From a virus (taxonomy: Duplodnaviria > Caudoviricetes), in the IMG/VR virus record IMGVR_UViG_3300031857_000201, positions 1-58,573 of that record: a stretch of DNA of 58,573 nt. The stretch is one strand, 5' to 3'. Positions 1 to 58,573 of the stretch are shown one piece after another. Below the pieces are notes generated by a model. The model did not search any database, was not told where the DNA came from, and was given only the letters and a program-made list of their open reading frames with translations. Made by a program: the position numbers and the translations under genes. Positions within the stretch are counted from its first letter, which is position 1. Each line of letters begins with the position of its first letter.

Positions 1-127
1 CCGGAAGTGCCGCTAAATAAACCCATCCTTCGACAGTAAAGTTGCCGTTTCCAAATTCAAGCGCAGTAGTGTCAGGTATTTGAATGTAATCAGTCGTTCC
101 ATTAAAAAAGTTACCCCACCCCGTCTG
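1..127. repeat. Terminal direct repeat, copy 1 (circular assembly overlap)
   Basis: 1-127 is identical to 58447-58573. It falls inside a CDS that stays in frame across the join, so the genome is circular or permuted with a unit length of 58,446 bp. Confidence 0.97.
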
Positions 128-1720
128 ACTGAACGGCGTGAACGTACCCTGCGTGGTATTACCGTTGCGGGTAATCAGGAAGTTGTTGCTGGACGAGTCA
201 AGGAACGAATTGTTGTTCGCGCTTTGCGAGTTTTGCAGGGTCAGCAGGGATGTGTTCGTGACTGCTGTCAGTGGAGCGGTTGAAGGGGTAAATGTGGTAG
301 TGTAAAGCGCTGTGCCTTTAATCACACGCACGTTGGACATGTAGCCGATCAAATAATTCGCATCGGATATTTCAGCCCATCGACCTATGTTTGCGCCAAA
401 CGAACTACCTGTCGTTATATTACTGCTATTCGTGGCGGTTGACCCGTCTTGCACACCATTAACAAACAATCGCATTGAAGTACCGCTGCGGCTTACTGCG
501 ACGTGATACCAATTATTAGCAGTTCTGGTCGTAGTCCCAACAATTATTGCACTACCATTCCATACTTTAAACAGATTTCCTTCAAAATAAATCCCCAAAG
601 ATGCAGTCGTATTTGGGCCTTGCGCATACAGATACGTGTAACCACCCGGCCCTGTTGCTGAAATAGGATATACCCAAAACTCTACCGTAAAATCACCAGT
701 ACCAAACGTAAAAGCTACATTAGTGGCAGTCGTTAAAAACCCAGTAGTCCCACCAAAATAACCAGCCCCAGAGTTAGGATACGTAGTTAACGAGAACGGC
801 GACAGACCAGCAGCACGGGCATCACCATTTACAGTTATAGCAAAGTTATTGGTACTCGCATCTGTGATCCATGTAGGCACGTTAGTAACAGGAGTGCCTG
901 ACAGCTTCAATGTGGTGTAGTTAAAATACGGGTCGTACATGTTCCAGCTACGATTCGCAGCTGCTTGTAGTGCATCAGATACTGTCCAAATTCCCGGAGT
1001 CGCAGCGCCAAGGGCTGGGTTGTATGCTTGGTAGCCAGTGAATGGTGTGAAGGTGCTGACTGCTGCGTTGCCGTTGGCGGTAATAGCAAATGCGTTGGTG
1101 CTTTGGTCTACGATAGCCGGGGAGTTGCAGGTCAGCAGAGACGTGTTGGTGATGTTGAATAATTGGGTAGGCGGTGTGAAGTTCGCAGTATATAGTGCGG
1201 TGCCTTTAAGAACCCTAAAATTAGATATGTAGCCATTCCAAAGATAGGAAGTGCTGTAATATCCACCGACAGCAAAATAAGTGCCAGTATAATTTGTGGT
1301 ATCTGTAATTGACCCACCGGTGCCAATGCTTGTCTCCAACACCCCATTTATATATAGCTTTGTTACTCCAGAAGCTCTAACAATTGCCAAATGCATCCAA
1401 GTGTTAAATGGCAACTTATTACTAGAAGTGGAGTAGGTGAAATTATTAGCGTAAACAGTAATTGAGTTTGTAGTAAATATATTACACGCAACACTATTAG
1501 ACGCAGTTGCGTTTAATCCTCCAGCATTGGTAGATACTTGAAACATTCCATTGTTAGCACCCGACGTTGCATATACCCAATATTCAATCGTAAAGTCGCC
1601 TGTTCCAAAAGAGAAGTTAGCACTGCTAGGCGTACTTAAATAATCCCCCGTCCCGTCAAAGAAAACGGAATATCCGGTGTCTGCGCCGGTGGTGATGATG
1701 TTTCCGGGATATTTGCTCAT
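1..1720 (-). CDS. 5' part of a 1158-aa multi-LamG (ConA-like lectin) fibre/receptor-binding protein spanning the origin; absent from the ORF track
   Basis: ATG at 1720 (MSKYPGNIITTGADTGYSVFFDGTGDYL...). The frame is open to base 1 and continues at 58446 to the stop at 56690 (1720+1757 = 3477 nt). Repeated FDGTGDYL / GDFTIE.W / W.H.A.VR / GYISN.RV.KG.A.YT motifs are typical of LamG-3 domains. Confidence 0.92.
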   Translation of the reverse strand, partial: MSKYPGNIITTGADTGYSVFFDGTGDYLSTPSSANFSFGTGDFTIEYWVYATSGANNGMFQVSTNAGGLNATASNSVACNIFTTNSITVYANNFTYSTSSNKLPFNTWMHLAIVRASGVTKLYINGVLETSIGTGGSITDTTNYTGTYFAVGGYYSTSYLWNGYISNFRVLKGTALYTANFTPPTQLFNITNTSLLTCNSPAIVDQSTNAFAITANGNAAVSTFTPFTGYQAYNPALGAATPGIWTVSDALQAAANRSWNMYDPYFNYTTLKLSGTPVTNVPTWITDASTNNFAITVNGDARAAGLSPFSLTTYPNSGAGYFGGTTGFLTTATNVAFTFGTGDFTVEFWVYPISATGPGGYTYLYAQGPNTTASLGIYFEGNLFKVWNGSAIIVGTTTRTANNWYHVAVSRSGTSMRLFVNGVQDGSTATNSSNITTGSSFGANIGRWAEISDANYLIGYMSNVRVIKGTALYTTTFTPSTAPLTAVTNTSLLTLQNSQSANNNSFLDSSSNNFLITRNGNTTQGTFTPFSQTGWGNFFNGTTDYIQIPDTTALEFGNGNFTVEGWVYLAALP

Positions 1721-1723
1721 GTC

Positions 1724-3844
1724 TTATTGCCTCGGTAGTGCGACTTGCGGAGGTGTAAAGTTTCTGGTGTAACGGGCGATGCCTTTGGTTACGCGAAGGT
1801 CGTCCATATAGCCGTTATACTCATATGTTGTAGCAGTGCCAAATCTTCCCACCCATAAGGTCGTTCCTTGATATAAAAAAGCAGCGCTTTGGGTTGGGTT
1901 TGTTATCGTTTGGGCTACGCCATTTACATAAATAGAAATTCTATTTGCATCGTTACGCACAAGAGCGATGTGATACCAAGTTCCAGTAACAAAATTAAAT
2001 GAGCAGGAAGCTATAGTGCCGGGGACTCCACCAAACTGCGCCTCCAATCCAGTGGAAGTAACTGTAAAATAAGTAGGCGCAGTAGCGTTATCAGAAAATA
2101 ACATCCTGTAATTTGCCTGTGCTGCGGTTAAATAAAACCATCCCTCTACTGTAAAAGGGGAGTTGGCGGGAATAGAAAATGCGCCCGACATTGGCATACT
2201 AAGCCAATCTCCGGTGCCATCTAGAAATATACTTCCACTGCCATACTTCACGACACTGGTACTGACCTGCGCGTTGCCGACTGTCTCCAAGTTGTTCTTC
2301 ATCGTGCCGTCGAGGATACCGGCATTCGTGAAGTTCAGGAGAAGTGAACAAGACGAAGCATCAAACGTAGTGTTGACATTTGTTGTGCTTGAATATGCAG
2401 ATGCCGAGGCAGAACCAGAGGTGGATAGCAGTGCTATTGGAGCCGAAAACGCACCCGTATAAACAGCCACACCCTTCACAATTCTAAAATTCGCCAAATA
2501 GCCCTGCATTGGGAAAGAGTCGCTACTGATCTTACACAAAACACTAGAGCTACCGACATTTCCACTATACGTAGCAGAACCAACAGAAACACCATTGCGA
2601 TACATCGTTATTGTCGTGCCGTTTCTAACAATGGCGTAATGGCTCCATGTTCCAACAACATCGGACTGACTCGCGGTAATAGTGCTTGATCCGTTGTAAT
2701 AAAAAATCATCGTCCCTCCATTTGGCTGCACTGTGCAGTTAGGAGCGGTTGCATAATTAATATCTAAAATTGTTCTGCTACTTGATATAGAAAGTGGGTA
2801 ATACCAGAACTCAACGGTAAAGTTTCCAGTGCTGAAGTTAAACGCTGCATTAGCAGCGGCACTAAGATAATCTCCTGTCCCATCAAAGTACCCGGAACTG
2901 CCCGTTATTGTTGGGGTGTATTGGTATTGCGGAGCAAACGGAGAAAAAGCTTGGACGTATGGAGTACCAACAAGCGTGATGGTCTTTGGAGTTCCACTAT
3001 TATCAGCAAATCGATTGCTTTGGCATGTCAATAATGAAACATCGGTCGAAGTTGCGCCTTGCGATGTCGTGGTCAACGCAGCCGATGGAGGAATAAAAAC
3101 AACCGTTCCGGAGGTCGTACTGGCTGTTTGATAAGACGTAGGTATGCTTCCTTTAATCAACCTCACGTTCGATATATAGCCAGCCGCATTGTATCCAGCA
3201 ACACCAGTATTCATTAAAAACAAGTTACCTGTAGCAGACCAGTTATTTGCGTCTGTACCTGCAACAGCTAAAACACCATTGACAAAAATACGAGTATCGT
3301 TTGCCGCTGTAGAATTTCTTGTTATTACAACATGAGTCCACTGATTTAGAGGTATTTGATATGAATTGGTCGTAATTACAGCTCCCGTTCCACGCGCATT
3401 TAATGCAACACCTGCATTGAGATTTCTACTGATATACCATCCGGTACTAACAGTCTCAATTGATGCAAATACAGCGTCACTTCCACCTGCTGCCGTGGGG
3501 TATACGAAAAATTCAATGGTGTACTTGCCAGTACCAAACGCATATGCAGCTTGAGAGCCACAATTAATATAGTCAGTCCCCGCTGTTTGGCAAAAGTTAC
3601 TCCACCCCGTTGCGCTAAAAGGCGAGAAACTACCTTGGGTCATCCCCGGATTGCCGCCATTGCGGGTGATCGCAAAGGCATTGCTGCTGGAATCTAAGAA
3701 CGTGTTGTTCTGCGCACCACCTGCTGCGTTATCGGCCTGCAATAGTAACGTGGTGTTTCTGAACAGGGGGTCAGTCACCCACCGCTGACTTGTCAGTGCT
3801 TGTGCTTGTTGGGCTAGGTTCCATACACCTTGGTACTGCGGCAT
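1724..3844 (-). CDS. Multi-LamG (ConA-like lectin) fibre protein, 706 aa, three lectin domains
   Basis: Three repeats with F/YT.EFW/F, W.H.A/V.VR, GY.SN.R..KG motifs. Paralogue of the origin-spanning gene. Confidence 0.88.
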   Translation of the reverse strand: MPQYQGVWNLAQQAQALTSQRWVTDPLFRNTTLLLQADNAAGGAQNNTFLDSSSNAFAITRNGGNPGMTQGSFSPFSATGWSNFCQTAGTDYINCGSQAAYAFGTGKYTIEFFVYPTAAGGSDAVFASIETVSTGWYISRNLNAGVALNARGTGAVITTNSYQIPLNQWTHVVITRNSTAANDTRIFVNGVLAVAGTDANNWSATGNLFLMNTGVAGYNAAGYISNVRLIKGSIPTSYQTASTTSGTVVFIPPSAALTTTSQGATSTDVSLLTCQSNRFADNSGTPKTITLVGTPYVQAFSPFAPQYQYTPTITGSSGYFDGTGDYLSAAANAAFNFSTGNFTVEFWYYPLSISSSRTILDINYATAPNCTVQPNGGTMIFYYNGSSTITASQSDVVGTWSHYAIVRNGTTITMYRNGVSVGSATYSGNVGSSSVLCKISSDSFPMQGYLANFRIVKGVAVYTGAFSAPIALLSTSGSASASAYSSTTNVNTTFDASSCSLLLNFTNAGILDGTMKNNLETVGNAQVSTSVVKYGSGSIFLDGTGDWLSMPMSGAFSIPANSPFTVEGWFYLTAAQANYRMLFSDNATAPTYFTVTSTGLEAQFGGVPGTIASCSFNFVTGTWYHIALVRNDANRISIYVNGVAQTITNPTQSAAFLYQGTTLWVGRFGTATTYEYNGYMDDLRVTKGIARYTRNFTPPQVALPRQ

Positions 3845-3847
3845 GGC

Positions 3848-4294
3848 TTACTCCAATCCGGAAATCTGCTGGCTGGTCAGTGCTTGTATATCTGCCGTGG
3901 TTAACGCAGGGATATCTGCTGACTCCAGCACTACCGGGGCTTGCGTCTCAATAACCATCTGCGGCTCAACTTCAACAACAGGTTCGATGACAGGAGCATC
4001 AACACTAGGAGCCACGACAGGAGAACGAAATTCATTAGCATCTGCGTCATATGTATCTCCTATACTTGCATACTTGCCACGGAAATTACCGTTGTAGCTG
4101 GTCTGCGCCCAGCAGGTGTCTGCACCATACAACCCTTGGAGAAACTGAATACCCCTCTCTTCCGACAGCACTAATTTTTCCTTAATGAAGCCATTCTCTA
4201 TAATAACTTCCGAATTAATAGCCAACTCATTGTTGTGCACTACAAACACCGCAGTAACTGTATTATTTTCATCAAGCTTTGCAAAATGAGCCAT
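3848..4294 (-). CDS. Fibre-associated small protein (MAHFAKLDENN family), possible assembly chaperone
   Basis: Likely ATG at 4294 with upstream GAGG. Motif W.QTSYN.NFRGKYA.IG.TYD is common next to glycine-rich fibre genes. Confidence 0.7.
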   Translation of the reverse strand: MAHFAKLDENNTVTAVFVVHNNELAINSEVIIENGFIKEKLVLSEERGIQFLQGLYGADTCWAQTSYNGNFRGKYASIGDTYDADANEFRSPVVAPSVDAPVIEPVVEVEPQMVIETQAPVVLESADIPALTTADIQALTSQQISGLE

Positions 4295-4301
4295 ATCAAC
4301 C

Positions 4302-5210
4302 TCAGAATGTAATGCTGCCGCTGCCGGTAAAAATGTAAACCCAACGGCCATTAAAAACGTATATTGAAGGAGAACCTGTAACCGATGCGGCAGGGGCATA
4401 TGTAATTGGGTACGTTAGTATCACAACTCCGGAAGACCCTGAACCACCGGCGGAAGTGCCGCCAACGTTGACCCTCGTACCGCCGCCGCCACCCGCTCCA
4501 AAATTGGCTGTAGCATTTGATCCTGCTGCGGTGCCACCAGCACCAGCTCCGCCACCACCTGTGGCAGAACCTCCAGTATTAGATCCTCCACCACCACCGC
4601 CCCCGGCTCTTGTTATGGCCGCTCCAGTAATACTAGAAGTCACACCAGAGCCGCCCGTCCCGCCTGTGCCAGTACCTGTTGCATACGCTCCTGAGTAACC
4701 TTGGCTCGTCGTGCCATTCCCTACAAGAGTGGCACCGCCACCGACACTACCAGCGCCCCCGCCCCCACCAGCTCCTATCGCACCAATATTTGCAACGGCA
4801 GTTTGCCAGCCTCCTCCACTACCACCGGATGTAGCATCTTGATTACTTGGAAATCCACCTCCGCCTCGTCCACCGCCAGTAGCAGTTATGCTACTAAACA
4901 CTGAATTAGACCCACCTGCGCTTGCTCCACCACCACCACCTACTGTAACTGTGTAGGCCACGCCACGAGTAATGGCTAAAGGAGATTCAGCGCTTGCGCC
5001 ACCACCAGATGATTCTCCTACAACGGACGATCTATATCCTCCGGCACCACCGCCCCCTCCGACCCATGTGTCGCCATCTACGGAGATCGTCCCGCCCCCT
5101 CCCCCTCCTGCTAATACAACGTACTGGACATTTGGCGTAATGAACACGTTGTTAGCAACGGGGTTATATCCACTGGATATGAAATTACCGGGGATAGAGC
5201 GCAAAGGCAT
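4302..5210 (-). CDS. Glycine-rich virion fibre protein
   Basis: V.YVVLAGGGGGG...GGGGAGGYR, YTVTVGGGG, GGSGSSGVVILTYP and terminal YIFTGSGSITF are typical of phage glycine-rich domains. Confidence 0.8.
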   Translation of the reverse strand: MPLRSIPGNFISSGYNPVANNVFITPNVQYVVLAGGGGGGTISVDGDTWVGGGGGAGGYRSSVVGESSGGGASAESPLAITRGVAYTVTVGGGGGASAGGSNSVFSSITATGGGRGGGGFPSNQDATSGGSGGGWQTAVANIGAIGAGGGGGAGSVGGGATLVGNGTTSQGYSGAYATGTGTGGTGGSGVTSSITGAAITRAGGGGGGGSNTGGSATGGGGAGAGGTAAGSNATANFGAGGGGGTRVNVGGTSAGGSGSSGVVILTYPITYAPAASVTGSPSIYVFNGRWVYIFTGSGSITF

Positions 5211-5220
5211 ACTTCACCTA

Positions 5221-5628
5221 TTAGGTAATAGCTTCAAACGTCGCGGTGAAAGTCAGAGCAGATGCCGTGCCGGAAAATGCAGCCACCGACTGGTTCTCCG
5301 TGACGTATATTGAATTCGTCTTGTCGATAATAACCAATGTAGAATTCGGAGGGACTGAAATCTGATACGCCGGGTAGGTAATCACAGTAGCTGATCCGAA
5401 TGTAGCATTGTTACCTACTGCAATCGTGGCAGTCGCTGCCGAAGCAGTAGTATTGGATGCGGTGATTGAGGTCACGCGGTTTACTGTGTTGGTGGCTGGC
5501 TTCAGGCCAGTTAATGAAGTGGTCCCGTCATACGTCCACGAAGTCGTGGCAGTAGCCGCAGCTGAAGGGATAACGTAAGCGGTATTTCCGTAAATACTCG
5601 TTACATTGACAATATTCGGGTTAGCCAT
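5221..5628 (-). CDS. Small beta-rich virion protein (MANPNIVNV family), likely a fibre connector
   Basis: 135 aa, Thr/Ala-rich, with AAGGAG RBS, inside the fibre module. Confidence 0.7.
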   Translation of the reverse strand: MANPNIVNVTSIYGNTAYVIPSAAATATTSWTYDGTTSLTGLKPATNTVNRVTSITASNTTASAATATIAVGNNATFGSATVITYPAYQISVPPNSTLVIIDKTNSIYVTENQSVAAFSGTASALTFTATFEAIT

Positions 5629-5638
5629 TTAATACTCC

Positions 5639-6238
5639 TTAGAAGCCGAAGATCATCGCCATAGCGATGCTTTTACCTGTTGTAATACCGCCACCACCGC
5701 CAGTGGCCGAAAGCGTACCGCCGACGAATGTCAAATTAGACCCAATAGTTACGTTGCTAAACCCACCTGATCCATTGCCGTATAAGATGGAAGTGCCTGA
5801 AGTAGCCGGTGCGTAGTCAGTGCCGGATACCGCGTTACTAAAACCGCCAGAACCGTCACCTTTTAAAATTGCAGTGCCGCTAGTCGCTGGGGCGTAATCG
5901 GTGCCTGAAACTGCTGCAGAAATGGCTGTACCGTTACCCTTGAGAACGCCAGTAACAGTAGTCGACAGGGTAATAGCAGGAGTCGTCGTTGGATTCGCGA
6001 CAGTGCCCGCTAATCCATTAGTATTGACCACCGATATCGTGGACACTGTGCCGGTTGCACCATCTTTGGTCGCGATGACTTGCACAACGTTCGAGCTGTC
6101 TTTATAAAACAACTTGCCGTCAGCGATGTTGATCGCGAGTTCCGCACCATTGGTATTATCCAGATTCCCAGCCGACGGGGTAGCTGAAGGGGTGCTGCTG
6201 GCATATAGCTTTATTGGTGTATAACCTGTTTGGGCCAT
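5639..6238 (-). CDS. Fibre protein with Mtd-N-like N-terminus and internal ~25-aa repeats
   Basis: N-terminal P.AGNL...ELAINIADGKLFYKD, repeated AVSGTDYAPATSGT.IL.G.GSGGFSN, and C-terminal GKSIAMAMIFGF. Confidence 0.75.
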   Translation of the reverse strand: MAQTGYTPIKLYASSTPSATPSAGNLDNTNGAELAINIADGKLFYKDSSNVVQVIATKDGATGTVSTISVVNTNGLAGTVANPTTTPAITLSTTVTGVLKGNGTAISAAVSGTDYAPATSGTAILKGDGSGGFSNAVSGTDYAPATSGTSILYGNGSGGFSNVTIGSNLTFVGGTLSATGGGGGITTGKSIAMAMIFGF

Positions 6239-8649
6239 TAGAATGTACCTCCGGAGATTCCTGAAGTGGCAACAATATTCGCTGCAGTTAATGTATTAGA
6301 AGATGGGTTATAGGTCATATCAGTATCTACGCATACCCCATTACTACCGCTGGTACCTGGCATAAACGCCATGTAATAAGTGCTGTTGGCCGTAACTGCT
6401 GTAGTTGTTACATTAGCTGCGTTACCTACGTCAAGAGTAGATTGCGCCGCATAAGTAGGCGCACCTGCGCCTGCAACCAAAACGTACCCCGTAGATCCAA
6501 GTGCCAAAGACGTTAGCGAGGTAGTGCCATTGGCGTACACTAAATCACCGGCGGTGTAAGAGGTCAACCCGGTGCCGCCATAAGCGGCTTGGATGGTGCT
6601 CGCGTTCCAAGTGCCGGTGGTAAGCGTTCCGACGCCGGTAATACCGGTGTAAGAACCGCTGATGTAACTTGACCCTACGGTACCCGAGGTGATCTGATTA
6701 CCATCAATAGCAATATTGGTGTCCGCCAAAGCCGTCAATTGGCCCTGAGCGTTGACAGTCGCGGTTAAAGTCTTGCTGGCGGCACCATACGATGCTGCGG
6801 TAACCCCGGTATTAGTAATACTAAACTGTGTACCAGATAACGTTAGACCAGTACCGGCACTATAAATCTGAGCACTGGATATTTGGGCAAAGGTAATAGC
6901 TGTGGTGCCAAATGTTATAACACCTGCTGTGTTACAAACATAAGTCTCACCAGCACCTGTATTACCACTAGTAACGAAGAATGCGTCCCCATTACCTAAA
7001 GCATTTGTATCTTTTAAACCGTAACTATCAGCGTCAGCGGTTCGAGTTAGCACCCACGCGGTTGAACCATCGCCAACAATGGTTACCTCATATACGCCAT
7101 TCTCAAATTGATTTGTCTGGTTGTAAACCAGAATACGATCGCCAATCTGCGCGGTAGGGCCATCTGGCGCAAATGCAACTAATGCGCCTGCATTTGTTAG
7201 CGTAGCGCCAACACCTGCAGTTCCGTTATTGTATGTGGCATTTAAATTACCGGTACTATTTGGTACCTCGTATTTGACGGGCGCATGATACGTAATACCG
7301 GTAGCTACTAAGGTGTCGACATACTGCTTCGTCGCTGCCTGCAGATTCGAAGTCGGGTCCTGTGTGAGCGTTACTGATGTCAGACCCGCCAAAGTAGTCG
7401 AAGTGCCGCCCAACGCGATGTTAGTCGAGCCAATCGTCACCGACGAATTATCGAGGGCGTTATTCGGAATGGCAGTTAGAGTGTTCGTCGCGCCAGAAAT
7501 CGACTTGTTGGTAAAGGTCTGCGTACCTGCCAGAGTTGCAACGGTCGAATCAATCGCAATTGTTACCGGCGACCCGCCGTTGAAGCTACCACCACTCAAG
7601 CCGGTGCCGATAGTCAAAGTGCTAGTAGTCGAAGCGGTAATAGTCGTTGAACCCCCGAGGGATACCGAGTTGCCATTAATGGTTACTGAACTATTAGCCA
7701 ACTGGGCGTTGCTGATTGTGCCGCTCAGATCAGTCGTCGGAACGGTGGCCGAAGCTGTCATTACCGCCGTGCCATTGCCTTTAACGTATCCGGTTAAAGT
7801 AGTAGCGCCTGTACCGCCATTGGCAGGCGTTAGAGTACCACCTAGTGTCAAAGTGCCAATGGACGTAATAGGCCCACCTGAGAACGTCATGCCGGTACTA
7901 CCACCCGACGCGTTAATTGACGTTACCCCCGCGCCAACTGCAATTGACCCCCAGACATTATTGGCATAGCCTTCAAAGTTAGCGGTTTCTTCATTGTACC
8001 GAATGGTGCCATTAACGGGTATTGGGCTGCGGTCAGCTGTCTGACCTTTTGGTAGCACAATACCTGCAAGCCCGGGAAGTACAGCATTACTTGCAATACT
8101 AAAAGTAGGGTTACCTGCAGTACCTTGCGGGTTGGCAACATCAATTTGGTCAGTTGTGCCTGCAAGCTGCCGTACAGTGGCACCAGTGCCTAGCAAAGTC
8201 AATTGCCCAAAGCCACTTAAACCAGCTATGGTTGCGGATAGGCCATCCAGTGCAATAGTTGGGTCGCCAGAAACACCCGAGCCGTTGGTAATAGTCAATC
8301 CTTGGCCAGAAACTTGAATGCTTCTAGAGGCCAGATTGCCACTGGATGTCTTGGCCAGCATACCAGTGCTAACATTAATTAGGCTTAATAGTTCTGCAGT
8401 TGGGCTAATTTGGTACTGCCCAAGCGCGCCCCCATCAGTAACAGTTAGACCTGCGCCAACGCCGATATATCGGCTATTAGGCAGCGTGGTTTGTAAGCCA
8501 ACTGTTAAGAAAGTCTGAGTTTGCGATGGGCTAGCAGAAATGGCAGCTGTTGTTGTTTTAACAGTAACGCCATTTTGCACAATGGGTACAGACTCTGCGC
8601 CAGTAATAGGCCCAGCATTTGGGAGTTGCGTAATCTGTATGTTGGCCAT
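6238..8649 (-). CDS. Long fibre protein, 803 aa
   Basis: Thr/Gly/Ser-rich with fibre motifs (GGTGATT, AATKQYVD, YSAGTGLTLSG, VNAQGQLT). Ends ISGGTF. Confidence 0.82.
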   Translation of the reverse strand: MANIQITQLPNAGPITGAESVPIVQNGVTVKTTTAAISASPSQTQTFLTVGLQTTLPNSRYIGVGAGLTVTDGGALGQYQISPTAELLSLINVSTGMLAKTSSGNLASRSIQVSGQGLTITNGSGVSGDPTIALDGLSATIAGLSGFGQLTLLGTGATVRQLAGTTDQIDVANPQGTAGNPTFSIASNAVLPGLAGIVLPKGQTADRSPIPVNGTIRYNEETANFEGYANNVWGSIAVGAGVTSINASGGSTGMTFSGGPITSIGTLTLGGTLTPANGGTGATTLTGYVKGNGTAVMTASATVPTTDLSGTISNAQLANSSVTINGNSVSLGGSTTITASTTSTLTIGTGLSGGSFNGGSPVTIAIDSTVATLAGTQTFTNKSISGATNTLTAIPNNALDNSSVTIGSTNIALGGTSTTLAGLTSVTLTQDPTSNLQAATKQYVDTLVATGITYHAPVKYEVPNSTGNLNATYNNGTAGVGATLTNAGALVAFAPDGPTAQIGDRILVYNQTNQFENGVYEVTIVGDGSTAWVLTRTADADSYGLKDTNALGNGDAFFVTSGNTGAGETYVCNTAGVITFGTTAITFAQISSAQIYSAGTGLTLSGTQFSITNTGVTAASYGAASKTLTATVNAQGQLTALADTNIAIDGNQITSGTVGSSYISGSYTGITGVGTLTTGTWNASTIQAAYGGTGLTSYTAGDLVYANGTTSLTSLALGSTGYVLVAGAGAPTYAAQSTLDVGNAANVTTTAVTANSTYYMAFMPGTSGSNGVCVDTDMTYNPSSNTLTAANIVATSGISGGTF

Positions 8650-8650
8650 G

Positions 8651-8986
8651 TTAAGGACTCAAATTATCCAAGTTGCCGTTATTCTCAGGAGTATCAACAT
8701 TTTGCTCCGGAGAAATTTCATAATTCTCGTACGGTCCGGTTATTAATGCATCCGGATTCGTAGCAATGTCAGCATCAGGTCGCGGAAAACGTATCGCGAT
8801 TTTCTCAGGCTGCCTTGCCGGCAATCTATACGGATCAAATTGATCTTTGCAACCTTGATTACATACTCTTAAGCCAGGAAAGTTAGGGTCTTGGCTTAAA
8901 TCTACATACGCTCTCTTCATACGGCAACGATCGCATATTGCTATGCTGATGATGCTATTGCCAGTGGTGTCGAGAGTGCGTGGCAT
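8651..8986 (-). CDS. Small Cys-rich (putative Zn-binding) virion-module protein
   Basis: CDRC...VCNQGC motif. TAATG coupling to the upstream gene. Confidence 0.7.
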   Translation of the reverse strand: MPRTLDTTGNSIISIAICDRCRMKRAYVDLSQDPNFPGLRVCNQGCKDQFDPYRLPARQPEKIAIRFPRPDADIATNPDALITGPYENYEISPEQNVDTPENNGNLDNLSP

Positions 8987-10044
8987 TATCTTGTATAGGG
9001 CGCAATGTTAGGCGCAAAGTAAATAGGCGACTTATCTCTTTCTTCTTGCTCAGCTTGAGCCCAATATTTTTCTGCTTGCTGCTCGCAGTAACCAATTCTG
9101 CCAGGATCTACACCAGGGAGTTCCATGGCCATTTGATGCGCCAGCATATTTTGTACTGCCAAATACCAACGTTGCGGTATCTCAAGCTCACCATTCAATG
9201 CGCCAACATCCTCAATTTGTCGATGACACCATGCAACAATTTGTTTGAAAGGATTGCCAGGCACCGGCCATGTGTACATAGAAGGTTGTGGAATGGTTCT
9301 ATCAAACCAAAATAGCAAAGGTTGGTCTGCAGTAAAGTTTTTGTTAGGCAAATTGGTGTAATCATCACGATTAAGCCGCGCCATAGGGATCTCTGTAGGC
9401 GCTGTGCCCCATACCAATTCACGAACAGCCAATGTATTGCCACCAGTTTCCTTAATCCGCCATAAAATTGCGGTTGCGCTAGGCTCTAAATCATAATAAA
9501 GCCATTTTCCATCAACCCAAGTGGTAGCGCCAGGTGCATAAAGCGTCGTCCAAGTGATATTATCACTACTGTATTGTATTTCGATGTTAAAAACACCGGA
9601 AGTGCCTGCCAAAATGCCAACAGTGGCCATATAAACAGCATTACTAGTGCCATTATTGATGCCAATATACCCATCAGGCGAAGTTTGTTGGCAAATTGTG
9701 TCTAAATCACCATCATACGCAAGACTTGCATTACCAGATGACGCAAACATGCCATTTGTTAGGCGCGTAACCGTGCGATAATTGGCATTTAATACATCAA
9801 CGGTGCCTAAAGGCATATCATAGATGTATTGGTCCGGGTAAAGGCCTAGAACATTTTTTTGAATGCACCAATATTGAATGCCACGATTGGCCATATTGGA
9901 CAATATATAGAACAAACACTCTTTAGATGACAAAACTTGCTCATTAGTGAGCTCTTCTGCCAATTTGCCTGCACGGCGAGCACCATGATCTATCAGTGTT
10001 TGTACTGATATAACGGTATTTCCAACTGTTCCACTAGTTGCCAT
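8986..10044 (-). CDS. Head-tail adaptor-like protein (P22 gp4 / tail tubular A-like) with an inserted beta-sandwich domain
   Basis: Helical N-terminus (LIDHGARRAG...MANRGIQYW), RL.RDDY.NLPNK...QP..FWFDR, TWPVP, and PQRWYLAV. Central insertion AYDGDLDT...FNIEIQYSSDNITWTT resembles a discoidin/F5-8 domain. Confidence 0.6.
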   Translation of the reverse strand: MATSGTVGNTVISVQTLIDHGARRAGKLAEELTNEQVLSSKECLFYILSNMANRGIQYWCIQKNVLGLYPDQYIYDMPLGTVDVLNANYRTVTRLTNGMFASSGNASLAYDGDLDTICQQTSPDGYIGINNGTSNAVYMATVGILAGTSGVFNIEIQYSSDNITWTTLYAPGATTWVDGKWLYYDLEPSATAILWRIKETGGNTLAVRELVWGTAPTEIPMARLNRDDYTNLPNKNFTADQPLLFWFDRTIPQPSMYTWPVPGNPFKQIVAWCHRQIEDVGALNGELEIPQRWYLAVQNMLAHQMAMELPGVDPGRIGYCEQQAEKYWAQAEQEERDKSPIYFAPNIAPYTR

Positions 10045-10047
10045 GCG

Positions 10048-10482
10048 TTACCACCCCGGGCAATTCCATCGTTTTAAACTTGCTGCCTTGCGAGTTAGGT
10101 TACCTTTTTCATCACGTTTAGGCCCTGGCATACCACTCATTCTGGCGCAAAAAGATTTTTTACGACCTTCATCAGCTTTTGTCTTAGGATTCGGTGCCGG
10201 AGGCTTTAAATTTGCCCCTGTAGCACGATTATACTTTTGACGACCTTTTTCTGTAAGGCCTGCGCCACGGTTAGTAGGCAATTTTTCGCCTCTGGAAACC
10301 GACAATCGTGGCTCACCACCATCTTTCATTTTTTCAGGCAATTTGCCATATTGCCGTTTGCCAACATTAGTCGCCGTATACTCTGCTGCAGCAGATGAAG
10401 ACATGCCAATTTTTTTGGCAATCTTAGGGTCATTCTCAATGGCCTTCATTAGCCGAAATTGTGCTTTAGACTTTGCTGGCAT
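10048..10482 (-). CDS. Small basic late protein, apparently two modules joined at MKDGG
   Basis: Lys/Arg-rich. N-part MPAKSKAQFRLM..., C-part GLTEKGR.KYNR...RKKSFCARM...LKRWNC. Confidence 0.75.
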   Translation of the reverse strand: MPAKSKAQFRLMKAIENDPKIAKKIGMSSSAAAEYTATNVGKRQYGKLPEKMKDGGEPRLSVSRGEKLPTNRGAGLTEKGRQKYNRATGANLKPPAPNPKTKADEGRKKSFCARMSGMPGPKRDEKGNLTRKAASLKRWNCPGW

Positions 10483-11066
10483 CAGGACACCTGTGTAACC
10501 ATTGCGATGATTGAAGGAATCGCAGGATACACCGGCGACACACTTGCTGGTAGATGTTCGATAGTTACCGTGGTAGATGTAGGTACCCAGATAATTTGGA
10601 TATAATCGTTGGCATTCAAGCTCAACAAGAACGGCAAAGATATTCCTAAATATCCAAACACCCCCGCGCTCTTTCTAGCAGGGATCGTATATTGAGTGGC
10701 AGAATTCGCCAAGTCTGTACCATTGATACGTAACCAGATAGTGGCGTCTTGTTGTGCGTTGTCTGTATTCTTGAGCTGAATACTGAACTGCAACATGTAC
10801 TTACCAGTGTTCGGGACGGTCAATTTACTGTTATCGACTAGTGACACACCATCTGCTACATCAACGGTATTGAACGTAACCGCTGTACCTGCAGTAGTTC
10901 CACTAGTCTGATCGGTGGAATCGCTAAAACCACCATATGCAGCGTCGTATTGACGAAGTGTGTCGAGCGTCGCCTTGACATTCGCACCACTCTGAACCAA
11001 CGGAATCAATTCAGTGCCAGTCAAAGTGGCGGCGTTGGGCATTGCGGATATTTTCTGATCAGCCAT
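10482..11066 (-). CDS. Short fibre/spike with a C1q/BclA-like C-terminal head
   Basis: N-terminal ADQKISAMP...GTELIPLVQSG anchor motif. C-terminal YGGF...TFNTV...LTVPNTGKYMLQFSIQ...L.LNANDYIQI. Confidence 0.65.
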   Translation of the reverse strand: MADQKISAMPNAATLTGTELIPLVQSGANVKATLDTLRQYDAAYGGFSDSTDQTSGTTAGTAVTFNTVDVADGVSLVDNSKLTVPNTGKYMLQFSIQLKNTDNAQQDATIWLRINGTDLANSATQYTIPARKSAGVFGYLGISLPFLLSLNANDYIQIIWVPTSTTVTIEHLPASVSPVYPAIPSIIAMVTQVS

Positions 11067-11305
11067 TATGACGACTCCAACACGATCTTGCTATCATCTT
11101 CTTGCAGGACATAACCGGGCGACGCTTCATCGGCTATGTAATACGTGGTAGTGGGGGTAGCCCCGTACATATCTACCACACCATCATCTCCAACGTCCAG
11201 GCCGAAATCGGTACCACCAATCACATTCTGAGCACCCACTCCGGAGGCGAATCCATCACTGGTGTTCGCTTGATTAGCTACTCCTGAATAGCCGACTTTG
11301 CCCAT
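11066..11305 (-). CDS. Small acidic virion-module protein
   Basis: 79 aa, ends YVLQEDDSKIVLESS, coupled on both sides. Confidence 0.65.
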   Translation of the reverse strand: MGKVGYSGVANQANTSDGFASGVGAQNVIGGTDFGLDVGDDGVVDMYGATPTTTYYIADEASPGYVLQEDDSKIVLESS

Positions 11306-11607
11306 TAAATGCCAGCCTGAACGAGGTTCAGAGTAACAGTACCACTCCCGCTATTAACCAGAACTTTAATACCAGTCACCGGAAATGCATAATTACCATC
11401 AGCATTTGCAGTCTGACCGGCCACGGTCGGATGCGAGTACCAAGTCGTGAATCCAACCGCTGGATCATCAAATGTGTGTTGAACGGTGTAGTTAACAGTA
11501 CCTGTCGCGACAGCACCGAAACCAACGTTGAACGGGCTGATGTTGGTGTTCATCACAATGGCTGTACTACTACCTACACCAGTTTGAGAAACAATTTGAA
11601 CTTTCAT
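11305..11607 (-). CDS. Small beta-sandwich virion protein (decoration/spike base?)
   Basis: 100 aa, alternating beta-strand pattern, position downstream of capsid genes. Confidence 0.6.
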   Translation of the reverse strand: MKVQIVSQTGVGSSTAIVMNTNISPFNVGFGAVATGTVNYTVQHTFDDPAVGFTTWYSHPTVAGQTANADGNYAFPVTGIKVLVNSGSGTVTLNLVQAGI

Positions 11608-11616
11608 AAAAGTTCC

Positions 11617-12036
11617 TTATGCGTATACGTTAGCGTAATGCTTTTGCATTTCCAGAATGATAGTGTATGTATCACCTGCACCAGTCTCATACGTGGTAAA
11701 AAGAATCTTTCCATTTTTACCAGCACCTGCGTTATTCGTCAAACCCCCAATATGGGAATAATCCTGGATGTATTGCGTATTAGATGGAATGGTTTGAATA
11801 GGCACCGGCGCAGTAGCATCCCACAATAATCGCACTGACATGCCATTTGTAAGACCTGAAATCTTTAGAAGCGATACTTCATCACATGCACCACCTGCTG
11901 CAGAAGGGTTAAGCACAGCAGGATCTACTTTTACTACATTTGTTTCGCCTGTAGCATTATCTGTAATAAAGTCAAACTTCATGATGGCAACGCGCTCGCC
12001 ATCAAAAAGCGTTTGCGATGTAGCAGTTGCTGCCAT
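11617..12036 (-). CDS. Small virion structural protein
   Basis: Likely ATG at 12036 (MAATAT) after a GGAG RBS. The longer track start runs through a terminator hairpin. Confidence 0.65.
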   Translation of the reverse strand: MAATATSQTLFDGERVAIMKFDFITDNATGETNVVKVDPAVLNPSAAGGACDEVSLLKISGLTNGMSVRLLWDATAPVPIQTIPSNTQYIQDYSHIGGLTNNAGAGKNGKILFTTYETGAGDTYTIILEMQKHYANVYA

Positions 12037-12048
12037 AACGATCTCCAT

Positions 12049-12070
12049 AAAAGTGGGGCCGTAGCCCCAC
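12049..12070 (-). terminator. Intrinsic terminator
   Basis: Minus strand GTGGGGC-TACG-GCCCCAC followed by TTTT, just after the stop of 12078..12530. Confidence 0.7.
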
Positions 12071-12077
12071 ATTCAAA

Positions 12078-12530
12078 TTAGTGGCAAGAACCACCTTTTT
12101 TGAAAGCTTTATGGCCGCAAGAGTCGCCTTTCATTGCAACAAAGCCACCTTCTTTATACTTTGAAGGCTTAATTGCGCCACCAGTTTTGTAACCACCTTG
12201 CGCATTGGCCACACCACCAGTTTTATAGCCGCCTTGCGCGTTAGCCACGCCACCGGTTTTCAAACCTTTGTGCGCTTTAGATGCTGGCATTGAAGCATGC
12301 TTCTTCAACTTGGATTCAGTTGAAGCCATTTTCTTCATTTCCATTGCGTGCTCGGCTTTGGACTCACCACCTTCTTTCATTGCCATAGTACCTCCTGACA
12401 TAGGTTGCATTGCGCCAGCCATTGGTGGCTGCGGCGCAGTAGGAAGTGCAGGTGCCATACCACGACGCATAGGGCGTTGCATACCTCTACGTGGCGCTGC
12501 CGGCATCGCTGCAGTTTTAGCTTTGGGCAT
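12078..12530 (-). CDS. Basic low-complexity protein with repeated xKxGG motifs
   Basis: Contains MKEGG, LKTGG, YKTGG x2, YKEGG, FKKGG, and a tandem KTGGVANAQGGY repeat. Confidence 0.8.
   Translation of the reverse strand: MPKAKTAAMPAAPRRGMQRPMRRGMAPALPTAPQPPMAGAMQPMSGGTMAMKEGGESKAEHAMEMKKMASTESKLKKHASMPASKAHKGLKTGGVANAQGGYKTGGVANAQGGYKTGGAIKPSKYKEGGFVAMKGDSCGHKAFKKGGSCH
12178..12262. repeat. 36-nt imperfect tandem repeat (~2.3 copies) encoding KTGGVANAQGGY
   Basis: Seen in both DNA and translation. Confidence 0.85.
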
Positions 12531-12744
12531 GTCGTTCTCCTAATTTGTGAGCATTGATAGGGATTGCATCGCCTATCTCATACCCAGGTATACTTACAGG
12601 TTCTTCTGTCAAATCAAGTCGAGCAAGCAAAGATTGCAAAACATCAACCGCTGCTTGTGAAGCAATGGCAACTTCATGTGCATGTTGCCGCTGCTCCTCC
12701 ATGCGCTTGATTTGCTCTAATAGATACTCTTTAGTAATATCCAT
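12517..12744 (-). CDS. Small coiled-coil protein, possible fibre chaperone
   Basis: 75 aa, helical heptad pattern, TAATG coupling. Confidence 0.65.
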   Translation of the reverse strand: MDITKEYLLEQIKRMEEQRQHAHEVAIASQAAVDVLQSLLARLDLTEEPVSIPGYEIGDAIPINAHKLGERHAQS

Positions 12745-13322
12745 TAAGCGGTGTCAGAAACCATTAAGTAGTACGTGGTGCCCGAAGCATTTTTGATAGG
12801 AATCACATGTGATACGGCAGCAGCAGATTCTGCAGCAACCATTGCGTCAGGAAACACAGCAAAAGTGCTAATTGCGCCAGTGCCACTATTGGTCAAACGC
12901 AGATAAGATGCATTAGTCCAAGTGCCACCGGTAGCAAAATCAGAATCCAATTGCAGCGCCGCAATGGTGCCACCAGGATTTGTAGAAGTACCGCCCAGCG
13001 TCACACGTAGTGCATTGCCTGCGCCAGAAATTGTACCGCTACCATTGATTGACAGCGAGATATGTGCGCCATTAACAGTGCCACCAGTTGCAGCGCCTGC
13101 GCCAGTTACTCGAGTAAGAGCACGTAGTGTCTCACCTGAACCAGTGGAGGTGAATTCCAAACGGCTGTAGTTGAGGCGAACATCGCCAGTGGTATTAGAT
13201 GCTGTTGCATACGAACTGGAAACGTTACCAGCAGTCGTTACAGCAATAGGATCAGCGGAAGTGCCACCAATAAAACCATTAAGCGATTTTACCGGGCCGC
13301 TAAAGGTAGTTTGTCCCATCAT
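12744..13322 (-). CDS. Capsid-associated fibre/decoration protein
   Basis: First gene after the MCP. N-terminal GQTTFSGPVKS motif, Gly/Thr/Ala-rich, TAAGGAG RBS. Confidence 0.65.
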   Translation of the reverse strand: MMGQTTFSGPVKSLNGFIGGTSADPIAVTTAGNVSSSYATASNTTGDVRLNYSRLEFTSTGSGETLRALTRVTGAGAATGGTVNGAHISLSINGSGTISGAGNALRVTLGGTSTNPGGTIAALQLDSDFATGGTWTNASYLRLTNSGTGAISTFAVFPDAMVAAESAAAVSHVIPIKNASGTTYYLMVSDTA

Positions 13323-13330
13323 TACTCCTT

Positions 13331-13396
13331 ATGCACAAGTTGCTCGTCCGTCTGTGCATCGTCTGCTAGGGCAGTCTGACGAGCTATTTTCCCTAG
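13331..13396 (-). ncRNA. Double-pseudoknot RNA element downstream of the major capsid gene (probably the Mu-gpT-DE motif class)
   Basis: Three perfect interleaved stems: 13391-96/13366-71, 13378-84/13342-48, 13353-59/13331-37. Three CAGAC linkers. The location matches my recollection of the Mu-gpT downstream element. Confidence 0.7.
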
Positions 13397-13429
13397 AAAA
13401 CTCTCCCACCAATTGCTTAGTGGGAGAGT
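13397..13429 (-). terminator. Intrinsic terminator after the major capsid gene
   Basis: Minus strand ACTCTCCCAC-N10-GTGGGAGAGT followed by TTT. Confidence 0.75.
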
Positions 13430-13437
13430 GTCTTACA

Positions 13438-14352
13438 TTAAATACCCGGAGTACCGTACATTGCACGCGGGTCGGTGAAGCCAATATCGTAACGCTCGGT
13501 GGCCTTGTAGCGCATCGAGTCGGTTTCGAAATCGCCTTCCATGGTCTTTTCCAGACCACGACGCATCAGCAGCTTCATACCTTCCGGCGTGTCGGTCTGT
13601 ACCCACCATGCGGTAGCGGAGGTAAGACGAGACAGAACCGAAGCACCTTGCGGCAGCAAACCAATCGACTTGATCGGGTTGATGTCGTTGTCGGCGGTGC
13701 CGGAACGCAGTACCGACTTCAGCAGGACTTCAGCTTGGAAGACGTTGCCAGGTGCAACAACCAGCTTCAGCGGTTGCAGGCGAATCTTCTTGCCGTTGTT
13801 GTCCACAGCCTGACGAACTTGAATCAGCATCTGCTCCAGAGAAGTCTGGGACAGGTTAGCTGCAGAAGTCAGCAGGTTGCTGAAGGTACCATTGACGATG
13901 GGGTGGTTGGAAGCGTTCAATGCAACGCCGTCACCACCGGGGTATGAACCGTTGAATGCGCGATTCAGTACGTTAGCTGCCAGAGTTTCTTTGGTTTCGA
14001 CCAGAGACTGCGCCAGGTGACGAGCATAGACGTTACCAATACGGATGTGATCGCCATCTTCCACCAGCACCTTGGTCAGTGCAAAGGCCAGACCGTAGAC
14101 CTTATACACATAGCGCTTCAGGAAGAGAACGCCACCTTGCTGGTAGCTAACCGGAGTGCCGTCGGGCAGCTCAGGAGCTGCACCGAAGCCGTACAGAACC
14201 GGCTCTTCATGGTAGTTACGGGGGATACCGGTTTGCTCACGGAACACTTGGCTCCATTCATCGGTACGCTGATCATAGACGCCGTCGAATGCTTCATTGA
14301 GAATTGGCTCAACAATCGAACGAAAGTCTGTACTTCTCATTGGGGCTGCCAT
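13438..14352 (-). CDS. Major capsid protein (HK97 fold, Mu gpT-like family)
   Basis: 304 aa, strong codon bias and a downstream terminator. Motifs GFGAAP, YGLAFALTK..VED, LARS/AQS..ETKE..AANVLNRAF, GGDGVAL, RYKATERY..G..DPR. Confidence 0.92.
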   Translation of the reverse strand: MAAPMRSTDFRSIVEPILNEAFDGVYDQRTDEWSQVFREQTGIPRNYHEEPVLYGFGAAPELPDGTPVSYQQGGVLFLKRYVYKVYGLAFALTKVLVEDGDHIRIGNVYARHLAQSLVETKETLAANVLNRAFNGSYPGGDGVALNASNHPIVNGTFSNLLTSAANLSQTSLEQMLIQVRQAVDNNGKKIRLQPLKLVVAPGNVFQAEVLLKSVLRSGTADNDINPIKSIGLLPQGASVLSRLTSATAWWVQTDTPEGMKLLMRRGLEKTMEGDFETDSMRYKATERYDIGFTDPRAMYGTPGI

Positions 14353-14367
14353 AGTTTATGCCCTCCC

Positions 14368-14937
14368 TTAGATAGCGTTAAGAGTAGCGACAAACTGATG
14401 TTCAGCAATTTGTACACGAACGATCGTGTACGCATCGCCCCATGCGTTGTCAGCATACGGTGCCAGATCGACGATACGCAGCTGACCAAATGTCGACGTG
14501 CCAGTCAGCGAAGCCGACATGGTGCACTGCGACAGACCAGTGGTAGAAGAACCAGCAGTGAGGTTGGAGAAGTTGGCGTTGTCGCCAATCGCGGTTTGAG
14601 CAACAGAACCGTCGGCCTGGATTTCATACACGATCAGAGGATCGTTGTAGAAATACGCAACGCACGAACCAGCCTGATATGCCGTATTGGCAGGCCAGTA
14701 GTTCGATACGCGGCGACGACCGGTGGTGTCAGTCCACTCAACGCCAGCAAAGGCGCCAACGAAAGCTTCAGTGGAAGTAACAGGCTGAATAACGCCGTTG
14801 ACATACTTGACGGGCTGACCCTTCAGGATGTCGGACGTGTAGCCCGAGGTAATACCATTGGCCAACGCTTGAGCACGTTCCAGTCCCGTAGGAAAGAACG
14901 CCGGGCGAAGACCGAATGGTGCAGAAGTTGCGCTCAT
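14368..14937 (-). CDS. Capsid cement/decoration protein
   Basis: APFGLRP N-terminus, VGAFAGVEWTD, DP.IVYEIQ. Immediately upstream of the MCP with the same codon bias. Confidence 0.75.
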   Translation of the reverse strand: MSATSAPFGLRPAFFPTGLERAQALANGITSGYTSDILKGQPVKYVNGVIQPVTSTEAFVGAFAGVEWTDTTGRRRVSNYWPANTAYQAGSCVAYFYNDPLIVYEIQADGSVAQTAIGDNANFSNLTAGSSTTGLSQCTMSASLTGTSTFGQLRIVDLAPYADNAWGDAYTIVRVQIAEHQFVATLNAI

Positions 14938-14972
14938 AAAATGAGTCCTTTCACATTCGATTTCATCAAATG

Positions 14973-15509
14973 CTACTCAAAAGTAGGCATTTTGATGTGG
15001 GCGTTAGATTCCATGCCTTCGCCTTCAACCGATACTAGTGAACGACCCCTGCTGTCACGAGCGCCAAGCAATTGCTCTTGCTGAACTTTAATCTTTTCTT
15101 GCTCCTCAAGAGGAGCTTGATGATGCAGTTCATACATGATTTGTTGGTACAAGTCCATCGGCATCTTGTACAACAACATCTCATTGCAAGATACATAGCC
15201 AACATTCTCGCCAGCCTTTACTCGCAGATGCTCAAAGCCTGGTAACTCTTCGGCTTTTACAGGTTCATACCCCATTCGCATCCGTTTGTGGATGGGATCG
15301 TACTGATTTGATGAAGACAACCAGCACAAATGATAACCCGGAATTTCGGGCGGGGTCGGAAGTGCTTCTTGAAGCCACTCCGAGCGGAACATCTTACGAC
15401 GCTCCTCGGAAAATGCAAAATTCGTTTCAGGTGCATCACGCTCGCGGTCTTCTGCTGCGCGGGTTTCGCGGCCACCTGCTTTGAGATCCTTCTTAAAACG
15501 TCCGTCCAT
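14973..15509 (-). CDS. Conserved head-module protein of unknown function
   Basis: Likely ATG at 15509 after GGGGG. LPTPP..PGYHLCW and GYEPV motifs. Lies between scaffold and cement genes. Confidence 0.7.
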   Translation of the reverse strand: MDGRFKKDLKAGGRETRAAEDRERDAPETNFAFSEERRKMFRSEWLQEALPTPPEIPGYHLCWLSSSNQYDPIHKRMRMGYEPVKAEELPGFEHLRVKAGENVGYVSCNEMLLYKMPMDLYQQIMYELHHQAPLEEQEKIKVQQEQLLGARDSRGRSLVSVEGEGMESNAHIKMPTFE

Positions 15510-15510
15510 A

Positions 15511-16515
15511 TTACCCCCTAGTCTTGTTTTGACGATCCCAGTCTGCAAATTTGCGGATCATCTTATTACGTTGTTCAATGTTCTCCCACATGCCTGCTTC
15601 TTTAATGGCAGCAACGCGATCGGGCGTCAAACGAAACTCATTAGGCCGACTACCACCTGATGATTCTCGTCCTGAACTCGTAACCACAGACCTTGGAGGT
15701 TTCTGATTTCGGTTGCGATCATTATATCCTTGACTTGAGCGATGTGGTAAATATTTTTGCAGCCGCTCGTCAAGCTCTTCCCAGTACTCTTCAGAAGTCG
15801 GGTCAAACCCTTCTTCAGTCAGTTTACGGTCAATTCGTTGAGCAATCTCTGAATCAAGATCTTTGCCTTGCGGGTCATACCAGGTATTACGCCGCATCCA
15901 ATCAGCCGCCATTCTTTGAACCATAGGGTCCGGCAACTCAATGTTAGGCTTGGTAGTTTGAGACATCTGCTTAGTGGCATTCTCTTTAAGCGTGTTAAGA
16001 GACTCCATCTTGCGTTGAGCCTCATACAGCATCTCTTGAGCTTGCACCAAAGCATCTCCGTCTTGCTGCGAGACTGCCTCTTTCATTTTCATTTTGGCAA
16101 ACTCAACTTGCACGCCAGCGTCGTCAATGGCTTTATCGACTCGAGCCAGCTCGGCGCCCGATGTCTTTTTCTCAAGTTGAGCAATACGCTCTGCCAGTTC
16201 TGTATTTTGCTTTTTCAGAGCAGAAATCAGATGGTTGGACTCACGTACCTTTTCTTTGTGCAACTGCTTCTTAAGGCGACGCTCTTCACGACGTGCAGCA
16301 CGAATGGCTTCACGCTCAGGGTCATCGTCTTGAGGCTCATTATTTTGTGGCAGATTATTTTGTAAACTTCCACCATCATCATCGTCATCATCGTCATCTT
16401 GCGAATCAGCCTGTTGATTTTGATTAGGTGGCATCTCATCATCTGGCAAATGTACCAGAGCGGAACCATCTTGCTCTTCAGTGAGCTGGAGTTCCATTTT
16501 TTGTGTTTGATTCAT
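15511..16515 (-). CDS. Capsid scaffolding protein
   Basis: Acidic N-terminus, long coiled coil, W..RN.WY motif, short helical C-terminus. Position between portal and MCP. Confidence 0.75.
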   Translation of the reverse strand: MNQTQKMELQLTEEQDGSALVHLPDDEMPPNQNQQADSQDDDDDDDDGGSLQNNLPQNNEPQDDDPEREAIRAARREERRLKKQLHKEKVRESNHLISALKKQNTELAERIAQLEKKTSGAELARVDKAIDDAGVQVEFAKMKMKEAVSQQDGDALVQAQEMLYEAQRKMESLNTLKENATKQMSQTTKPNIELPDPMVQRMAADWMRRNTWYDPQGKDLDSEIAQRIDRKLTEEGFDPTSEEYWEELDERLQKYLPHRSSQGYNDRNRNQKPPRSVVTSSGRESSGGSRPNEFRLTPDRVAAIKEAGMWENIEQRNKMIRKFADWDRQNKTRG

Positions 16516-16533
16516 AGTTCTACCTTTCTGCGT

Positions 16534-16956
16534 TTAGACAAACGCTCTGATGGCCAGAGGGTCCCCAGTACAGGCACCAATGAGTTCATGGTCATTAAAG
16601 AACGTAAAGAGGGCTTTGCCTTTCACGTCATTATGCTCATAGTCGATCTCCCAGCGATCGCCACCCCATTTAGGTACACGTACATAGTCGCCTACTTTGG
16701 CCCAAGCGCCTTCCGGCCAGGGCTCCATGGTATCCCGCTTGCAAAACGCAAGTGGTCCTATGGCAATAACTTTGCCAATCATGGTATTCCATTTCTCAGT
16801 TTCTTTGGTTTCCTCGACCAGGACGATACCGGACTTGGTTGCCTTCTCTTTGACAGCACGAAGTTGTACCAAAACACGAGCACCAAACGGGCGCATCAAC
16901 GGATCCACAACGGGGAACGCTTCATCGAGCGTCTGTTCTACGATATCATTCGACAT
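16534..16956 (-). CDS. groES: Co-chaperonin GroES (Cpn10)-like protein
   Basis: RPFGARVLV...KTKSGIVL-like mobile loop...GKVIAIGP...KVGDYV..PKWGG. Confidence 0.88.
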   Translation of the reverse strand: MSNDIVEQTLDEAFPVVDPLMRPFGARVLVQLRAVKEKATKSGIVLVEETKETEKWNTMIGKVIAIGPLAFCKRDTMEPWPEGAWAKVGDYVRVPKWGGDRWEIDYEHNDVKGKALFTFFNDHELIGACTGDPLAIRAFV

Positions 16957-17134
16957 CTCTTTTTTCCTCTTCTAAAAGCATATCAAGAATCGATAAAGCC
17001 TCTGCCAGGCCTTGGTAATGGCCGACTAAACGCTGATAAGACTCATAATTGACTGGCGTTCCTGCATGAAGAACCTCAGTAATCTTTGCCTGCTCAGCTT
17101 TTACTCGGCCAATGTAGTCCGATAGAGTCTTCAT
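16946..17134 (-). CDS. Small helical head-module protein
   Basis: 62 aa with YESYQRLVG.YQGL, coupled to both neighbours. Confidence 0.7.
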   Translation of the reverse strand: MKTLSDYIGRVKAEQAKITEVLHAGTPVNYESYQRLVGHYQGLAEALSILDMLLEEEKRDVE

Positions 17135-17412
17135 CAGCGACCGCGACCTGACTTCCGCATAGGTACTGCAACTGCGATAGTTAGACCGGGACCTTTAGAG
17201 CCGCCGCCTTTTGCAAAGCGAGCGATCTTTCCGGTTGGTTTACCCAATGGCTCTTTTTGTGAAGAGTCATTGATCAGCGTACGAGTCTTGCTCTCAGGCA
17301 TGACTTTACCGCCATCTTTGTAGCCTTTAATACCTTTGCCAGGCGCCTTGGTGATAGACTCACCACCGCCCATGGCAAGGCGCTTATGCATGTTGATTGC
17401 TTCATCAGACAT
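17134..17412 (-). CDS. Small basic protein with xKxGG motifs
   Basis: ATG at 17412 after TAAGGAG. Contains LAMGG, YKDGG, FAKGG. Confidence 0.75.
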   Translation of the reverse strand: MSDEAINMHKRLAMGGGESITKAPGKGIKGYKDGGKVMPESKTRTLINDSSQKEPLGKPTGKIARFAKGGGSKGPGLTIAVAVPMRKSGRGR

Positions 17413-17422
17413 AATAGTCTCC

Positions 17423-17647
17423 TTAAAAACCGTGTTTGTGTTTCCCAGTTGCGGTACGACCAAAGCCGTGCCAGTCTTTGACGCTACCCCCTGACTTATA
17501 GCTAGGTTGTTGCGACATTGCTTCTTTTCTTACTTTACTCAAAAGATCTACATCTGTTTTCTCAATCTTTGGATCAGGCAAATCATACTTAGTACGAACC
17601 TTGCCTAGTAAATCCAGACCTTTGGGTGAAATGAAAGTGTCAGACAT
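17423..17647 (-). CDS. Small basic protein with YKSGG motif
   Basis: ATG at 17647 after GGGAG, overlapping the portal stop. Confidence 0.7.
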   Translation of the reverse strand: MSDTFISPKGLDLLGKVRTKYDLPDPKIEKTDVDLLSKVRKEAMSQQPSYKSGGSVKDWHGFGRTATGKHKHGF

Positions 17648-20168
17648 TGTCAACTCCCATTTGTGATTGCAATGCTTGTTGCGCGCCAAGTACTGTTTTG
17701 ATTTGCTCATGCTGCAAATTAGCAGCGCTATGGTCAAGCTCTGCAGCCTTAATACGCTCAGCGGTAAGGTTCTTTTCAGTGTTCATCACCAGCTTAGTAT
17801 TCTCAGCTTTCTCAGCCTTGGCTGCATCCAATTGTAGACGCTGTACATCCAGCATGGCGTCAGTTTGATCCTTGGCTGCTTTGCGCTGAGTCTCTGCCAT
17901 TTGTACATCAACCAGTGCTTTGACTTCAGGAGGCATAGGCGCTTGGCCTGACATTTGCTGCATCATTTGCAATGCTGCCATAATAACAGGTGGCAACTGA
18001 GCAAACGTTTCTTGTGAATCCATCATAACATGCTGTGATGCTGCAGCCAAGAGCTTATCAGCTGCAGGTGGCAGCATTTGTTCTTTCATAACATTGAATT
18101 GACGACCGAGTGCCGTGGAGGCGTAGGTATCAATTTGATTGAGATACCACAGTGTGACGTGCTGCTTCAAATGCTCAAGTGCTGCAGGAATATACACCGG
18201 GGCTATAATGGGGTTGGCACCATATAAAGGGTTCTTCATATAGTCCAACAAAACCTGGATGTGAGATAAATGATCCTGGTGCGGAAAAGCGCCTACTGGC
18301 TTACCTACCGTCATGGCTACATTTTCAAGAGCCGGGTTCATATCCTTGACATTCTGTGGATCAGGTAGAACCTCGTTGACATCAGGGATCTTGATTTGCT
18401 TAAGGATTCTCTTCTCAACTGCAATGCGGTTATACAAATCAGGATTAGCTTGAGCACGAGCTGCCAATGCCTGAATTTGAGCGTAGCGCTGAGTCTCTGA
18501 GAAAATGTGCGGATCAGATACCGGCACAATATCAGAATTCTTCTCAAAGTCTTCTTTGCTAACGCCAATTTCTTCAGCAATGTCATTTTTCTGTTGGTCA
18601 TCCAAATACCAACGATTGAGACGAGCAATGACACGCAATACGCGACGTTGAGACTCATGCAGCCTTGCATGAATTGAGCTGAACACAGCAGCGCCTTGCT
18701 CAATCAAAGCTTGTGTTGTACCTACCGGAGCTTGCGAATTGACATCAGCAATCTTTTCTTCAGACGTTGTTACCACGCCCTTAGCAGCATCAGTCAACCA
18801 GCCTAGCAATTGGAACAATACTGGGCTTGGTGGATTGAATGGCACCGGCATAGCTATCTTGCGGATGTCATCAACTCCTGGCGCTCCCTCAATTTCTGCA
18901 ACTTGAGTTGGTTCGATAGTGGTGCTCTGACCCGAGATCTTAGCCCCTTTGAGCTTGAGCATTGTGGGGGCAGTGTTAATATGTGCACTATCCAACAAGG
19001 CACGGAGAGCACCAGTAAGAGCAGCACTAAGGCCACCAATGAGATGAGGGAATCCGATTGCATAAGCACCACGCCAAGGGATGAACTTAAATTCAATAAT
19101 CCAATCGAGCTTAGACATTGTGTCATCGCCGTACTCCCAGTTGCGATATAAGCCTAGCACATCGCGAGTAAGCTCATCCACCATCAAAATATACGGCGCA
19201 CGCTCGCCTTTTGCGTAACTATCATCTTCTTGCTCAAGCCAAGTGTAAATGTGAAAAACGCGGCGTATGCCATCTACATTCTCTGCTTGAGATCTTTTAC
19301 CCTCAATCTTATTGGTTGCTTTCTCAGCCGCCGACTCTTCCGGCTCCATGCTGGCGCGATAGATGTTGACGTCCTTATATAAGCCTCGTGCAATTCGAAG
19401 CTCAAACTCTTCCTGAGTAATATCTTGAACTTCGGTAACGCGGCCAGCCGTATAGAAGTTACCAGCTGCAAAGGGTAAATAGATATTGTCAATGGGCAAA
19501 AATTCTACGCATGGGCGTTTCTTTTGCTCATCGTACCAGATCTTAAAGTATTGAGAGCCACCCAATGGAATTTGAGTGAACATCTGCTCTTGCTCATCTC
19601 TAAACTCCTCAATTTGCTCAGTCAACTGCCAATTGAGATATTCTTTTTTGCGCTCAGCCTTGGTGGTCTTTTCCTCAGTCACCTCGCCAAAGATCTTAGT
19701 GCGAACAGGCCCATCCGGCGGAAAGAGTTCTTTAATTGCACGTGCCGCAAAGTCAACACAGGCCTCAGCCATGACTGGGTGGACAACCTTGGATGCGCCT
19801 TGAAAAGATGCTCCACCAGGGGCGTCATGCCCCAAGCCTGTTCTACGAATGCCATCCTCGTATTGTTTATCGCGCTCAGCACGAGCATCTTTATCTTTAT
19901 CAATTAGCTCAAGATACTTGGTCGCCAAAGAGCTGGCTTCGTATGAAGCCATATCCTCGGCCAGGTTAGCGTAGAAGTCCGGCTCATCTTCTGGGCCTTT
20001 ATGGTCATCCATGCGAACGATAACTGAGCCATCTGGCAATTCTTCAAAGTCATCCTCATCTGGCTCTTCTTGATCGAAGATGTCGTTGAATTGTTGCTCA
20101 TCATCGTCATCGGAGACGGGCCCAATGAAACGATTGTAATCCTGTGGGATCGGCATCTCAGTTGCCAT
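17640..20168 (-). CDS. Portal protein (P22-like, long C-terminal barrel)
   Basis: 842 aa near terL. HPVMAEACVDF, GGSQYFKIWYD, APVGTTQALIEQG, SSIHARLH, and a Gln/Ala-rich helical C-terminus. Confidence 0.88.
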   Translation of the reverse strand: MATEMPIPQDYNRFIGPVSDDDDEQQFNDIFDQEEPDEDDFEELPDGSVIVRMDDHKGPEDEPDFYANLAEDMASYEASSLATKYLELIDKDKDARAERDKQYEDGIRRTGLGHDAPGGASFQGASKVVHPVMAEACVDFAARAIKELFPPDGPVRTKIFGEVTEEKTTKAERKKEYLNWQLTEQIEEFRDEQEQMFTQIPLGGSQYFKIWYDEQKKRPCVEFLPIDNIYLPFAAGNFYTAGRVTEVQDITQEEFELRIARGLYKDVNIYRASMEPEESAAEKATNKIEGKRSQAENVDGIRRVFHIYTWLEQEDDSYAKGERAPYILMVDELTRDVLGLYRNWEYGDDTMSKLDWIIEFKFIPWRGAYAIGFPHLIGGLSAALTGALRALLDSAHINTAPTMLKLKGAKISGQSTTIEPTQVAEIEGAPGVDDIRKIAMPVPFNPPSPVLFQLLGWLTDAAKGVVTTSEEKIADVNSQAPVGTTQALIEQGAAVFSSIHARLHESQRRVLRVIARLNRWYLDDQQKNDIAEEIGVSKEDFEKNSDIVPVSDPHIFSETQRYAQIQALAARAQANPDLYNRIAVEKRILKQIKIPDVNEVLPDPQNVKDMNPALENVAMTVGKPVGAFPHQDHLSHIQVLLDYMKNPLYGANPIIAPVYIPAALEHLKQHVTLWYLNQIDTYASTALGRQFNVMKEQMLPPAADKLLAAASQHVMMDSQETFAQLPPVIMAALQMMQQMSGQAPMPPEVKALVDVQMAETQRKAAKDQTDAMLDVQRLQLDAAKAEKAENTKLVMNTEKNLTAERIKAAELDHSAANLQHEQIKTVLGAQQALQSQMGVDNV

Positions 20169-23100
20169 TATGCTCTCCGAAGTAACTCAGCCCGCATGGC
20201 GGGAATTGATTTTGTCATTTGCACTTTTTTCTTAACGGCGCCACCCTTGGCGTAGCCTGGGCGTGGCTCTGCTTCAAACGCACGAAGCGCATATTCCAAT
20301 ATGTAAGGGCTTACTTCACCAAAAAAGTCAACAGGCTCTTCACGAATTCTTTCAGTGTAGTCATGCACTGTTGCTCGTATAGACGCATCGTCATCATTAG
20401 CGTCGATCATATTATCTAGCTGCTCACGCAAATGTTGAAGTATTTCACCTGCCTCGCCAAAATCTGCAGGCGATAGAAACTCACCTAAAGCGTTATTTGC
20501 CATGCGCCGAATCTGATTTGGCATTGCGTCCATTTCAGTTAGCAATGCGCCACGATTGTTGATGTCAGCCCAATCAACTTCGAATGCAGGCGTATCTATA
20601 TCGTCAAACAAAGTTGCTAAAGCGTCTTGGGGTACTTGTACTTCAGCAGGGGGCGGCGGCAGTTCTTCTGCTGCACGCAACTCACGTATACGATCATTAA
20701 CTTCGCGTATAGTTCTAAATAAGTGTTGATGTACGTCTCTAAAATCTTGTAAAACACGCACGTTCTCAGGCGTCATCTCCTGACTCTCTAATACTGCGAT
20801 AGTTTCTTCAGCGCCAGTTAATCTAGCCATTTGTTGATTGCCATAATTCAGCAATTCTTGCAGGTCATTCGCGATCTCAGGAGGTATCAAATCTGGCGTA
20901 GGCAACGGAGGCTCAGGCGCAACAACAGGCTCAGTTGTAGGCACCACATTATCGCTATTCTGCTTTACAAACTCGTCGAATTGCTTTTGCGTCATAAAGC
21001 GCGGCGCGGTGCTATAGTCAATGCTACGTATGACATCTACAGGCATGTCAGTTCTACGCTCAACATCACGAGCCAATGATCTAAAGTCGTTGTTATTGCG
21101 CGTATCAAATACGCCGGCATTTTCATGCAAATTGCTTGACGTTTGGTTGATAATGCTTGCGTATTGATTCATATACTCAGCTACGTCATCGCTATACGCA
21201 GGATTGATTTTTCCATTCTTTGCGCCCGATACATAGCCTATGCTGTAACCGCCTTCTCTGCGGGGCGTTAACTCGATGGTTACTACAGGCAAACCTGTTT
21301 GAGCATCACGCACACTGGCCAAGCGTTTATTGCCTTCGATTACTGCATTTACATATGAGAATTCAGAAGGGTCTCTACCGCCTGTAAACTCATCTTTTGC
21401 AAAGTCAAAGATAGGTTTATAGCTTTGTCTCTCATCTGTGAACAGATTGCGTGAGCCTTCAGCTGCTTGCCCGCATTGTCCAACGCAATGATCCAACACC
21501 AGTGTATCCAAACTTAGTACTTTGGCAATTGTTTCAGGCGGTGTTTCAAAGTCCAATTCAATAACTTTGGTCTTAGGTAAAGTAATTTGCGCCAAGCCCA
21601 GTTGCGCTTGCGCTGCATCAAGCGTTTTTTGCTTAGCGACTTGCGCAGCCTTAGCTTCTTCTGCCTCTTTGGCCATGCGCCTTTCAGCGCCTTTGCGTAC
21701 ATACTTTTCAACGGTTAGATTTTTAAGTTGATCCGCCGGTATATTGCCTCGCACTACGTCGTCATAGAAATCTTGTGCAATCTTTCCAAAACCTAACTCA
21801 TGCCCAATTTGACTTTCTCGGCCTGCGTATATTGTCTCACCTTCGGCTGCACGTGTAGCAGAAGGGTAAAACGGACGCTCATACGGATCAATATCACGCG
21901 TCAAAAATTGTTCTGGCGTACGCAATGCTACAGCCATATCTGATATAGCTTCATACGCCTTGCCGGTTTTTAAGTTCTCAATTTCTTTTTCAAGTTGCTG
22001 AATTTGCCGACCTTTGACTCGCAATGGATTGGTCAAGGCTGCATACTCGGGAATCGTTGCAGGGTCTACACCTTGAGCTTCAGCTTGTGCAAGCAACGTA
22101 TTACGTCGATCTTGCATTGCATCTAACTCATCTTGCGCAACAAGCAATTGCCCCATCTTCTCGTTTGCTTTTACACCTACAAGGCCTTCTACGGGGTACC
22201 CTGCAGCTTCGCGAGATGGTTGCACCCACTCAGGTTGTATGTATGACGCCATATCACGTATAAGCTCAGGCGACTCGTACGTCAAACCTTGCGCCGCCAA
22301 CCCTACCAATGGGTCACCTTCAGTGCCTACGTTACGAACCAAGTAGTTTGAGAAGGGGCCTTGCAGCCAATCAACTGCTGCAGCGTGGCGTTGCGTGAAG
22401 TCAATAGGCGTTACGATATTGGCACCTGTGCGCTCGGCTAATGCACGCGCTTCAGGTGAATTGAGATATTCAGTGTAAAGCTCCATTGTCTTGGCTGCGT
22501 TGGAATTGCGCTCGCTGTACTCTCTATCAAATGCTCGCCTTGCATCTGATGAGCCAAGATCTGGATACATTTCCATTTTACGCTCTACTGCGTACTCACG
22601 CATTGCATCTATCAAAGGATTGGGCAATTCACTCTCAATGCGATCGCGCCATTGCGCAAGCAAATTGTATGGCGCCAATTCTCGAGATGCACCTGCAACT
22701 GTGCGTACGATATTAGTTGCCGGGTCCACAGTAAAGCTTGCGCCCATTGCCGTTTCAGGCTTGGTAGGCTCTATTAACTTTGTGCCTTTTCGGCGTACAG
22801 CGTACATCTCAGGCGACGTGGCGGCGGCAAATGGCGATTCATCCTGCAGACTTTGGCGTCTCTCACTTATGCTGGCCCACTCATCTGCCAAGCTTTGCAG
22901 ACGTGAGCCAATTGTTGGTTTGCCTGTGATAGGGTCAATGCGCTGAAAGCCAGTTTGCGCGGCCTGGAAATCAGCAGGCACTTCTCTCAATTGTGTAGCT
23001 AAACGCGCGGCGTCACCTTTCAATGCCAAGACATCTGCGCCTGTGAGCATAGGGCGACGTGGCAAACCGCCTGGCATTGCAGGCCAAGCATGCGGCAGTT

Positions 23101-23554
23101 TAGAGGCTTCAAACGCTTTACCAAATGCTGACGCAAACTCTTCGCCTTGGGGTGTTTGCATTGGTGCTGCGTTCTTCTCGAGCAATGCGTTGACTTCAGG
23201 CGTAGATGTTTGACCTGTCAACAAAGCCTGCCAAGGTGTCCGCACCATCATTTGGAACGGGTTACCGAAGAGCGTATTGGTTACATCGGAGACTTGCTGT
23301 GGCAATGTAGCCATGTCACGCTGCAACTCAGAAAAGCGTTGACGTGGCTTTGCAAGCGGATCTTTGAAATTGGCATGACGCATTGCCGCCAATGCACGAC
23401 GCATCTCATCGATATTCGGAGGATTGTTGTACAAAGGATCCGCAGTGGGAATGTCCAGGTATCCAGGACGAGGGACCTCGCCTCGAGGACGTTGAGTTCC
23501 GGCGTAGTAGTCTTCTTCGCCAGGAATGTAGTTACCTAACGCGTCATACGGCAT
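20168..23554 (-). CDS. Large (1128 aa) protein with a PcfJ-like domain, possibly an internal/ejected virion protein
   Basis: Likely ATG at 23554. LDHCVG...Y...V..G..RLASVRD...P.VTIE resembles PcfJ-like domains. Ends YAKGG plus a basic tail. Confidence 0.6.
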   Translation of the reverse strand: MPYDALGNYIPGEEDYYAGTQRPRGEVPRPGYLDIPTADPLYNNPPNIDEMRRALAAMRHANFKDPLAKPRQRFSELQRDMATLPQQVSDVTNTLFGNPFQMMVRTPWQALLTGQTSTPEVNALLEKNAAPMQTPQGEEFASAFGKAFEASKLPHAWPAMPGGLPRRPMLTGADVLALKGDAARLATQLREVPADFQAAQTGFQRIDPITGKPTIGSRLQSLADEWASISERRQSLQDESPFAAATSPEMYAVRRKGTKLIEPTKPETAMGASFTVDPATNIVRTVAGASRELAPYNLLAQWRDRIESELPNPLIDAMREYAVERKMEMYPDLGSSDARRAFDREYSERNSNAAKTMELYTEYLNSPEARALAERTGANIVTPIDFTQRHAAAVDWLQGPFSNYLVRNVGTEGDPLVGLAAQGLTYESPELIRDMASYIQPEWVQPSREAAGYPVEGLVGVKANEKMGQLLVAQDELDAMQDRRNTLLAQAEAQGVDPATIPEYAALTNPLRVKGRQIQQLEKEIENLKTGKAYEAISDMAVALRTPEQFLTRDIDPYERPFYPSATRAAEGETIYAGRESQIGHELGFGKIAQDFYDDVVRGNIPADQLKNLTVEKYVRKGAERRMAKEAEEAKAAQVAKQKTLDAAQAQLGLAQITLPKTKVIELDFETPPETIAKVLSLDTLVLDHCVGQCGQAAEGSRNLFTDERQSYKPIFDFAKDEFTGGRDPSEFSYVNAVIEGNKRLASVRDAQTGLPVVTIELTPRREGGYSIGYVSGAKNGKINPAYSDDVAEYMNQYASIINQTSSNLHENAGVFDTRNNNDFRSLARDVERRTDMPVDVIRSIDYSTAPRFMTQKQFDEFVKQNSDNVVPTTEPVVAPEPPLPTPDLIPPEIANDLQELLNYGNQQMARLTGAEETIAVLESQEMTPENVRVLQDFRDVHQHLFRTIREVNDRIRELRAAEELPPPPAEVQVPQDALATLFDDIDTPAFEVDWADINNRGALLTEMDAMPNQIRRMANNALGEFLSPADFGEAGEILQHLREQLDNMIDANDDDASIRATVHDYTERIREEPVDFFGEVSPYILEYALRAFEAEPRPGYAKGGAVKKKVQMTKSIPAMRAELLRRA

Positions 23555-24974
23555 AGGGGTTGACCCTCTTTGGCTGGGAGTCGTCGGAATACGAACTCTC
23601 GTCATTGTATACCGGATCAATGTCCAAGAATCCCATATCACGCAAAATTCTCAAAGCTTGAGTCGTGGCATCAACCAAGTCGTCATGCCGAACTTCAGGG
23701 AAAGCGCAAAGCTGACTAATCAAAGGCTCCACCCAATCACGTGCAAAGCCGGCTTTCTTCATAGACTCAGGCACGTAGACTCGACCCCGCTTAATGATGG
23801 GTGCCACGATGTTCAGCCTTTGCATCTTGTCAGCCAGCCCAGGGTTGTAGCTTCTTACGGGGACTCCGGCTCTTTGAAGATCTTGAATGAGACTGATACC
23901 GGCCGACTTATCTTCGATGAGTACAAGGTCGACCTTCTTCCCGTGCCCAAACTCATTTTCGTCCCCATAAATCGACTTAGACTCCTCAACAACTTTTGGT
24001 CGTAAGTCGGGGTACTGCAAATGCTCTTCCCAGCAATCAACGACCATTGCTGCAAGGGGTTTGTCTTCGGAAGGCTTGAAGATGCCCAGGACGACGCAGG
24101 CTGTTGGATCATTGTGGGTCTTGTCCGAAGTAGCACAATCGTAGGACTGTACAACATACTCAAACTTCGGGAGAGGCTTCTCAGCAGGCCAGAGCTTGAA
24201 CCAGTCACGCTTGACGATACCCGCCTCTTCAGGGTCGATAATCTCGGCATGAATTTCTTGGCGCCCAAGTTTGGTCCCCTCATACTGCAAAATTTGTTTC
24301 TGGAAGGTCGGAGCGAGGTTCTGGAGGTTGTCGTAGGTACTGGCCGAGGTATACACCACATCATCCCCATCGCGGGCCACCAGATCCACAATGAGAGGCT
24401 TGGGCTTAGGTGTTGTGGTACAGATCAGCCGAGGGTTCTTGCCAAGCCGCAATCCGAATTGCAGCATATCCCATGCGTCATCCAGGTAATCCCATGCTGC
24501 CAACTCATCCAGCCAACCGCCATGGAACTGAGGACCACGGAATCGTTCCGGTTCTGAAGCTGGGATGCCTTTGATGATAGACCCGTTTGTGAGTCTCAAC
24601 TCGTGAAGAGACTTGGTGTACGTCTCAATGAGAAGCTGTGGGATGACATTAAGCAGTCCGGAATCGCCTTCAAAGCAAACATCACGAACATCTCCGGATG
24701 TTGGTGCTGAGACCAACCAACGTGTGCCAGGCTGAGTCCAAGCTTCCCACCACACCCACTCGGCTGCGCACCGAGTCTTGCCTGCGCCACGTCCTGCAAG
24801 GAGTAACCACACACTCCACCAATCGCCGGATGGAGGGATCTGATGCTTACCGGCTTTGAGGAGCCACTTCATCCGCGCCAAAGTCGCGGCTTTTTGCTCA
24901 GGCGGAAGTTTGTTGAGATCCGGCCCTTTGCGTATCTTCTCGGCTAATTGCTCACTTACCTCGGGACTCAGCAT
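23544..24974 (-). CDS. terL: Terminase large subunit
   Basis: Walker A LAGRGAGKTR, Walker B WLDE, coupling motif TTTP, RNase-H-like nuclease SYDCA...IEDKSAG...HDDLVDA. Confidence 0.96.
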   Translation of the reverse strand: MLSPEVSEQLAEKIRKGPDLNKLPPEQKAATLARMKWLLKAGKHQIPPSGDWWSVWLLLAGRGAGKTRCAAEWVWWEAWTQPGTRWLVSAPTSGDVRDVCFEGDSGLLNVIPQLLIETYTKSLHELRLTNGSIIKGIPASEPERFRGPQFHGGWLDELAAWDYLDDAWDMLQFGLRLGKNPRLICTTTPKPKPLIVDLVARDGDDVVYTSASTYDNLQNLAPTFQKQILQYEGTKLGRQEIHAEIIDPEEAGIVKRDWFKLWPAEKPLPKFEYVVQSYDCATSDKTHNDPTACVVLGIFKPSEDKPLAAMVVDCWEEHLQYPDLRPKVVEESKSIYGDENEFGHGKKVDLVLIEDKSAGISLIQDLQRAGVPVRSYNPGLADKMQRLNIVAPIIKRGRVYVPESMKKAGFARDWVEPLISQLCAFPEVRHDDLVDATTQALRILRDMGFLDIDPVYNDESSYSDDSQPKRVNPYAV

Positions 24975-25419
24975 CGGACTGCCTCACAGCCAAAAGCTCG
25001 TTCAACAGCTCACCCGTGAAGTCATGCGTATGCTCAACTTGCACAGGCCCGTCGTTCTTACCCGTGAGCTCAACTTTGGAGTTCTCCCGATATTGCTCGG
25101 GGAACCGCGCAGCCATGCTTCTTGACCAGAGACCAGTGTTTAGCTTTGGGCTACCAGGCGACTCAATGAGATGATTCTCAGCCAGTTCTTCCCAGTATTG
25201 CAGCGCATGCTGTCGTGATATTTCCAAGGCTTCCCGAAAATCCTTGTGCGCAGCTTCCCAATTTGTGAGATTGCTAGGCGGAATGTTGAGTATCGACCCA
25301 ATCGCCCAACGTGACTTGCCCTGCTTGCCAAGCTCAATGACCTGCTCACAATAAGCAGGGTCGTATTTGCTTGGACGCCCTAAAAACTTTCCGTTTTTTG
25401 ATGGAGTCTTGGTAGTCAT
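24952..25419 (-). CDS. terS: Terminase small subunit
   Basis: GRPSKYDP.YCE.VIELG..G HTH-type start and C-terminal VELTGKNDGPVQ. Directly upstream of terL. Likely ATG at 25419. Confidence 0.85.
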   Translation of the reverse strand: MTTKTPSKNGKFLGRPSKYDPAYCEQVIELGKQGKSRWAIGSILNIPPSNLTNWEAAHKDFREALEISRQHALQYWEELAENHLIESPGSPKLNTGLWSRSMAARFPEQYRENSKVELTGKNDGPVQVEHTHDFTGELLNELLAVRQSDAESRGK

Positions 25420-25439
25420 GGCTCGGATTTTATCCTCAT

Positions 25440-25760
25440 TTTCGAAAAAGTAAATACACAAACCAAAATGACAACGGGTTACAAAAAATGGTTTCACTTA
25501 GCCAGAACTCTATATATACGAGTGCATATATATATAATATTTATTTTTTATATTTTTTTAGAATTACTGTAACCTTCTATAACTATGTAACTTCCCAATG
25601 GAGCCAAAGGCTTTGAGGGTTACAAAAAAGTTTCAGGTTTCACCCATTTTGATACCACACAATCAACTATCCTTCCAACTCTGACAATATTGCTTTTTCA
25701 GTAATTGCTACAATATCAACCCAACTACGTTGTGTAACCTTCGACTGTGTAACCACAAAA
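25440..25760. other. Candidate replication origin / packaging region
   Basis: Very AT-rich core at 25510-25565. GGGTTACAAAAAA direct repeats at 25476 and 25617. Inverted TGTAAC(C) copies at 25568, 25586, 25733 and 25748. Confidence 0.55.
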
Positions 25761-27739
25761 GTTGTATATCGATGCGTTTTCCCGTTGATTTTGATCACTT
25801 TGCTGGGCTCACTTTCACCTTGAGCCTCCATTGCGCGACGAATATATTGCGTTTTAGCTTTAGCGTCGTAGCCCCAGCGTTCGCATAAAACAGATAGTTG
25901 CGCAGGAGTAAAAGCAGCTTCTCCGTTGCAATGCTCACGTGTCCAGTCAGCCAATTCTTTGGCAAAAGCTTCTAATGGAGACTTGCTTAGCTCAATCGCT
26001 TTCTGCTTATACGCCGTCATTGGCGCTGGAGCGTAGGGATCAAAATTACTAATATCACGACTCAAATACCAGTCAAGAACAGCTGAGAAGCCAGAGCCTT
26101 GGTTGGATCGAGCCCAGCGCATCATGGCACTAACACGTTCCAGAATATCTTGTTGACTGAAGGTAGGGCACTTATAAATAGCTTCTCGACGGCTACTGGC
26201 GCCCATATGAGTGATGTAGGGCTTATTGGATGTGAATACATAATTCACGTAATTCTTGACGGTGTATTGAGCGCCATATTTGTTGTTGATAAGAATCTCC
26301 TTGCCGGTAATGAGATTCTTTAATTTAGCGCTATGGTCATCGCGGTCTGAGCTTGGCTCATTGACCACCACAAAGATCTTTCCTTTCATGACGCCGTTGA
26401 AGTTGGAGAAAAGATCATCTGGCCCCAGCGTAGCAGCCGGAGAGTTTTCTCCCATACCAAGCATTTCAGCGATGAATTCAGGAATGGCTGATTTGCCCAT
26501 ACCTTCCATGTCATGAATGAACTGTGGCGTGGTGTTATTACGCCTCCATGGGTATTGAATGATATTGGCTACCCAATCATGCCAGTATTTGACAAACTCT
26601 GGCTCAGCCTGAAAGAAGTAATCACAAAAATCTAGATATGGGCTGGGGTCTCCAGGTATAGGCTCATGAGCCCAATCTTTAAATAGGTTATATTTCTTAT
26701 CCGGCGTAATCTGCAAACCTTGGAACTCCGGATACATACCTACCTGCTCTATTTTGCAGCAGCGTGGCCATTTTTTGTACTCATCCAAAAGCGCTATATC
26801 TTTGGTGGTAACGTTACCACGACTGCTAGTATTGACCTGAGTAAAGTATTGCTGCGCACTATCGATTTTGGCTTTGTTCCAATTAAGAATGAGCCCGTCC
26901 TTTAAGCGAATCACATCTCCATTGAAGAGAGCGTATTGAGTCTTGAACTCATAAAGCTTAGTTTCCATTGTATCAACACCATTCATCACCACCGATGTGG
27001 CAGTTAATACACTTGCAAGGCTACCATTGCTTAATAGGTGGTCGTCAATAGCATACTTAGAGCCCACGCCAGGGCCAAATTTGCCAACGCGGCAAAGGTG
27101 AACCACAGCCCCCAGGCCACGTAGAGTGACAGCCAACTTAGTTTCAGCCATGGCAACTTGTTCATTGGGCTCGCCATCTTCTTCTTTTCCGTCGTAATCA
27201 AAGACAATATAAACAGTTCGGTGTTTTTCTTGGAAGCTGGTTTTGCGCCTCCAAGCTATTTTCATCAGGTCGGCGTGTAGAGGCAGGCCAGATTTGTCAG
27301 TCCAACTGGTGACGCCTGCCAAGCCAATAGGCGCGTAGAGGCTGCCGTCAGCGGTAATTTGCTTCAGAATCTGATATGCTTTGAATTCCCCTTCGGTGAT
27401 GATGATGGGAATATCCACATCCTGAGCAATAGCTTTCCAATTGGCGCCAGGTGGGAAATAGATATGAGAACCTGAAGCTCTAGGCTGAGAGTATTTCATT
27501 TTGCTCTTGGGGAAGAGCAATCTGACTCGATTGAAGCCAGTTGGTTGGCCTGAGAAATCGTAATAAGGTAATTTGACGGACCATTCTTTGGTGTGGCCAA
27601 GAAGGTCGTATGTCTCATCAGGTGTCAGAAGTTCTAAGCCGAGAATCTTGCAATCGGTATCATCGAACTGTCTATCTGCTGTGAAGCTGGTATATAATTG
27701 CTCAGGTGATGTTGTTTGGGCGGCGAAACCGGATGACAT
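25667..27739 (-). CDS. Primase-helicase (DUF3854-like TOPRIM domain plus SF3/DUF5906-like helicase)
   Basis: KYSQP, IIITEGEFKA, IVFDYD, IDD in the TOPRIM part. Walker A EGMGKS, VVNE, LKNLITG, N.VFTSN in the helicase part. Confidence 0.88.
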   Translation of the reverse strand: MSSGFAAQTTSPEQLYTSFTADRQFDDTDCKILGLELLTPDETYDLLGHTKEWSVKLPYYDFSGQPTGFNRVRLLFPKSKMKYSQPRASGSHIYFPPGANWKAIAQDVDIPIIITEGEFKAYQILKQITADGSLYAPIGLAGVTSWTDKSGLPLHADLMKIAWRRKTSFQEKHRTVYIVFDYDGKEEDGEPNEQVAMAETKLAVTLRGLGAVVHLCRVGKFGPGVGSKYAIDDHLLSNGSLASVLTATSVVMNGVDTMETKLYEFKTQYALFNGDVIRLKDGLILNWNKAKIDSAQQYFTQVNTSSRGNVTTKDIALLDEYKKWPRCCKIEQVGMYPEFQGLQITPDKKYNLFKDWAHEPIPGDPSPYLDFCDYFFQAEPEFVKYWHDWVANIIQYPWRRNNTTPQFIHDMEGMGKSAIPEFIAEMLGMGENSPAATLGPDDLFSNFNGVMKGKIFVVVNEPSSDRDDHSAKLKNLITGKEILINNKYGAQYTVKNYVNYVFTSNKPYITHMGASSRREAIYKCPTFSQQDILERVSAMMRWARSNQGSGFSAVLDWYLSRDISNFDPYAPAPMTAYKQKAIELSKSPLEAFAKELADWTREHCNGEAAFTPAQLSVLCERWGYDAKAKTQYIRRAMEAQGESEPSKVIKINGKTHRYTTFVVTQSKVTQRSWVDIVAITEKAILSELEG

Positions 27740-27762
27740 TCGTAATCCCTGTAGTGAAAGTG

Positions 27763-27800
27763 AGGCTCTCTATTGTGCAGATAGAGAGCCTTATTTTTTA
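27763..27800 (+). terminator. 11-bp perfect hairpin with plus-strand U-tract in the primase leader
   Basis: AGGCTCTCTAT-N7-ATAGAGAGCCT followed by TATTTTTT. Confidence 0.55.
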
Positions 27801-27889
27801 TCATGACTGCGTAAATCGGATTTTGCTTGTTCAACAATCAGAAATTCGCAACCGCAGAGTGTAAGCGCCACCTTTCGGTAGCACCTGCC

Positions 27890-27960
27890 ACTATTATATT
27901 CACCATCCATTGTACATGGATGAAAAATGTATGTAATATTTTCTTTGTGTAATGTCTGAC
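27890..27960. promoter_or_regulatory. Divergent promoter region with palindrome
   Basis: Minus-strand TATAAT at 27893-98, CATCCAT-N5-ATGGATG at 27904-22, plus-strand TGTAATAT at 27932. This is the strand-switch point of the genome. Confidence 0.55.
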
Positions 27961-27976
27961 TGTTGAAAGGAGCTTT

Positions 27977-28102
27977 ATGTCCCAATTACTCTCTATCATA
28001 ATCATCTTATTCTGCGGTGCGATTGTAGCTGTTCTAGGTATCATAGGCGTGCTGTGGTTTATAGAAGCATTAGAAATACGCGACCCATGGGAGAACGACT
28101 GA
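27977..28102 (+). CDS. 41-aa membrane peptide (not in ORF track)
   Basis: TTGAAAGGAG RBS, MSQLLSIIIILFCGAIVAVLGIIGVLWFIE..., stop overlaps the next ATG. Confidence 0.65.
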   Translation: MSQLLSIIIILFCGAIVAVLGIIGVLWFIEALEIRDPWEND

Positions 28103-28326
28103 TGACTAAAGAAGACATTATCCGCATGGCGCGGGAGGCTGGCTTTGAATCTCACGATGCCATCATCAATTACCCAAAAGAACTCCAACGCTTCGCAGCC
28201 TTAGTCGCAGCAGCCGAGCGTGAGGCGTGTGCGAAGGTATGCGAGAACTATCCCGATTCGATATATGTGTGGACTGATGTCAAAGCAAAGTTTGCTGACG
28301 CTATCCGCGCAAGGAGAAAACAATGA
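28102..28326 (+). CDS. Hypothetical early protein
   Basis: MTKEDIIRMAREAG...FAALVAAAEREACAKVC...ADAIRAR, a common small phage family. Confidence 0.75.
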   Translation: MTKEDIIRMAREAGFESHDAIINYPKELQRFAALVAAAEREACAKVCENYPDSIYVWTDVKAKFADAIRARRKQ

Positions 28327-28562
28327 AACCACAAACACTTAAGGTTGGCGATATCGTGGTGACGGATACGTTCGTCAATGCTACATTATGGCGAATCACT
28401 AAGATTCTTGATGGCGACGTTGTTGAGGTAGCTTTGGTCAAGTTTGAGGGTGATGAGCCTGTTGATGGCGTGTACCCTATACATGATTTCTTTCATCTCA
28501 ATACAAAACAAAAAGAGGAATACCGTGAGCGACTACAAGAATATAGAAGCAGAGCTGGTTGA
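28323..28562 (+). CDS. Hypothetical early protein (SH3/KOW-like start)
   Basis: AAGGAG RBS, LKVGDIVV motif, ATGA overlap. Confidence 0.65.
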   Translation: MKPQTLKVGDIVVTDTFVNATLWRITKILDGDVVEVALVKFEGDEPVDGVYPIHDFFHLNTKQKEEYRERLQEYRSRAG

Positions 28563-28689
28563 GAAGCAAATACAAGACGCCGCCTCCATTTATCTTTTTG
28601 AAGGATGGTACTACCTTAGCGACTTGCAAAGAATGGTTGACGAGGCTCGTGAAGGTAAGCGAGTGGTGAAAGGAAATAGCAATGACTGA
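28525..28689 (+). CDS. Hypothetical early protein
   Basis: GTG at 28525 after GAGGA, 54 aa. Confidence 0.5.
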   Translation: MSDYKNIEAELVEKQIQDAASIYLFEGWYYLSDLQRMVDEAREGKRVVKGNSND

Positions 28690-28765
28690 CATCGTTTACT
28701 TCCTACTTGGCGTTGTCTTTGGTTGTCTTTTGATTTTTCTGCGCGGCTTTTTTGGCGCATGGTGA
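28682..28765 (+). CDS. 27-aa membrane peptide (not in ORF track)
   Basis: AAGGA RBS, MTDIVYFLLGVVFGCLLIFLRGFFGAW. Confidence 0.5.
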   Translation: MTDIVYFLLGVVFGCLLIFLRGFFGAW

Positions 28766-28775
28766 AGGAGCAGAA

Positions 28776-29126
28776 ATGACTGACAAACTACGAGAAGCGG
28801 CTCAGATGGCGCTGCATGCGCTTCAAGAAAGCAAACCTATTGATATTGACGACCCAGCGGCTTTTTACCGCAGCGCTCATGCAATCGAAGCCCTCCGCGC
28901 AGCACTAGCGAACGAATTCAATCCTGACTGGGATGCGATGGCTGTAATGGTTGAGGAACAGCAGCGCATGGCAAAGCGCATCGAGGAATTGGAATCGGCA
29001 GCGCAGCGTGAATGGCAAGGGCTAACGAATGAAGACAAGCGTGAAATTATCAATGAAACAGAATCCAAGGACAGGGGGTATATCATGGCTTTAGTCGAAG
29101 CCAAGCTAAAGGAGAAGAATACTTGA
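28776..29126 (+). CDS. Hypothetical early protein
   Basis: AAGGAG RBS. LREAAQMAL..L, EWQGLT, EAKLKEKN motifs. Confidence 0.75.
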   Translation: MTDKLREAAQMALHALQESKPIDIDDPAAFYRSAHAIEALRAALANEFNPDWDAMAVMVEEQQRMAKRIEELESAAQREWQGLTNEDKREIINETESKDRGYIMALVEAKLKEKNT

Positions 29127-29326
29127 ATGACGTATACAAAATCAAAAGTGATCTTTATGGACGCAAATATTGCTCCAGCTGTCGCGTGCACCAAGAACAG
29201 GCCGGCGGTGAGTATAAGGCTACAAGATCTACAAGGCGTTGGGTATGTATGCATTGCATAAAACGTACACGTGAATCTGGCTTCTCAACAAAAAGGAAAA
29301 TAACACATGGTCACACCACGCAGTGA
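29123..29326 (+). CDS. Small zinc-finger protein
   Basis: CSSC...WVCMHC. Confidence 0.65.
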   Translation: MNDVYKIKSDLYGRKYCSSCRVHQEQAGGEYKATRSTRRWVCMHCIKRTRESGFSTKRKITHGHTTQ

Positions 29327-29558
29327 GTCATATGAATCTAACGAGCTCTTTGAATACCTCAAAAACAAATACAACTTACAAAGTGATTACGCTTTGGCTA
29401 AGTTCTTGGCAGCATCAGCGCCAACCATAAGTCGTATTAACAATGGCAGACGCGGCTTAACGCCAAAGATGATCCTTTACATTTATGACCGTACAAGTTT
29501 ACCAATCGAAGATATTCGCAACATGTTTAAAAAGAAGATTGCCAAGGATAAACTATGA
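29307..29558 (+). CDS. XRE/Cro-like helix-turn-helix regulator
   Basis: SDYALAKFL...APTISRINNGRR.LT. Confidence 0.75.
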   Translation: MVTPRSESYESNELFEYLKNKYNLQSDYALAKFLAASAPTISRINNGRRGLTPKMILYIYDRTSLPIEDIRNMFKKKIAKDKL

Positions 29559-29791
29559 AGCAGATGCATAAAGAATTAGCACGTGCTGTACTAGCTTATG
29601 ATGCCGCCATACAGCTTTGCGCGGATGACCCTGAAAAGATGGCAGCATTTCGCACTGCTCAAGGCGACGTATTAGATGATCTTTACTTCCGTATGCTTGA
29701 ATACGCCCGCTTCATACTCTCACAACCAGAGCCTACCAACAATCTACCCCCTAACGTCATACCTTGGAAAAAAGGAGAAGAAAATGACTGA
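29555..29791 (+). CDS. Hypothetical protein
   Basis: AAGGA RBS, coupled, ends with NVIPW motif. Confidence 0.65.
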   Translation: MKQMHKELARAVLAYDAAIQLCADDPEKMAAFRTAQGDVLDDLYFRMLEYARFILSQPEPTNNLPPNVIPWKKGEEND

Positions 29792-30029
29792 GCTCAGCAA
29801 CTTTCAAAAGCAATTCTTGGCCAACTCAGGCCACGTACAAGTTTTTACGCAAAAAGAATTTGATGACGCCCTTACATTGGCCAAGGCTGAGATCATGACT
29901 GTTGCCATTGAGACCACAAAGCAGGCTATCTTTATAGAAAGAGAAGAATGCGCCAAGGTCGCAGAGGCTGAAGGGCAGCCAGATATTGCCGAGAAGATAA
30001 GGAATCGTATCCCTACGCAACGGCAATGA
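29784..30029 (+). CDS. Hypothetical protein
   Basis: ATG at 29784 after AAGGAG. EREECAKV motif shared with 28102..28326. Confidence 0.7.
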   Translation: MTELSNFQKQFLANSGHVQVFTQKEFDDALTLAKAEIMTVAIETTKQAIFIEREECAKVAEAEGQPDIAEKIRNRIPTQRQ

Positions 30030-30084
30030 TACTTTTTGGCAACTATTTGTGCGCTTTTTTCGTAAATTTGTGCATTTTGCCTGT

Positions 30085-30125
30085 TTCCAAGACGAAAGAT
30101 TGGTGTAATATGCTCATGTAGCACC
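30085..30125 (+). promoter_or_regulatory. Putative early promoter
   Basis: TGGTGTAATAT followed by GCTCATGTAGCA. Similar elements at 31141, 31881 and 41651. Confidence 0.5.
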
Positions 30126-30156
30126 CCACTTAACTGAACTTGGAAAGGAATACATC

Positions 30157-31116
30157 ATGGCTCACATGCTTGCAACCACTGCATCCGGCAAAGCCGCAAT
30201 GGCCTACGTTGGCGACACCCCTTGGCACGGCCTTGGTCAAAAGCTGACCGACAACGCACCTTTGGAAGTTTGGGCCGAGGAATCCGGTCTGGACTTCATG
30301 ATCCAATCTGCTGGCGTCCAGTTTCAAACGCCAAATACAGCATGGTCAAAGCAACAATTGCTTCCCTATGAAGGCAAGAAGGTTCTTTACCGCGCTGACT
30401 CCAACCTGCCACTTGGTCTGGTCTCAGATAAATACAACATTGTGCAGCCAATGGAAGTGCTGGAATTCTTCCGTGACATGATTGGCAGCATTGCGCATCT
30501 GGAAACTGCCGGTGTGCTTCGCAATGGTGCTCATTACTGGGCACTGGCTAAAATGGATGGCGAGTTCTCTGTGGCTGGCGACAAAGTGGCTCAATATCTC
30601 CTTATGGCTTCCAGTTGCGATGGCTCGCTAGCCACTCAGGCAAGGCTCACCTCGGTCCGCGTTGTATGCAATAACACTCTGCAAATTGCCGCTGGCTCAC
30701 GCAATGGCGACGTCGTCAAGGTTCGTCATAACTCAGTCTTTAACGCAGCTCATGTCAAAACTTCTCTTGGCGAGTTCAACCAAGCCTTCAAGGACTTCGA
30801 GGCCACCGCCAAGCTCCTGGCCAAGATTAAGATTGATTCCACTCAAGCAATGGGTGTCTTTACCAAGATTCTTGGCGGCGACGATAAGAAGCCAAGCCGC
30901 GCAGCAACTCGAGCACTGGCTCTCTTCGAAGGCGCAGGCATCGGTGCTGAGCTGGAATCTGCCAAAGGTACAGCCTGGGGCGCTCTCAACGCCGTCACGC
31001 AGTTGATGGATTGGGAAACGGCTCGTACACCGGATGCTAGAATGGCAAATGCCTGGTTTGGTGGCGGTGTTAATGTTAAGGCAAAAGCAGCAGAAGAATT
31101 GCTGACTCTTGCATAA
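30157..31116 (+). CDS. DUF932 family (phage/plasmid-like) protein
   Basis: MAYVG.TPWHGLG, ETAG.L..G...W.LA, S.DGS, RVVCNNTL, GTAWG.LNAVT. Confidence 0.88.
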   Translation: MAHMLATTASGKAAMAYVGDTPWHGLGQKLTDNAPLEVWAEESGLDFMIQSAGVQFQTPNTAWSKQQLLPYEGKKVLYRADSNLPLGLVSDKYNIVQPMEVLEFFRDMIGSIAHLETAGVLRNGAHYWALAKMDGEFSVAGDKVAQYLLMASSCDGSLATQARLTSVRVVCNNTLQIAAGSRNGDVVKVRHNSVFNAAHVKTSLGEFNQAFKDFEATAKLLAKIKIDSTQAMGVFTKILGGDDKKPSRAATRALALFEGAGIGAELESAKGTAWGALNAVTQLMDWETARTPDARMANAWFGGGVNVKAKAAEELLTLA

Positions 31117-31121
31117 ATTTG

Positions 31122-31180
31122 TTTACTTTCCCTGGCGAAATGGTATTATGGCTCATGTGGCAAGCAACACCGCCACATGA
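31122..31180 (+). promoter_or_regulatory. Sigma70-like promoter with a 5' leader hairpin
   Basis: TTTACT-16 nt-TATTAT with extended TGn, followed by TCATGTGGC-N10-GCCACATGA. Confidence 0.6.
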
Positions 31181-31207
31181 CCAAACTGATAATTGAAAGG
31201 AATGACC

Positions 31208-31612
31208 ATGAGACAGCTTGCAAGTAATGTACGCATCAACACCTCCGGCGACCCGTTCAAAGTCACGCACGATGTCGTGGTTGAGGTCCTCGAAAATGGC
31301 CAATGGGTTAAGCATGCTGGCTTCAACTCACTCTCCAATGACTATGCGTATACCTCAGCTAACGAGGCTGCTACGCGGTATATGACTCTCAATCCGGTTC
31401 TGCCTCCCGAGCGTGTGCATACCTTTGGCAAGATGGTTGGTGCCAACCTGGTCTATCGCCAATACGAGACTTTCATCTCCGATGGCGCCACTCTGTTCCC
31501 CCAACTGGCATACGTAGCCTACGAAAAAGGTGCTTGCGGCGATGATGTGCATGCCTACGGCGCCACTCCGGAAGAGGCTGTTGCCAATCTCCGCGAAATG
31601 ATCGAAGACTAA
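31208..31612 (+). CDS. Hypothetical early protein
   Basis: TTGAAAGGA RBS. C-terminal AYGATPEEAVANL resembles HicB-like motifs. Start uncertain (31202 or 31208). Confidence 0.7.
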   Translation: MRQLASNVRINTSGDPFKVTHDVVVEVLENGQWVKHAGFNSLSNDYAYTSANEAATRYMTLNPVLPPERVHTFGKMVGANLVYRQYETFISDGATLFPQLAYVAYEKGACGDDVHAYGATPEEAVANLREMIED

Positions 31613-31615
31613 TCC

Positions 31616-31636
31616 AGGCCCTTCGGGGCCTTTTTT
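31616..31636 (+). terminator. Intrinsic terminator with C(UUCG)G loop
   Basis: AGGCCC-TTCG-GGGCCT-TTTTT. Confidence 0.9.
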
Positions 31637-31656
31637 GACTATTGAAAGGAACTACC

Positions 31657-31878
31657 ATGGATACCAATCGCACCTTCACTCTGGCCCAACTGGATGCTCT
31701 GTGCCATGCCCTTGATGACTACCTGGCCCTTACTGTCGATGAGCACTTTGCATTGCATAACACTATGACAACTGAGTTCAAATCAATTCGTGACCGGTTG
31801 ATGGCCAACTATACTCCTATCGAAGCTCGGATCTATGCCATGAAAGTTATGCAGCAAATTCCTATTACAACCGAGTAA
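31657..31878 (+). CDS. Hypothetical protein
   Basis: ATG after TTGAAAGGA RBS. Confidence 0.7.
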   Translation: MDTNRTFTLAQLDALCHALDDYLALTVDEHFALHNTMTTEFKSIRDRLMANYTPIEARIYAMKVMQQIPITTE

Positions 31879-31942
31879 TATGGTGTATATTTGTTCTGTT
31901 GTCCACTCGTCCACTCGTTGTTGATTATTGAAAGGTAGTCAT

Positions 31943-32470
31943 ATGAATATCTTCTTTTTGCACCGCCTGGCTCCTGTTGCTGCAGCTATGCATTGCGACA
32001 AGCATGTTGGCAAAATGCTTATCGAATCCTGCCAACTCCTAGCCACAGCGCATCACGTCCATGGCAATGGCCATGCAGTATCCTACAAATCTACGCATGT
32101 CAACCATCCTAGCGCCATCTGGACTCGCCAGTCACGTTTGCATTATGACTACGTCGTTACTCTAGCCACCTACCTTGGCCGCGAATTCTTTGTACGTTAC
32201 GGCAAAAACCACAAATCACGCGACGTACTTGTTGCCGAGCTACTCAAAGCTCCACCTGCCATGTATGACATGCCTGCTACATGGTCCGACCCACCTCTAG
32301 CTATGCCTGACCAATACAAATCCAATGACGCTATCGAATCCTACCGTCGCTACTACGCTTCTAAGTCCGCAACCATGCCCATGCTTTATCACCGTGGTGA
32401 GCGACCCATGCCAATCTGGCTCAGTGACTATATCAACGAGCATCAGTCTACTGCCTTGGAGGCCGCATGA
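31943..32470 (+). CDS. Pyrimidine-dimer DNA glycosylase (DenV-like) family protein
   Basis: MNIF.L......A..HCDKHV.KM..ES.QLL, YK.TH.NHPS..W, P.AMPD.YK..D..ESYR.YY. Confidence 0.8.
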   Translation: MNIFFLHRLAPVAAAMHCDKHVGKMLIESCQLLATAHHVHGNGHAVSYKSTHVNHPSAIWTRQSRLHYDYVVTLATYLGREFFVRYGKNHKSRDVLVAELLKAPPAMYDMPATWSDPPLAMPDQYKSNDAIESYRRYYASKSATMPMLYHRGERPMPIWLSDYINEHQSTALEAA

Positions 32471-32628
32471 GTCTCTATCGTCTCGAATGCGTAATTCTTG
32501 TCCATGGTGATAGCCTTGATGACGCTGTGCAAGAATTTACTGAGCAATTAGATCTTTTAGGCACACAATTTGGCGCAATTGCTGACGTATACATTGCCAA
32601 TGCTGAAGGCATTGAGGAGCTAGAATGA
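32467..32628 (+). CDS. 53-aa acidic protein (not in ORF track)
   Basis: GGAGG RBS, ATGA overlaps at both ends, MSLYRLECVILVHGDSLDDAVQEF... Confidence 0.65.
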   Translation: MSLYRLECVILVHGDSLDDAVQEFTEQLDLLGTQFGAIADVYIANAEGIEELE

Positions 32629-33026
32629 CTACCTTTGAGCAAGTAGGTAAGTTCAGGAAAAAAATGGGCTTGCCAATATCAACCTTTCCTCATTTGCTTT
32701 CACCTGAAGAGTCGTCCTATTTTGTGCGATTCATCCTCGAGGAAATTTCTGAGTACATGAAAGCCTATGAAGAAAATTCTTTGGTTGATGCTGCTGACGC
32801 CATTGTCGATCTTGTGTATGTTGCTCTTGGTTGTGCTCATGCAATGGGCCTACCTTTTGATGATCTATTTGAAGTGGTACATGCGGCAAATATGAAAAAG
32901 CAACCGGCCGATGATTTCATACGCTCTACTCGAGGTCGCCAATACGATGTGGTCAAACCCATTGGCTGGACTGGCCCCGAAGGCGAGATGATTGCTATCC
33001 TCTCACAATACAAAGGTGGCGAATGA
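32625..33026 (+). CDS. All-alpha NTP pyrophosphatase (MazG/PRA-PH-like)
   Basis: EEISEY...DAIVDLVYV..G, VH.ANM.K, KP.GW.GP. Confidence 0.85.
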   Translation: MTTFEQVGKFRKKMGLPISTFPHLLSPEESSYFVRFILEEISEYMKAYEENSLVDAADAIVDLVYVALGCAHAMGLPFDDLFEVVHAANMKKQPADDFIRSTRGRQYDVVKPIGWTGPEGEMIAILSQYKGGE

Positions 33027-33388
33027 AAATCTCCGACCTAATTGATAAGTATGTCGAAACCAAAGCTTTGAAGGAAAGCTTAAATGAGGACATCAAAAAG
33101 GCAAACGAAAAGTTGGCCGCCATTGAAGCCGACATTATGGAACAAATGGCTCTTGCAGGAATTACGCAAGCCGCGTCGGAAAAAGCAAGCTGCACCATGC
33201 GTGAAACGCATCATCCATCCATTGAGGATTGGAACGTCTTCTACGATCATGTTGCAAAGACAAATCAATTTGAACTTCTTCACAAGCGTTTATCCTCTCA
33301 AGTCTTCCGTGAGCGGTGGGAGTCTGGAGATCTTATACCCGGTACGAAAATGTCTTCCGTCTGGGAACTTTCCGTTCGTCGCAAGTAA
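33023..33388 (+). CDS. Coiled-coil replication-module protein
   Basis: N-terminal coiled coil, DW..FY......FELL.KR motif, upstream of the SSB. Confidence 0.7.
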   Translation: MKISDLIDKYVETKALKESLNEDIKKANEKLAAIEADIMEQMALAGITQAASEKASCTMRETHHPSIEDWNVFYDHVAKTNQFELLHKRLSSQVFRERWESGDLIPGTKMSSVWELSVRRK

Positions 33389-33407
33389 CTCGTTGAAAGG
33401 AGCCATC

Positions 33408-34154
33408 ATGGCCAAAACTAATAATGCTGTTGCACTGTTTGAAGATCAACTGGCCGCTATGGCCACAGAGAATGTCAAGGCCGAACAATCCGGTCTTACG
33501 GCCACGTTCCTGTCAACCAAAGGTGGAGTTCTAACTTACCGCGGTGACCCTATCACTGGCAATAAACTGGCCTGCGTTATTCTTGCAGCTCCAATTGAGC
33601 GCCTGTACTACTCGGATCGTTATGATCCTACCAAGATAGTAGGACCTAAGTGCTTTGCCATTGCTCCGGTAGCTACCGGCATGGGACCTGCCACAACTGC
33701 GGAGGCACCACAACATGAAAACTGCGAAGGTTGCCCACAAAACCAGTGGGGCTCGTCACCAACCGGTGGTAAAGGTAAAGCCTGCCGTGAAACACGTCGA
33801 CTCCTTCTCATCCCAGCAGATAGCATTACCACTGCGGAGTCTGTGGCTGCGGCAGAGGTCGCGGCGCTTCGACCGCCGGTCACCAGCATTAAGAATTATT
33901 CCAACTATGTACAAACAGTCGCCGCAACGCTAAAGCGCCCACCATTGGCTGTCATTACTGAGGTTGCTGTTGTACCGGATCCTAAGACGCAATTCAAGGT
34001 AACCTTCAGTATGGTCAAGGCGATTGACGATCCGGCGATTGTGCAGGCAATTATCAAGCGCTCTCAGGACGAGGTTCAAAGAGCTATTGAGACTGTAGGC
34101 CAAATGGAAGATGATGCGCCTGCTGCGCCTGTTGCTGAGTCAGATCGCTTCTAA
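33408..34154 (+). CDS. Putative single-stranded DNA-binding/annealing protein
   Basis: ATG at 33408 after TTGAAAGGAG. CEGCPQNQWGS...GKGKAC motif, acidic tail ending in F. Confidence 0.65.
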   Translation: MAKTNNAVALFEDQLAAMATENVKAEQSGLTATFLSTKGGVLTYRGDPITGNKLACVILAAPIERLYYSDRYDPTKIVGPKCFAIAPVATGMGPATTAEAPQHENCEGCPQNQWGSSPTGGKGKACRETRRLLLIPADSITTAESVAAAEVAALRPPVTSIKNYSNYVQTVAATLKRPPLAVITEVAVVPDPKTQFKVTFSMVKAIDDPAIVQAIIKRSQDEVQRAIETVGQMEDDAPAAPVAESDRF

Positions 34155-34165
34155 TAGGAGGCTTT

Positions 34166-34360
34166 ATGACCTTCATTAGCGTTGACGTACACCTTGATGA
34201 GTTTTCTGATGAGGATCTTATCGAGGAAATGAAATTGCGTGACCTGCACGTATTTGACGCCATGTGGTTGTACGACATTTACGTAACAAAAGGCAAGGAC
34301 GCATTTTATGATGCAGCCAAGCGTTTTGTAGAAGATACGACAGGTCGCATTATGGTGTAG
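34166..34360 (+). CDS. Small acidic hypothetical protein
   Basis: AGGAGG RBS, V.VDV.LDEFSDEDLIEE. Confidence 0.7.
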   Translation: MTFISVDVHLDEFSDEDLIEEMKLRDLHVFDAMWLYDIYVTKGKDAFYDAAKRFVEDTTGRIMV

Positions 34361-34364
34361 TTTA

Positions 34365-34433
34365 TGGGGGAAAGCGGATGCTGCCAATTTGATTAACCGG
34401 TCTGTGATCAAGGCAGAAGCAGCGAGTACCCCA
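34365..34433 (+). ncRNA. Candidate structured RNA (long hairpin with loop-E-like GAA/AGUA motif)
   Basis: Stems TGGGG/CCCCA, CTGCC/GGCAG and TTGATTA/TGATCAA fill the whole intergenic gap. Confidence 0.55.
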
Positions 34434-34452
34434 CCTTTTCTTGAGGATTGAA

Positions 34453-34701
34453 ATGAAAATGTTTACATTAATCTTTGTATGTACGATGCTGGTGAGTTGC
34501 TCATCAACATCCAACCCATCGCAGGCTTTGATACTTGATAAAGAGATCAATGCCATGAGCCGCAATGAAGTTATCATTGCAGTCAAAGAATGCGAAGTTA
34601 GTCGTATGCGCGCTGTATTGGTTATGGGTAAGCGTAAGATTGGTAACCATACAACAGATGTCGTCGTTGACGTAACTTGCGCACCTCTCTATTTCTACTA
34701 A
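34453..34701 (+). CDS. Small lipoprotein
   Basis: MKMFTLIFVCTMLVS-C lipobox, GAGGA RBS. Confidence 0.7.
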   Translation: MKMFTLIFVCTMLVSCSSTSNPSQALILDKEINAMSRNEVIIAVKECEVSRMRAVLVMGKRKIGNHTTDVVVDVTCAPLYFY

Positions 34702-36518
34702 TGATACCTATATTCCTTGACTTTGAGACAGAAGGCATCGAGGCTCGCCCGACGTATCCGCCTAAACCGGTGGGTCTTGCTGTGTATGATCCTACAGGTC
34801 AGTTCGCTGATGGCTATTTTGCTTTTGGCCATATTACAGGTAATAATTCTACTTTTGACGCCGTAAGGCGCATGATGGGAGAAATGTATGATTCAAATCG
34901 ACCGCTATGCTTTCATAACGCCCTATTTGACTTGGATGTTGCTGATACTCATTTTGGCTTGGCTATCCCCGACGCATCTAGGTTACACGACACTCTCATT
35001 CTCTCTTTTCTCTTCGATCCACATGTACCTTCATTATCGCTCAAAGATCTCGTGGTCCATTGGAGCCTCGACACCCCAGAAGAACGAGATGAGCTTAAAG
35101 AATGGATCATTAATAACGTCCCTGACGCTAAACGAAAAAAGTCACAATGGGGCGCACACATCAGCAAAGGACCCGTCGAGCTGGTAGGTCGTTACGCCAA
35201 GGCTGACGTGCGGCTTACTGCTAAGCTATTTGAGTTTACCGCTTCAAACGTTTTACCGGCTCAGCAGGCGCCGTATATACGTGAACTTGAACTGATCCCA
35301 CTGTTGCTTGAAAACTCACGTTTAGGCGTTCGAGTTGATGTGGCTGGGTTATCAGCAGCAAAAGAACAGGCCATAAAAGATATTGAGGCTTGTAATGTTT
35401 GGGTTCGTGCATTGTTGAATTCTCCTGAATTGAATGTCGACAGCGATTCTCAGCTGGTCGAAAGTATTTATCAATCGGAGCATTGGGACAAAAATAAAGC
35501 CTGGCCTACCACAGACAAAGGCCAGAAACAAGCCACTAAAGAAGCACTAGAGGAGATGCTTACTCATGAACACTTGCGAGATGTCCTTAGGTATCGTGCA
35601 AATCTATCTACATGCCTCTCAACTTTCATTGACCCTTGGCTCACATCGGGCCAGCATACCGGCAGAATCTATACCAATTGGAACAGTGTTAGAGGTGAGC
35701 GTGGAGGCACACGAACAGGACGGCTCAGTAGCACTCCTAATTTCCAAAATGCACCCATTAGATATCCGAAGGTAAACCTACCACCGGATCTCAATGTGGC
35801 GCCATTGCCTTTGGTACGTAGTTTCATTCTACCGGATGAAGGCCATAAACTGGTAGCCTGCGACTTCAATGCTCAAGAGTTGCGTATCTTTGCTCATTTT
35901 GAAGGTGGCAATCTTATGCAGCAATACCAGCAAGATGCTCGTGCTGATTTGCATACCTACGCAGCCAAGATGATGACCGAGGCATCCGGCCGTGAGGTTA
36001 GTCGTACTTACTCAAAAGGCGTCTCATTTGCTATTCTCTATGGGGCTGGCCCAAAGAAAATCAGTGAGATGCTTGAGATCGACTACGACTTGGCCAAGAC
36101 ATTGATGGATGCCTATACCACAGCCGTGGCTCCAGGCCTCAAGGCGATGCAAGCCACCATGAGGACAAGGTACAAATTAGGCCAACCCATCAAAACCCTT
36201 GGCGGGCGTCTGGTCAAAATGGAGCCACCTAAGATTATCAATGGCCGGCTACGTGAGTTTGATTACAAAGGTGTTAATCTACTCATTCAAGGCTCAGCTG
36301 CTGATCAAGCTAAGGCGGCCATGTTGCTATTCCAAAAGACACGGCAAGGTAGTCGCCTATTGTTAAGCGTCCATGATGAACTGGTTATTTCTACACCTGA
36401 GGATACTGTGGAACGTGAGGCAGAATGCTTAACACAGGCTATGTGCCATGCTTTGCCCATGGATGTGCCTATGGTGAGTGACTATAAAGTTGGTAACTCT
36501 TATCAGGAAACTAAATAA
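34701..36518 (+). CDS. polA: DNA polymerase family A (3'-5' exonuclease plus polymerase, no 5' nuclease)
   Basis: ExoI DFET, ExoII HNALFD, ExoIII YAKAD, TGRLSS..PN.QN, motif A DFNAQELR, motif B R...KGVSFAILYG, motif C VHDEL. Confidence 0.96.
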   Translation: MIPIFLDFETEGIEARPTYPPKPVGLAVYDPTGQFADGYFAFGHITGNNSTFDAVRRMMGEMYDSNRPLCFHNALFDLDVADTHFGLAIPDASRLHDTLILSFLFDPHVPSLSLKDLVVHWSLDTPEERDELKEWIINNVPDAKRKKSQWGAHISKGPVELVGRYAKADVRLTAKLFEFTASNVLPAQQAPYIRELELIPLLLENSRLGVRVDVAGLSAAKEQAIKDIEACNVWVRALLNSPELNVDSDSQLVESIYQSEHWDKNKAWPTTDKGQKQATKEALEEMLTHEHLRDVLRYRANLSTCLSTFIDPWLTSGQHTGRIYTNWNSVRGERGGTRTGRLSSTPNFQNAPIRYPKVNLPPDLNVAPLPLVRSFILPDEGHKLVACDFNAQELRIFAHFEGGNLMQQYQQDARADLHTYAAKMMTEASGREVSRTYSKGVSFAILYGAGPKKISEMLEIDYDLAKTLMDAYTTAVAPGLKAMQATMRTRYKLGQPIKTLGGRLVKMEPPKIINGRLREFDYKGVNLLIQGSAADQAKAAMLLFQKTRQGSRLLLSVHDELVISTPEDTVEREAECLTQAMCHALPMDVPMVSDYKVGNSYQETK

Positions 36519-37156
36519 TGCGTAGCTTTTCTCACTCATCCATTAAGTCATACGAAGAATGCCCATATAAGTACCGGCTAACTCGTATTGATGGCCTTAA
36601 AGAACCTACCGGGGACGCTGCGCAACGTGGTAAAGATATACATACAGCATTTGAAAATGCTATTGATCATCAACAAAAGTTGGAAGATACTTTTGAGTAT
36701 TGGAATGACTACGTTGCCGAGCTAATTTCAAAAGGGGCCAAGAGTGAGATGCAATTCGCTATCAAAAAAGACTGGACTCGCACTGATTTTCTTGCTGCCG
36801 ATGCTTGGCTTCGTGGCATTTATGATGTGCTGTGGCTTGATGGCGCTACTGCTCACGTTATGGATTGGAAGACAGGTAAAGAAAGGGATTACGGCGATCA
36901 GCTCAAGCTTTACGCAACTATCATAATGGCTGAGTATCCAAGAGTAGAAACTGTTACCACTGAAATCTGCTATATTGATCTTAACAAGCGCCACGCGGGG
37001 CAAACATATTCGCGATTAGAGCATGAGAAGCTTAAAGAATGGGTTACTACTCGAATTACCAAGATTGAGAATGACGATATCTTTGCACCACGCCCATCGC
37101 AAGGATGTAAATGGTGTCATTTTAGGAAGTCCAATGGAGGTCCTTGCCAATGGTGA
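36518..37156 (+). CDS. PD-(D/E)xK (Cas4/RecB-like) exonuclease
   Basis: SHSSI..YEECP, RG..IH, D...DWKTGK, QLKLYA, C.WC.F...C. Confidence 0.88.
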   Translation: MRSFSHSSIKSYEECPYKYRLTRIDGLKEPTGDAAQRGKDIHTAFENAIDHQQKLEDTFEYWNDYVAELISKGAKSEMQFAIKKDWTRTDFLAADAWLRGIYDVLWLDGATAHVMDWKTGKERDYGDQLKLYATIIMAEYPRVETVTTEICYIDLNKRHAGQTYSRLEHEKLKEWVTTRITKIENDDIFAPRPSQGCKWCHFRKSNGGPCQW

Positions 37157-37437
37157 CTCGAGCATTACTCGAACGCGACCTTGAGGCATACTTTACACGA
37201 CAATGCAAAAAGCTAAACCTGCTCACCCTCAAACTACATGTCCGATATGCGAGAGGGTGGCCCGACCGGATCGTGGTCTTATCTGGTGGGCATACATTAT
37301 GGGTGGAGTTGAAAAAACCTGGGGGAAAGACAACGCCTCTACAGGACAAAGTACACAAGCAACTAAAAGATCTTAACCATACAGTTTACGTATTAGATTC
37401 TAAAGAGGGGATTGACAGTGTTTTGGGAACCGCATGA
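37150..37437 (+). CDS. VRR-NUC domain nuclease
   Basis: LERDLE, GWPDR, WVELKKPGGK.TPLQ. Confidence 0.88.
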   Translation: MVTRALLERDLEAYFTRQCKKLNLLTLKLHVRYARGWPDRIVVLSGGHTLWVELKKPGGKTTPLQDKVHKQLKDLNHTVYVLDSKEGIDSVLGTA

Positions 37438-38806
37438 GTATCAAAAGGAAGCTGTAAAGTTTCTCATTACTCGAGGCTCTGGCGGTCTTTGGCTTGACCC
37501 CGGTCTTGGTAAAACTTCAATTGTTCTATCGGCGTATAGAATCTTAAAGACCAAAGGGCATTGCAAAAAGATGCTAGTGCTAGCCCCTCTGCGGCCTACG
37601 TATTCTGTATGGCCTAACGAAGTCAAAAAGTGGGAGCAGTTCGAAAACTATTCTGTAGGCATTCTGCATGGTGGCAATAAGAACAAAGTTCTTAAGCAAA
37701 ACCACGATATCTACGTAATGAATTACGAAGGCATTGGCTGGCTCTCATCTCAACTCAATGGCAAGCCTTGGCCTTTTGAGATTTTGGTTGTGGATGAGAT
37801 CTCATACTTGAAGAATACGCAATCACAACGTTACAAATCATTGAAGCCATTGCTAAATAAGTTTGATCGCCGCTGGGGTTTGACTGGCTCGCCTGCGCCA
37901 AATGGGTTGCTGGATATCTTTGGCCCTCAATATGTGATTGACCAAGGCGCTACATTTGGGCCTTACATTACTCGATTCAAAAATGAGTACTTTTACCCGT
38001 CCGGCTTTGGTGGGTATGAGTGGAAAATCAAACCTGATGGCGAAAAGCGTATCTATGATGCCTTGGAGGGAAAGGTACTGCGTATGGCAGCGCTGGACCA
38101 TCTAGATTTGCCTGAGTTAACATACAACAATATTTATGTAGAACTACCTGAGGCCGCCAAGAAAATTTACAAGCGCCTCGAGGATGACCTTACCATTGAC
38201 TTGCAGTATGGCAATATAACAGCTGCGAACGCAGCCGTGGCGGTCATGAAATGTCAACAAGTTGCCAATGGAGGATCATACCTAGATGGGGAGAACAAAG
38301 AGACAATACACATACACGACGCCAAGACACAAGCCGTTCAAGATCTGGTTGACGAATTGTCAGGCCAACCTTGCATTATTGGCTTTCATTTTCAACACGA
38401 CCTGGAAAGACTCAAAGCTGCGTTTCCTCAGGCTCCAGTCATTGGTTCTGGCGTTGTTGGTTCTAGACTTGATAGCATTGTTAGCGCATGGAATGCCATG
38501 GAAATTCCAGTTTTACTTGCGCACCCGATGTCTGCTGGGCATGGTCTCAATCTTCAAGGCTCTGGCCATGCAGTCATTTGGTACTCGCTCACATGGTCGC
38601 TTGAAGTTTATGAGCAATTCATTAGACGCCTGTGGAGACAAGGTCAAAAAAATCACATCGTAGTCCACCACATTATTGCAAAAGATACCATTGATGAGGC
38701 CATTGTCTCAGCTGTAAAACGCAAAGACAAGACTCAACAAAATCTGTTAAATGCGGTACGCGATTACGTGCAACGTGATAAAATTGAAATTGCTGTTGAT
38801 CATTGA
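37412..38806 (+). CDS. SNF2-family helicase
   Basis: PHEYQ, DPGLGKT, VVDE, LTGSP.PN, GHGLNLQ, Q...RL.RQGQ. Confidence 0.93.
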   Translation: MTVFWEPHEYQKEAVKFLITRGSGGLWLDPGLGKTSIVLSAYRILKTKGHCKKMLVLAPLRPTYSVWPNEVKKWEQFENYSVGILHGGNKNKVLKQNHDIYVMNYEGIGWLSSQLNGKPWPFEILVVDEISYLKNTQSQRYKSLKPLLNKFDRRWGLTGSPAPNGLLDIFGPQYVIDQGATFGPYITRFKNEYFYPSGFGGYEWKIKPDGEKRIYDALEGKVLRMAALDHLDLPELTYNNIYVELPEAAKKIYKRLEDDLTIDLQYGNITAANAAVAVMKCQQVANGGSYLDGENKETIHIHDAKTQAVQDLVDELSGQPCIIGFHFQHDLERLKAAFPQAPVIGSGVVGSRLDSIVSAWNAMEIPVLLAHPMSAGHGLNLQGSGHAVIWYSLTWSLEVYEQFIRRLWRQGQKNHIVVHHIIAKDTIDEAIVSAVKRKDKTQQNLLNAVRDYVQRDKIEIAVDH

Positions 38807-38857
38807 AAAGTAAGCATGTCATACACCACCACTATTTTTACACAAGGAGATTCTGCT

Positions 38858-39067
38858 ATGTCAGAGGTAAAGCGCCGCCGTGTCAATAAGCAAGCAAAGA
38901 TTAAAGTGCTGGTTGAGGAAAACCCTAAGCGCAATAATACGCTAGCCGCAGACCGGTTTGCATTATATGAAAATGGTATGACAGTCGAGGAATACGTTGC
39001 TGCGGGCGGCCGTACAGGCGATATTGCACATGACGTTGCTGCAGGGTATATCGAACTGGAAGACTAA
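38858..39067 (+). CDS. Small basic protein (NPKR...RF..Y..GMTV.EY family), putative DNA-binding
   Basis: ATG at 38858 after AAGGAG, TAATG-coupled to the transferase gene. Confidence 0.7.
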   Translation: MSEVKRRRVNKQAKIKVLVEENPKRNNTLAADRFALYENGMTVEEYVAAGGRTGDIAHDVAAGYIELED

Positions 39068-39957
39068 TGAAGATCCTTATAACCGGCGTCACCGAGACGC
39101 ATACAAATCATCCACAGCGTGCAAGTTCCACAAAGTTTGTGTCAGTACCTGAGTTGATGCGTAACGCGTTTGAGCGACTGGTACATGATGTAGATCATCG
39201 AGCAGTAGGGGCAGGTGAGGATCTTTCTGAGTATCAAAAGGTCTTCATCTACCTGTACCCTGTAGACCATAACGCAGTTAATGTTAATGGCGCTATATGG
39301 GCATTGCAACAACGGCCAGACGCTTGGCTTTGTCTTGATGATTGGTCGTTTCAAAAATTGCTACCTACGTGGGGCAACTTTATTGACACCAAGCTACTTA
39401 CCAATCGTACATGGTTAGCACCTTTATTTCCATGGGGCGACGTTAAACAGATGGGTCTGCCGGTCGATGATATACGTCATTGGGACCCATCACCTTTGTA
39501 CAACTTGCCTAAAGTACATAGACTACGTTGGCAAGAAAGAAAAACTGAATGGTACAACGCCTCATTATCAAAGGATGCGCATGAGTGGGCAGATCGGCAA
39601 AATCTTACCTGGCCTGTTCGTGCCGTGGGTGGAAAATCACTTGGACAACCTAGGATTTTGGAGTCTCAAATTGTCTGGGAATATGGATCCTATAAAGGCG
39701 TGCTTTGTCCTACCTATGAACATGCCGGATGCGGATGGTGGCGCGTCAGATACTTACATGCTGCACATGCTGGAGCTATACTCGGTAGCGACCCCAAAGA
39801 AACCGGGATGATCCATCCTGCATATGGATACACACTAAAAGAAATAGAGAAAATGGGCGACGAGGCAAGAGAATACTTGGCCTGGTTGCAAGCAGACAAA
39901 CTAAACGTTGCAACTTTGCATGAAACAATGCAAAAAGTGGAAGGGTGGCTTGCATGA
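39067..39957 (+). CDS. Putative DNA-base glycosyltransferase (GT-B-like)
   Basis: MKILITG start, H.V..R.V..GEDLS.Y..V, A...RPD....DDW, and P.Y.HAG.GWWR.R. From memory these resemble the RB69 ORF003c-type arabinosyltransferases. Adjacent to kinase and TS homologue. Confidence 0.6.
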   Translation: MKILITGVTETHTNHPQRASSTKFVSVPELMRNAFERLVHDVDHRAVGAGEDLSEYQKVFIYLYPVDHNAVNVNGAIWALQQRPDAWLCLDDWSFQKLLPTWGNFIDTKLLTNRTWLAPLFPWGDVKQMGLPVDDIRHWDPSPLYNLPKVHRLRWQERKTEWYNASLSKDAHEWADRQNLTWPVRAVGGKSLGQPRILESQIVWEYGSYKGVLCPTYEHAGCGWWRVRYLHAAHAGAILGSDPKETGMIHPAYGYTLKEIEKMGDEAREYLAWLQADKLNVATLHETMQKVEGWLA

Positions 39958-40898
39958 TCATAATTCTTGAAGGGCCAGATGGTGGGGGTAAAACCACGCT
40001 ATCTGAAAAGTTGCGACAAATGCTTAATCATGAAAGATTGACCAATGTCGTAAAACATGGCCCTTATACCGGTATGTCGTCTGAAGAATTATGCAAGACA
40101 TACTTCAGATCGATGTCACAAGCATTAACCTATGATGACCACGTTATTCTTGATCGCAGTTGGTTATCAGAGCCAATCTATGGCGAGGTCTATCGTAATG
40201 GCGTAACTCGTGTAGATATGCCACGCCATCGAATGCTAGAACGTGTGGCATTAACTCGTGGCGCCGTGGTTATCCATTGCCAACCTGAGTTTGCTTTATG
40301 CGTTGATACTTTCAAGACACGCAAAGATATTGAATACCTTGACACCACTGAGCAACTAGGCAAAGTATATGATGCGTATGAAACGCTGCCTATGCATACA
40401 TGCTTGCCCATCGTGCACTATGATTATGAAAAAGATACTGTTAGTGACCTATTAGAAAAAGTCATGGCAAAGTCAGTGCCTAATCGAGCATCCGGTGGTG
40501 GTTGCTTTAAAGAAGGCAATATCCTTATGCTTTGTGATAAAGGCCCTCGCACTAATATGCGAGCATCTGCAGCTGTTGTGCCATTCATTAACTTTTTGGA
40601 CGATGATGGCCCCAGTCGTATGTTGGCTCATGCACTAGAAAACGAAGGCGTGCCTGAGAAAGATCTTTACTGGATCAACACACAAAATTATCTAGGCACA
40701 CCAACTGACGCAAAATTCATTAATCAGCTTAAGCCTAGCCGAATCTTTGCCTTAGGCAATAACGCCTATAGTTGGGCTATTAACGCCGGTGTACAAGTGT
40801 ACAAACTGCCACCGCCGCTATATCATATGCAGCACTTCCCGCATTTGCCATACCACATTACTGAGAGCGATTATGGAAATACCACTCATTCATCGTGA
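39954..40898 (+). CDS. dNMP (thymidylate-kinase-like) kinase fused to a UDG-superfamily-like domain
   Basis: IIILEGPDGGGKTT and ILDR.W.SE.IYG. C-terminal ILMLCDKGP...PF...S..L...L......YWIN...IFALGNNA...LPPP.Y. Confidence 0.78.
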   Translation: MIIILEGPDGGGKTTLSEKLRQMLNHERLTNVVKHGPYTGMSSEELCKTYFRSMSQALTYDDHVILDRSWLSEPIYGEVYRNGVTRVDMPRHRMLERVALTRGAVVIHCQPEFALCVDTFKTRKDIEYLDTTEQLGKVYDAYETLPMHTCLPIVHYDYEKDTVSDLLEKVMAKSVPNRASGGGCFKEGNILMLCDKGPRTNMRASAAVVPFINFLDDDGPSRMLAHALENEGVPEKDLYWINTQNYLGTPTDAKFINQLKPSRIFALGNNAYSWAINAGVQVYKLPPPLYHMQHFPHLPYHITESDYGNTTHSS

Positions 40899-41658
40899 AG
40901 AAGATCTCATTCTCATATATAAAGCACTTGAATACCGTGGAACTCGATCTGAGCCACGGGGAGAGGGTACTTTGGAAATTGAGAACTTTACTTATACTGT
41001 TAATCCTTTCGTGCGTTTTAACAACTTTGTCGGTCGTAACTTTAATCTTAATTATCTTAAGCGTGAAATGGCTTGGTACATAAAGGCTGATCCATTTGAT
41101 ACCTCTATTGCCGAGCATGCTGCGCAATGGGGCAAAATTGTCGTTAATGGCAAGTTAAATAGCAACTATGGTTCTTATTGGTTTGGTAAATATGGCGTAC
41201 GCCATGTTGTTAGTGTACTTCAAAAAGACCCTATGAGCCGTCGTGCAGTTATTCCTATGTACGGCACTGACGTTGCTCATATGGATAGCGAGGCCAAAGA
41301 CGTGCCTTGCACAACTGCCATTGAGTTTCGTCTACGCCGAGGCCGGCTTAACGCAAGAGCCATAATGCGTAGCCAAGACATTCTATGGGGGATGGCTAAT
41401 GATCTTCCTACTTTCTCATTCTTACAAGAAATTGTAGCAGCTTTGCTTAATGCAGAAGTAGGTACATTGACAATATCTGTTGGCTCATTCCACGTTTACG
41501 AGTCCAGAATGAAGATGTTTAAAGACATTATTGAAAAGTCAACGCATCAACCTGTAGCTGACCCACCCCCAAGGATTCAGAGATACGAGGCTCATATGTT
41601 GATGGATAAGCACATTGACAGTTCTCATGCGTTCTCACGCTGGCTCCTTAATGTATAA
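40873..41658 (+). CDS. Thymidylate-synthase-family dCMP-modifying enzyme (hydroxymethylase/methylase/hydroxylase type)
   Basis: SRRA, catalytic PC (KDVPCT), MRSQDILWGMAND with Asp at the E. coli TS Asn177 position, SFHVY. Confidence 0.85.
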   Translation: MEIPLIHREEDLILIYKALEYRGTRSEPRGEGTLEIENFTYTVNPFVRFNNFVGRNFNLNYLKREMAWYIKADPFDTSIAEHAAQWGKIVVNGKLNSNYGSYWFGKYGVRHVVSVLQKDPMSRRAVIPMYGTDVAHMDSEAKDVPCTTAIEFRLRRGRLNARAIMRSQDILWGMANDLPTFSFLQEIVAALLNAEVGTLTISVGSFHVYESRMKMFKDIIEKSTHQPVADPPPRIQRYEAHMLMDKHIDSSHAFSRWLLNV

Positions 41659-41695
41659 TTCACGTGTAGCACCTGACCATTGAAAGGAACTTATC

Positions 41696-42418
41696 ATGAC
41701 CCTCAATCGTATACGTTGGACATCCAGAGAGCGTGGCGAGGTTATTACCGCCGCCGCCAAAAAGCTCAATGAAGGCTATAAAATTGGTGACGCTTTAAGA
41801 GCAGCCCAATATGTCCTTGAGCCAGATCGCCGACGCCCGGAAACAAGTCTTTACAATGCCGCAGATATTATTGCAGCGGCGCGTAAATTGGCCAATGCTA
41901 CAGTGCCTCCAAAACATAGTGTGGATATTGCAATGGCTAAAGCCAATATGCAACCTATACAGCAAAAAGTTGTGGTCTCCAGTGCACATCCAGTGCCTCA
42001 AGCAGAAGGTTCTATTGATGCCCTAATTGACACCATAGCTCGTAGAATTGCCAGCACCGTAAAAACTGAAATTGTTAAGGCTGTTAAAGAGCTTGAGCAT
42101 GAGTTTAAAGTTGCACGCAATAATCCAGAATACGAAGCCAATGGTAAGTCCAAGCCCCGTGTTACTATTATTGGACTACGTGAAGATCAAATGTCTATGA
42201 TTGAGCATGAATACGCCAATCGATACAGCTTTAAGTTTCTTACGGCTGACGACGCCAAAGGCTCTATTGCAACTGACGCTGATGCGTATTTGCTGATGAA
42301 AAATTTCATCTCACATGCAGTTTTTGAGAAGTACCAAATCTATAAAAATTACGTCTTGATTGATGGGGGCATGACGGCGTTGCGGGGTTGGTTATCGACT
42401 AAAGGAGTTGAACTATGA
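41696..42418 (+). CDS. Protein with a helical N-domain and a DUF2325-like C-terminal alpha/beta domain
   Basis: TTGAAAGGA RBS. RVTIIG...ADAYLLM.NFISH...GGMTAL. Confidence 0.6.
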   Translation: MTLNRIRWTSRERGEVITAAAKKLNEGYKIGDALRAAQYVLEPDRRRPETSLYNAADIIAAARKLANATVPPKHSVDIAMAKANMQPIQQKVVVSSAHPVPQAEGSIDALIDTIARRIASTVKTEIVKAVKELEHEFKVARNNPEYEANGKSKPRVTIIGLREDQMSMIEHEYANRYSFKFLTADDAKGSIATDADAYLLMKNFISHAVFEKYQIYKNYVLIDGGMTALRGWLSTKGVEL

Positions 42419-42648
42419 GCATTCCCTTTGAGTACGTATACACGCCTTCAACTACGGATGTAACTATTCGTTGGCGTATCAAATATGGCTGGGTGCCACC
42501 TACTGAGCAAGAAAACTTTAAAAAGAAATGGGCTGAGTTTAGAGCGCAATCTGCTCGAGGCATTGAGAGTCTTGAAGCTCACGAAGACCCGATTAATGAT
42601 CGTAAACACGACAACGCCGGAAGGGTTATTCAATGGAAGACCAAGTAA
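42415..42648 (+). CDS. Hypothetical protein
   Basis: AAGGAG RBS, F.YVY...TDV..RW..YGWVPP. Confidence 0.7.
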   Translation: MSIPFEYVYTPSTTDVTIRWRIKYGWVPPTEQENFKKKWAEFRAQSARGIESLEAHEDPINDRKHDNAGRVIQWKTK

Positions 42649-42806
42649 AAGAGCAGTATCACGAATGGATGAGCTTGCTCATCAAGACCAAGAATACTGA
42701 CTTACTTAGAGACCCTTACAACGTCTGGCTTGAAGCTTGGCACGTTGCAACGCTGTTTGCAGAAAAAAAGACCCCCGTACTAGACGGGGGTAAAACCACA
42801 AACTAG
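42633..42806 (+). CDS. 57-aa hypothetical protein (not in ORF track)
   Basis: MEDQVKEQYHEW...DPYNVWLEAW, fills the gap up to the convergent gene. Confidence 0.55.
   Translation: MEDQVKEQYHEWMSLLIKTKNTDLLRDPYNVWLEAWHVATLFAEKKTPVLDGGKTTN
42763..42791 (-). terminator. Terminator of the minus-strand late operon at the convergence point
   Basis: ACCCCCGT-N5-ACGGGGGT, followed on the minus strand by CTTTTTTT. Confidence 0.8.
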
Positions 42807-42814
42807 GTGCGAGA

Positions 42815-43999
42815 TTACCTAGGTTGTGGCGTTGCGGCGGGGGAAAGGGGAGATTCGCCGGTATAACCCTTATACAGTTCGTATGCCAAAGGTGGAGCAG
42901 ACAATAACAAGCCAGCCCCTTTGGCTGCCGGATGAGGTAAGGTCATGAGGGCACCACCTGTGGCTGAGAGGCCATGCATGACGGCGCCAGGTATATCACC
43001 ACGTTGGCCAGCTTCATAGGCTTGTACGCCCTCGTAGCCGGCCATACCGCCACCAAGGGTACTACCTAGTGGGAAGTTCTTAACAGCGTAGCCAAGTCGC
43101 TTCATTACGCCTGGCTGATTCATCTCTTGCAAAAGCTGTGCACGCTGGCCAGCTTTGGAAGCAGCCGTTTGAGTCGAGGTAAGACCTTTTTGCAATTGCT
43201 CAAGTTCCAGCTTGGTCTGATTGAGAGCCGAACTGGCTTGCTCAAACTTGGCTTGTGCCTGCTGCAAACGATTATATGCTTGTTCTTGCACAGGTGAGGT
43301 GAATTGGCCTGAGAACTCTGGCGCATTGGGGACAATCAAACCAGATCGAGCGGCTTTAAATTTTGCAGCCTCGCCGGTTTTCTCAAGCTCTTGCTGTAGA
43401 CGATAGCCACGAGTAGCCTCAGTAACTGACTCGCCACCTGGGCCCATACTACCTACAACTTTACGTGACCATTTATCACCGGCAGCCTCGCCAGGAGCAG
43501 AGATCTCAGTAGGTAGATTATAGCGAGCTGCTTGTGCTCGTGCCTGAGATAGCTCACGTTGCGCGTCATCTAGCGCAATCTCCAATGATTGCTGCCGAGA
43601 CATAAGACTTTGCAATTGCCGTGAGGTTGATTGCGCTTCTTTTTGCCCAATCTTTGATGTAGCCTCGAGCTCTTGAATACGTGCTTCACGCTGCAACGGC
43701 CGTGGAAAAGGCTGGCGGTTTAGGCCATACCCAATTGCTGCGCCAGAAAGTGCTGCAGACTCTTTGCTAACAGGCGCCTGCTTAGTTGTAGGCTGAACTG
43801 TAGTACTTGGTGCAGGCCCAGTCGTAGGCCCAGCGGTAAAGACCTCATCCACAGCAGATAAGTCAGTCGAGTCTTGCGGTATTTGCGGCAAAGGCTCAGT
43901 TGAGACTTCACGAGGCTTACGGCGCCGATCAGTTTTCTTTGGCGCAGGCGCACTTGGCGTTGCAAAAATAGGGTCTAGATCTTCAAGACGATCTGCCAT
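42815..43999 (-). CDS. Putative internal virion/DNA ejection protein
   Basis: Coiled coils and a C-terminal Gly/Ala hydrophobic segment. Last gene of the ejection cluster. Confidence 0.6.
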   Translation of the reverse strand: MADRLEDLDPIFATPSAPAPKKTDRRRKPREVSTEPLPQIPQDSTDLSAVDEVFTAGPTTGPAPSTTVQPTTKQAPVSKESAALSGAAIGYGLNRQPFPRPLQREARIQELEATSKIGQKEAQSTSRQLQSLMSRQQSLEIALDDAQRELSQARAQAARYNLPTEISAPGEAAGDKWSRKVVGSMGPGGESVTEATRGYRLQQELEKTGEAAKFKAARSGLIVPNAPEFSGQFTSPVQEQAYNRLQQAQAKFEQASSALNQTKLELEQLQKGLTSTQTAASKAGQRAQLLQEMNQPGVMKRLGYAVKNFPLGSTLGGGMAGYEGVQAYEAGQRGDIPGAVMHGLSATGGALMTLPHPAAKGAGLLLSAPPLAYELYKGYTGESPLSPAATPQPR

Positions 44000-44001
44000 G
44001 A

Positions 44002-45384
44002 TTACCTCTTGTATGGGTAGTGTTGCTCATATAATTGTCCGTACAGACTTTGGTAGCGAGTTGCAATATCGTTATAAGGCCTTGAGCCAAAGAAGTCACC
44101 AAAGGGCACACGCAAACCTGTTTGCTTATCCCAATCACGTAATGCAGTAAAGTAATCTTGGCGCATCTTCATGCCTAGAATACTTTCTTTGGCGTAGTAT
44201 TTGATGGCGTCAGCAGCATCCCGAGGAGATACCATTGGGGCTTGCAATAGAGTTACGTCGGCATTAGAAATCTGTGGGCCAAGAACTGACTTATTGACTC
44301 GAGCATTTTCAAAGAATTGACGGGCAATGATGGTACTGGCACGAGCCAAGACTTTTTGTTCATCAGGCGACAGTTTAACTTTGGATAAGAATTCTTGTAC
44401 AGGCACTGAGAATGCGCCCCATGGAGTAGCAACACCCTTATCTGCTGCAGCTTGCAAACCAGCCAAGAGACCTTGCTGTTGCATTAAGCCCCAAATTTGT
44501 GGGTACTTATCAGCCAAGTCATGCAACTCTTTTAGATCTCTGACGTTGGTATTAACTCGATCCGGTGTCCAAGAATTGAAAACGTTGCGTTGCTCTTTCC
44601 ATTCTTCATCAGACAGCTTTTGACGCTCTTTCATACCCTCAGCACGAACAGCCAATGGCACACCAGCATCACTGCGGGATGTGTCGATAGTTGTAGGTGG
44701 CTGTTGTACAGGTGATGGCGCTGCACGACCACTAGGCGCCAAAGGTGTTGTAGGCACAGTTGTACCAGTTGAGCCAGGGCGCAAAGCATTGAGATACTCA
44801 GGTGGTATCATTTGCAAAAACTCAGGGCCAAACTTGGCTTCCATCTCAGCCAAAGAAACTCCAGATTTGACCATCTCAAGAAAGTTCTTAATGGCATCAT
44901 TTTCCATTGCCGCTGAGTTTTTTAGAATCTCCCCAAGCTTAGGGTACTTGGCAGCAAAGGCGGCGTAAATATCAGGTGTAATTTTGCGAGTTATACCTGC
45001 TGGGAAGCGACCTGTTTGTACGCCTTCGGCAGTTTGCTCTGGTGAAGTGCCAAGCAATTGCCCCAGCATTTTCATACCCTCAGCCTGGTTGGCCAGTTCA
45101 TACTTTTGGCCTGCAATTTGAGCACGTAATTGCGCAATAGGTAGTTCAAGCTCACGTTGCTTAGCTTGATCTTGCGCCACAGCCCCGGCAGCTCGACCAA
45201 GAGCCTCGCCAAATGTACCGGTGCGGCCAGGATCAAGAAACTGCGCTGCCACGTTCCACATATTGGTACCTTGGCGCGCTTCAAGAGCGGTTAACGTTTT
45301 ATTTAGCGCGTCAAGATATTCTGATTGCGCGCCTTCATCAAGGCCAATGCCTGTAGGCGCTTTAGGAATTGTTGGTAGTGCCAT
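44002..45384 (-). CDS. Putative internal virion/DNA ejection protein
   Basis: Helical, PGRTGTFGEALG N-terminal motif, GPQISNAD motif. Confidence 0.6.
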   Translation of the reverse strand: MALPTIPKAPTGIGLDEGAQSEYLDALNKTLTALEARQGTNMWNVAAQFLDPGRTGTFGEALGRAAGAVAQDQAKQRELELPIAQLRAQIAGQKYELANQAEGMKMLGQLLGTSPEQTAEGVQTGRFPAGITRKITPDIYAAFAAKYPKLGEILKNSAAMENDAIKNFLEMVKSGVSLAEMEAKFGPEFLQMIPPEYLNALRPGSTGTTVPTTPLAPSGRAAPSPVQQPPTTIDTSRSDAGVPLAVRAEGMKERQKLSDEEWKEQRNVFNSWTPDRVNTNVRDLKELHDLADKYPQIWGLMQQQGLLAGLQAAADKGVATPWGAFSVPVQEFLSKVKLSPDEQKVLARASTIIARQFFENARVNKSVLGPQISNADVTLLQAPMVSPRDAADAIKYYAKESILGMKMRQDYFTALRDWDKQTGLRVPFGDFFGSRPYNDIATRYQSLYGQLYEQHYPYKR

Positions 45385-45393
45385 AATAGCCTC

Positions 45394-46293
45394 TTAAAAT
45401 TGCTTGCTTAGCCAATCCCAAGCACTTGATGCGCCCTTGGAAATAACATCACCTAATGTGCCGCCTACTGTATTAGAACCTACGTTTGCACCAAGCAATG
45501 AGCCAAGACCCGCAATTTGCGCCAATGGCGAAGCAGCATACGCACCAGGCAATGGGCCTTTGTATGTGGATGCCACATCTGTAGGTATACTATAGCCCTT
45601 AATAAGCTGCGACGTGGTGCCTAACGTTTGCAATGGGAATAATTGTTGCGCCTGCCCAATTTGCTGTTGCTGCGCACCTAGTGTAGCCAGCGCATTAACG
45701 TCGCCTAAACCAAGCTGTTGTTGCGTACCGGCCAAGCTTCCAAGCTGTTGCGCGCCCATCAATTGACGTGCTAAGTCGTTTTGCGCAGCCGTCATAGCAT
45801 TTTGGTATCCTTGGCTAAGCGCCATCGACTGGCGGCCACCAATATCTGCTAATGCGTCACGAATGGTACGGCCTAGCACCTGAGCTCCACGTTGTGAGCC
45901 AAATTGGCCAGTACCTACTGCGCCAGATACTGCACCAGGGGCAAGATTTTCTACAATATTACGTTGCCCAAGTCGCCCAATCTCACCTACAACTTGTGAA
46001 GTGTAGGGATCCATGTATTGGCCTACCACAGATGGCGCTGTTGTACCAGCGCCTGTTTGGGCCATATTAACAGCGGCTTGCAGCGTAGGCGCGTATGTAC
46101 CTACATTGGCTTTGGTCAAATCAAAAGCTTGTTGCTGCAAAGGCGTCGCGCCTACAAACTGAGCTTGCTGCCCAGCTTGCATACCTTGTTGCGCAATATT
46201 GCTAAGGTAGTCGGTGTACCAACTAGGTGCTGTGGTTTTTTGTGTTTGCGCTACATTTACATCAGGTAGCGCTTCGCCGACGGTAAGAGCCAT
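45394..46293 (-). CDS. Putative DNA pilot/ejection protein
   Basis: Gln/Gly/Ala-rich. YMDPY..QV, GQFGSQR, QGYQNA, SPLAQIAGLG. Confidence 0.7.
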   Translation of the reverse strand: MALTVGEALPDVNVAQTQKTTAPSWYTDYLSNIAQQGMQAGQQAQFVGATPLQQQAFDLTKANVGTYAPTLQAAVNMAQTGAGTTAPSVVGQYMDPYTSQVVGEIGRLGQRNIVENLAPGAVSGAVGTGQFGSQRGAQVLGRTIRDALADIGGRQSMALSQGYQNAMTAAQNDLARQLMGAQQLGSLAGTQQQLGLGDVNALATLGAQQQQIGQAQQLFPLQTLGTTSQLIKGYSIPTDVASTYKGPLPGAYAASPLAQIAGLGSLLGANVGSNTVGGTLGDVISKGASSAWDWLSKQF

Positions 46294-46296
46294 GAT

Positions 46297-49200
46297 TTAG
46301 CCTTTCAAATATTCCAGAGGTGATTTCGCAGCTGGCGGAATCTTCTTATGCGAAGCCCCCCGCTTATGCTTACGAATATTTTCTCTCATTTTATCCAACA
46401 TTTTTGCACCAGCTTTATTGGAACCATTCCCCAAAGCTGCTACAGTATCTGCATCAAATACGTACTCACCATCAGCCAACATAGCCGGTATGCTATCAGA
46501 TTGGCCATCGCCTTCGCCTTCTACATAATATCCTGTTTTACCTGTAATAAACTGTGGAACATGCACATCGCCACCACTTCTAAACATAAAAGGCTCTGCT
46601 CGATCGGAGCGTTGTAAGCCTGCCATACGGGCTGCGTCAAAACTAAACTCATCAGGTCGAATAAGGCTAGTTTTTTCCATTTCTGTAGGGCCAAGGCCTA
46701 CTTGTTGTTGTGGTTGTTGCATGCCATCTTCTTGTTTTAAGAACTGCGTATACATATCAAGTGGCGACTGTTGTTGCTGCGCACCATATGTGTAATAGCT
46801 TTGATCAGGCAGGCGCGATGAGATTACATCCAATAGCCCGCGATCCACGTCGGCTAAGCCAGGGTATAACTGCTGCAATTCTAAGAGCTGGTCGTACGCT
46901 GTCTGCGGCATCTTAGTTTGCAACATTGTTGGTGTAGGCGCTTGTGGCGTTGCGCCTGACAGAGTAGGCGTCGACAATAAACCTAATGATCCAGCGCCAG
47001 ATGTGCCTGTTGCAGCAGTTCTAATATTCCCCATGCCTGCTAAAGCTTCTGGAGTATATTCAGTTAGTGGGAATTCTTGCGACGCTTTTGTATACTCATC
47101 AAACTCAGGCGTATCTTGCTCTTCACTAGGCAAATATCGCCAAGGCTGCATTTCAATTTCACGCTGACCTATAACTTCAACTTCTTCTAAAGTACGCGGG
47201 TCAACAGGCCTCGTGACAATAGATGAGCCATCTATTGAGCCTAAGGCGCCTAAAGCTGCTTGTCTTTGTATATCCTCATAGCCATATTGGCCTGTTGCGT
47301 AGCCAGGCAATGGCGTAGTCAATTTCCAATCGGTAGGCGTTGCAGCACCTGTACCAAAGCCGCTTAATGCGCCCGCACCAGCTTGACCAGTAATGCTTGA
47401 ATAGTCAGGCCCCATATCGCCCATGGCCATGACTTGGTCAACAGGCAGACCTGCTGTTTTTTGCGTTGTAGATGGCGTATCTGCTTGTTGCGCTTTCAAA
47501 CCAGATGCTGCAATGGAAGGCGCTGCCGCTTGCAATGCAGTATATAGATCCTCGCCACGAACAAGCGCTTCAGACCCTACTTGAGCTACGTTGCCTGCGG
47601 CATCCACCATAAAAGGTAATGCACCACTTTCGCCCATGTATTTAGTAACGGCGTTTTGCGCTTGTGCTGACGCAAAATTACCTGCCACATTGGCAAGTAT
47701 ATTCTCACCTAGTTTTTCAGGCGCTATTGCTGCAGATGCCAAGCCTGTACTAATACCTTGCGCAATGGTTTGTTGCGCTTGACCTAACGATACGCCTGCA
47801 AAGTCTGCAACTTTCTTTACATTTTCAACGCCACCTAGCGCAGTATTGGCAATATCTGCGGATTTGACTTGTGCCAATGCACCCGCACCGCCCATAAGAG
47901 CAGCTTGCCCAATATTGCCGCCTGTTAATGCCGCCAAGCCTGCGTTGGTTACTGCGCCTGCAAGTGCGCCACTGGCAGCTGCGCCTAAGCCTGTAGCCGC
48001 GCCAATTTTTCCTGCTAGCGCGCCGGTAAGACCTGGCATAGCAAAAGACAACCCTATTGCAGCAATAGGTAATAGATCACCATACCAAGTCTCTCCGGTG
48101 ACGTTTCTAGTGGCGTTGTAGTAATTCGCCATAGGCGCGCCTTGCTCATTGGTTACAGGAACTAAGTTTCCTGAACCATCAGCGCGAAACAGCAACGCAG
48201 CATGTTTGTTGCCATCAATAGAGTTGGCAACCATGTAGAAGTCTTTTGTACGATCCGCAATGTCGTTATATAAAGATTGTTTATCAAGAACTTTCTGTGT
48301 ACTTTTTGTCCCATAAGCACCAGAAAATTCTTGCGTTGTGTAATAGTCGTTAACGTTTAGACCAACCTGTTCCGCTGCTTTTTTGAAGTCAGCATCTGAT
48401 GCAGCCTGATTGGTGCCAGCTTTTACAATTCCTCTTGCGCCACCAGACATACCGGCACTAACAGTTCCCATGTCCAGACCAACAATGGCAGGCCCACGCA
48501 TCGCAGTAGAGGCGTCAGATTTAACGTTCCAACCAAATTTGTTCCAGTTGTCACGGTACTGCTGTTCATCAATTTTGTTGCTCTTGTAGCGATCAAGCAC
48601 AGCATCTAAGCCACCTTGATCAAGAATAGGCAACTTTGTATTGGGGTCAATATTGCTAAAGGCGTCAGGGTTTGCGCCCTGAATATTTACAGTTGGAATT
48701 GCAGACATCTTCAGAGGGTCAATCTGAGACGCCATGCCAACAACAGGTGTAATTAAATCTTGTAACTTAGTATTTTTAACTGCAGTTTGAATTTGCCCCA
48801 GCAAAGTTTGAACCTGCTTTGCGTCTGCCATCTTAGTGACATCGCCAAGGCTATTTCTAATAGTATCTACATAACTGCTAACATTGCTAATTGCTTCGTT
48901 GCGTTGATCAAGATATGGTTGAATTGAATCAACAATACTTTGATATTTAGTTTGCGCTGTATCAAAAGTCTTGTTGGCAGTATTAAGAGCAGTTTGCGCA
49001 GGCTTAATAGTGCTATTTTGATACGCTTTTTCTGCGTTTGCTCTTGCTGTATCTAGTGTAGCGTAGGCTTTATCAACTGCAGTAACAGCTTTTCCATACG
49101 CAACCTCACCTGCTTTTGCTTTTTTGTAGTCGCTATCAAACATACTATTGTATGCTTTGTCACGAGCGGCTTCAGCAGTTGTAATAGCCTTAAGAGCATT

Positions 49201-49419
49201 CTGGTACGCGGCATTCTTAGAAAGATATGAGCCATCATTAAGCGCGTCAGTCAACTTATCAAGCTTTGCCTGCGCCGCATCTAAAGCTTTTTGCGCGTTA
49301 GTAACAGCAGTCTGGCTAGTTTTTGACGACGCTTGTGCATCTGTGTATTTTTTGTTTGCAGCAGTGACTGCGTTAATCGCTTTTTGTACATCTGCTAGTT
49401 TTACAGCGGTGTATGCCAT
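46297..49419 (-). CDS. Large internal virion protein (coiled coil, hydrophobic Gly/Ala region, C-terminal SDSIPAML domain)
   Basis: Likely ATG at 49419. FRSGG followed by G.GDGQSDSIPAMLADGEYV.DADTV..LGNGS..AGA..LD. Confidence 0.7.
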   Translation of the reverse strand: MAYTAVKLADVQKAINAVTAANKKYTDAQASSKTSQTAVTNAQKALDAAQAKLDKLTDALNDGSYLSKNAAYQNALKAITTAEAARDKAYNSMFDSDYKKAKAGEVAYGKAVTAVDKAYATLDTARANAEKAYQNSTIKPAQTALNTANKTFDTAQTKYQSIVDSIQPYLDQRNEAISNVSSYVDTIRNSLGDVTKMADAKQVQTLLGQIQTAVKNTKLQDLITPVVGMASQIDPLKMSAIPTVNIQGANPDAFSNIDPNTKLPILDQGGLDAVLDRYKSNKIDEQQYRDNWNKFGWNVKSDASTAMRGPAIVGLDMGTVSAGMSGGARGIVKAGTNQAASDADFKKAAEQVGLNVNDYYTTQEFSGAYGTKSTQKVLDKQSLYNDIADRTKDFYMVANSIDGNKHAALLFRADGSGNLVPVTNEQGAPMANYYNATRNVTGETWYGDLLPIAAIGLSFAMPGLTGALAGKIGAATGLGAAASGALAGAVTNAGLAALTGGNIGQAALMGGAGALAQVKSADIANTALGGVENVKKVADFAGVSLGQAQQTIAQGISTGLASAAIAPEKLGENILANVAGNFASAQAQNAVTKYMGESGALPFMVDAAGNVAQVGSEALVRGEDLYTALQAAAPSIAASGLKAQQADTPSTTQKTAGLPVDQVMAMGDMGPDYSSITGQAGAGALSGFGTGAATPTDWKLTTPLPGYATGQYGYEDIQRQAALGALGSIDGSSIVTRPVDPRTLEEVEVIGQREIEMQPWRYLPSEEQDTPEFDEYTKASQEFPLTEYTPEALAGMGNIRTAATGTSGAGSLGLLSTPTLSGATPQAPTPTMLQTKMPQTAYDQLLELQQLYPGLADVDRGLLDVISSRLPDQSYYTYGAQQQQSPLDMYTQFLKQEDGMQQPQQQVGLGPTEMEKTSLIRPDEFSFDAARMAGLQRSDRAEPFMFRSGGDVHVPQFITGKTGYYVEGEGDGQSDSIPAMLADGEYVFDADTVAALGNGSNKAGAKMLDKMRENIRKHKRGASHKKIPPAAKSPLEYLKG

Positions 49420-49420
49420 A

Positions 49421-49669
49421 TTAGCCTCTAGGATTGATGGCGCCAACTAATGCAGCGGCCCAATCTTGCCAATTATCAAACTTGTATGGGCCCGGAATGC
49501 CTTCATTAACAAACACGTCAATGGCGATTAGGCCTGCGCCCCAGTCTTGCCATTTCATCTCATCTGATGGTATTTGTAATTGCTGTGGCGCGTAGAGCTC
49601 ACACATTAACGACGCCCATGACATAAAACTATGGTACCTTGGGTCGTAAATAAGACTAACATCAGCCAT
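49421..49669 (-). CDS. Small Trp-rich tail-module protein
   Basis: YDPR...W...W..W...P.PY.F.NWQDWA. Confidence 0.7.
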   Translation of the reverse strand: MADVSLIYDPRYHSFMSWASLMCELYAPQQLQIPSDEMKWQDWGAGLIAIDVFVNEGIPGPYKFDNWQDWAAALVGAINPRG

Positions 49670-51479
49670 TGTAGCCTCTTACGTCACCAATATTGCCTAC
49701 CAATAGAATGCGGCCTGTTTGGAAATCACCGCCAGCAGTATTGCTAACAAACTTCAATCGCAGCTCACGCCGTTGCTCACGTAGATCGATTTTGTTAGTA
49801 CCAGGGCTAAATGTGTAAGCATCAGATACTTTATCCGCCGCTTGAGCATATGGTCTACCGGTAATGTAAAGCTCCATATTGCCGGATTGTATGAAATCTG
49901 GCTCAATTCTGGACACATCCAGCCATACATTATTACCTACCATGGCCGGTTCAGAAGGCCCGCCGCTTACCCAACCTAAGTCATTGGTTTCCACATATGA
50001 CTCAATGGCGTTAACGTTAGTGCCTTTAACTGCGTCAGTACCAATCTCATGCTGCCAAAGAGAGACTGTATTATATGTGCTATCAACAGTTAATTGAAAT
50101 CCTGCGCCTCCACCAAACGTACCGGTAAGAATGTCGCCTACTGTATAACTTTGCCCGTGTGCAGTAATCTGAACTGCTGTTACAATATTGCCTGCCACTG
50201 TAATAGTGGCATACGCGCCTGTGCCTGTGCCACCTGTTAGAACAACAGCGGTATATGTGCCATTGGTATAGCCACTACCAGGATTAGTAATACTAACAGC
50301 GTTAACTGCATAAAGAGATTCTGGATCCCAACCTGCATTAATTGGGTACCTAAATACTTGTGAGAAATAGCCTGCTGATCTACGAGCGCCTAATGCTTGG
50401 CCTGCGTCGTACCAACGATTCTCACGAATATTGTAGATAATGGCGTCATTGCACTCTGTCGAGTTGCCACGTGGATAGAACCACCAAATCTCGCCAAAGC
50501 GAGGCACTTTGGATGCCCAAACTTTATTTCTTTGCGCATAGTTTAGATTGTCAAAGAAATAGTTTTGATTCATATCATTGGGGATTTCTTTGACCACGCC
50601 GTTATATAGCAAGAAGCGATCAACACCACACCAATAATAAATTCCGTCATACTCAATTACTGATTGGCTTGATAGAATGGACGATTGACTTGAAATAATG
50701 TCGTAACGCCAAAATAAAGTTTGCGCGCCAATTGTAGTTGGGTTGTATGAAACTCGAATTAATGAGTCCAAAGACCAAAACAGCCCAGATGGCGCATTAG
50801 AGCCACCTCGTACAGGCAGCCCTTGTACAATTTTTGTGCCTGCTACGTTAGTCTCGTTAGCATCAGCAGAATTCCAATCAGTAAAATCACCTGCAGCACA
50901 ATTCTTAATGAGTCCATTATTACCGTAAACAAAAATGTAAGGGTGCAGCACAACAAGGCCGCCACTAACTGAAATAGGGTTATTTGTAGGCGCCGAACCG
51001 CCGGTATCTGCTAACTGCGCCATGGACGTACCGGTAATCAAACCTTGCAATACAGGCGTGTTAATTTCAGATGCAATATCTGATAGATTTTGTCCAGGAT
51101 GCGCAACAAGCGTATTGGCTGCACCAGCTACATCATAAAACGTATCAAACTGCCATAGATTATTGGCATTAGCAGCAAAGTTAGATAAAGTAAAATCCAG
51201 AACACCGGTGCCTACACCAATATTGTTAATGGGGTTAACTTGTAAACCTGCAGCGTAGCCGCTAAAAACGTAACTCAAACCTGCTTGTGGGCTAACATAA
51301 ATGCCGCGCGATGGGCCTGCAAAGTCATTAGAAATCTCACGATATCCTGCCATTTTACGAGGGCGGCCGCGCTGAAAACGCACCCAACGGCCATCTGCAT
51401 AAAATTGACGATCAAATACAGTACCATCTCGCTGTATGCCGGCTGCGGTATCTAGCGCAAATACTTTTTCATCTGACAT
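49662..51479 (-). CDS. Tail nozzle/stabilisation protein (P22 gp10 / tail tubular B-like)
   Basis: GIQRDGT, WVRFQRGRPRK..G, beta-propeller-like repeats, FGEIWWFYP, RIEPDF, R.LRLKF.SN..GG. Confidence 0.75.
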   Translation of the reverse strand: MSDEKVFALDTAAGIQRDGTVFDRQFYADGRWVRFQRGRPRKMAGYREISNDFAGPSRGIYVSPQAGLSYVFSGYAAGLQVNPINNIGVGTGVLDFTLSNFAANANNLWQFDTFYDVAGAANTLVAHPGQNLSDIASEINTPVLQGLITGTSMAQLADTGGSAPTNNPISVSGGLVVLHPYIFVYGNNGLIKNCAAGDFTDWNSADANETNVAGTKIVQGLPVRGGSNAPSGLFWSLDSLIRVSYNPTTIGAQTLFWRYDIISSQSSILSSQSVIEYDGIYYWCGVDRFLLYNGVVKEIPNDMNQNYFFDNLNYAQRNKVWASKVPRFGEIWWFYPRGNSTECNDAIIYNIRENRWYDAGQALGARRSAGYFSQVFRYPINAGWDPESLYAVNAVSITNPGSGYTNGTYTAVVLTGGTGTGAYATITVAGNIVTAVQITAHGQSYTVGDILTGTFGGGAGFQLTVDSTYNTVSLWQHEIGTDAVKGTNVNAIESYVETNDLGWVSGGPSEPAMVGNNVWLDVSRIEPDFIQSGNMELYITGRPYAQAADKVSDAYTFSPGTNKIDLREQRRELRLKFVSNTAGGDFQTGRILLVGNIGDVRGYNG

Positions 51480-52717
51480 CAGAATGTGCCTCCACTAACG
51501 CCAGTTGTAAACGTACCTGAACCAGTAATTGTTAGCCCCGTTGCTGTTAAAGATGATCTTTGTGTGCCTAAAATTGAGATGTCAAATGCGCCTGCACCAC
51601 TACGATATATACCAGTATTAGTTTCTGCAGCAAAATTAAGACCCGGTGTAGATGCCGTGCCTGAAACTATGCTAATGGCAGTTGCGCCGGATTGCGTAGT
51701 ATTTGCATTGAAAAAGTTAGTGCCATCACAAACTAGCGTTGCCTGCTGCCCAGGTGGAATAGTTGCTGAAAACGAGCCTGGAATGCCTGTTGTAACTGTT
51801 AATGTATAACCATTATCAACAGTTTGATTACTAATAACGTATAGATTGACGATAGGTGGATACGTTACTACAACATTACCTGACAAAGTCCCTACGTATT
51901 CCTGAATAATATTAGATGCTTCTGACGGTGTCAGTGTATATGCGCCTGAAACTACAGGCTTTGTAATGGCATTAAATACAAATTGACTACTAGTGCCATA
52001 TCCTACAGTAACGTACTCCGTACCAGTGCAAATAACAAATGAGGCTTCACCCGGCGCGTATTGCTTAAATGCGCCACCATCAATTAACTCTACGCCTGTG
52101 GTGTTGATGGTTAACGTACCTGAGCCATTATTCTTAAAGATGGTGAACCAGTTATTGCCTAACGTAGCAACAGCTGGCAATGTTACACTGCCTGCACCAC
52201 TAGGCCAAATTTTTGTTTGTGCTCTATCCGCAGCTACAAAAGTGTAGCCATTGGTAATATTGGTTGCAGGATGGCTTTGATTTAGTGTTGCTGAAATGGC
52301 CAATAAGCCATAGCCTGCCAAGGTTGCAGCATCTGCGCTAGATGTTCCTGTACCAAATGCAATGATACCCCAAGTACCAGCAGCAGTAGAGTTAGAAGTG
52401 ACATAGATATATTCCGCTTGACCTGAGCCAATAGAAATGATGGTACCACCAGAACTATCTTTAACAGTGAATGCTGTTGCGCCAAGATTGCGAATCAACG
52501 AGTCAGTGCCAACAGAAGTCTGGTTGGCAGGCGGCATAATCAATGATAAGCCGCTTGTAGATGGCGTAACCTCCATAATACGTGCAGCATAGTTGCCAGT
52601 AGCATTGCCATTGATGGGCCATGACAGCGTCGTATTAGAAGATAGCGTAAACGAGCGATAGCTTACGTCAGTAGGCTGAATGACGTCGCCAGTAAATGGT
52701 GAGACATAAGATGTCAT
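51479..52717 (-). CDS. Tail fibre/spike protein
   Basis: Beta-rich, TLPA.ATLGN.W...KN.G.G.LTI, G.ASTPGLNF...TNTGIYR, ends VSGGTF. Confidence 0.7.
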   Translation of the reverse strand: MTSYVSPFTGDVIQPTDVSYRSFTLSSNTTLSWPINGNATGNYAARIMEVTPSTSGLSLIMPPANQTSVGTDSLIRNLGATAFTVKDSSGGTIISIGSGQAEYIYVTSNSTAAGTWGIIAFGTGTSSADAATLAGYGLLAISATLNQSHPATNITNGYTFVAADRAQTKIWPSGAGSVTLPAVATLGNNWFTIFKNNGSGTLTINTTGVELIDGGAFKQYAPGEASFVICTGTEYVTVGYGTSSQFVFNAITKPVVSGAYTLTPSEASNIIQEYVGTLSGNVVVTYPPIVNLYVISNQTVDNGYTLTVTTGIPGSFSATIPPGQQATLVCDGTNFFNANTTQSGATAISIVSGTASTPGLNFAAETNTGIYRSGAGAFDISILGTQRSSLTATGLTITGSGTFTTGVSGGTF

Positions 52718-53343
52718 GAGTCAACCGCCACAGTTTGTCGATCGCCTGTACGCTGTATATCTTCAGCTTTTAGAGTCGCCATGCTCTCATCATACAGCGC
52801 TTTCCATACGCCAATTCGGCTGTCGTTCTTTAAGAATGGCATAGCCTGCAAGAGGCTACCATATAACAAAGCTTGTGGCGCGTATTCAGTAAACCAATTG
52901 GTTTGATTGGTCGCATCCAAAGGCTGCGGACGCTCGTAGTAAACTACCTCAAATGGATACGCTGCAGCAGGCGTAGGCGCAATCAACCAATGCGTATAAT
53001 CATAGTCAGCGTAATACAGTGGCACATCTGTATCAGTGGCATCAGGCCAGTAATTACGCAAATACTCATACTTGCGCAATAGAACTGGCTTTTTCTCGCC
53101 ATTAACAGTAATGGACATAGACACCGTTTTACGCCAACGAGCCGGCTTGGCAATTACTGGATTCCCAGATACCATAGTTGCGGTATCCACAGTCAATGTG
53201 CCAAGAAATTTGATCTGGCTTGCAATGATTTGCTCAGCCAGCATAATAAAAGTGGGGATCTTATTGATCGTGGCAGTGTCGGTACGCTCAAGATAGCTCT
53301 CGATATCTGCGGCCAACGATGTGTATGTCATTACTGCTGCCAT
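52714..53343 (-). CDS. Head-tail adaptor / tail tubular protein A-like
   Basis: MTY.SL...I..YL.R.D.....IP.FI.LAE, P.YYA, APTP...Y, TNW....AP.ALLYGSL..A.PFLKND. Confidence 0.8.
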   Translation of the reverse strand: MAAVMTYTSLAADIESYLERTDTATINKIPTFIMLAEQIIASQIKFLGTLTVDTATMVSGNPVIAKPARWRKTVSMSITVNGEKKPVLLRKYEYLRNYWPDATDTDVPLYYADYDYTHWLIAPTPAAAYPFEVVYYERPQPLDATNQTNWFTEYAPQALLYGSLLQAMPFLKNDSRIGVWKALYDESMATLKAEDIQRTGDRQTVAVDS

Positions 53344-53513
53344 TATTTGCCTCGTTTAGCTTTTGCACCCTGCATATTTGCAACTAAAGAGGGGTAAACC
53401 GTGCCGGTTTTCTTGGCAAAAGCTTTGGCAGCTTTTTTCTGGTTGGGGCTAAGAGGCTTGGACTTGCCAATACTCTTAGGGCGTGGCTTTTCCCAGATAG
53501 GTTTATCGCTCAT
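53343..53513 (-). CDS. 56-aa basic protein (not in ORF track)
   Basis: MSDKPIWEKPRPKSIGKSKPLSPNQKKAAKAFA...YPSLVANM, TAATG-coupled to the adaptor gene. Confidence 0.75.
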   Translation of the reverse strand: MSDKPIWEKPRPKSIGKSKPLSPNQKKAAKAFAKKTGTVYPSLVANMQGAKAKRGK

Positions 53514-53543
53514 TATATTCCCTTTCTATACCAGAATGACACT

Positions 53544-54032
53544 TCAATGTTGACTTCTTATGGCTTCGTATTGGCTGTAGCACTGTTTGAGGGCTGCTCT
53601 GATCTCGTCGGCTCGGGCAGCTTCCCCAACAAGAAATTCTCCATCCGGTCTATAAAGCTGCTTTCCAGTACACCCTGCGGCAACCTGTCCAGAGCCGGTG
53701 GTTTGGGTGGTGTTACTGGCATCGGCGCTGGGGCGATCTTGCCGCTGGCGCATGACGTTAGAAAGAGCGGTAGTACGAGCATTAAGATTCCTAATCTCAC
53801 GATCTTTTTCCTGTCTGATATTGTCAGCTGCCTGTTGCCAATTCTGCTCTTTCTCTCGAGCTTGATTAACAGCCTCAGTATGCTTAGCCAGTAAGTCAGC
53901 TTTCTCATGATCCCATTGCTGCTGAATCTCAGCTCTACCTGCCTTGTCGCCTCGCCAATAGCCTATACCGGAAGCACTCAGAAGGGCTACGAGCATCGCC
54001 AGTAAAAACCATGGGTTCATATACGCCATCAT
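53544..54032 (-). CDS. Rz-like inner-membrane spanin
   Basis: N-terminal TM helix, periplasmic coiled coil, C-terminal Cys residues. In the lysis cassette. Confidence 0.8.
   Translation of the reverse strand: MMAYMNPWFLLAMLVALLSASGIGYWRGDKAGRAEIQQQWDHEKADLLAKHTEAVNQAREKEQNWQQAADNIRQEKDREIRNLNARTTALSNVMRQRQDRPSADASNTTQTTGSGQVAAGCTGKQLYRPDGEFLVGEAARADEIRAALKQCYSQYEAIRSQH
53558..53800 (-). CDS. Rz1-like outer-membrane spanin lipoprotein embedded in Rz
   Basis: GTG at 53800 with AGGA upstream, MRLGILMLVLPLFLTS-C lipobox, Pro-rich mature part, alternative frame fully inside Rz. Confidence 0.75.
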   Translation of the reverse strand: MRLGILMLVLPLFLTSCASGKIAPAPMPVTPPKPPALDRLPQGVLESSFIDRMENFLLGKLPEPTRSEQPSNSATANTKP

Positions 54033-54190
54033 TTTGCAGGTGGCTTAGTGCCTTCTAGCTTCTTATGAACCTTGACAGTCTTGCAAACCTGCTTTTTGGT
54101 CTTGGCGTCTTCCATACAAACTTTCTTCATCTCACCACCGGCAAGTGCAACAAGTGGAATAAATGCAATCAGTGCAAGCAGACTTTTCAT
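54029..54190 (-). CDS. 53-aa secreted peptide (not in ORF track)
   Basis: MKSLLALIAFIPLVALA signal peptide, then KKVC...KQVCKTVKVHKKLEG. Coupled on both sides. Confidence 0.7.
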   Translation of the reverse strand: MKSLLALIAFIPLVALAGGEMKKVCMEDAKTKKQVCKTVKVHKKLEGTKPPAK

Positions 54191-54645
54191 TACTCAATCT
54201 CCGGATGAGGGGGTTGTACAGGGGCAGGTTTACCTTTATAGCCTGTAGTTACTGGAGCTGCGGAGCTAACAGGCTCTATGGTGGGCTCAACTCGTTTTGC
54301 CACAGGCATAGGCGCAGACGGGCTCGGCTTATCCTCACGCTCTTCTTTAGTGGATAGACCAGGTGGTGTAAATTGAGGTAGTGCGTCTTTACCTTTAACG
54401 GCCAACAGTGTTGCCAAACTGCCCAAAATGTATTTGGACATATCAGACAAAATTAAGAAAAACTGCTTATCCGCAGGTGCCATGCCTGACATAGGCTGCG
54501 TCACAAAAACAACGCTATATAAGCTAATGCCTACCATGATGACTACTGTAAAACAAAAAGTTAATGCGATGCAAAACTTAATTACTGCATCGTGCTGTTC
54601 CTGTGTCAGCGCAAGGAACTGGCTTATCAGCTTTAGTGGGTTCAT
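54190..54645 (-). CDS. Two-TM membrane protein, holin candidate
   Basis: Two hydrophobic segments and a Pro-rich tail. In the lysis cassette. Confidence 0.6.
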   Translation of the reverse strand: MNPLKLISQFLALTQEQHDAVIKFCIALTFCFTVVIMVGISLYSVVFVTQPMSGMAPADKQFFLILSDMSKYILGSLATLLAVKGKDALPQFTPPGLSTKEEREDKPSPSAPMPVAKRVEPTIEPVSSAAPVTTGYKGKPAPVQPPHPEIE

Positions 54646-54814
54646 CTTTCATATCCTCTGGCTTGGTCAGTTGATCCGGGCAAGTTCCTGTGGCTGAACA
54701 GTAAGGCCGTTTACACTCTTTCTTTTCCCAATTCTCAGGATCTTGACAAGGGTAGCGGAAGTGTTCTCCACAGCCAAATAGGCTAAATGCCAAGAATACG
54801 GCGAATACGCGCAT
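54578..54814 (-). CDS. Cys-rich lipoprotein
   Basis: MRVFAVFLAFSLFG-C lipobox, RYPCQDPENW...C..P.C...G.CP. Confidence 0.7.
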   Translation of the reverse strand: MRVFAVFLAFSLFGCGEHFRYPCQDPENWEKKECKRPYCSATGTCPDQLTKPEDMKDEPTKADKPVPCADTGTARCSN

Positions 54815-55421
54815 GTTGTAGCTCCCTATCTTCCATCCCTTTAGTGCCACCATTGATTCGTTTACTTAGAGTAATGAAGTCGCCAGAATCAGCAAACTTA
54901 TTCAAGTTATTAGTTTCCCAAAACCAACAGGCGCTCTGGGCTGCACCCTCAAAGGTCTGCATATATTCAGAGGCTTCCTCTACCGTAATTTCAAGGCTCA
55001 TGGCAAAGTTTCTATAATTCTCAGCCCCGGTAAGCTGAATAATTCCGCGTCCAGCATGTAGCCACCCATCTCCAGACGCTTCATCTCTATTCCCCATGCG
55101 ATTGGCGTAGACCCTATTGGCAATAGCTCTGGGATTCTTTTCGTATCTCTTGGCAGTCTCCAAGTCCGGAAAGTACTTGGGGAAGGTCTTGAGAAGACCT
55201 GCTGCCTTGTAGTTCAAATTCTCAGAAAGATAGACAAACCCACCAGATTCATGATGGCATTGCGCCATGAATGCTGCTACTCGAACAGGCGTGTTGATAT
55301 CATACTCATTAAGCAATGTTGAGCCGCCTAACTCAGTTTGTGGCTCAAAAAGAGCGCTATGCCATTGCTCAGGATACTTTGTATGTGGCGCAAACTCTTT
55401 GAATTGTTTAAGGGTTAGCAT
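54783..55421 (-). CDS. Endolysin, glycoside hydrolase family 19
   Basis: AAFMAQC.HESG, ENLNY, YANRMGN, GDGW...GRG.IQLTG..NY, RINGG..G..DR. Confidence 0.93.
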   Translation of the reverse strand: MLTLKQFKEFAPHTKYPEQWHSALFEPQTELGGSTLLNEYDINTPVRVAAFMAQCHHESGGFVYLSENLNYKAAGLLKTFPKYFPDLETAKRYEKNPRAIANRVYANRMGNRDEASGDGWLHAGRGIIQLTGAENYRNFAMSLEITVEEASEYMQTFEGAAQSACWFWETNNLNKFADSGDFITLSKRINGGTKGMEDRELQHARIRRILGI

Positions 55422-55705
55422 TATTCACCCAATAAAATTTTTGCACGTAACTCACGCATTTTTCGAAACTCCTGCACAGCAGCCTCAGTGGCATTTTGCA
55501 TATCGATATACGCCATGCCTAGCAATGGAATGGCAATCACAAATGTTAAAGCCATTATTGCCAAACATAATACGATAACCCACGATACGTCTGACTCGTC
55601 CTTATGAGAATCATTACGCCCCACATCCACAGGAGAACGAACAGGATTGCCCCAATCCATGCCCCCATTGCCTTTGCTCGGTTTATTGTTCTTCTGCGTC
55701 GCCAT
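55421..55705 (-). CDS. Single-TM membrane protein (start uncertain)
   Basis: Hydrophobic WVIVLCLAIMALTFVIAIPLLGMAY, TAATG-coupled to the endolysin. Confidence 0.55.
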   Translation of the reverse strand: MATQKNNKPSKGNGGMDWGNPVRSPVDVGRNDSHKDESDVSWVIVLCLAIMALTFVIAIPLLGMAYIDMQNATEAAVQEFRKMRELRAKILLGE

Positions 55706-56262
55706 CTTGCAATCTGTGCTTTTCTAACTTCGATAGCAAGGGCCTCGTTTTGTTCAAGCACAATGGTTTGCCACATTGTTTCAAACCGAGTCCACACATC
55801 CCCCAATTCGCTTGGCGTATTCCAGACCATTTCATGTCTAACTTCCGCAAGCATTGCATCCAATTGAGTACGAATCTTTACTCTTCTTAATGCTCTACGA
55901 GCAAGAGATTCAGTACCTTTATACAACTCTTTTGCTGAGGCTTCTTCAGCAATGTAAGCTTTTACAATCTTGTCGTATTCATCAACAAAATTGCCAAGAT
56001 GCTCCCAAATATCATCAAGTATTTGATGTGGATCAGCATTCTTTACTTCTTGTACACGCTTTACTTCTTGGTTATACTGCTTTGTTTGCTCAGGTGTTGG
56101 ATCAACTATTTTGTGGTACTGTTCTTTTAGATCTTTAAGAACTCCGGATACGTCACCTGCTGTTGCCTTGATCTCTTTGTATAAAGCAACACCCTTTTTC
56201 GCCATATCGATGGCCGTGGTTGCTGCCTTAATGGCAAGACCAATGCTGACCGGGTCAAGCAC
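55555..56262 (-). CDS. Coiled-coil membrane protein
   Basis: MLDPVSIG.. N-terminus, helical body, C-terminal TM segment after an Arg cluster. Confidence 0.7.
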   Translation of the reverse strand: MLDPVSIGLAIKAATTAIDMAKKGVALYKEIKATAGDVSGVLKDLKEQYHKIVDPTPEQTKQYNQEVKRVQEVKNADPHQILDDIWEHLGNFVDEYDKIVKAYIAEEASAKELYKGTESLARRALRRVKIRTQLDAMLAEVRHEMVWNTPSELGDVWTRFETMWQTIVLEQNEALAIEVRKAQIARWRRRRTINRAKAMGAWIGAILFVLLWMWGVMILIRTSQTYRGLSYYVWQ

Positions 56263-56263
56263 A

Positions 56264-56485
56264 TTACTTATCCGCTTTGTTCTCTAAACGATCGAAAATT
56301 TTACTCAACATCTCTTTGATATCATCAATATCTCGACGATAATCATCTTTTGTAACATAAGTCTTAGGCATTTCTCTGACATCATCATCTAAATCATCAA
56401 TTGATTTAACAATGCGATAAAGAGCAAAGCTGCCAAAGAAAGCAGCTATTCCTAAGATGATATTAAAGATCACTTGCATTTCCAT
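56264..56485 (-). CDS. Small TM plus coiled-coil protein (holin/antiholin-like)
   Basis: N-terminal TM, YVTKDDY..D, IFDRLE.KADK. Confidence 0.65.
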   Translation of the reverse strand: MEMQVIFNIILGIAAFFGSFALYRIVKSIDDLDDDVREMPKTYVTKDDYRRDIDDIKEMLSKIFDRLENKADK

Positions 56486-56680
56486 TTATTCCACCGGTAC
56501 AGGCTCTTCAACAATAGTTGCTTGTTCAGCAGCAAGCTTCTCATTGTAAGCTTGAATCTGCGGTACCGCTTGATTGTGAATCATGGTGATGTAATTGGCG
56601 GACTGGACATAAGGCAGCTGGCCCAGAGCGGTCAAAAGACCATTCATCTCGTCCAAGGTAAATGTCAGATTAATGTTCAT
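56486..56680 (-). CDS. Small protein following the fibre genes (chaperone-like)
   Basis: L..DE.N.LL.ALGQLPY...A..I..I..QA.PQ, AAGGA RBS. Confidence 0.7.
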   Translation of the reverse strand: MNINLTFTLDEMNGLLTALGQLPYVQSANYITMIHNQAVPQIQAYNEKLAAEQATIVEEPVPVE

Positions 56681-56689
56681 GGGTTATCC

Positions 56690-58573
56690 TTATTGGTTTT
56701 GTAGCAGTGAAGTAGGTGGGGTAAAGTTACCGGTGTAACGAGCATAGCCACGGGTTACGCGAACATCTTGCATGTACCCTACAAAATACTCTAAAATTCC
56801 AGAATTATTAAGAGCGCCAACATAATTCAATGTGCCGGTCATCAAAGCAGTAGTGGAGGCAATGGCGGTACTCGTATAAACAGATGTGCCATTTATAAAA
56901 AGATTAAAAGTCCCACCTGACCTTACTACTGCAATGTGATTCCAAGTATTGGATGTTACCGTCCCTACTTCACTTGAAACGATAGCCCACGCGCCACCAG
57001 TAGTAGATACTAATAAATACGCTTTGTTGATGTTGAGACCAACTCTACATGCAGCAAAACTGTTCGCGTTAGCTCCTAAATATAATATAGTTTGAGCCGC
57101 TGACGAAGTTGTATATACCCAAGCTTCTGCCGTAAAATCTCCAAGAGTTCCAATTGATGCAGTAGGGCTGTTTAATACCAAATAATCACTGGTGCCATTA
57201 AACAACATTGATGAACCACCGAACTTATTTATCGCAGTACTGATTCTTGCGCCACCCACATTCTCCAGCACATTCTTGCCGGTCGTGTCTACGATGCCTG
57301 CGTTGGTGAAGTTGAGTAGAAGGTTTGCCGCACCTGCACTGACTGTCGTAGTAAATGGGGAAGTAGGAACAGTGTAAGTAGAGCCTGTGTATAAAGCACC
57401 GCCTTTTGTAACACGGACACCGCCGCAGTAACCATTAAAAAATAAGTTACTTCCACCGGATATCAGCGCACCACCGATGTATGTACTCCAAGTTCCGGTA
57501 TTTAAAGACCCTACAATAGTTTGCGTTGTCGCAGACCGTGTGCCATTCAAGTATCCGTAAAAAGTATTACCAGTTCTTACCAGCGCAATATGATTCCATG
57601 CGTTTGGAACTACAGCGCCAACATTGATCGTGTAATCAGTTGTTCCGCTGTATGGACGAACTCTTGCTGACCCACTAAGAATAAATATATTGTACTGAAG
57701 GCTAGTTCCAGTGGAAATATTTCCATTATTTCTAGTTACTATTGGTTGTTCTGCTGTAACTCCAGTAGCATAAAACCAACACTCAACAGTAAAATCGCCC
57801 GACGAAACATCCAGTGCAGCATTATCAGCAGCAGTCAAATAATCCCCCGTCCCATCAAAGTACCCACTGCCGCCTATCGTTGCTGGTGTGTAGGCGACGT
57901 TTGTTTGGAAAGGGCTGAAGGCTTGGACGGATGGGGTGCCAACAACGGTTATTGCAAATCCGAAGCCAGCATTAGCCGTCCCATTATCAACAAAACGGTT
58001 GGATTGGCAGGTTAGTAGTGATGTGTTGGTGATGTTGGTTAATGGTGTTGTGCTTGGGGTGAAGTTGCTGGTGTACAAGGCGGTTCCCTTCAGTACACGC
58101 AAGTTAGAGATGTAACCGTTTAAGAAACTTGCGCCAGCACTCGCCGCTATTTGTGGCGTATATGTACCAGCAAAAATGGTGTCAGTTCCAATGTTATAAG
58201 TTGAGCCTACCTGAACTCCGTTCATGAACAGATACAAGCTTGAACCACTTCTACAAGCGGCAACATGATACCAAGTGTTTGCACTAAGACTACTTAGATT
58301 GGCAACTGGATTTATATTTGTTGAACCGTTTGTCGTATAGCTAAAATATAACTGGTAAGAACCCGCATTGTTGTAGAAATAAAAAAACCAATCTTTTTGA
58401 GATGCATTATTCCATTTTGAAATAATTGTTGAAATGCCAGATGCAGCCGGAAGTGCCGCTAAATAAACCCATCCTTCGACAGTAAAGTTGCCGTTTCCAA
58501 ATTCAAGCGCAGTAGTGTCAGGTATTTGAATGTAATCAGTCGTTCCATTAAAAAAGTTACCCCACCCCGTCTG
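56690..58573 (-). CDS. 3' part of the same origin-spanning multi-LamG fibre protein
   Basis: The ORF-track entry 56690..58237 extends upstream without a stop through the terminal repeat. It ends ...GYARYTGNFTPPTSLLQNQ, paralogous to the end of 1724..3844. Confidence 0.92.
   Translation of the reverse strand, partial: QTGWGNFFNGTTDYIQIPDTTALEFGNGNFTVEGWVYLAALPAASGISTIISKWNNASQKDWFFYFYNNAGSYQLYFSYTTNGSTNINPVANLSSLSANTWYHVAACRSGSSLYLFMNGVQVGSTYNIGTDTIFAGTYTPQIAASAGASFLNGYISNLRVLKGTALYTSNFTPSTTPLTNITNTSLLTCQSNRFVDNGTANAGFGFAITVVGTPSVQAFSPFQTNVAYTPATIGGSGYFDGTGDYLTAADNAALDVSSGDFTVECWFYATGVTAEQPIVTRNNGNISTGTSLQYNIFILSGSARVRPYSGTTDYTINVGAVVPNAWNHIALVRTGNTFYGYLNGTRSATTQTIVGSLNTGTWSTYIGGALISGGSNLFFNGYCGGVRVTKGGALYTGSTYTVPTSPFTTTVSAGAANLLLNFTNAGIVDTTGKNVLENVGGARISTAINKFGGSSMLFNGTSDYLVLNSPTASIGTLGDFTAEAWVYTTSSAAQTILYLGANANSFAACRVGLNINKAYLLVSTTGGAWAIVSSEVGTVTSNTWNHIAVVRSGGTFNLFINGTSVYTSTAIASTTALMTGTLNYVGALNNSGILEYFVGYMQDVRVTRGYARYTGNFTPPTSLLQNQ
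58447..58573. repeat. Terminal direct repeat, copy 2
   Basis: Exact copy of 1-127. Confidence 0.97.

Follow-up and report, generated by a model that had tools for sequence, protein, structure and literature searches.

A Φ-[K/A/R]-x-Gly-Gly motif common to unrelated late proteins of a tailed virus and its relation to a tape measure cassette

Proteins of the locus that carry the motif

The window, which is the whole stretch of DNA analysed, comprises the 58,573 nucleotides of the IMG/VR record IMGVR_UViG_3300031857_000201 (Duplodnaviria; Caudoviricetes). A first-pass annotation had described a pentamer, a hydrophobic residue followed by [K/A/R]-x-G-G, in at least six unrelated late proteins, and proposed it as a candidate virion processing or targeting code. 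All 14 instances that it listed were recovered at their coordinates on the minus strand (Table 1), and in BLAST among the carriers every pair gave E >= 0.18, in agreement with the view that they are mutually unrelated. Most of these instances hold as members, the exceptions being LAMGG in p92, which is a chance match with no GG kept in homologues, and LKAGG in p178, kept only as LxAGGR. The strict form [FYML][KAR]xGG further matches FATGG, LAGGG (in a Gly-rich stretch) and FAVGG, and these matches look incidental.

Table 1. Coordinates of the features considered in the window
Feature	Position	Strand	Description
FAVGG	2-1720		Strict match within this stretch
LAGGG	4302-5210		Strict match within this Gly-rich stretch
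p144	10048..10482	-	DUF3008-like N-module, MKDGG, then DUF6321 (Pfam E 4.8e-22)
MKDGG in p144	10315-10329	-	
p150	12078..12530	-	Basic (pI 10.3) disordered protein; six motif copies; end ...FKKGGSCH
FKKGG in p150	12090-12104	-	
YKEGG in p150	12144-12158	-	
YKTGG in p150	12177-12191 and 12213-12227	-	Two copies
LKTGG in p150	12249-12263	-	
MKEGG in p150	12366-12380	-	
FATGG	12744-13322		Strict match within this stretch
Major capsid protein	13438..14352	-	Pfam Phage_capsid_4, E 1.2e-12
p178	14973..15509	-	Conserved protein; N-terminal LKAGG kept as L-x-A-G-G-R
LKAGG in p178	15471-15485	-	
p334	15511..16515	-	Scaffold-like: acidic N-region, long helices, basic C-end
p92	17134..17412	-	Small basic protein after portal; INMHKRLAMG N-helix, YKDGG, FAKGG, hydrophobic strand, basic end
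FAKGG in p92	17203-17217	-	
YKDGG in p92	17308-17322	-	
LAMGG in p92		-	
p74	17423..17647	-	Small basic protein; YKSGG then SVKDWHGFG
YKSGG in p74	17486-17500	-	
Portal protein	17640..20168	-	PHROG 1216, E 8.6e-18
p1128	20168..23554	-	Large acidic protein (pI 4.9) between terminase and portal
C-terminal tail of p1128	20171-20254	-	
YAKGG in p1128	20240-20254	-	
p1040	46297..49419	-	Tape-measure-like ejection protein
C-module of p1040	46297-46584	-	Conserved; opened by FRSGG
FRSGG in p1040	46570-46584	-	

Much of this material lies among head genes. The portal gene overlaps both of its neighbours, with its start in the end of p1128 and its end in the start of p74, and the first 100 residues of the portal protein have a net charge of -25. 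Of 600 candidate stretches taken from viral contigs, 590 had relatives of the major capsid protein, and this protein holds no copy of the motif in the window or in 71 distinct homologues. p334, a putative scaffold by its composition and gene position, gave by profile no better than weak matches to coiled coils or colicins among PDB sequences (E >= 0.016); its relatives carry the motif in an acidic form, [ML]A[DE]GG[ED]VD, which is degenerate in the window (DDDGGSL), and the 71 family members have 16 such instances, one per protein, 15 of them in the acidic N-region and one near the C-end. Between the scaffold-like and capsid genes lies p178, which has invariant His, Cys and Ser residues. Its family keeps L9, A11 and G12 nearly invariant and R14 invariant, and its 68 sequences read LSAGGR (24), LNAGGR (12), LKAGGR (2) or none of these (22), with the strict motif in only 2 of 71 distinct members. 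The Caulobacter phage RW retains p178 together with the whole head-morphogenesis gene set, and carries no motif.

Of the 21 proteins listed, only p74, p92, p150 and p144 are strongly basic (pI 9.6-10.5, 14-15% Lys, 10-18% Gly), and their gene position and charge suggest a location in the virion. In the p150 family the motif is the repeat unit (54 members, 456 copies), with 4-14 copies in all 66 distinct homologues from related loci, spaced by 9 to ~45 residues. By considering the 931 GG sites of the family, F/Y/M/L was found at -3 in 653 (70%; background 13.7%), with K/A/R at -2 as well in 554; the position directly before GG is variable, and V/A/I after GG is conserved. The C-terminal residue is Cys in 46 of the 66 members, and several motif carriers terminate 1-4 residues past GG. 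The family is rich in G (15%), K (14%), A (12%) and M (7%), and counts at least 5031 proteins at E<=1e-3 in a large database, where it has neither Pfam match nor name; that p150 belongs to so large a family of motif-array proteins had escaped the first-pass annotation. A tblastn search of cultured or deposited phages with a long member returned the Manatee Spring contig as sole match, and two long members matched no Pfam family at E <= 0.1. Nor did p150, p92 or p74 match any Pfam family at E <= 0.01, the KGG stress-protein repeat included.

Residues 72-139 of p144 match DUF6321 (PF19846) with 78.8 bits against a gathering cut-off of 28.5. Homologues have another or a longer N-module, with Φ-K-x-GG still at the junction with DUF6321, and the recognised junctions of this family have F/Y/M/L at -3 in 34/43, K/A/R at -2 in 41/43 and Pro directly after GG in 9/43. 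In cyanophage KBS-P-1A the DUF6321 and GLYANIHAKR modules are separate small genes, and in the window they are fused through the motif. No paper on DUF6321 or DUF3008 was found in the literature. The motifs of p92 are kept in 10 of 10 aligned sequences, as [YF][KA]xGG and [FMLN]KKGG/AKGG, and short motif-less p92 forms are universal after the portal gene. For p74, just two homologous ORFs were found in 82 loci (80 IMG/VR loci plus L001 and L002), one of them with KKTGGSV...KDWHGFGH.

NCBIfam holds no family for p150, a long member of its family, p92, p74, p144, p1128, p1040, p178, p334, p189, p62, p192 or p151, and gives only a below-cut-off GroES match for the GroES-like protein; neither NCBIfam nor Pfam has a model for the p150 family or the p1040 C-module. 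The two end genes of the record were also considered as one circular gene, but the direct terminal repeats of the record put their junction out of frame.

Enrichment and conservation

The strict motif was counted against within-protein shuffles, 3000 for the window and 2000 for a relative. The late proteins of the window contain 17 motifs against 3.71±1.89 after shuffling, a count reached in 0/3000 shuffles, and the window statistics overstate significance since the motif was defined after seeing the same genome. With the repeat protein p150 left out, 11 motifs remain against 3.54±1.87 (2/3000 shuffles), and the late proteins with at least one copy number 10 against 3.4±1.7 (4/3000). The early proteins have 0 motifs in 5480 aa, with 0.72 expected. 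In the closest public relative, the late proteins hold 16 motifs against 2.8±1.7 (0/2000 shuffles) and the early proteins 1, so that the comparison of late with early proteins suggested in the first-pass annotation gives late enrichment in both genomes. The independent support for the motif is its replication in relatives, and across 80 related viral contigs it is kept where the flanking sequence is not.

Proteins rich in GG and Lys could yield such pentamers by composition, with no selection at all. The post hoc definition of the motif, the concentration of 6 of the 17 copies in one internally repeated protein, the lack of conservation of LAMGG and the three seemingly incidental matches all lean in this direction. 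Against it, shuffling never reached the observed count in the window or in the relative, and conservation at the level of single columns extends over hundreds of divergent homologues while synonymous codons vary; in the p150 family, 576 motif instances are encoded by 356 distinct 15-mers. A chance or compositional artefact is already refuted on these grounds, and would be extremely improbable. Judged from enrichment and homologue conservation, the motif is real, selected at the protein level and common to several unrelated late proteins. To that extent the proposed code stands, and as to its meaning, the motif is probably a shared assembly or processing mark.

The p1128 tail, p1040 and the tape measure cassette

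The C-terminal tail of p1128 reads YAKGGAVKKKVQMTKSIPAMRAELLRRA. Relatives encode mostly non-homologous proteins here, and 34 of 37 have [KAR]xGG within the last 60 aa; the density of the strict motif per 100 aa is 0.70 in the last 100 aa vs 0.195 in the body. Across 16 aligned tails of the p1128 type the invariant columns are G46, G47 and M62 only, and both the hydrophobic residue at -3 and V/A/I past the GG turn are conserved. The internal copies in large proteins form tandem units of motif plus amphipathic helix, of ~25 residues. Among the proteins of this locus, ART-PolyVal was found in 10/38 and LPD23 in 2, with PcfJ and ParB_N in others. Iyer and others predicted, in the main text of their article, that polyvalent proteins are packaged and injected, and proposed their proteolytic processing; 'glycine' and 'linker' have 0 occurrences in that main text, so no glycine motif is mentioned there (Iyer et al., 2017; PMC5512222). 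The resemblance here lies in large, hypervariable, multidomain proteins at the terminase/portal locus, whose relatives carry these domains, and the difference in that the usual MuF anchor was not detected here and p1128 itself has 0 Pfam matches. p1128 occupies the locus of polyvalent (packaged, injected) proteins, a point missed by the first-pass annotation.

The C-module of p1040 is common to 1106 proteins on variable bodies and has 49 invariant columns, and within p1040 residues S974, D975, I977, P978, A979, M980, L981, G984, Y986 and V987 are invariant. In 52 sequences of this module Φ is F (19), Y (17), L (5) or M (4), the next position is A (27), K (18) or R (4), GG is present in 51/52, and the second position after GG is V (25) or A (13). 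Residues 950-1016 match PHROG 6090 (tail length tape measure protein) with E 4.1e-08. The whole-protein AF2 model has pLDDT <50 for residues 870-1000, a disordered cassette region, which is what one would expect of a segment that needs a complex to fold, and Foldseek with the model gave long-helix matches only.

The pattern Φ-A-x-GG-x-V followed by GTGTSD[SD]IPA..GE[FH]V also occurs in siphophage tape measure proteins, namely those of Nitrincola phage 1M3-16, Rhodococcus phage REQ1, Arthrobacter phage Hestia, mycobacteriophage Douge and Pseudomonas phage JBD30. p1040 bears this cassette whole (FRSGGDV ... SDSIPAMLADGEYVF), and the p1128 tail bears it reduced (YAKGGAV ... KSIPAMRAEL), with the downstream block shrunk to KSIPAM. 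The feature Φ-[A/S/K]-x-G-G-x-[V/I/L] is present in p1040, the p1128 tail, p150, p92, p74 and p144; the last four lack the SD[SD]IPA...GE[FYH]V block and therefore share only the first half of the cassette. By these comparisons the motif is half of a cassette widespread in tape measure proteins, which the first-pass annotation had also missed. Tape measure proteins have the cassette once or twice, in a protein of the tail lumen, whereas here only the first half is repeated, in up to 14 copies, and it extends to head-module proteins. The motif is found where modules meet and in C-terminal tails, and tape measure proteins have it too; the earlier observation that it separates modules or precedes a short basic tail is borne out at the p144 junction, in p92, in the p1128 tails and in the p1040 C-module.

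The papers listed by a literature search on the motif and cassette strings were unrelated, those for the motif dealing mostly with primer sequences, and among them no described function or name was found. The link to tape measure proteins suggests that the cassette is an unnamed part of the phage ejection machinery, both old and widespread. In the Douge and JBD30 structures the cassette falls in regions not resolved, and there is therefore no structural precedent for its binding mode. A possible connection with T5 pb2*, which docks by a β-strand, is not claimed, as T5 pb2 was not among the PDB sequence matches and the connection rests only on the position in JBD30.

Possible docking, cleavage or condensation

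The best reading of the motif, held tentatively, is that of a fold-on-binding element for incorporation or docking. In its extended form, Φ-[K/A/R]-x-G-G-x-[V/I/A], often with a short amphipathic helix 2-12 residues downstream, this short linear motif would mark disordered or variable parts of proteins carried in the virion and probably ejected, these being the polyvalent protein upstream of the portal, the tape-measure-like ejection protein and the four very basic small proteins. A tight GG turn flanked by two short strands would serve as a recognition element folding on binding, and the docking target during assembly may be a conserved head or channel component, or the motif proteins may dock mutually. 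From the sequence we infer binding by the motif, a binding partner and a capsid-interior location of the carriers. The tandem ~25-residue units are more like binding repeats than cleavage sites. Docking leaves unexplained why carriers end 1-4 residues past GG and why 46/66 members of the p150 family end in Cys, and the separate small genes of KBS-P-1A fit cleavage equally well. A complex prediction of the capsid protein (91-sequence alignment) with the last 42 residues of p1128 scored 0.00, a 'no answer' from a run with no controls.

Cleavage after the GG, by an unrecognised phage or host enzyme, is a rather improbable yet live alternative. On this view the large protein of the p1128 type, the fused modules and the array of p150 would undergo polyprotein-like processing while the head assembles or afterwards, which would free modules, take off targeting tails and leave the DNA with small basic peptides. 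The motif marks the borders between modules, modules fused through it here stand alone in KBS-P-1A, many carriers end just after GG, and the acidic version lies in the scaffold-like N-region of 15/71 relatives and near the C-end of one more. A hydrophobic residue followed by an invariant Gly-Gly resembles the sites of the adenovirus protease, ASFV pS273R and SUMO/Ulp enzymes, and its occurrence in several unrelated, partly basic and putatively virion-internal proteins resembles the substrates of GG maturation. An invariant GG is typical of sites that enter a narrow tunnel, as in adenain, ASFV pS273R and the SUMO proteases. Unlike in those systems, no clan CE or other recognisable peptidase was met here; as the first-pass annotation had stated, no classical prohead protease is recognisable, nor is any other peptidase family, in 74 window ORFs searched with Pfam or 69 searched with PHROGs. 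The hydrophobic residue sits at P5, one position farther out than P4 of the adenovirus protease consensus, (M/I/L)XGG, and Pro, disfavoured at P1' by most endopeptidases, follows GG at the 9 DUF6321 junctions mentioned above. The p150 spacings of 9-12 residues would yield very small peptides. Processing of polyvalent proteins, as proposed by Iyer et al. (2017; PMC5512222), speaks for cleavage, and the only mapped tape measure cut considered here, that of T5 pb2, speaks against it, since it falls after R1127 and not after GG (PMC10038345).

p178 was considered as a hidden protease on account of its invariant His, Cys and Ser. Its AF2 model (mean pLDDT 66) gave no Foldseek match in the PDB at E <= 0.001, a wide VIA search returned acetyltransferase-like chains at chance level (best Z 3.9), its profile had 0 matches among PDB sequences, and the Atlas gave unnamed viral clusters only; it is also kept in the motif-less RW. 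That a phage counterpart of the adenovirus/ASFV code exists, in which Φ-K-x-GG is read by an unrecognisable protease, with p178 as candidate, that cuts effectors, strips packaging tails and dices the array into DNA-condensing peptides, is graded as quite improbable, and the retention of the whole head gene set in RW without the motif counts against so strict an analogy. Were such a code true, the copies in tape measure proteins would mark long-known but unmapped processing, and if the motif is a cleavage signal, phages would have a maturation code of a new kind.

It is also rather improbable that the motif is a 'sticker' with no specific reader, in which an aromatic residue or Met plus Lys beside a flexible GG hinge promotes DNA binding, condensation and weak self-association in the head, and doubles as an inter-module hinge. 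The four small proteins, strongly basic and rich in Lys and Gly, the composition of the p150 family, and the freely varying number and spacing of its copies agree with such a role, and the strongly acidic portal N-terminus and scaffold N-region could recruit these proteins by charge. Basic DNA-associated core proteins of virions, such as adenovirus VII/mu and the T4 internal proteins, are likewise small, very basic and encoded among head genes; the proteins here differ from them in having no sequence relation, and their presence in the capsid and DNA binding are putative. Counter to the sticker, the motif is kept in acidic contexts (p1128; scaffold-like MADGGEVD) and in otherwise folded or acidic proteins that have it just once, at a junction or in the tail, and for which multivalency is irrelevant, and both Gly and the defined flanks are more strictly invariant than a hinge requires.

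Returning to docking, known peptides that target cargo to a shell include the T4 capsid targeting sequence, the cargo-loading peptides of encapsulins and the coat-binding C-terminal helices of the P22 scaffolding protein. The tails at the p1128 locus share with them a short conserved terminal peptide, unrelated cargo and exchangeable bodies, and differ in their unrelated sequences and in that copies of the motif are also found inside proteins and as arrays. A constant handle would let variable bodies be incorporated; this would explain the free swapping of large injected effectors in an abundant phage lineage, and would provide an existing tag by which foreign proteins could be loaded into phage heads. 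In their C-terminal position and basic amphipathic helix, the motif tails resemble scaffold C-termini.

A peptide signal confined to late proteins

The glycine-pair motif, in its strict form [FYML][KAR]xGG, is a selected peptide signal confined to the late proteins of this virus. Every instance listed in the first-pass annotation was found in its place, and the proposed comparison of late with early proteins gave 17 strict copies against none. The 17 copies occur in 47 late ORFs, while shuffles within each protein gave 3.71±1.89 and none of 3000 reached 17. With the repeat-rich p150 left out, 11 copies remained against 3.54±1.87 (2/3000 shuffles), and proteins with at least one copy numbered 10 against an expected 3.4±1.7 (4/3000). 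The early proteins, with 5480 aa, were expected to hold 0.72 copies and hold none. The carriers are unrelated, as had been claimed, with no significant pairwise similarity in the window (all pairs E >= 0.18).

Because the motif was defined on this genome, its replication in relatives is the real test. In the whole genome of the closest public relative, an uncultured Manatee Spring contig (portal 59% identical), 16 late copies were counted against 2.8±1.7 (0/2000 shuffles), and the early proteins hold one copy against 0.84 expected. The Caulobacter phages RW, KcrB, RLK and GB2A are also among the closest public relatives (48%), and in RW, the cultured relative examined, no strict copy was found in the 20 annotated late genes inspected. 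Farther relatives include the pelagiphages HTVC027P and HTVC023P and the roseophages CRP-901 and CRP-902. In IMG/VR, a relative of the capsid protein was found in 590 of 600 candidate stretches. The 80 best loci were taken, and family counts cover 82 loci, namely these, the Manatee Spring contig and L002. Loci of relatives extend no more than 10 kb from the capsid gene, and early genes were therefore counted in the window and one relative only. Control families are nearly free of the motif among their distinct members: capsid protein 0 copies in 71, portal 2 in 74, GroES-like protein 0 in 60 and the 189-aa protein 0 in 75.

The record is complete, with 58,573 bases and direct terminal repeats. 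Minus-strand late genes occupy 1-25,500 and 42,800-58,573, with the replication genes in between, and an SU10-type adaptor at 52714-53343 (Pfam E 1.8e-25) suggests a short-tailed phage.

Genes of the head module in order of transcription
Feature	Coordinates	Strand	Position in module
Small terminase	24952-25497	-	head module, first in transcription order
Large terminase	23544-24974	-	after small terminase
p1128, acidic, 1128 aa	20168-23554	-	between large terminase and portal
Portal	17640-20168	-	after p1128
p74, small basic	17423-17647	-	after portal
p92, small basic	17134-17412	-	after p74
Helical protein, 62 aa		-	between p92 and GroES-like gene
GroES-like protein	16534-16956	-	before p334
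p334, scaffold-like	15511-16515	-	after GroES-like gene
p178, conserved, no assigned family	14973-15509	-	after p334
189-aa protein		-	between p178 and major capsid protein
Major capsid protein	13438-14352	-	after 189-aa protein
ORF	12744-13322	-	next after major capsid protein
p150	12078-12530	-	after 12744-13322
Several beta-rich proteins		-	between p150 and p144
p144	10048-10482	-	last in module order

Carriers in the head module

The motif had been described as separating modules or preceding short basic tails, and its copies do sit where modules meet and where variable proteins end. The proteins at the p1128 locus of relatives have 649-1528 aa, and most are not homologous to one another. 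Pfam searches of 38 of these returned ART-PolyVal (10), PcfJ (5), LPD23 (2) and ParB_N, DUF7178 and DUF6973 (one each), and no Pfam match for the window p1128. Such domains are those of polyvalent proteins, which were inferred to be packaged into heads and injected (Iyer et al., 2017, PMC5512222). What the locus shares is a C-terminal tail: [KAR]xGG lies within the last 60 residues in 34 of 37 proteins and the strict motif within the last 100 in 20 of 37; motif density per 100 aa is 0.70 for tails and 0.195 for bodies. The window-type tail reads Φ-K-x-GG-x-V (Φ, a bulky or hydrophobic residue), 2-12 residues, [IL][PD]AMRxE[LM] and a basic end; in 16 aligned tails only columns G46, G47 and M62 are invariant. 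The remaining types retain GG and then differ, for example KKRGGxVGxLSAxxK or Φ-A-x-GG-x-V-x-NTDPDxTDxGxIIP. Internal copies cluster, often as tandem units of about 25 residues in which the motif is followed by an amphipathic helix, and they regularly come after the end of a conserved domain, such as FDITPELREKF..PIP. The Manatee Spring protein at this locus (890 aa, 8636-11308 of the contig) matches Pfam GP88 (E 2.8e-07) and contains K/M/Y-A-x-GG four times, in three cases with a [ST][IL]xxM[KR] helix after it.

The small basic carriers are presumed to lie in the virion. All 66 distinct homologues of p150 (130-469 aa) bear 4-14 copies, and the 54 best-assigned members hold 456 copies (2.75 per 100 aa). 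Among 931 GG sites of the family, F/Y/M/L stands at -3 in 653 (background 13.7%), with K/A/R at -2 as well in 554; after the GG turn, V/A/I are favoured. A total of 356 different 15-mers encode 576 motif instances, and it is therefore the peptide, not a repeat in the DNA, that is under selection. In a large protein database, a long family member matched 5031 of 7999 scored candidates at E <= 1e-3; none of the 120 matches listed has a Pfam domain or is named anything but "hypothetical protein". The family also ends in Cys in 46 of the 66 distinct proteins, usually as ...KKRGGRAC or ...FKKGGSCH, and 43 have exactly one Cys, a residue that makes up only 0.4% of the family. Disulfide formation, a covalent link and metal binding are among the possibilities for this Cys. 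The short post-portal protein of RW likewise ends in Cys (...GKC).

In p92, YKDGG and FAKGG are kept in 10 of 10 aligned sequences, while LAMGG, which had been counted with them, is not conserved among the aligned homologues and is dropped. A small post-portal protein whose N-terminal helix reads ...[VI]xxHKR[LIM]A[MQ]G... is found in nearly every relative, RW included (about 50 loci; window 17134-17412). Its three sequence types tend to pair with the three kinds of tail on the large protein encoded upstream, which may reflect linkage only.

In relatives of p144, the N-terminal module is swapped or lengthened and Φ-K-x-GG stays fixed exactly at the DUF6321 junction. Across 43 junctions recognised among 58 members, F/Y/M/L is found at -3 in 34, K/A/R at -2 in 41, and Pro directly after GG in 9. 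The T7-like cyanophage KBS-P-1A (L086 2441-2857) encodes DUF6321 and the GLYANIHAKR module as small genes of their own, placed between those for scaffold and capsid, and in the T4-like cyanophage S-IOM18 (L087 905-2764) they are parts of one 620-aa protein. By tblastn, p144 relatives occur in 350 deposited phage records, mostly from cyanophages and pelagiphages.

Ejection and tape measure proteins

The motif is common to ejection and tape measure proteins. The last ~95 residues of the tape-measure-like ejection protein p1040 (window 46297-46584) form a C-module, FRSGGDV ... SDSIPAMLADGEYVF ..., which is carried by at least 1106 proteins of 572-1820 aa with differing N-terminal parts; some of these bodies have DUF4214 or collagen repeats. 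In 52 aligned members, GG is kept in 51, position -3 is F19 Y17 L5 M4, position -2 is A27 K18 R4, -1 and +1 are variable, +2 is V25 A13, and 49 invariant columns follow the motif. Despite this conservation, residues 870-1000 of p1040 have pLDDT below 50 in the AF2 model.

Besides PHROG 6090, "tail length tape measure protein", the C-module hits proteins annotated as tape measures in phages of Arthrobacter, Rhodococcus, Nitrincola and Pseudanabaena. Three tape measure proteins inspected read [FY]A[TS]GG-x-V-x-G-x-GTGTSD[SD]IPA-x-LS-x-GE[FH]V, often with extra F[AS]xGG copies close by. In siphophage tape measure proteins, the Φ-A-x-GG half of this cassette has the same form as the window motif; two cassette copies are found in mycobacteriophage Douge gp16 and one in Pseudomonas phage JBD30 gp46. 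Of these two proteins, the structures resolve only the C-terminal 33-42 residues (PMC11445458, PMC13033339). The motif is therefore the first half of an old and widespread cassette, for which no name was found in the literature.

Recognition, cleavage or DNA binding

We infer that the motif would act as a fold-on-binding recognition unit, in which the GG turn lies between two short strands, often with a helix next, and that internal proteins of unrelated origin would share it as a handle for being taken into the virion. This reading is suggested by a tail that stays constant while the bodies are hypervariable, by conservation on both sides of GG, by tandem units of motif plus helix, by the highly conserved C-module of p1040 that is modelled as disordered, and by the Pro that follows GG at 9 of the 43 p144 junctions. 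The portal is one candidate receptor: its gene overlaps both the p1128 and the p74 genes, and its N-terminal region is strongly acidic. Other candidates are the capsid protein, the motif proteins themselves, and p334, a putative scaffold on its composition and gene position only.

The main rival explanation is cleavage after GG. Processing has been proposed for polyvalent proteins (PMC5512222), the motif divides modules that are separate genes in KBS-P-1A, and many carriers stop 1-4 residues past GG. In addition, the scaffold-like protein has an acidic version of the motif in its N-terminal region in 15 of 71 relatives, and a sixteenth has a copy near the C-terminal end. However, Pro stands after GG in some junctions, cuts 9-12 residues apart in p150 would leave very small peptides, and the hydrophobic residue is shifted from its place in the adenoviral consensus. 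Nor was an enzyme found in scans of the window ORFs; the absence of a recognisable prohead protease, noted in the first-pass annotation, was borne out, as peptidase families are missing from 74 ORFs in Pfam and 69 in PHROGs. The one tape-measure cleavage site examined, in T5 pb2, lies after R1127 (PMC10038345). Alternatively, the motif could work through its composition, as a "sticker" that helps to bind or condense DNA; this third reading suits the four very basic carriers (pI 9.6-10.5) and fits neither the acidic carriers nor the single-copy junctions.

PHROG "protease" labels on the capsid protein fall on the capsid part of fused families. The conserved p178, considered as a candidate enzyme, has invariant H60, S65, D71, C108, N109, E110, H129 and H130, and no family was assigned by Pfam, PHROG or NCBIfam, nor any fold match; its AF2 model (pLDDT 66) matches no protease fold, and it is also kept in Caulobacter phage RW, which is without motif proteins. 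The LKAGG of p178, previously entered as a possible instance, is conserved only as L-x-A-G-G-R.

Other features of the late genes were also observed. With 842 aa, the portal is long; its first 100 residues form a strongly acidic stretch (net charge -25), and its last ~160 residues have no match in more distant relatives. The GroES-like (Cpn10) protein of the head module is kept in the Manatee Spring contig and in RW; it scores 35.6 bits in Pfam, over the cut-off, and far under the equivalog cut-offs of NCBIfam. A Gly-rich ORF of 302 aa (4302-5210), in which as many as seven Gly stand in a row, overlaps with the ORF 3848-4399 at the start of the latter; 3848-4399 bears an ALTTAQ repeat, and both are probably tail-fibre parts. 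Three large Laminin_G_3 (concanavalin-like) proteins are encoded in 2-3844 and 56690-58573, and the two at the record ends are one region, doubled by the direct terminal repeat.

Follow-up and report, generated by a model that had tools for sequence, protein, structure and literature searches.

A compact pseudoknotted RNA in uncultured phages precedes an uncharacterised gene family and may serve as its 5' leader

What is the structured RNA that lies between the major capsid gene and the following gene of this phage, and with which of the two genes does it go? The stretch of DNA analysed (hereafter, the window) constitutes a complete viral record, 58.5 kb long and bearing direct terminal repeats (IMG/VR record IMGVR_UViG_3300031857_000201; 58,573 nucleotides), and the features given below are on its minus strand unless stated otherwise. 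The upstream neighbour of the RNA is the gene for a major capsid protein (13438..14352; 304 aa; Pfam Phage_capsid_4, 1.2e-12), for which PHROGs returned major head protein families and whose residues 162-224 gave a weak match to Pfam Mu-like_gpT (PF10124; 25.7 bits). When the region was searched with blastn, the capsid gene alone had matches (73-77% identity), in Caulobacter phages and in two uncultured records. Folding of 13440..13310 placed a terminator-like hairpin after the capsid gene (13429..13397; 13-bp stem, GCAA loop, then UUUU at 13400..13397). The downstream neighbour, here called gene X (12744..13319), encodes 191 aa counted from its second ATG, with the N-terminus MGQTTFSGPVKSLNGF, the signature of its family; since the X homologues are of 191 aa, the second ATG (13319), 5 nt after the Shine-Dalgarno sequence, is the likely start. 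Farther downstream, an open reading frame of 150 aa (12078..12530), rich in A, G, K, M and P and containing a repeated YKTGGVANAQGG unit, had no Pfam or PHROG family.

The letters of the minus strand were read exactly as a preliminary description had given them, in the order A-B-A'-C-B'-C', and the plus-strand GTCTG words start at 13350, 13361 and 13374 as it had stated. The interval that it had delimited (13325-13429) was replaced by the element proper, 69 nt at 13396..13328, and two further hairpins, D and E, were recognised, the strand order along the RNA being A-B-D-A'-D'-C-B'-E-C'-E'. The 5' strand of helix A (CUAGGG, 13396..13391) abuts the UUUU of the capsid-gene hairpin rather than starting in the U tract, as had been described. 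A spacer (AAAAUA) separates it from the 5' strand of helix B (13384..13376), which consists of GCUCGUC (13384..13378), an A.G mismatch and the closing G13376, the G of the first GAC word. Hairpin D (13374..13363) has the stem CUG (13374..13372) / CAG (13365..13363), and its 6-nt loop is A' (CCCUAG, 13371..13366), the partner of A. The next part (13362..13353), assigned from the C:C' pairing and the GAC spacing, comprises the junction ACG and the 5' strand of helix C, AUGCAC(A) (AUGCACA at 13359..13353). It is followed (13352..13342) by the junction (A)GA, by C13350, which pairs with G13376, by the mismatched G13349 and by B' (GACGAGC, 13348..13342), as assigned from the covariation of helix B. 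After a linker (AA), hairpin E (13341..13328 including the linker; stem CUU 13339..13337 / AAG 13330..13328) carries C' in its loop (GUGCAU, 13336..13331; whole C' strand UGUGCAU, 13337..13331). The Shine-Dalgarno sequence AAGGAG (13330..13325), followed by UAAUG and AUG, is adjacent to C', as had been noted, and its first three bases are additionally taken into helix E as strand E'.

The fold was shown to have three arms, each of about 9 bp, which meet at a junction of three invariant GAC words, in 66-73 nt: in the first arm, the loop A' of hairpin D pairs with the 5'-terminal strand A; helix B forms the second; and in the third, the loop C' of hairpin E pairs with the junction strand C. Helix B thereby joins two pseudoknots, each made of a hairpin loop and a distant strand. 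The G of the first GAC pairs with the C of the third, closing B, and the C of the first pairs with the G of the second as the first D pair; the unpaired bases of the junction are A1, A2, C2 and (A)G3A3. The third GAC was invariant in 99/99 sequences, at a fixed spacing of 8 nt from the second. Three CAGAC words had been recognised earlier as linkers; the words are there, but a plain linker role does not fit them, since their GAC cores pair with each other to form the junction.

Covariation was evaluated by comparing the observed pairing with that of shuffled sequences and with that obtained when the partner strand was slid. With a MAFFT alignment of 51 sequences, the pairing of B + D was 96.7%, versus 65.0% (shuffled) and 20-35% (slid), and changes on both sides were found in 10/12 of the B + D pairs; helix B has 9 pairs, 8 of them doubly changed. 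Both helices were recovered by RNAalifold unaided. The alignment of 99 sequences was made to a model knowing B and D only, helix A not being fitted; under this condition the pairing of A + B + D was 94.6%, versus 70.6% (shuffled) and 27-41% (slid), with double changes in 16/18 pairs. Pairs 1-5 of helix A were formed in 95-100% of the 97 distinct sequences, with CG/UA and GC/AU swaps. The stem of D was 100% paired, with the family form CNG/CN'G closing a loop of 6-7 nt (A'), and its middle pair was AU in 42, UA in 37, CG in 16 and GC in 2 sequences. In L021, a held-out sequence, U-A replaces a C-G pair of D that is invariant elsewhere, and in the held-out sequences L062 and L073 every helix was kept with new sequences. 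For C:C', at least 6 consecutive pairs were found in 96/97 distinct sequences, with 23 different C strands, and shuffled 3' tails gave a run as long as the observed one in, on average, 5.4% of trials. Hairpin E was tested in a fixed register, in which all pairs were formed in 83/96 sequences versus 3-34/96 when slid (cells paired, 93% versus 36-65%); it covaries at two positions (pair 1, CG 67 and GC 16; pair 3, CG 42, UA 23, GC 16 and UG 12). This test superseded an earlier flexible search (90/97), which allowed about 12 registers and was not rigorous.

As far as comparative sequence data go, the support from covariation for each of A, B, C, D and E confirms that the pseudoknotted RNA is real. 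The interlocked pseudoknots of the preliminary description were thus borne out by A, B and C (99 or 97 relatives), and the covariation in homologous loci that it had proposed to look for was found in the 16/18 doubly changed pairs. G.U pairs are also present (for example, UG in 14 sequences at pair 20-66). The G.U pairs and the compensatory changes fit only an RNA of the gene's strand, and a DNA-level signal or a recombination linker was therefore rejected.

A second pairing of strand A was observed in part of the family. In L081, L119, L117, L153, L212 and others, A can pair with a decoy strand, A*, situated just before B (columns 1-21 of alignment A3), as in CCGG..CCGG, CUGG..CCAG, CCCGA..UCGGG and CCAGG..CCUGG, so that A* changes along with A. 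A run of at least 5 A:A* pairs was found in 38/97 sequences, versus 10.5% of shuffled linkers; it was present in 43/45 sequences of the CCGGG type and in 6/28 of the CUAGG type, to which the window belongs. The alternative 5' hairpin may represent an intermediate of folding, or it may act as a switch; about two thirds of the relatives appear able to form it, which hints at switching. Separately, the copy in L021 (3956-4023) has its helix A down to 3 pairs, together with the compensated U-A pair in D, and the X reading frame of the same locus (4033-4542) diverges from the family in its last third; this copy may be decaying or may reflect an assembly error.

The next question is how widespread the RNA is and what accompanies it. 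A covariance model of the element (R1) had a single match in the window (63.7 bits; E, 5.5e-19), with no second copy elsewhere in the genome, and had exactly one match in each of 99 diverse sources. Among 80 loci fetched via the capsid protein, R1 matched 9, those in which the next gene starts with M..TTFSGPV; among 80 loci fetched via the X protein, it matched 73, directly upstream of X. In the other seven X loci (L084, L093, L101, L107, L112, L114 and L143) X overlaps the stop of the upstream reading frame (TAATG), and the RNA leader and translational coupling would appear to replace one another. IMG/VR was also scanned without regard to genes, using a degenerate DNA pattern of 27 letters for the core; at least 120 stretches were found, and R1 was strong (40-76 bits) on 80/80 among the viral pattern matches listed. 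A scan of 596 Gb of prokaryote genomes with this pattern, which served as a negative control, likewise gave at least 120 stretches; R1 matched at full length in 3/80 among the matches listed, the remaining ones having the pattern alone (18-26 bits). The three full-length elements (L361, L313 and L315) are on contigs binned to metagenome genomes of Verrucomicrobia, Gammaproteobacteria and Spirochaetaceae; these contigs may come from phages and have been caught up in the bins, and they are unreliable as host evidence. The element is confirmed as a large RNA family in many uncultured phages.

The reading frame after the element had the N-terminal motif [ST][TSNH][FYL]xG[PA] in 72/72 unique elements of the pattern scan and in 92/93 complete reading frames of the wider set, the one miss being a wrongly chosen start; the strict form TTFxGP was found in 80/93 of the complete X frames. 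The element travels with the downstream gene X, not with the capsid gene. X homologues fall into 3552 clusters at E<=0.001, all of them unnamed or "hypothetical". No Pfam or PHROG family was found for X, and tblastn of X against 50,697 deposited phage records gave no match; among 35 diverse X proteins, Pfam gave none for 32, PF22237 for two long variants and a match below the cut-off for one. An AlphaFold2 model of X from 41 sequences was too poor (mean pLDDT, 60.7), the ESM Atlas returned only unnamed viral clusters, and a lead to Phage_cement_2 (0.78) was rejected as being at chance level. Basic residues are scarce in the X proteins (median K+R, 3.6%; median net charge, -1): of the 14 members of 90 aa or less, four lack both K and R, and 87/92 members have 0-1 basic residue in the shared N-terminal 20 aa. 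From the position after the capsid gene and the conserved N-terminus on a variable body, we infer that X is a capsid-surface protein. Conservation of the X family is confined to about 16 N-terminal residues (TTFxGPVxSxNGF) on unrelated bodies of 55 to 239 aa, some with (GNVT)n-like repeats and two with the PF22237 SO2946-like C-terminal domain; it gives the impression of a conserved anchor to which exchangeable display domains are attached. Two downstream arrangements were also seen to be conserved: in many loci with a short X (L197, L211, L172, L190, L228, L208, L240 and others) the next gene starts with M(M)QTDV or MQYDV, and in the class with an X of 185-199 aa, which includes the window, it starts with MQITKEF and overlaps the X stop.

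Is the RNA a member of a described family? Rfam 15 (4227 covariance models) gave no match in the whole window at gathering scores and none in 13100..13700 at E<=10, so that the Rfam search proposed in the preliminary description returned no family even at the relaxed threshold. That description had suggested Mu-gpT-DE (RF03012), a motif named for its position downstream of the Mu gpT-like major head gene. In the window, the element lies downstream of a capsid gene whose product has the weak Mu-like_gpT match mentioned above, which may be a point in common. The RF03012 model, of 53 positions and with a gathering cut-off of 49 bits, had no match at the site, and its best scores in the genome were 9.1, 9.0 and 6.9 bits, all elsewhere; the element, in contrast, has 69 positions, is linked to the downstream gene throughout its family and often has its own promoter. 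Membership of Mu-gpT-DE is thus refuted, and we leave it practically no chance. No description of the element was found in the literature searched, the Minerva preprint included; 8495 anonymous candidate RNAs from IMG/VR were catalogued in 2023 (PMC10690425), and the element may be among them. Set against Rfam 15 and this literature, we rate it as a new family and a new fold of a known kind, the structured 5' leader.

The 5' side of the element was examined for the origin of the RNA. A sigma-70-like site with the -10 box ending 3-16 nt before A was found in 64/99 contexts, versus 107/1896 random positions used as the control (rule: at least 8 of 12 matches); a stricter rule, which gave 31/99, missed obvious boxes and was superseded. 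The distance from the -10 box to A was 7-9 nt in 51 of the 64 contexts (mode, 9), and this placement predicts a transcript start 0-3 nt before A, so that, on the basis of these predicted promoters, the fold begins at the 5' end of the transcript. The tie to the capsid gene and its terminator, as described earlier, was accordingly abandoned: the element follows gene X, and in most relatives it has a putative promoter of its own. Note that no promoter-like site was found in 12650..13650 of the window. In the window and about a dozen relatives, A comes directly after the upstream hairpin and its U tract; with no promoter before it, the leader RNA of the window would be made by read-through of the capsid-gene hairpin alone, and in all these genomes the 5' end would be at A only after processing. 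The hairpin of the window had been called the capsid terminator; it has only four U, so that the scan for the terminator consensus made no call, and it is probably leaky. In the window (13400..13385), CUAGGG stands between the UUUU of the hairpin tail and the AAAA of the A-B spacer; in a read-through RNA, to judge from the letters, A could form the 6-nt loop of a small hairpin, as A' and C' do, which is clear only in the window and in L001. In L085 and L086 (about 1400-1425), strand A (CCGGGG) doubles as the 3' arm of the upstream terminator hairpin, and the folding of the terminator and that of the leader would therefore compete. Contigs from RNA libraries cross the element unbroken from the capsid gene (X1, record 2, 13285..13582; the relatives X2 and X3 likewise), these being contigs only, with run shares of 0.05-0.23, which may derive from DNA or from an uncut precursor.

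On the 3' side, a Shine-Dalgarno-like word begins at the first base of E' in 66/96 relatives and within 0-5 nt of it in 86/96. After X, a terminator-like hairpin with further genes beyond was found in 11/93 loci and was absent in 82/93, and X thus usually opens an operon. In most relatives the RNA was shown to span from about +1 of the transcript, as placed by the predicted promoters, to the first Shine-Dalgarno bases of one gene family.

The reading that we prefer, as a tentative one that may well turn out wrong, is that 13396..13328 is a cis-acting 5' leader of the X mRNA, which buries the 5' end and gates ribosome loading. The leader would act in cis and after transcription: it would shield the start of the mRNA from decay that depends on the 5' end (by RppH, followed by RNase E or RNase J) and would hold the ribosome-binding site at its foot, in a fixed position and partly closed, the two effects together setting the yield of X protein per transcript. 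RppH and RNase E are both described as requiring single-stranded 5' ends, a 5' structure thus stabilising the mRNA, and BsRppH as requiring at least 2 unpaired 5' nucleotides (PMC3997798). In this phage, the output of X would be the product of read-through and of the stability and translation set by the leader; since the leader here would be made only by read-through, its setting the capsid-to-neighbour stoichiometry, as suggested earlier, is plausible. The preliminary description had also offered antitermination, which is impossible for the capsid terminator since the element is transcribed after it, RNA stabilisation or translational control and, alternatively, a structural RNA; the pseudoknotted RNA has been established above, and an action on the expression of the next gene is most likely.

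Several points argue against the preferred reading. A generic stabiliser should serve other late genes as well, yet there is one copy per genome, before one gene family; the roughly 9 invariant junction bases and the two loop-strand pseudoknots exceed what a protective hairpin needs; the window and the dozen or so relatives mentioned have no promoter before A; and the A:A* hairpin is possible in about two thirds of the relatives. In addition, E has only 3 bp, so that any gating of the Shine-Dalgarno sequence would be weak.

The specificity for one gene family (72/72 and 92/93) would also fit a fold that bound a small molecule, as a riboswitch, or a phage or host protein, the binding steadying the pseudoknots and shutting the Shine-Dalgarno sequence at E, in the manner of the pseudoknotted leaders to which S4, S15 or T4 gp32 bind. 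Such a sensor or operator would also give a role to the invariant unpaired bases of the junction, to the overlap of E' with the Shine-Dalgarno-like word (66/96, through the 3-bp E) and to the competing A:A* pairing, which is found in part of the family, is nearly general in the CCGGG type and covaries in the CUGGG, CCAGG and CCCGA types. We nevertheless regard it as doubtful, since X itself, with its few basic residues and its slightly negative net charge, is an unlikely RNA binder, no ligand is obvious for a gene next to the capsid gene, A:A* is infrequent (6/28) in the type of the window, and no riboswitch or leader model in Rfam matches.

The preferred leader was further compared with leaders of known function. 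The S4 and S15 leaders are gene-specific and have pseudoknots that adjoin or overlap the ribosome-binding site. Like the pseudoknotted autoregulatory leaders of the E. coli alpha operon (S4), of rpsO (S15) and of T4 gene 32, the last being described in PMC10690425, the element is a 5' leader in cis with pseudoknots at or over the ribosome-binding site of one gene; it differs from them in matching no model, in preceding a gene whose product has few basic residues and is an improbable RNA binder, and in a fold that begins at the first bases of the transcript. With the 5'-terminal stabiliser stem-loops of the ompA and papA type it shares the pairing of the very 5' end of the mRNA, A being 0-3 nt after the predicted start; the -10 box lies 7-9 nt before A in 51/99 contexts, by predicted promoters, and the window itself has none. 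Those stabilisers are, however, simple hairpins without conserved sequence, whereas the element is a three-arm double pseudoknot with an invariant junction, attached to a single gene family.

The same 5' ends bear on another proposal, an RNA-processing element. It might be a new ribozyme of the small self-cleaving kind, or it might imitate a tRNA, being of that size, and be cleaved by a nuclease of the host; cleavage would separate the X mRNA from the capsid transcript, and the 5' end so created would be protected. Small ribozyme classes are compact and pseudoknotted and have invariant junction bases, which the 66-73 nt of the element, its pseudoknots and its 10 or so invariant junction bases may recall, and a cut would be useful in the window and the relatives of its kind, which sit straight after the upstream hairpin with no promoter. 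The pistol ribozyme, in which a 6-nt hairpin loop pairs fully with a distant single strand, offers a further analogy in a small RNA; the element, in contrast, has two such modules, 3-bp stems and a different junction, and does not match the pistol model. No Rfam ribozyme matches at E<=10, ARAGORN finds no tRNA-like gene, and the precise spacing of the -10 box in 51/99 contexts would be needless if cleavage made the 5' end. The RNA-library contigs bridge the element, a weak argument, as they may be DNA or uncut precursor. Processing of this kind seems to us quite unlikely.

Finally, an RNA at the very start of a transcription unit might act as a processive antiterminator of the HK022 put type, which binds the transcribing RNA polymerase and carries it past downstream terminators. 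Put RNAs are similar in size to the element, an analogy that might favour this, and 11/93 loci have a terminator-like hairpin after X with more genes following. Against this, the other 82/93 loci have no such hairpin, the 3' end of the element keeps within 0-5 nt of the X Shine-Dalgarno sequence in 86/96 relatives, which is needless for binding RNA polymerase, and the capsid terminator precedes the element and is beyond its action. We consider this very unlikely.

In topology, though in topology only, the element resembles the xrRNA of flaviviruses, in which 5' and 3' flanking strands pair into a region enclosed by a central helix. The 5' and 3' tails of the element likewise both pair into the region closed by its central helix, A:A' and C:C' both crossing B:B' with covariation support, and the whole is compact and reinforced by pseudoknots. 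It differs in that its 5' tail pairs with a hairpin loop and a 3' hairpin loop pairs with a junction strand, and no Rfam model matches; no xrRNA of phage or bacterial origin was found in the literature search.

The meaning of the finding lies in a tRNA-sized fold that is widespread, has strong covariation and is unmatched among 4227 curated RNA families, and that is tied to a family of phage proteins both very large and uncharacterised (3552 clusters, each of them "hypothetical"). Compact RNAs with pseudoknots and invariant junction bases have repeatedly proved to be riboswitches, ribozymes or nuclease-resistant structures. It is possible, though we would not call it probable, that the element represents a new functional class of RNA, either a nuclease-resistant knot of phages or bacteria that threads the 5' end of its own mRNA into a three-arm pseudoknot, or a class of small ribozymes or riboswitches with a triple-GAC junction and two pseudoknots of the loop-strand kind; if the nuclease-resistant knot were true, it might have no precedent in phages or bacteria. 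The secondary-structure model is precise enough for the design of compensatory mutants and of constructs for structure determination, and in synthetic biology the element might find use as a 5' module, small and portable, with which to adjust mRNA stability and translation. If it proved to be no more than a plain leader, it would still reveal how phages tune the output of the neighbour of the capsid gene relative to the capsid protein.
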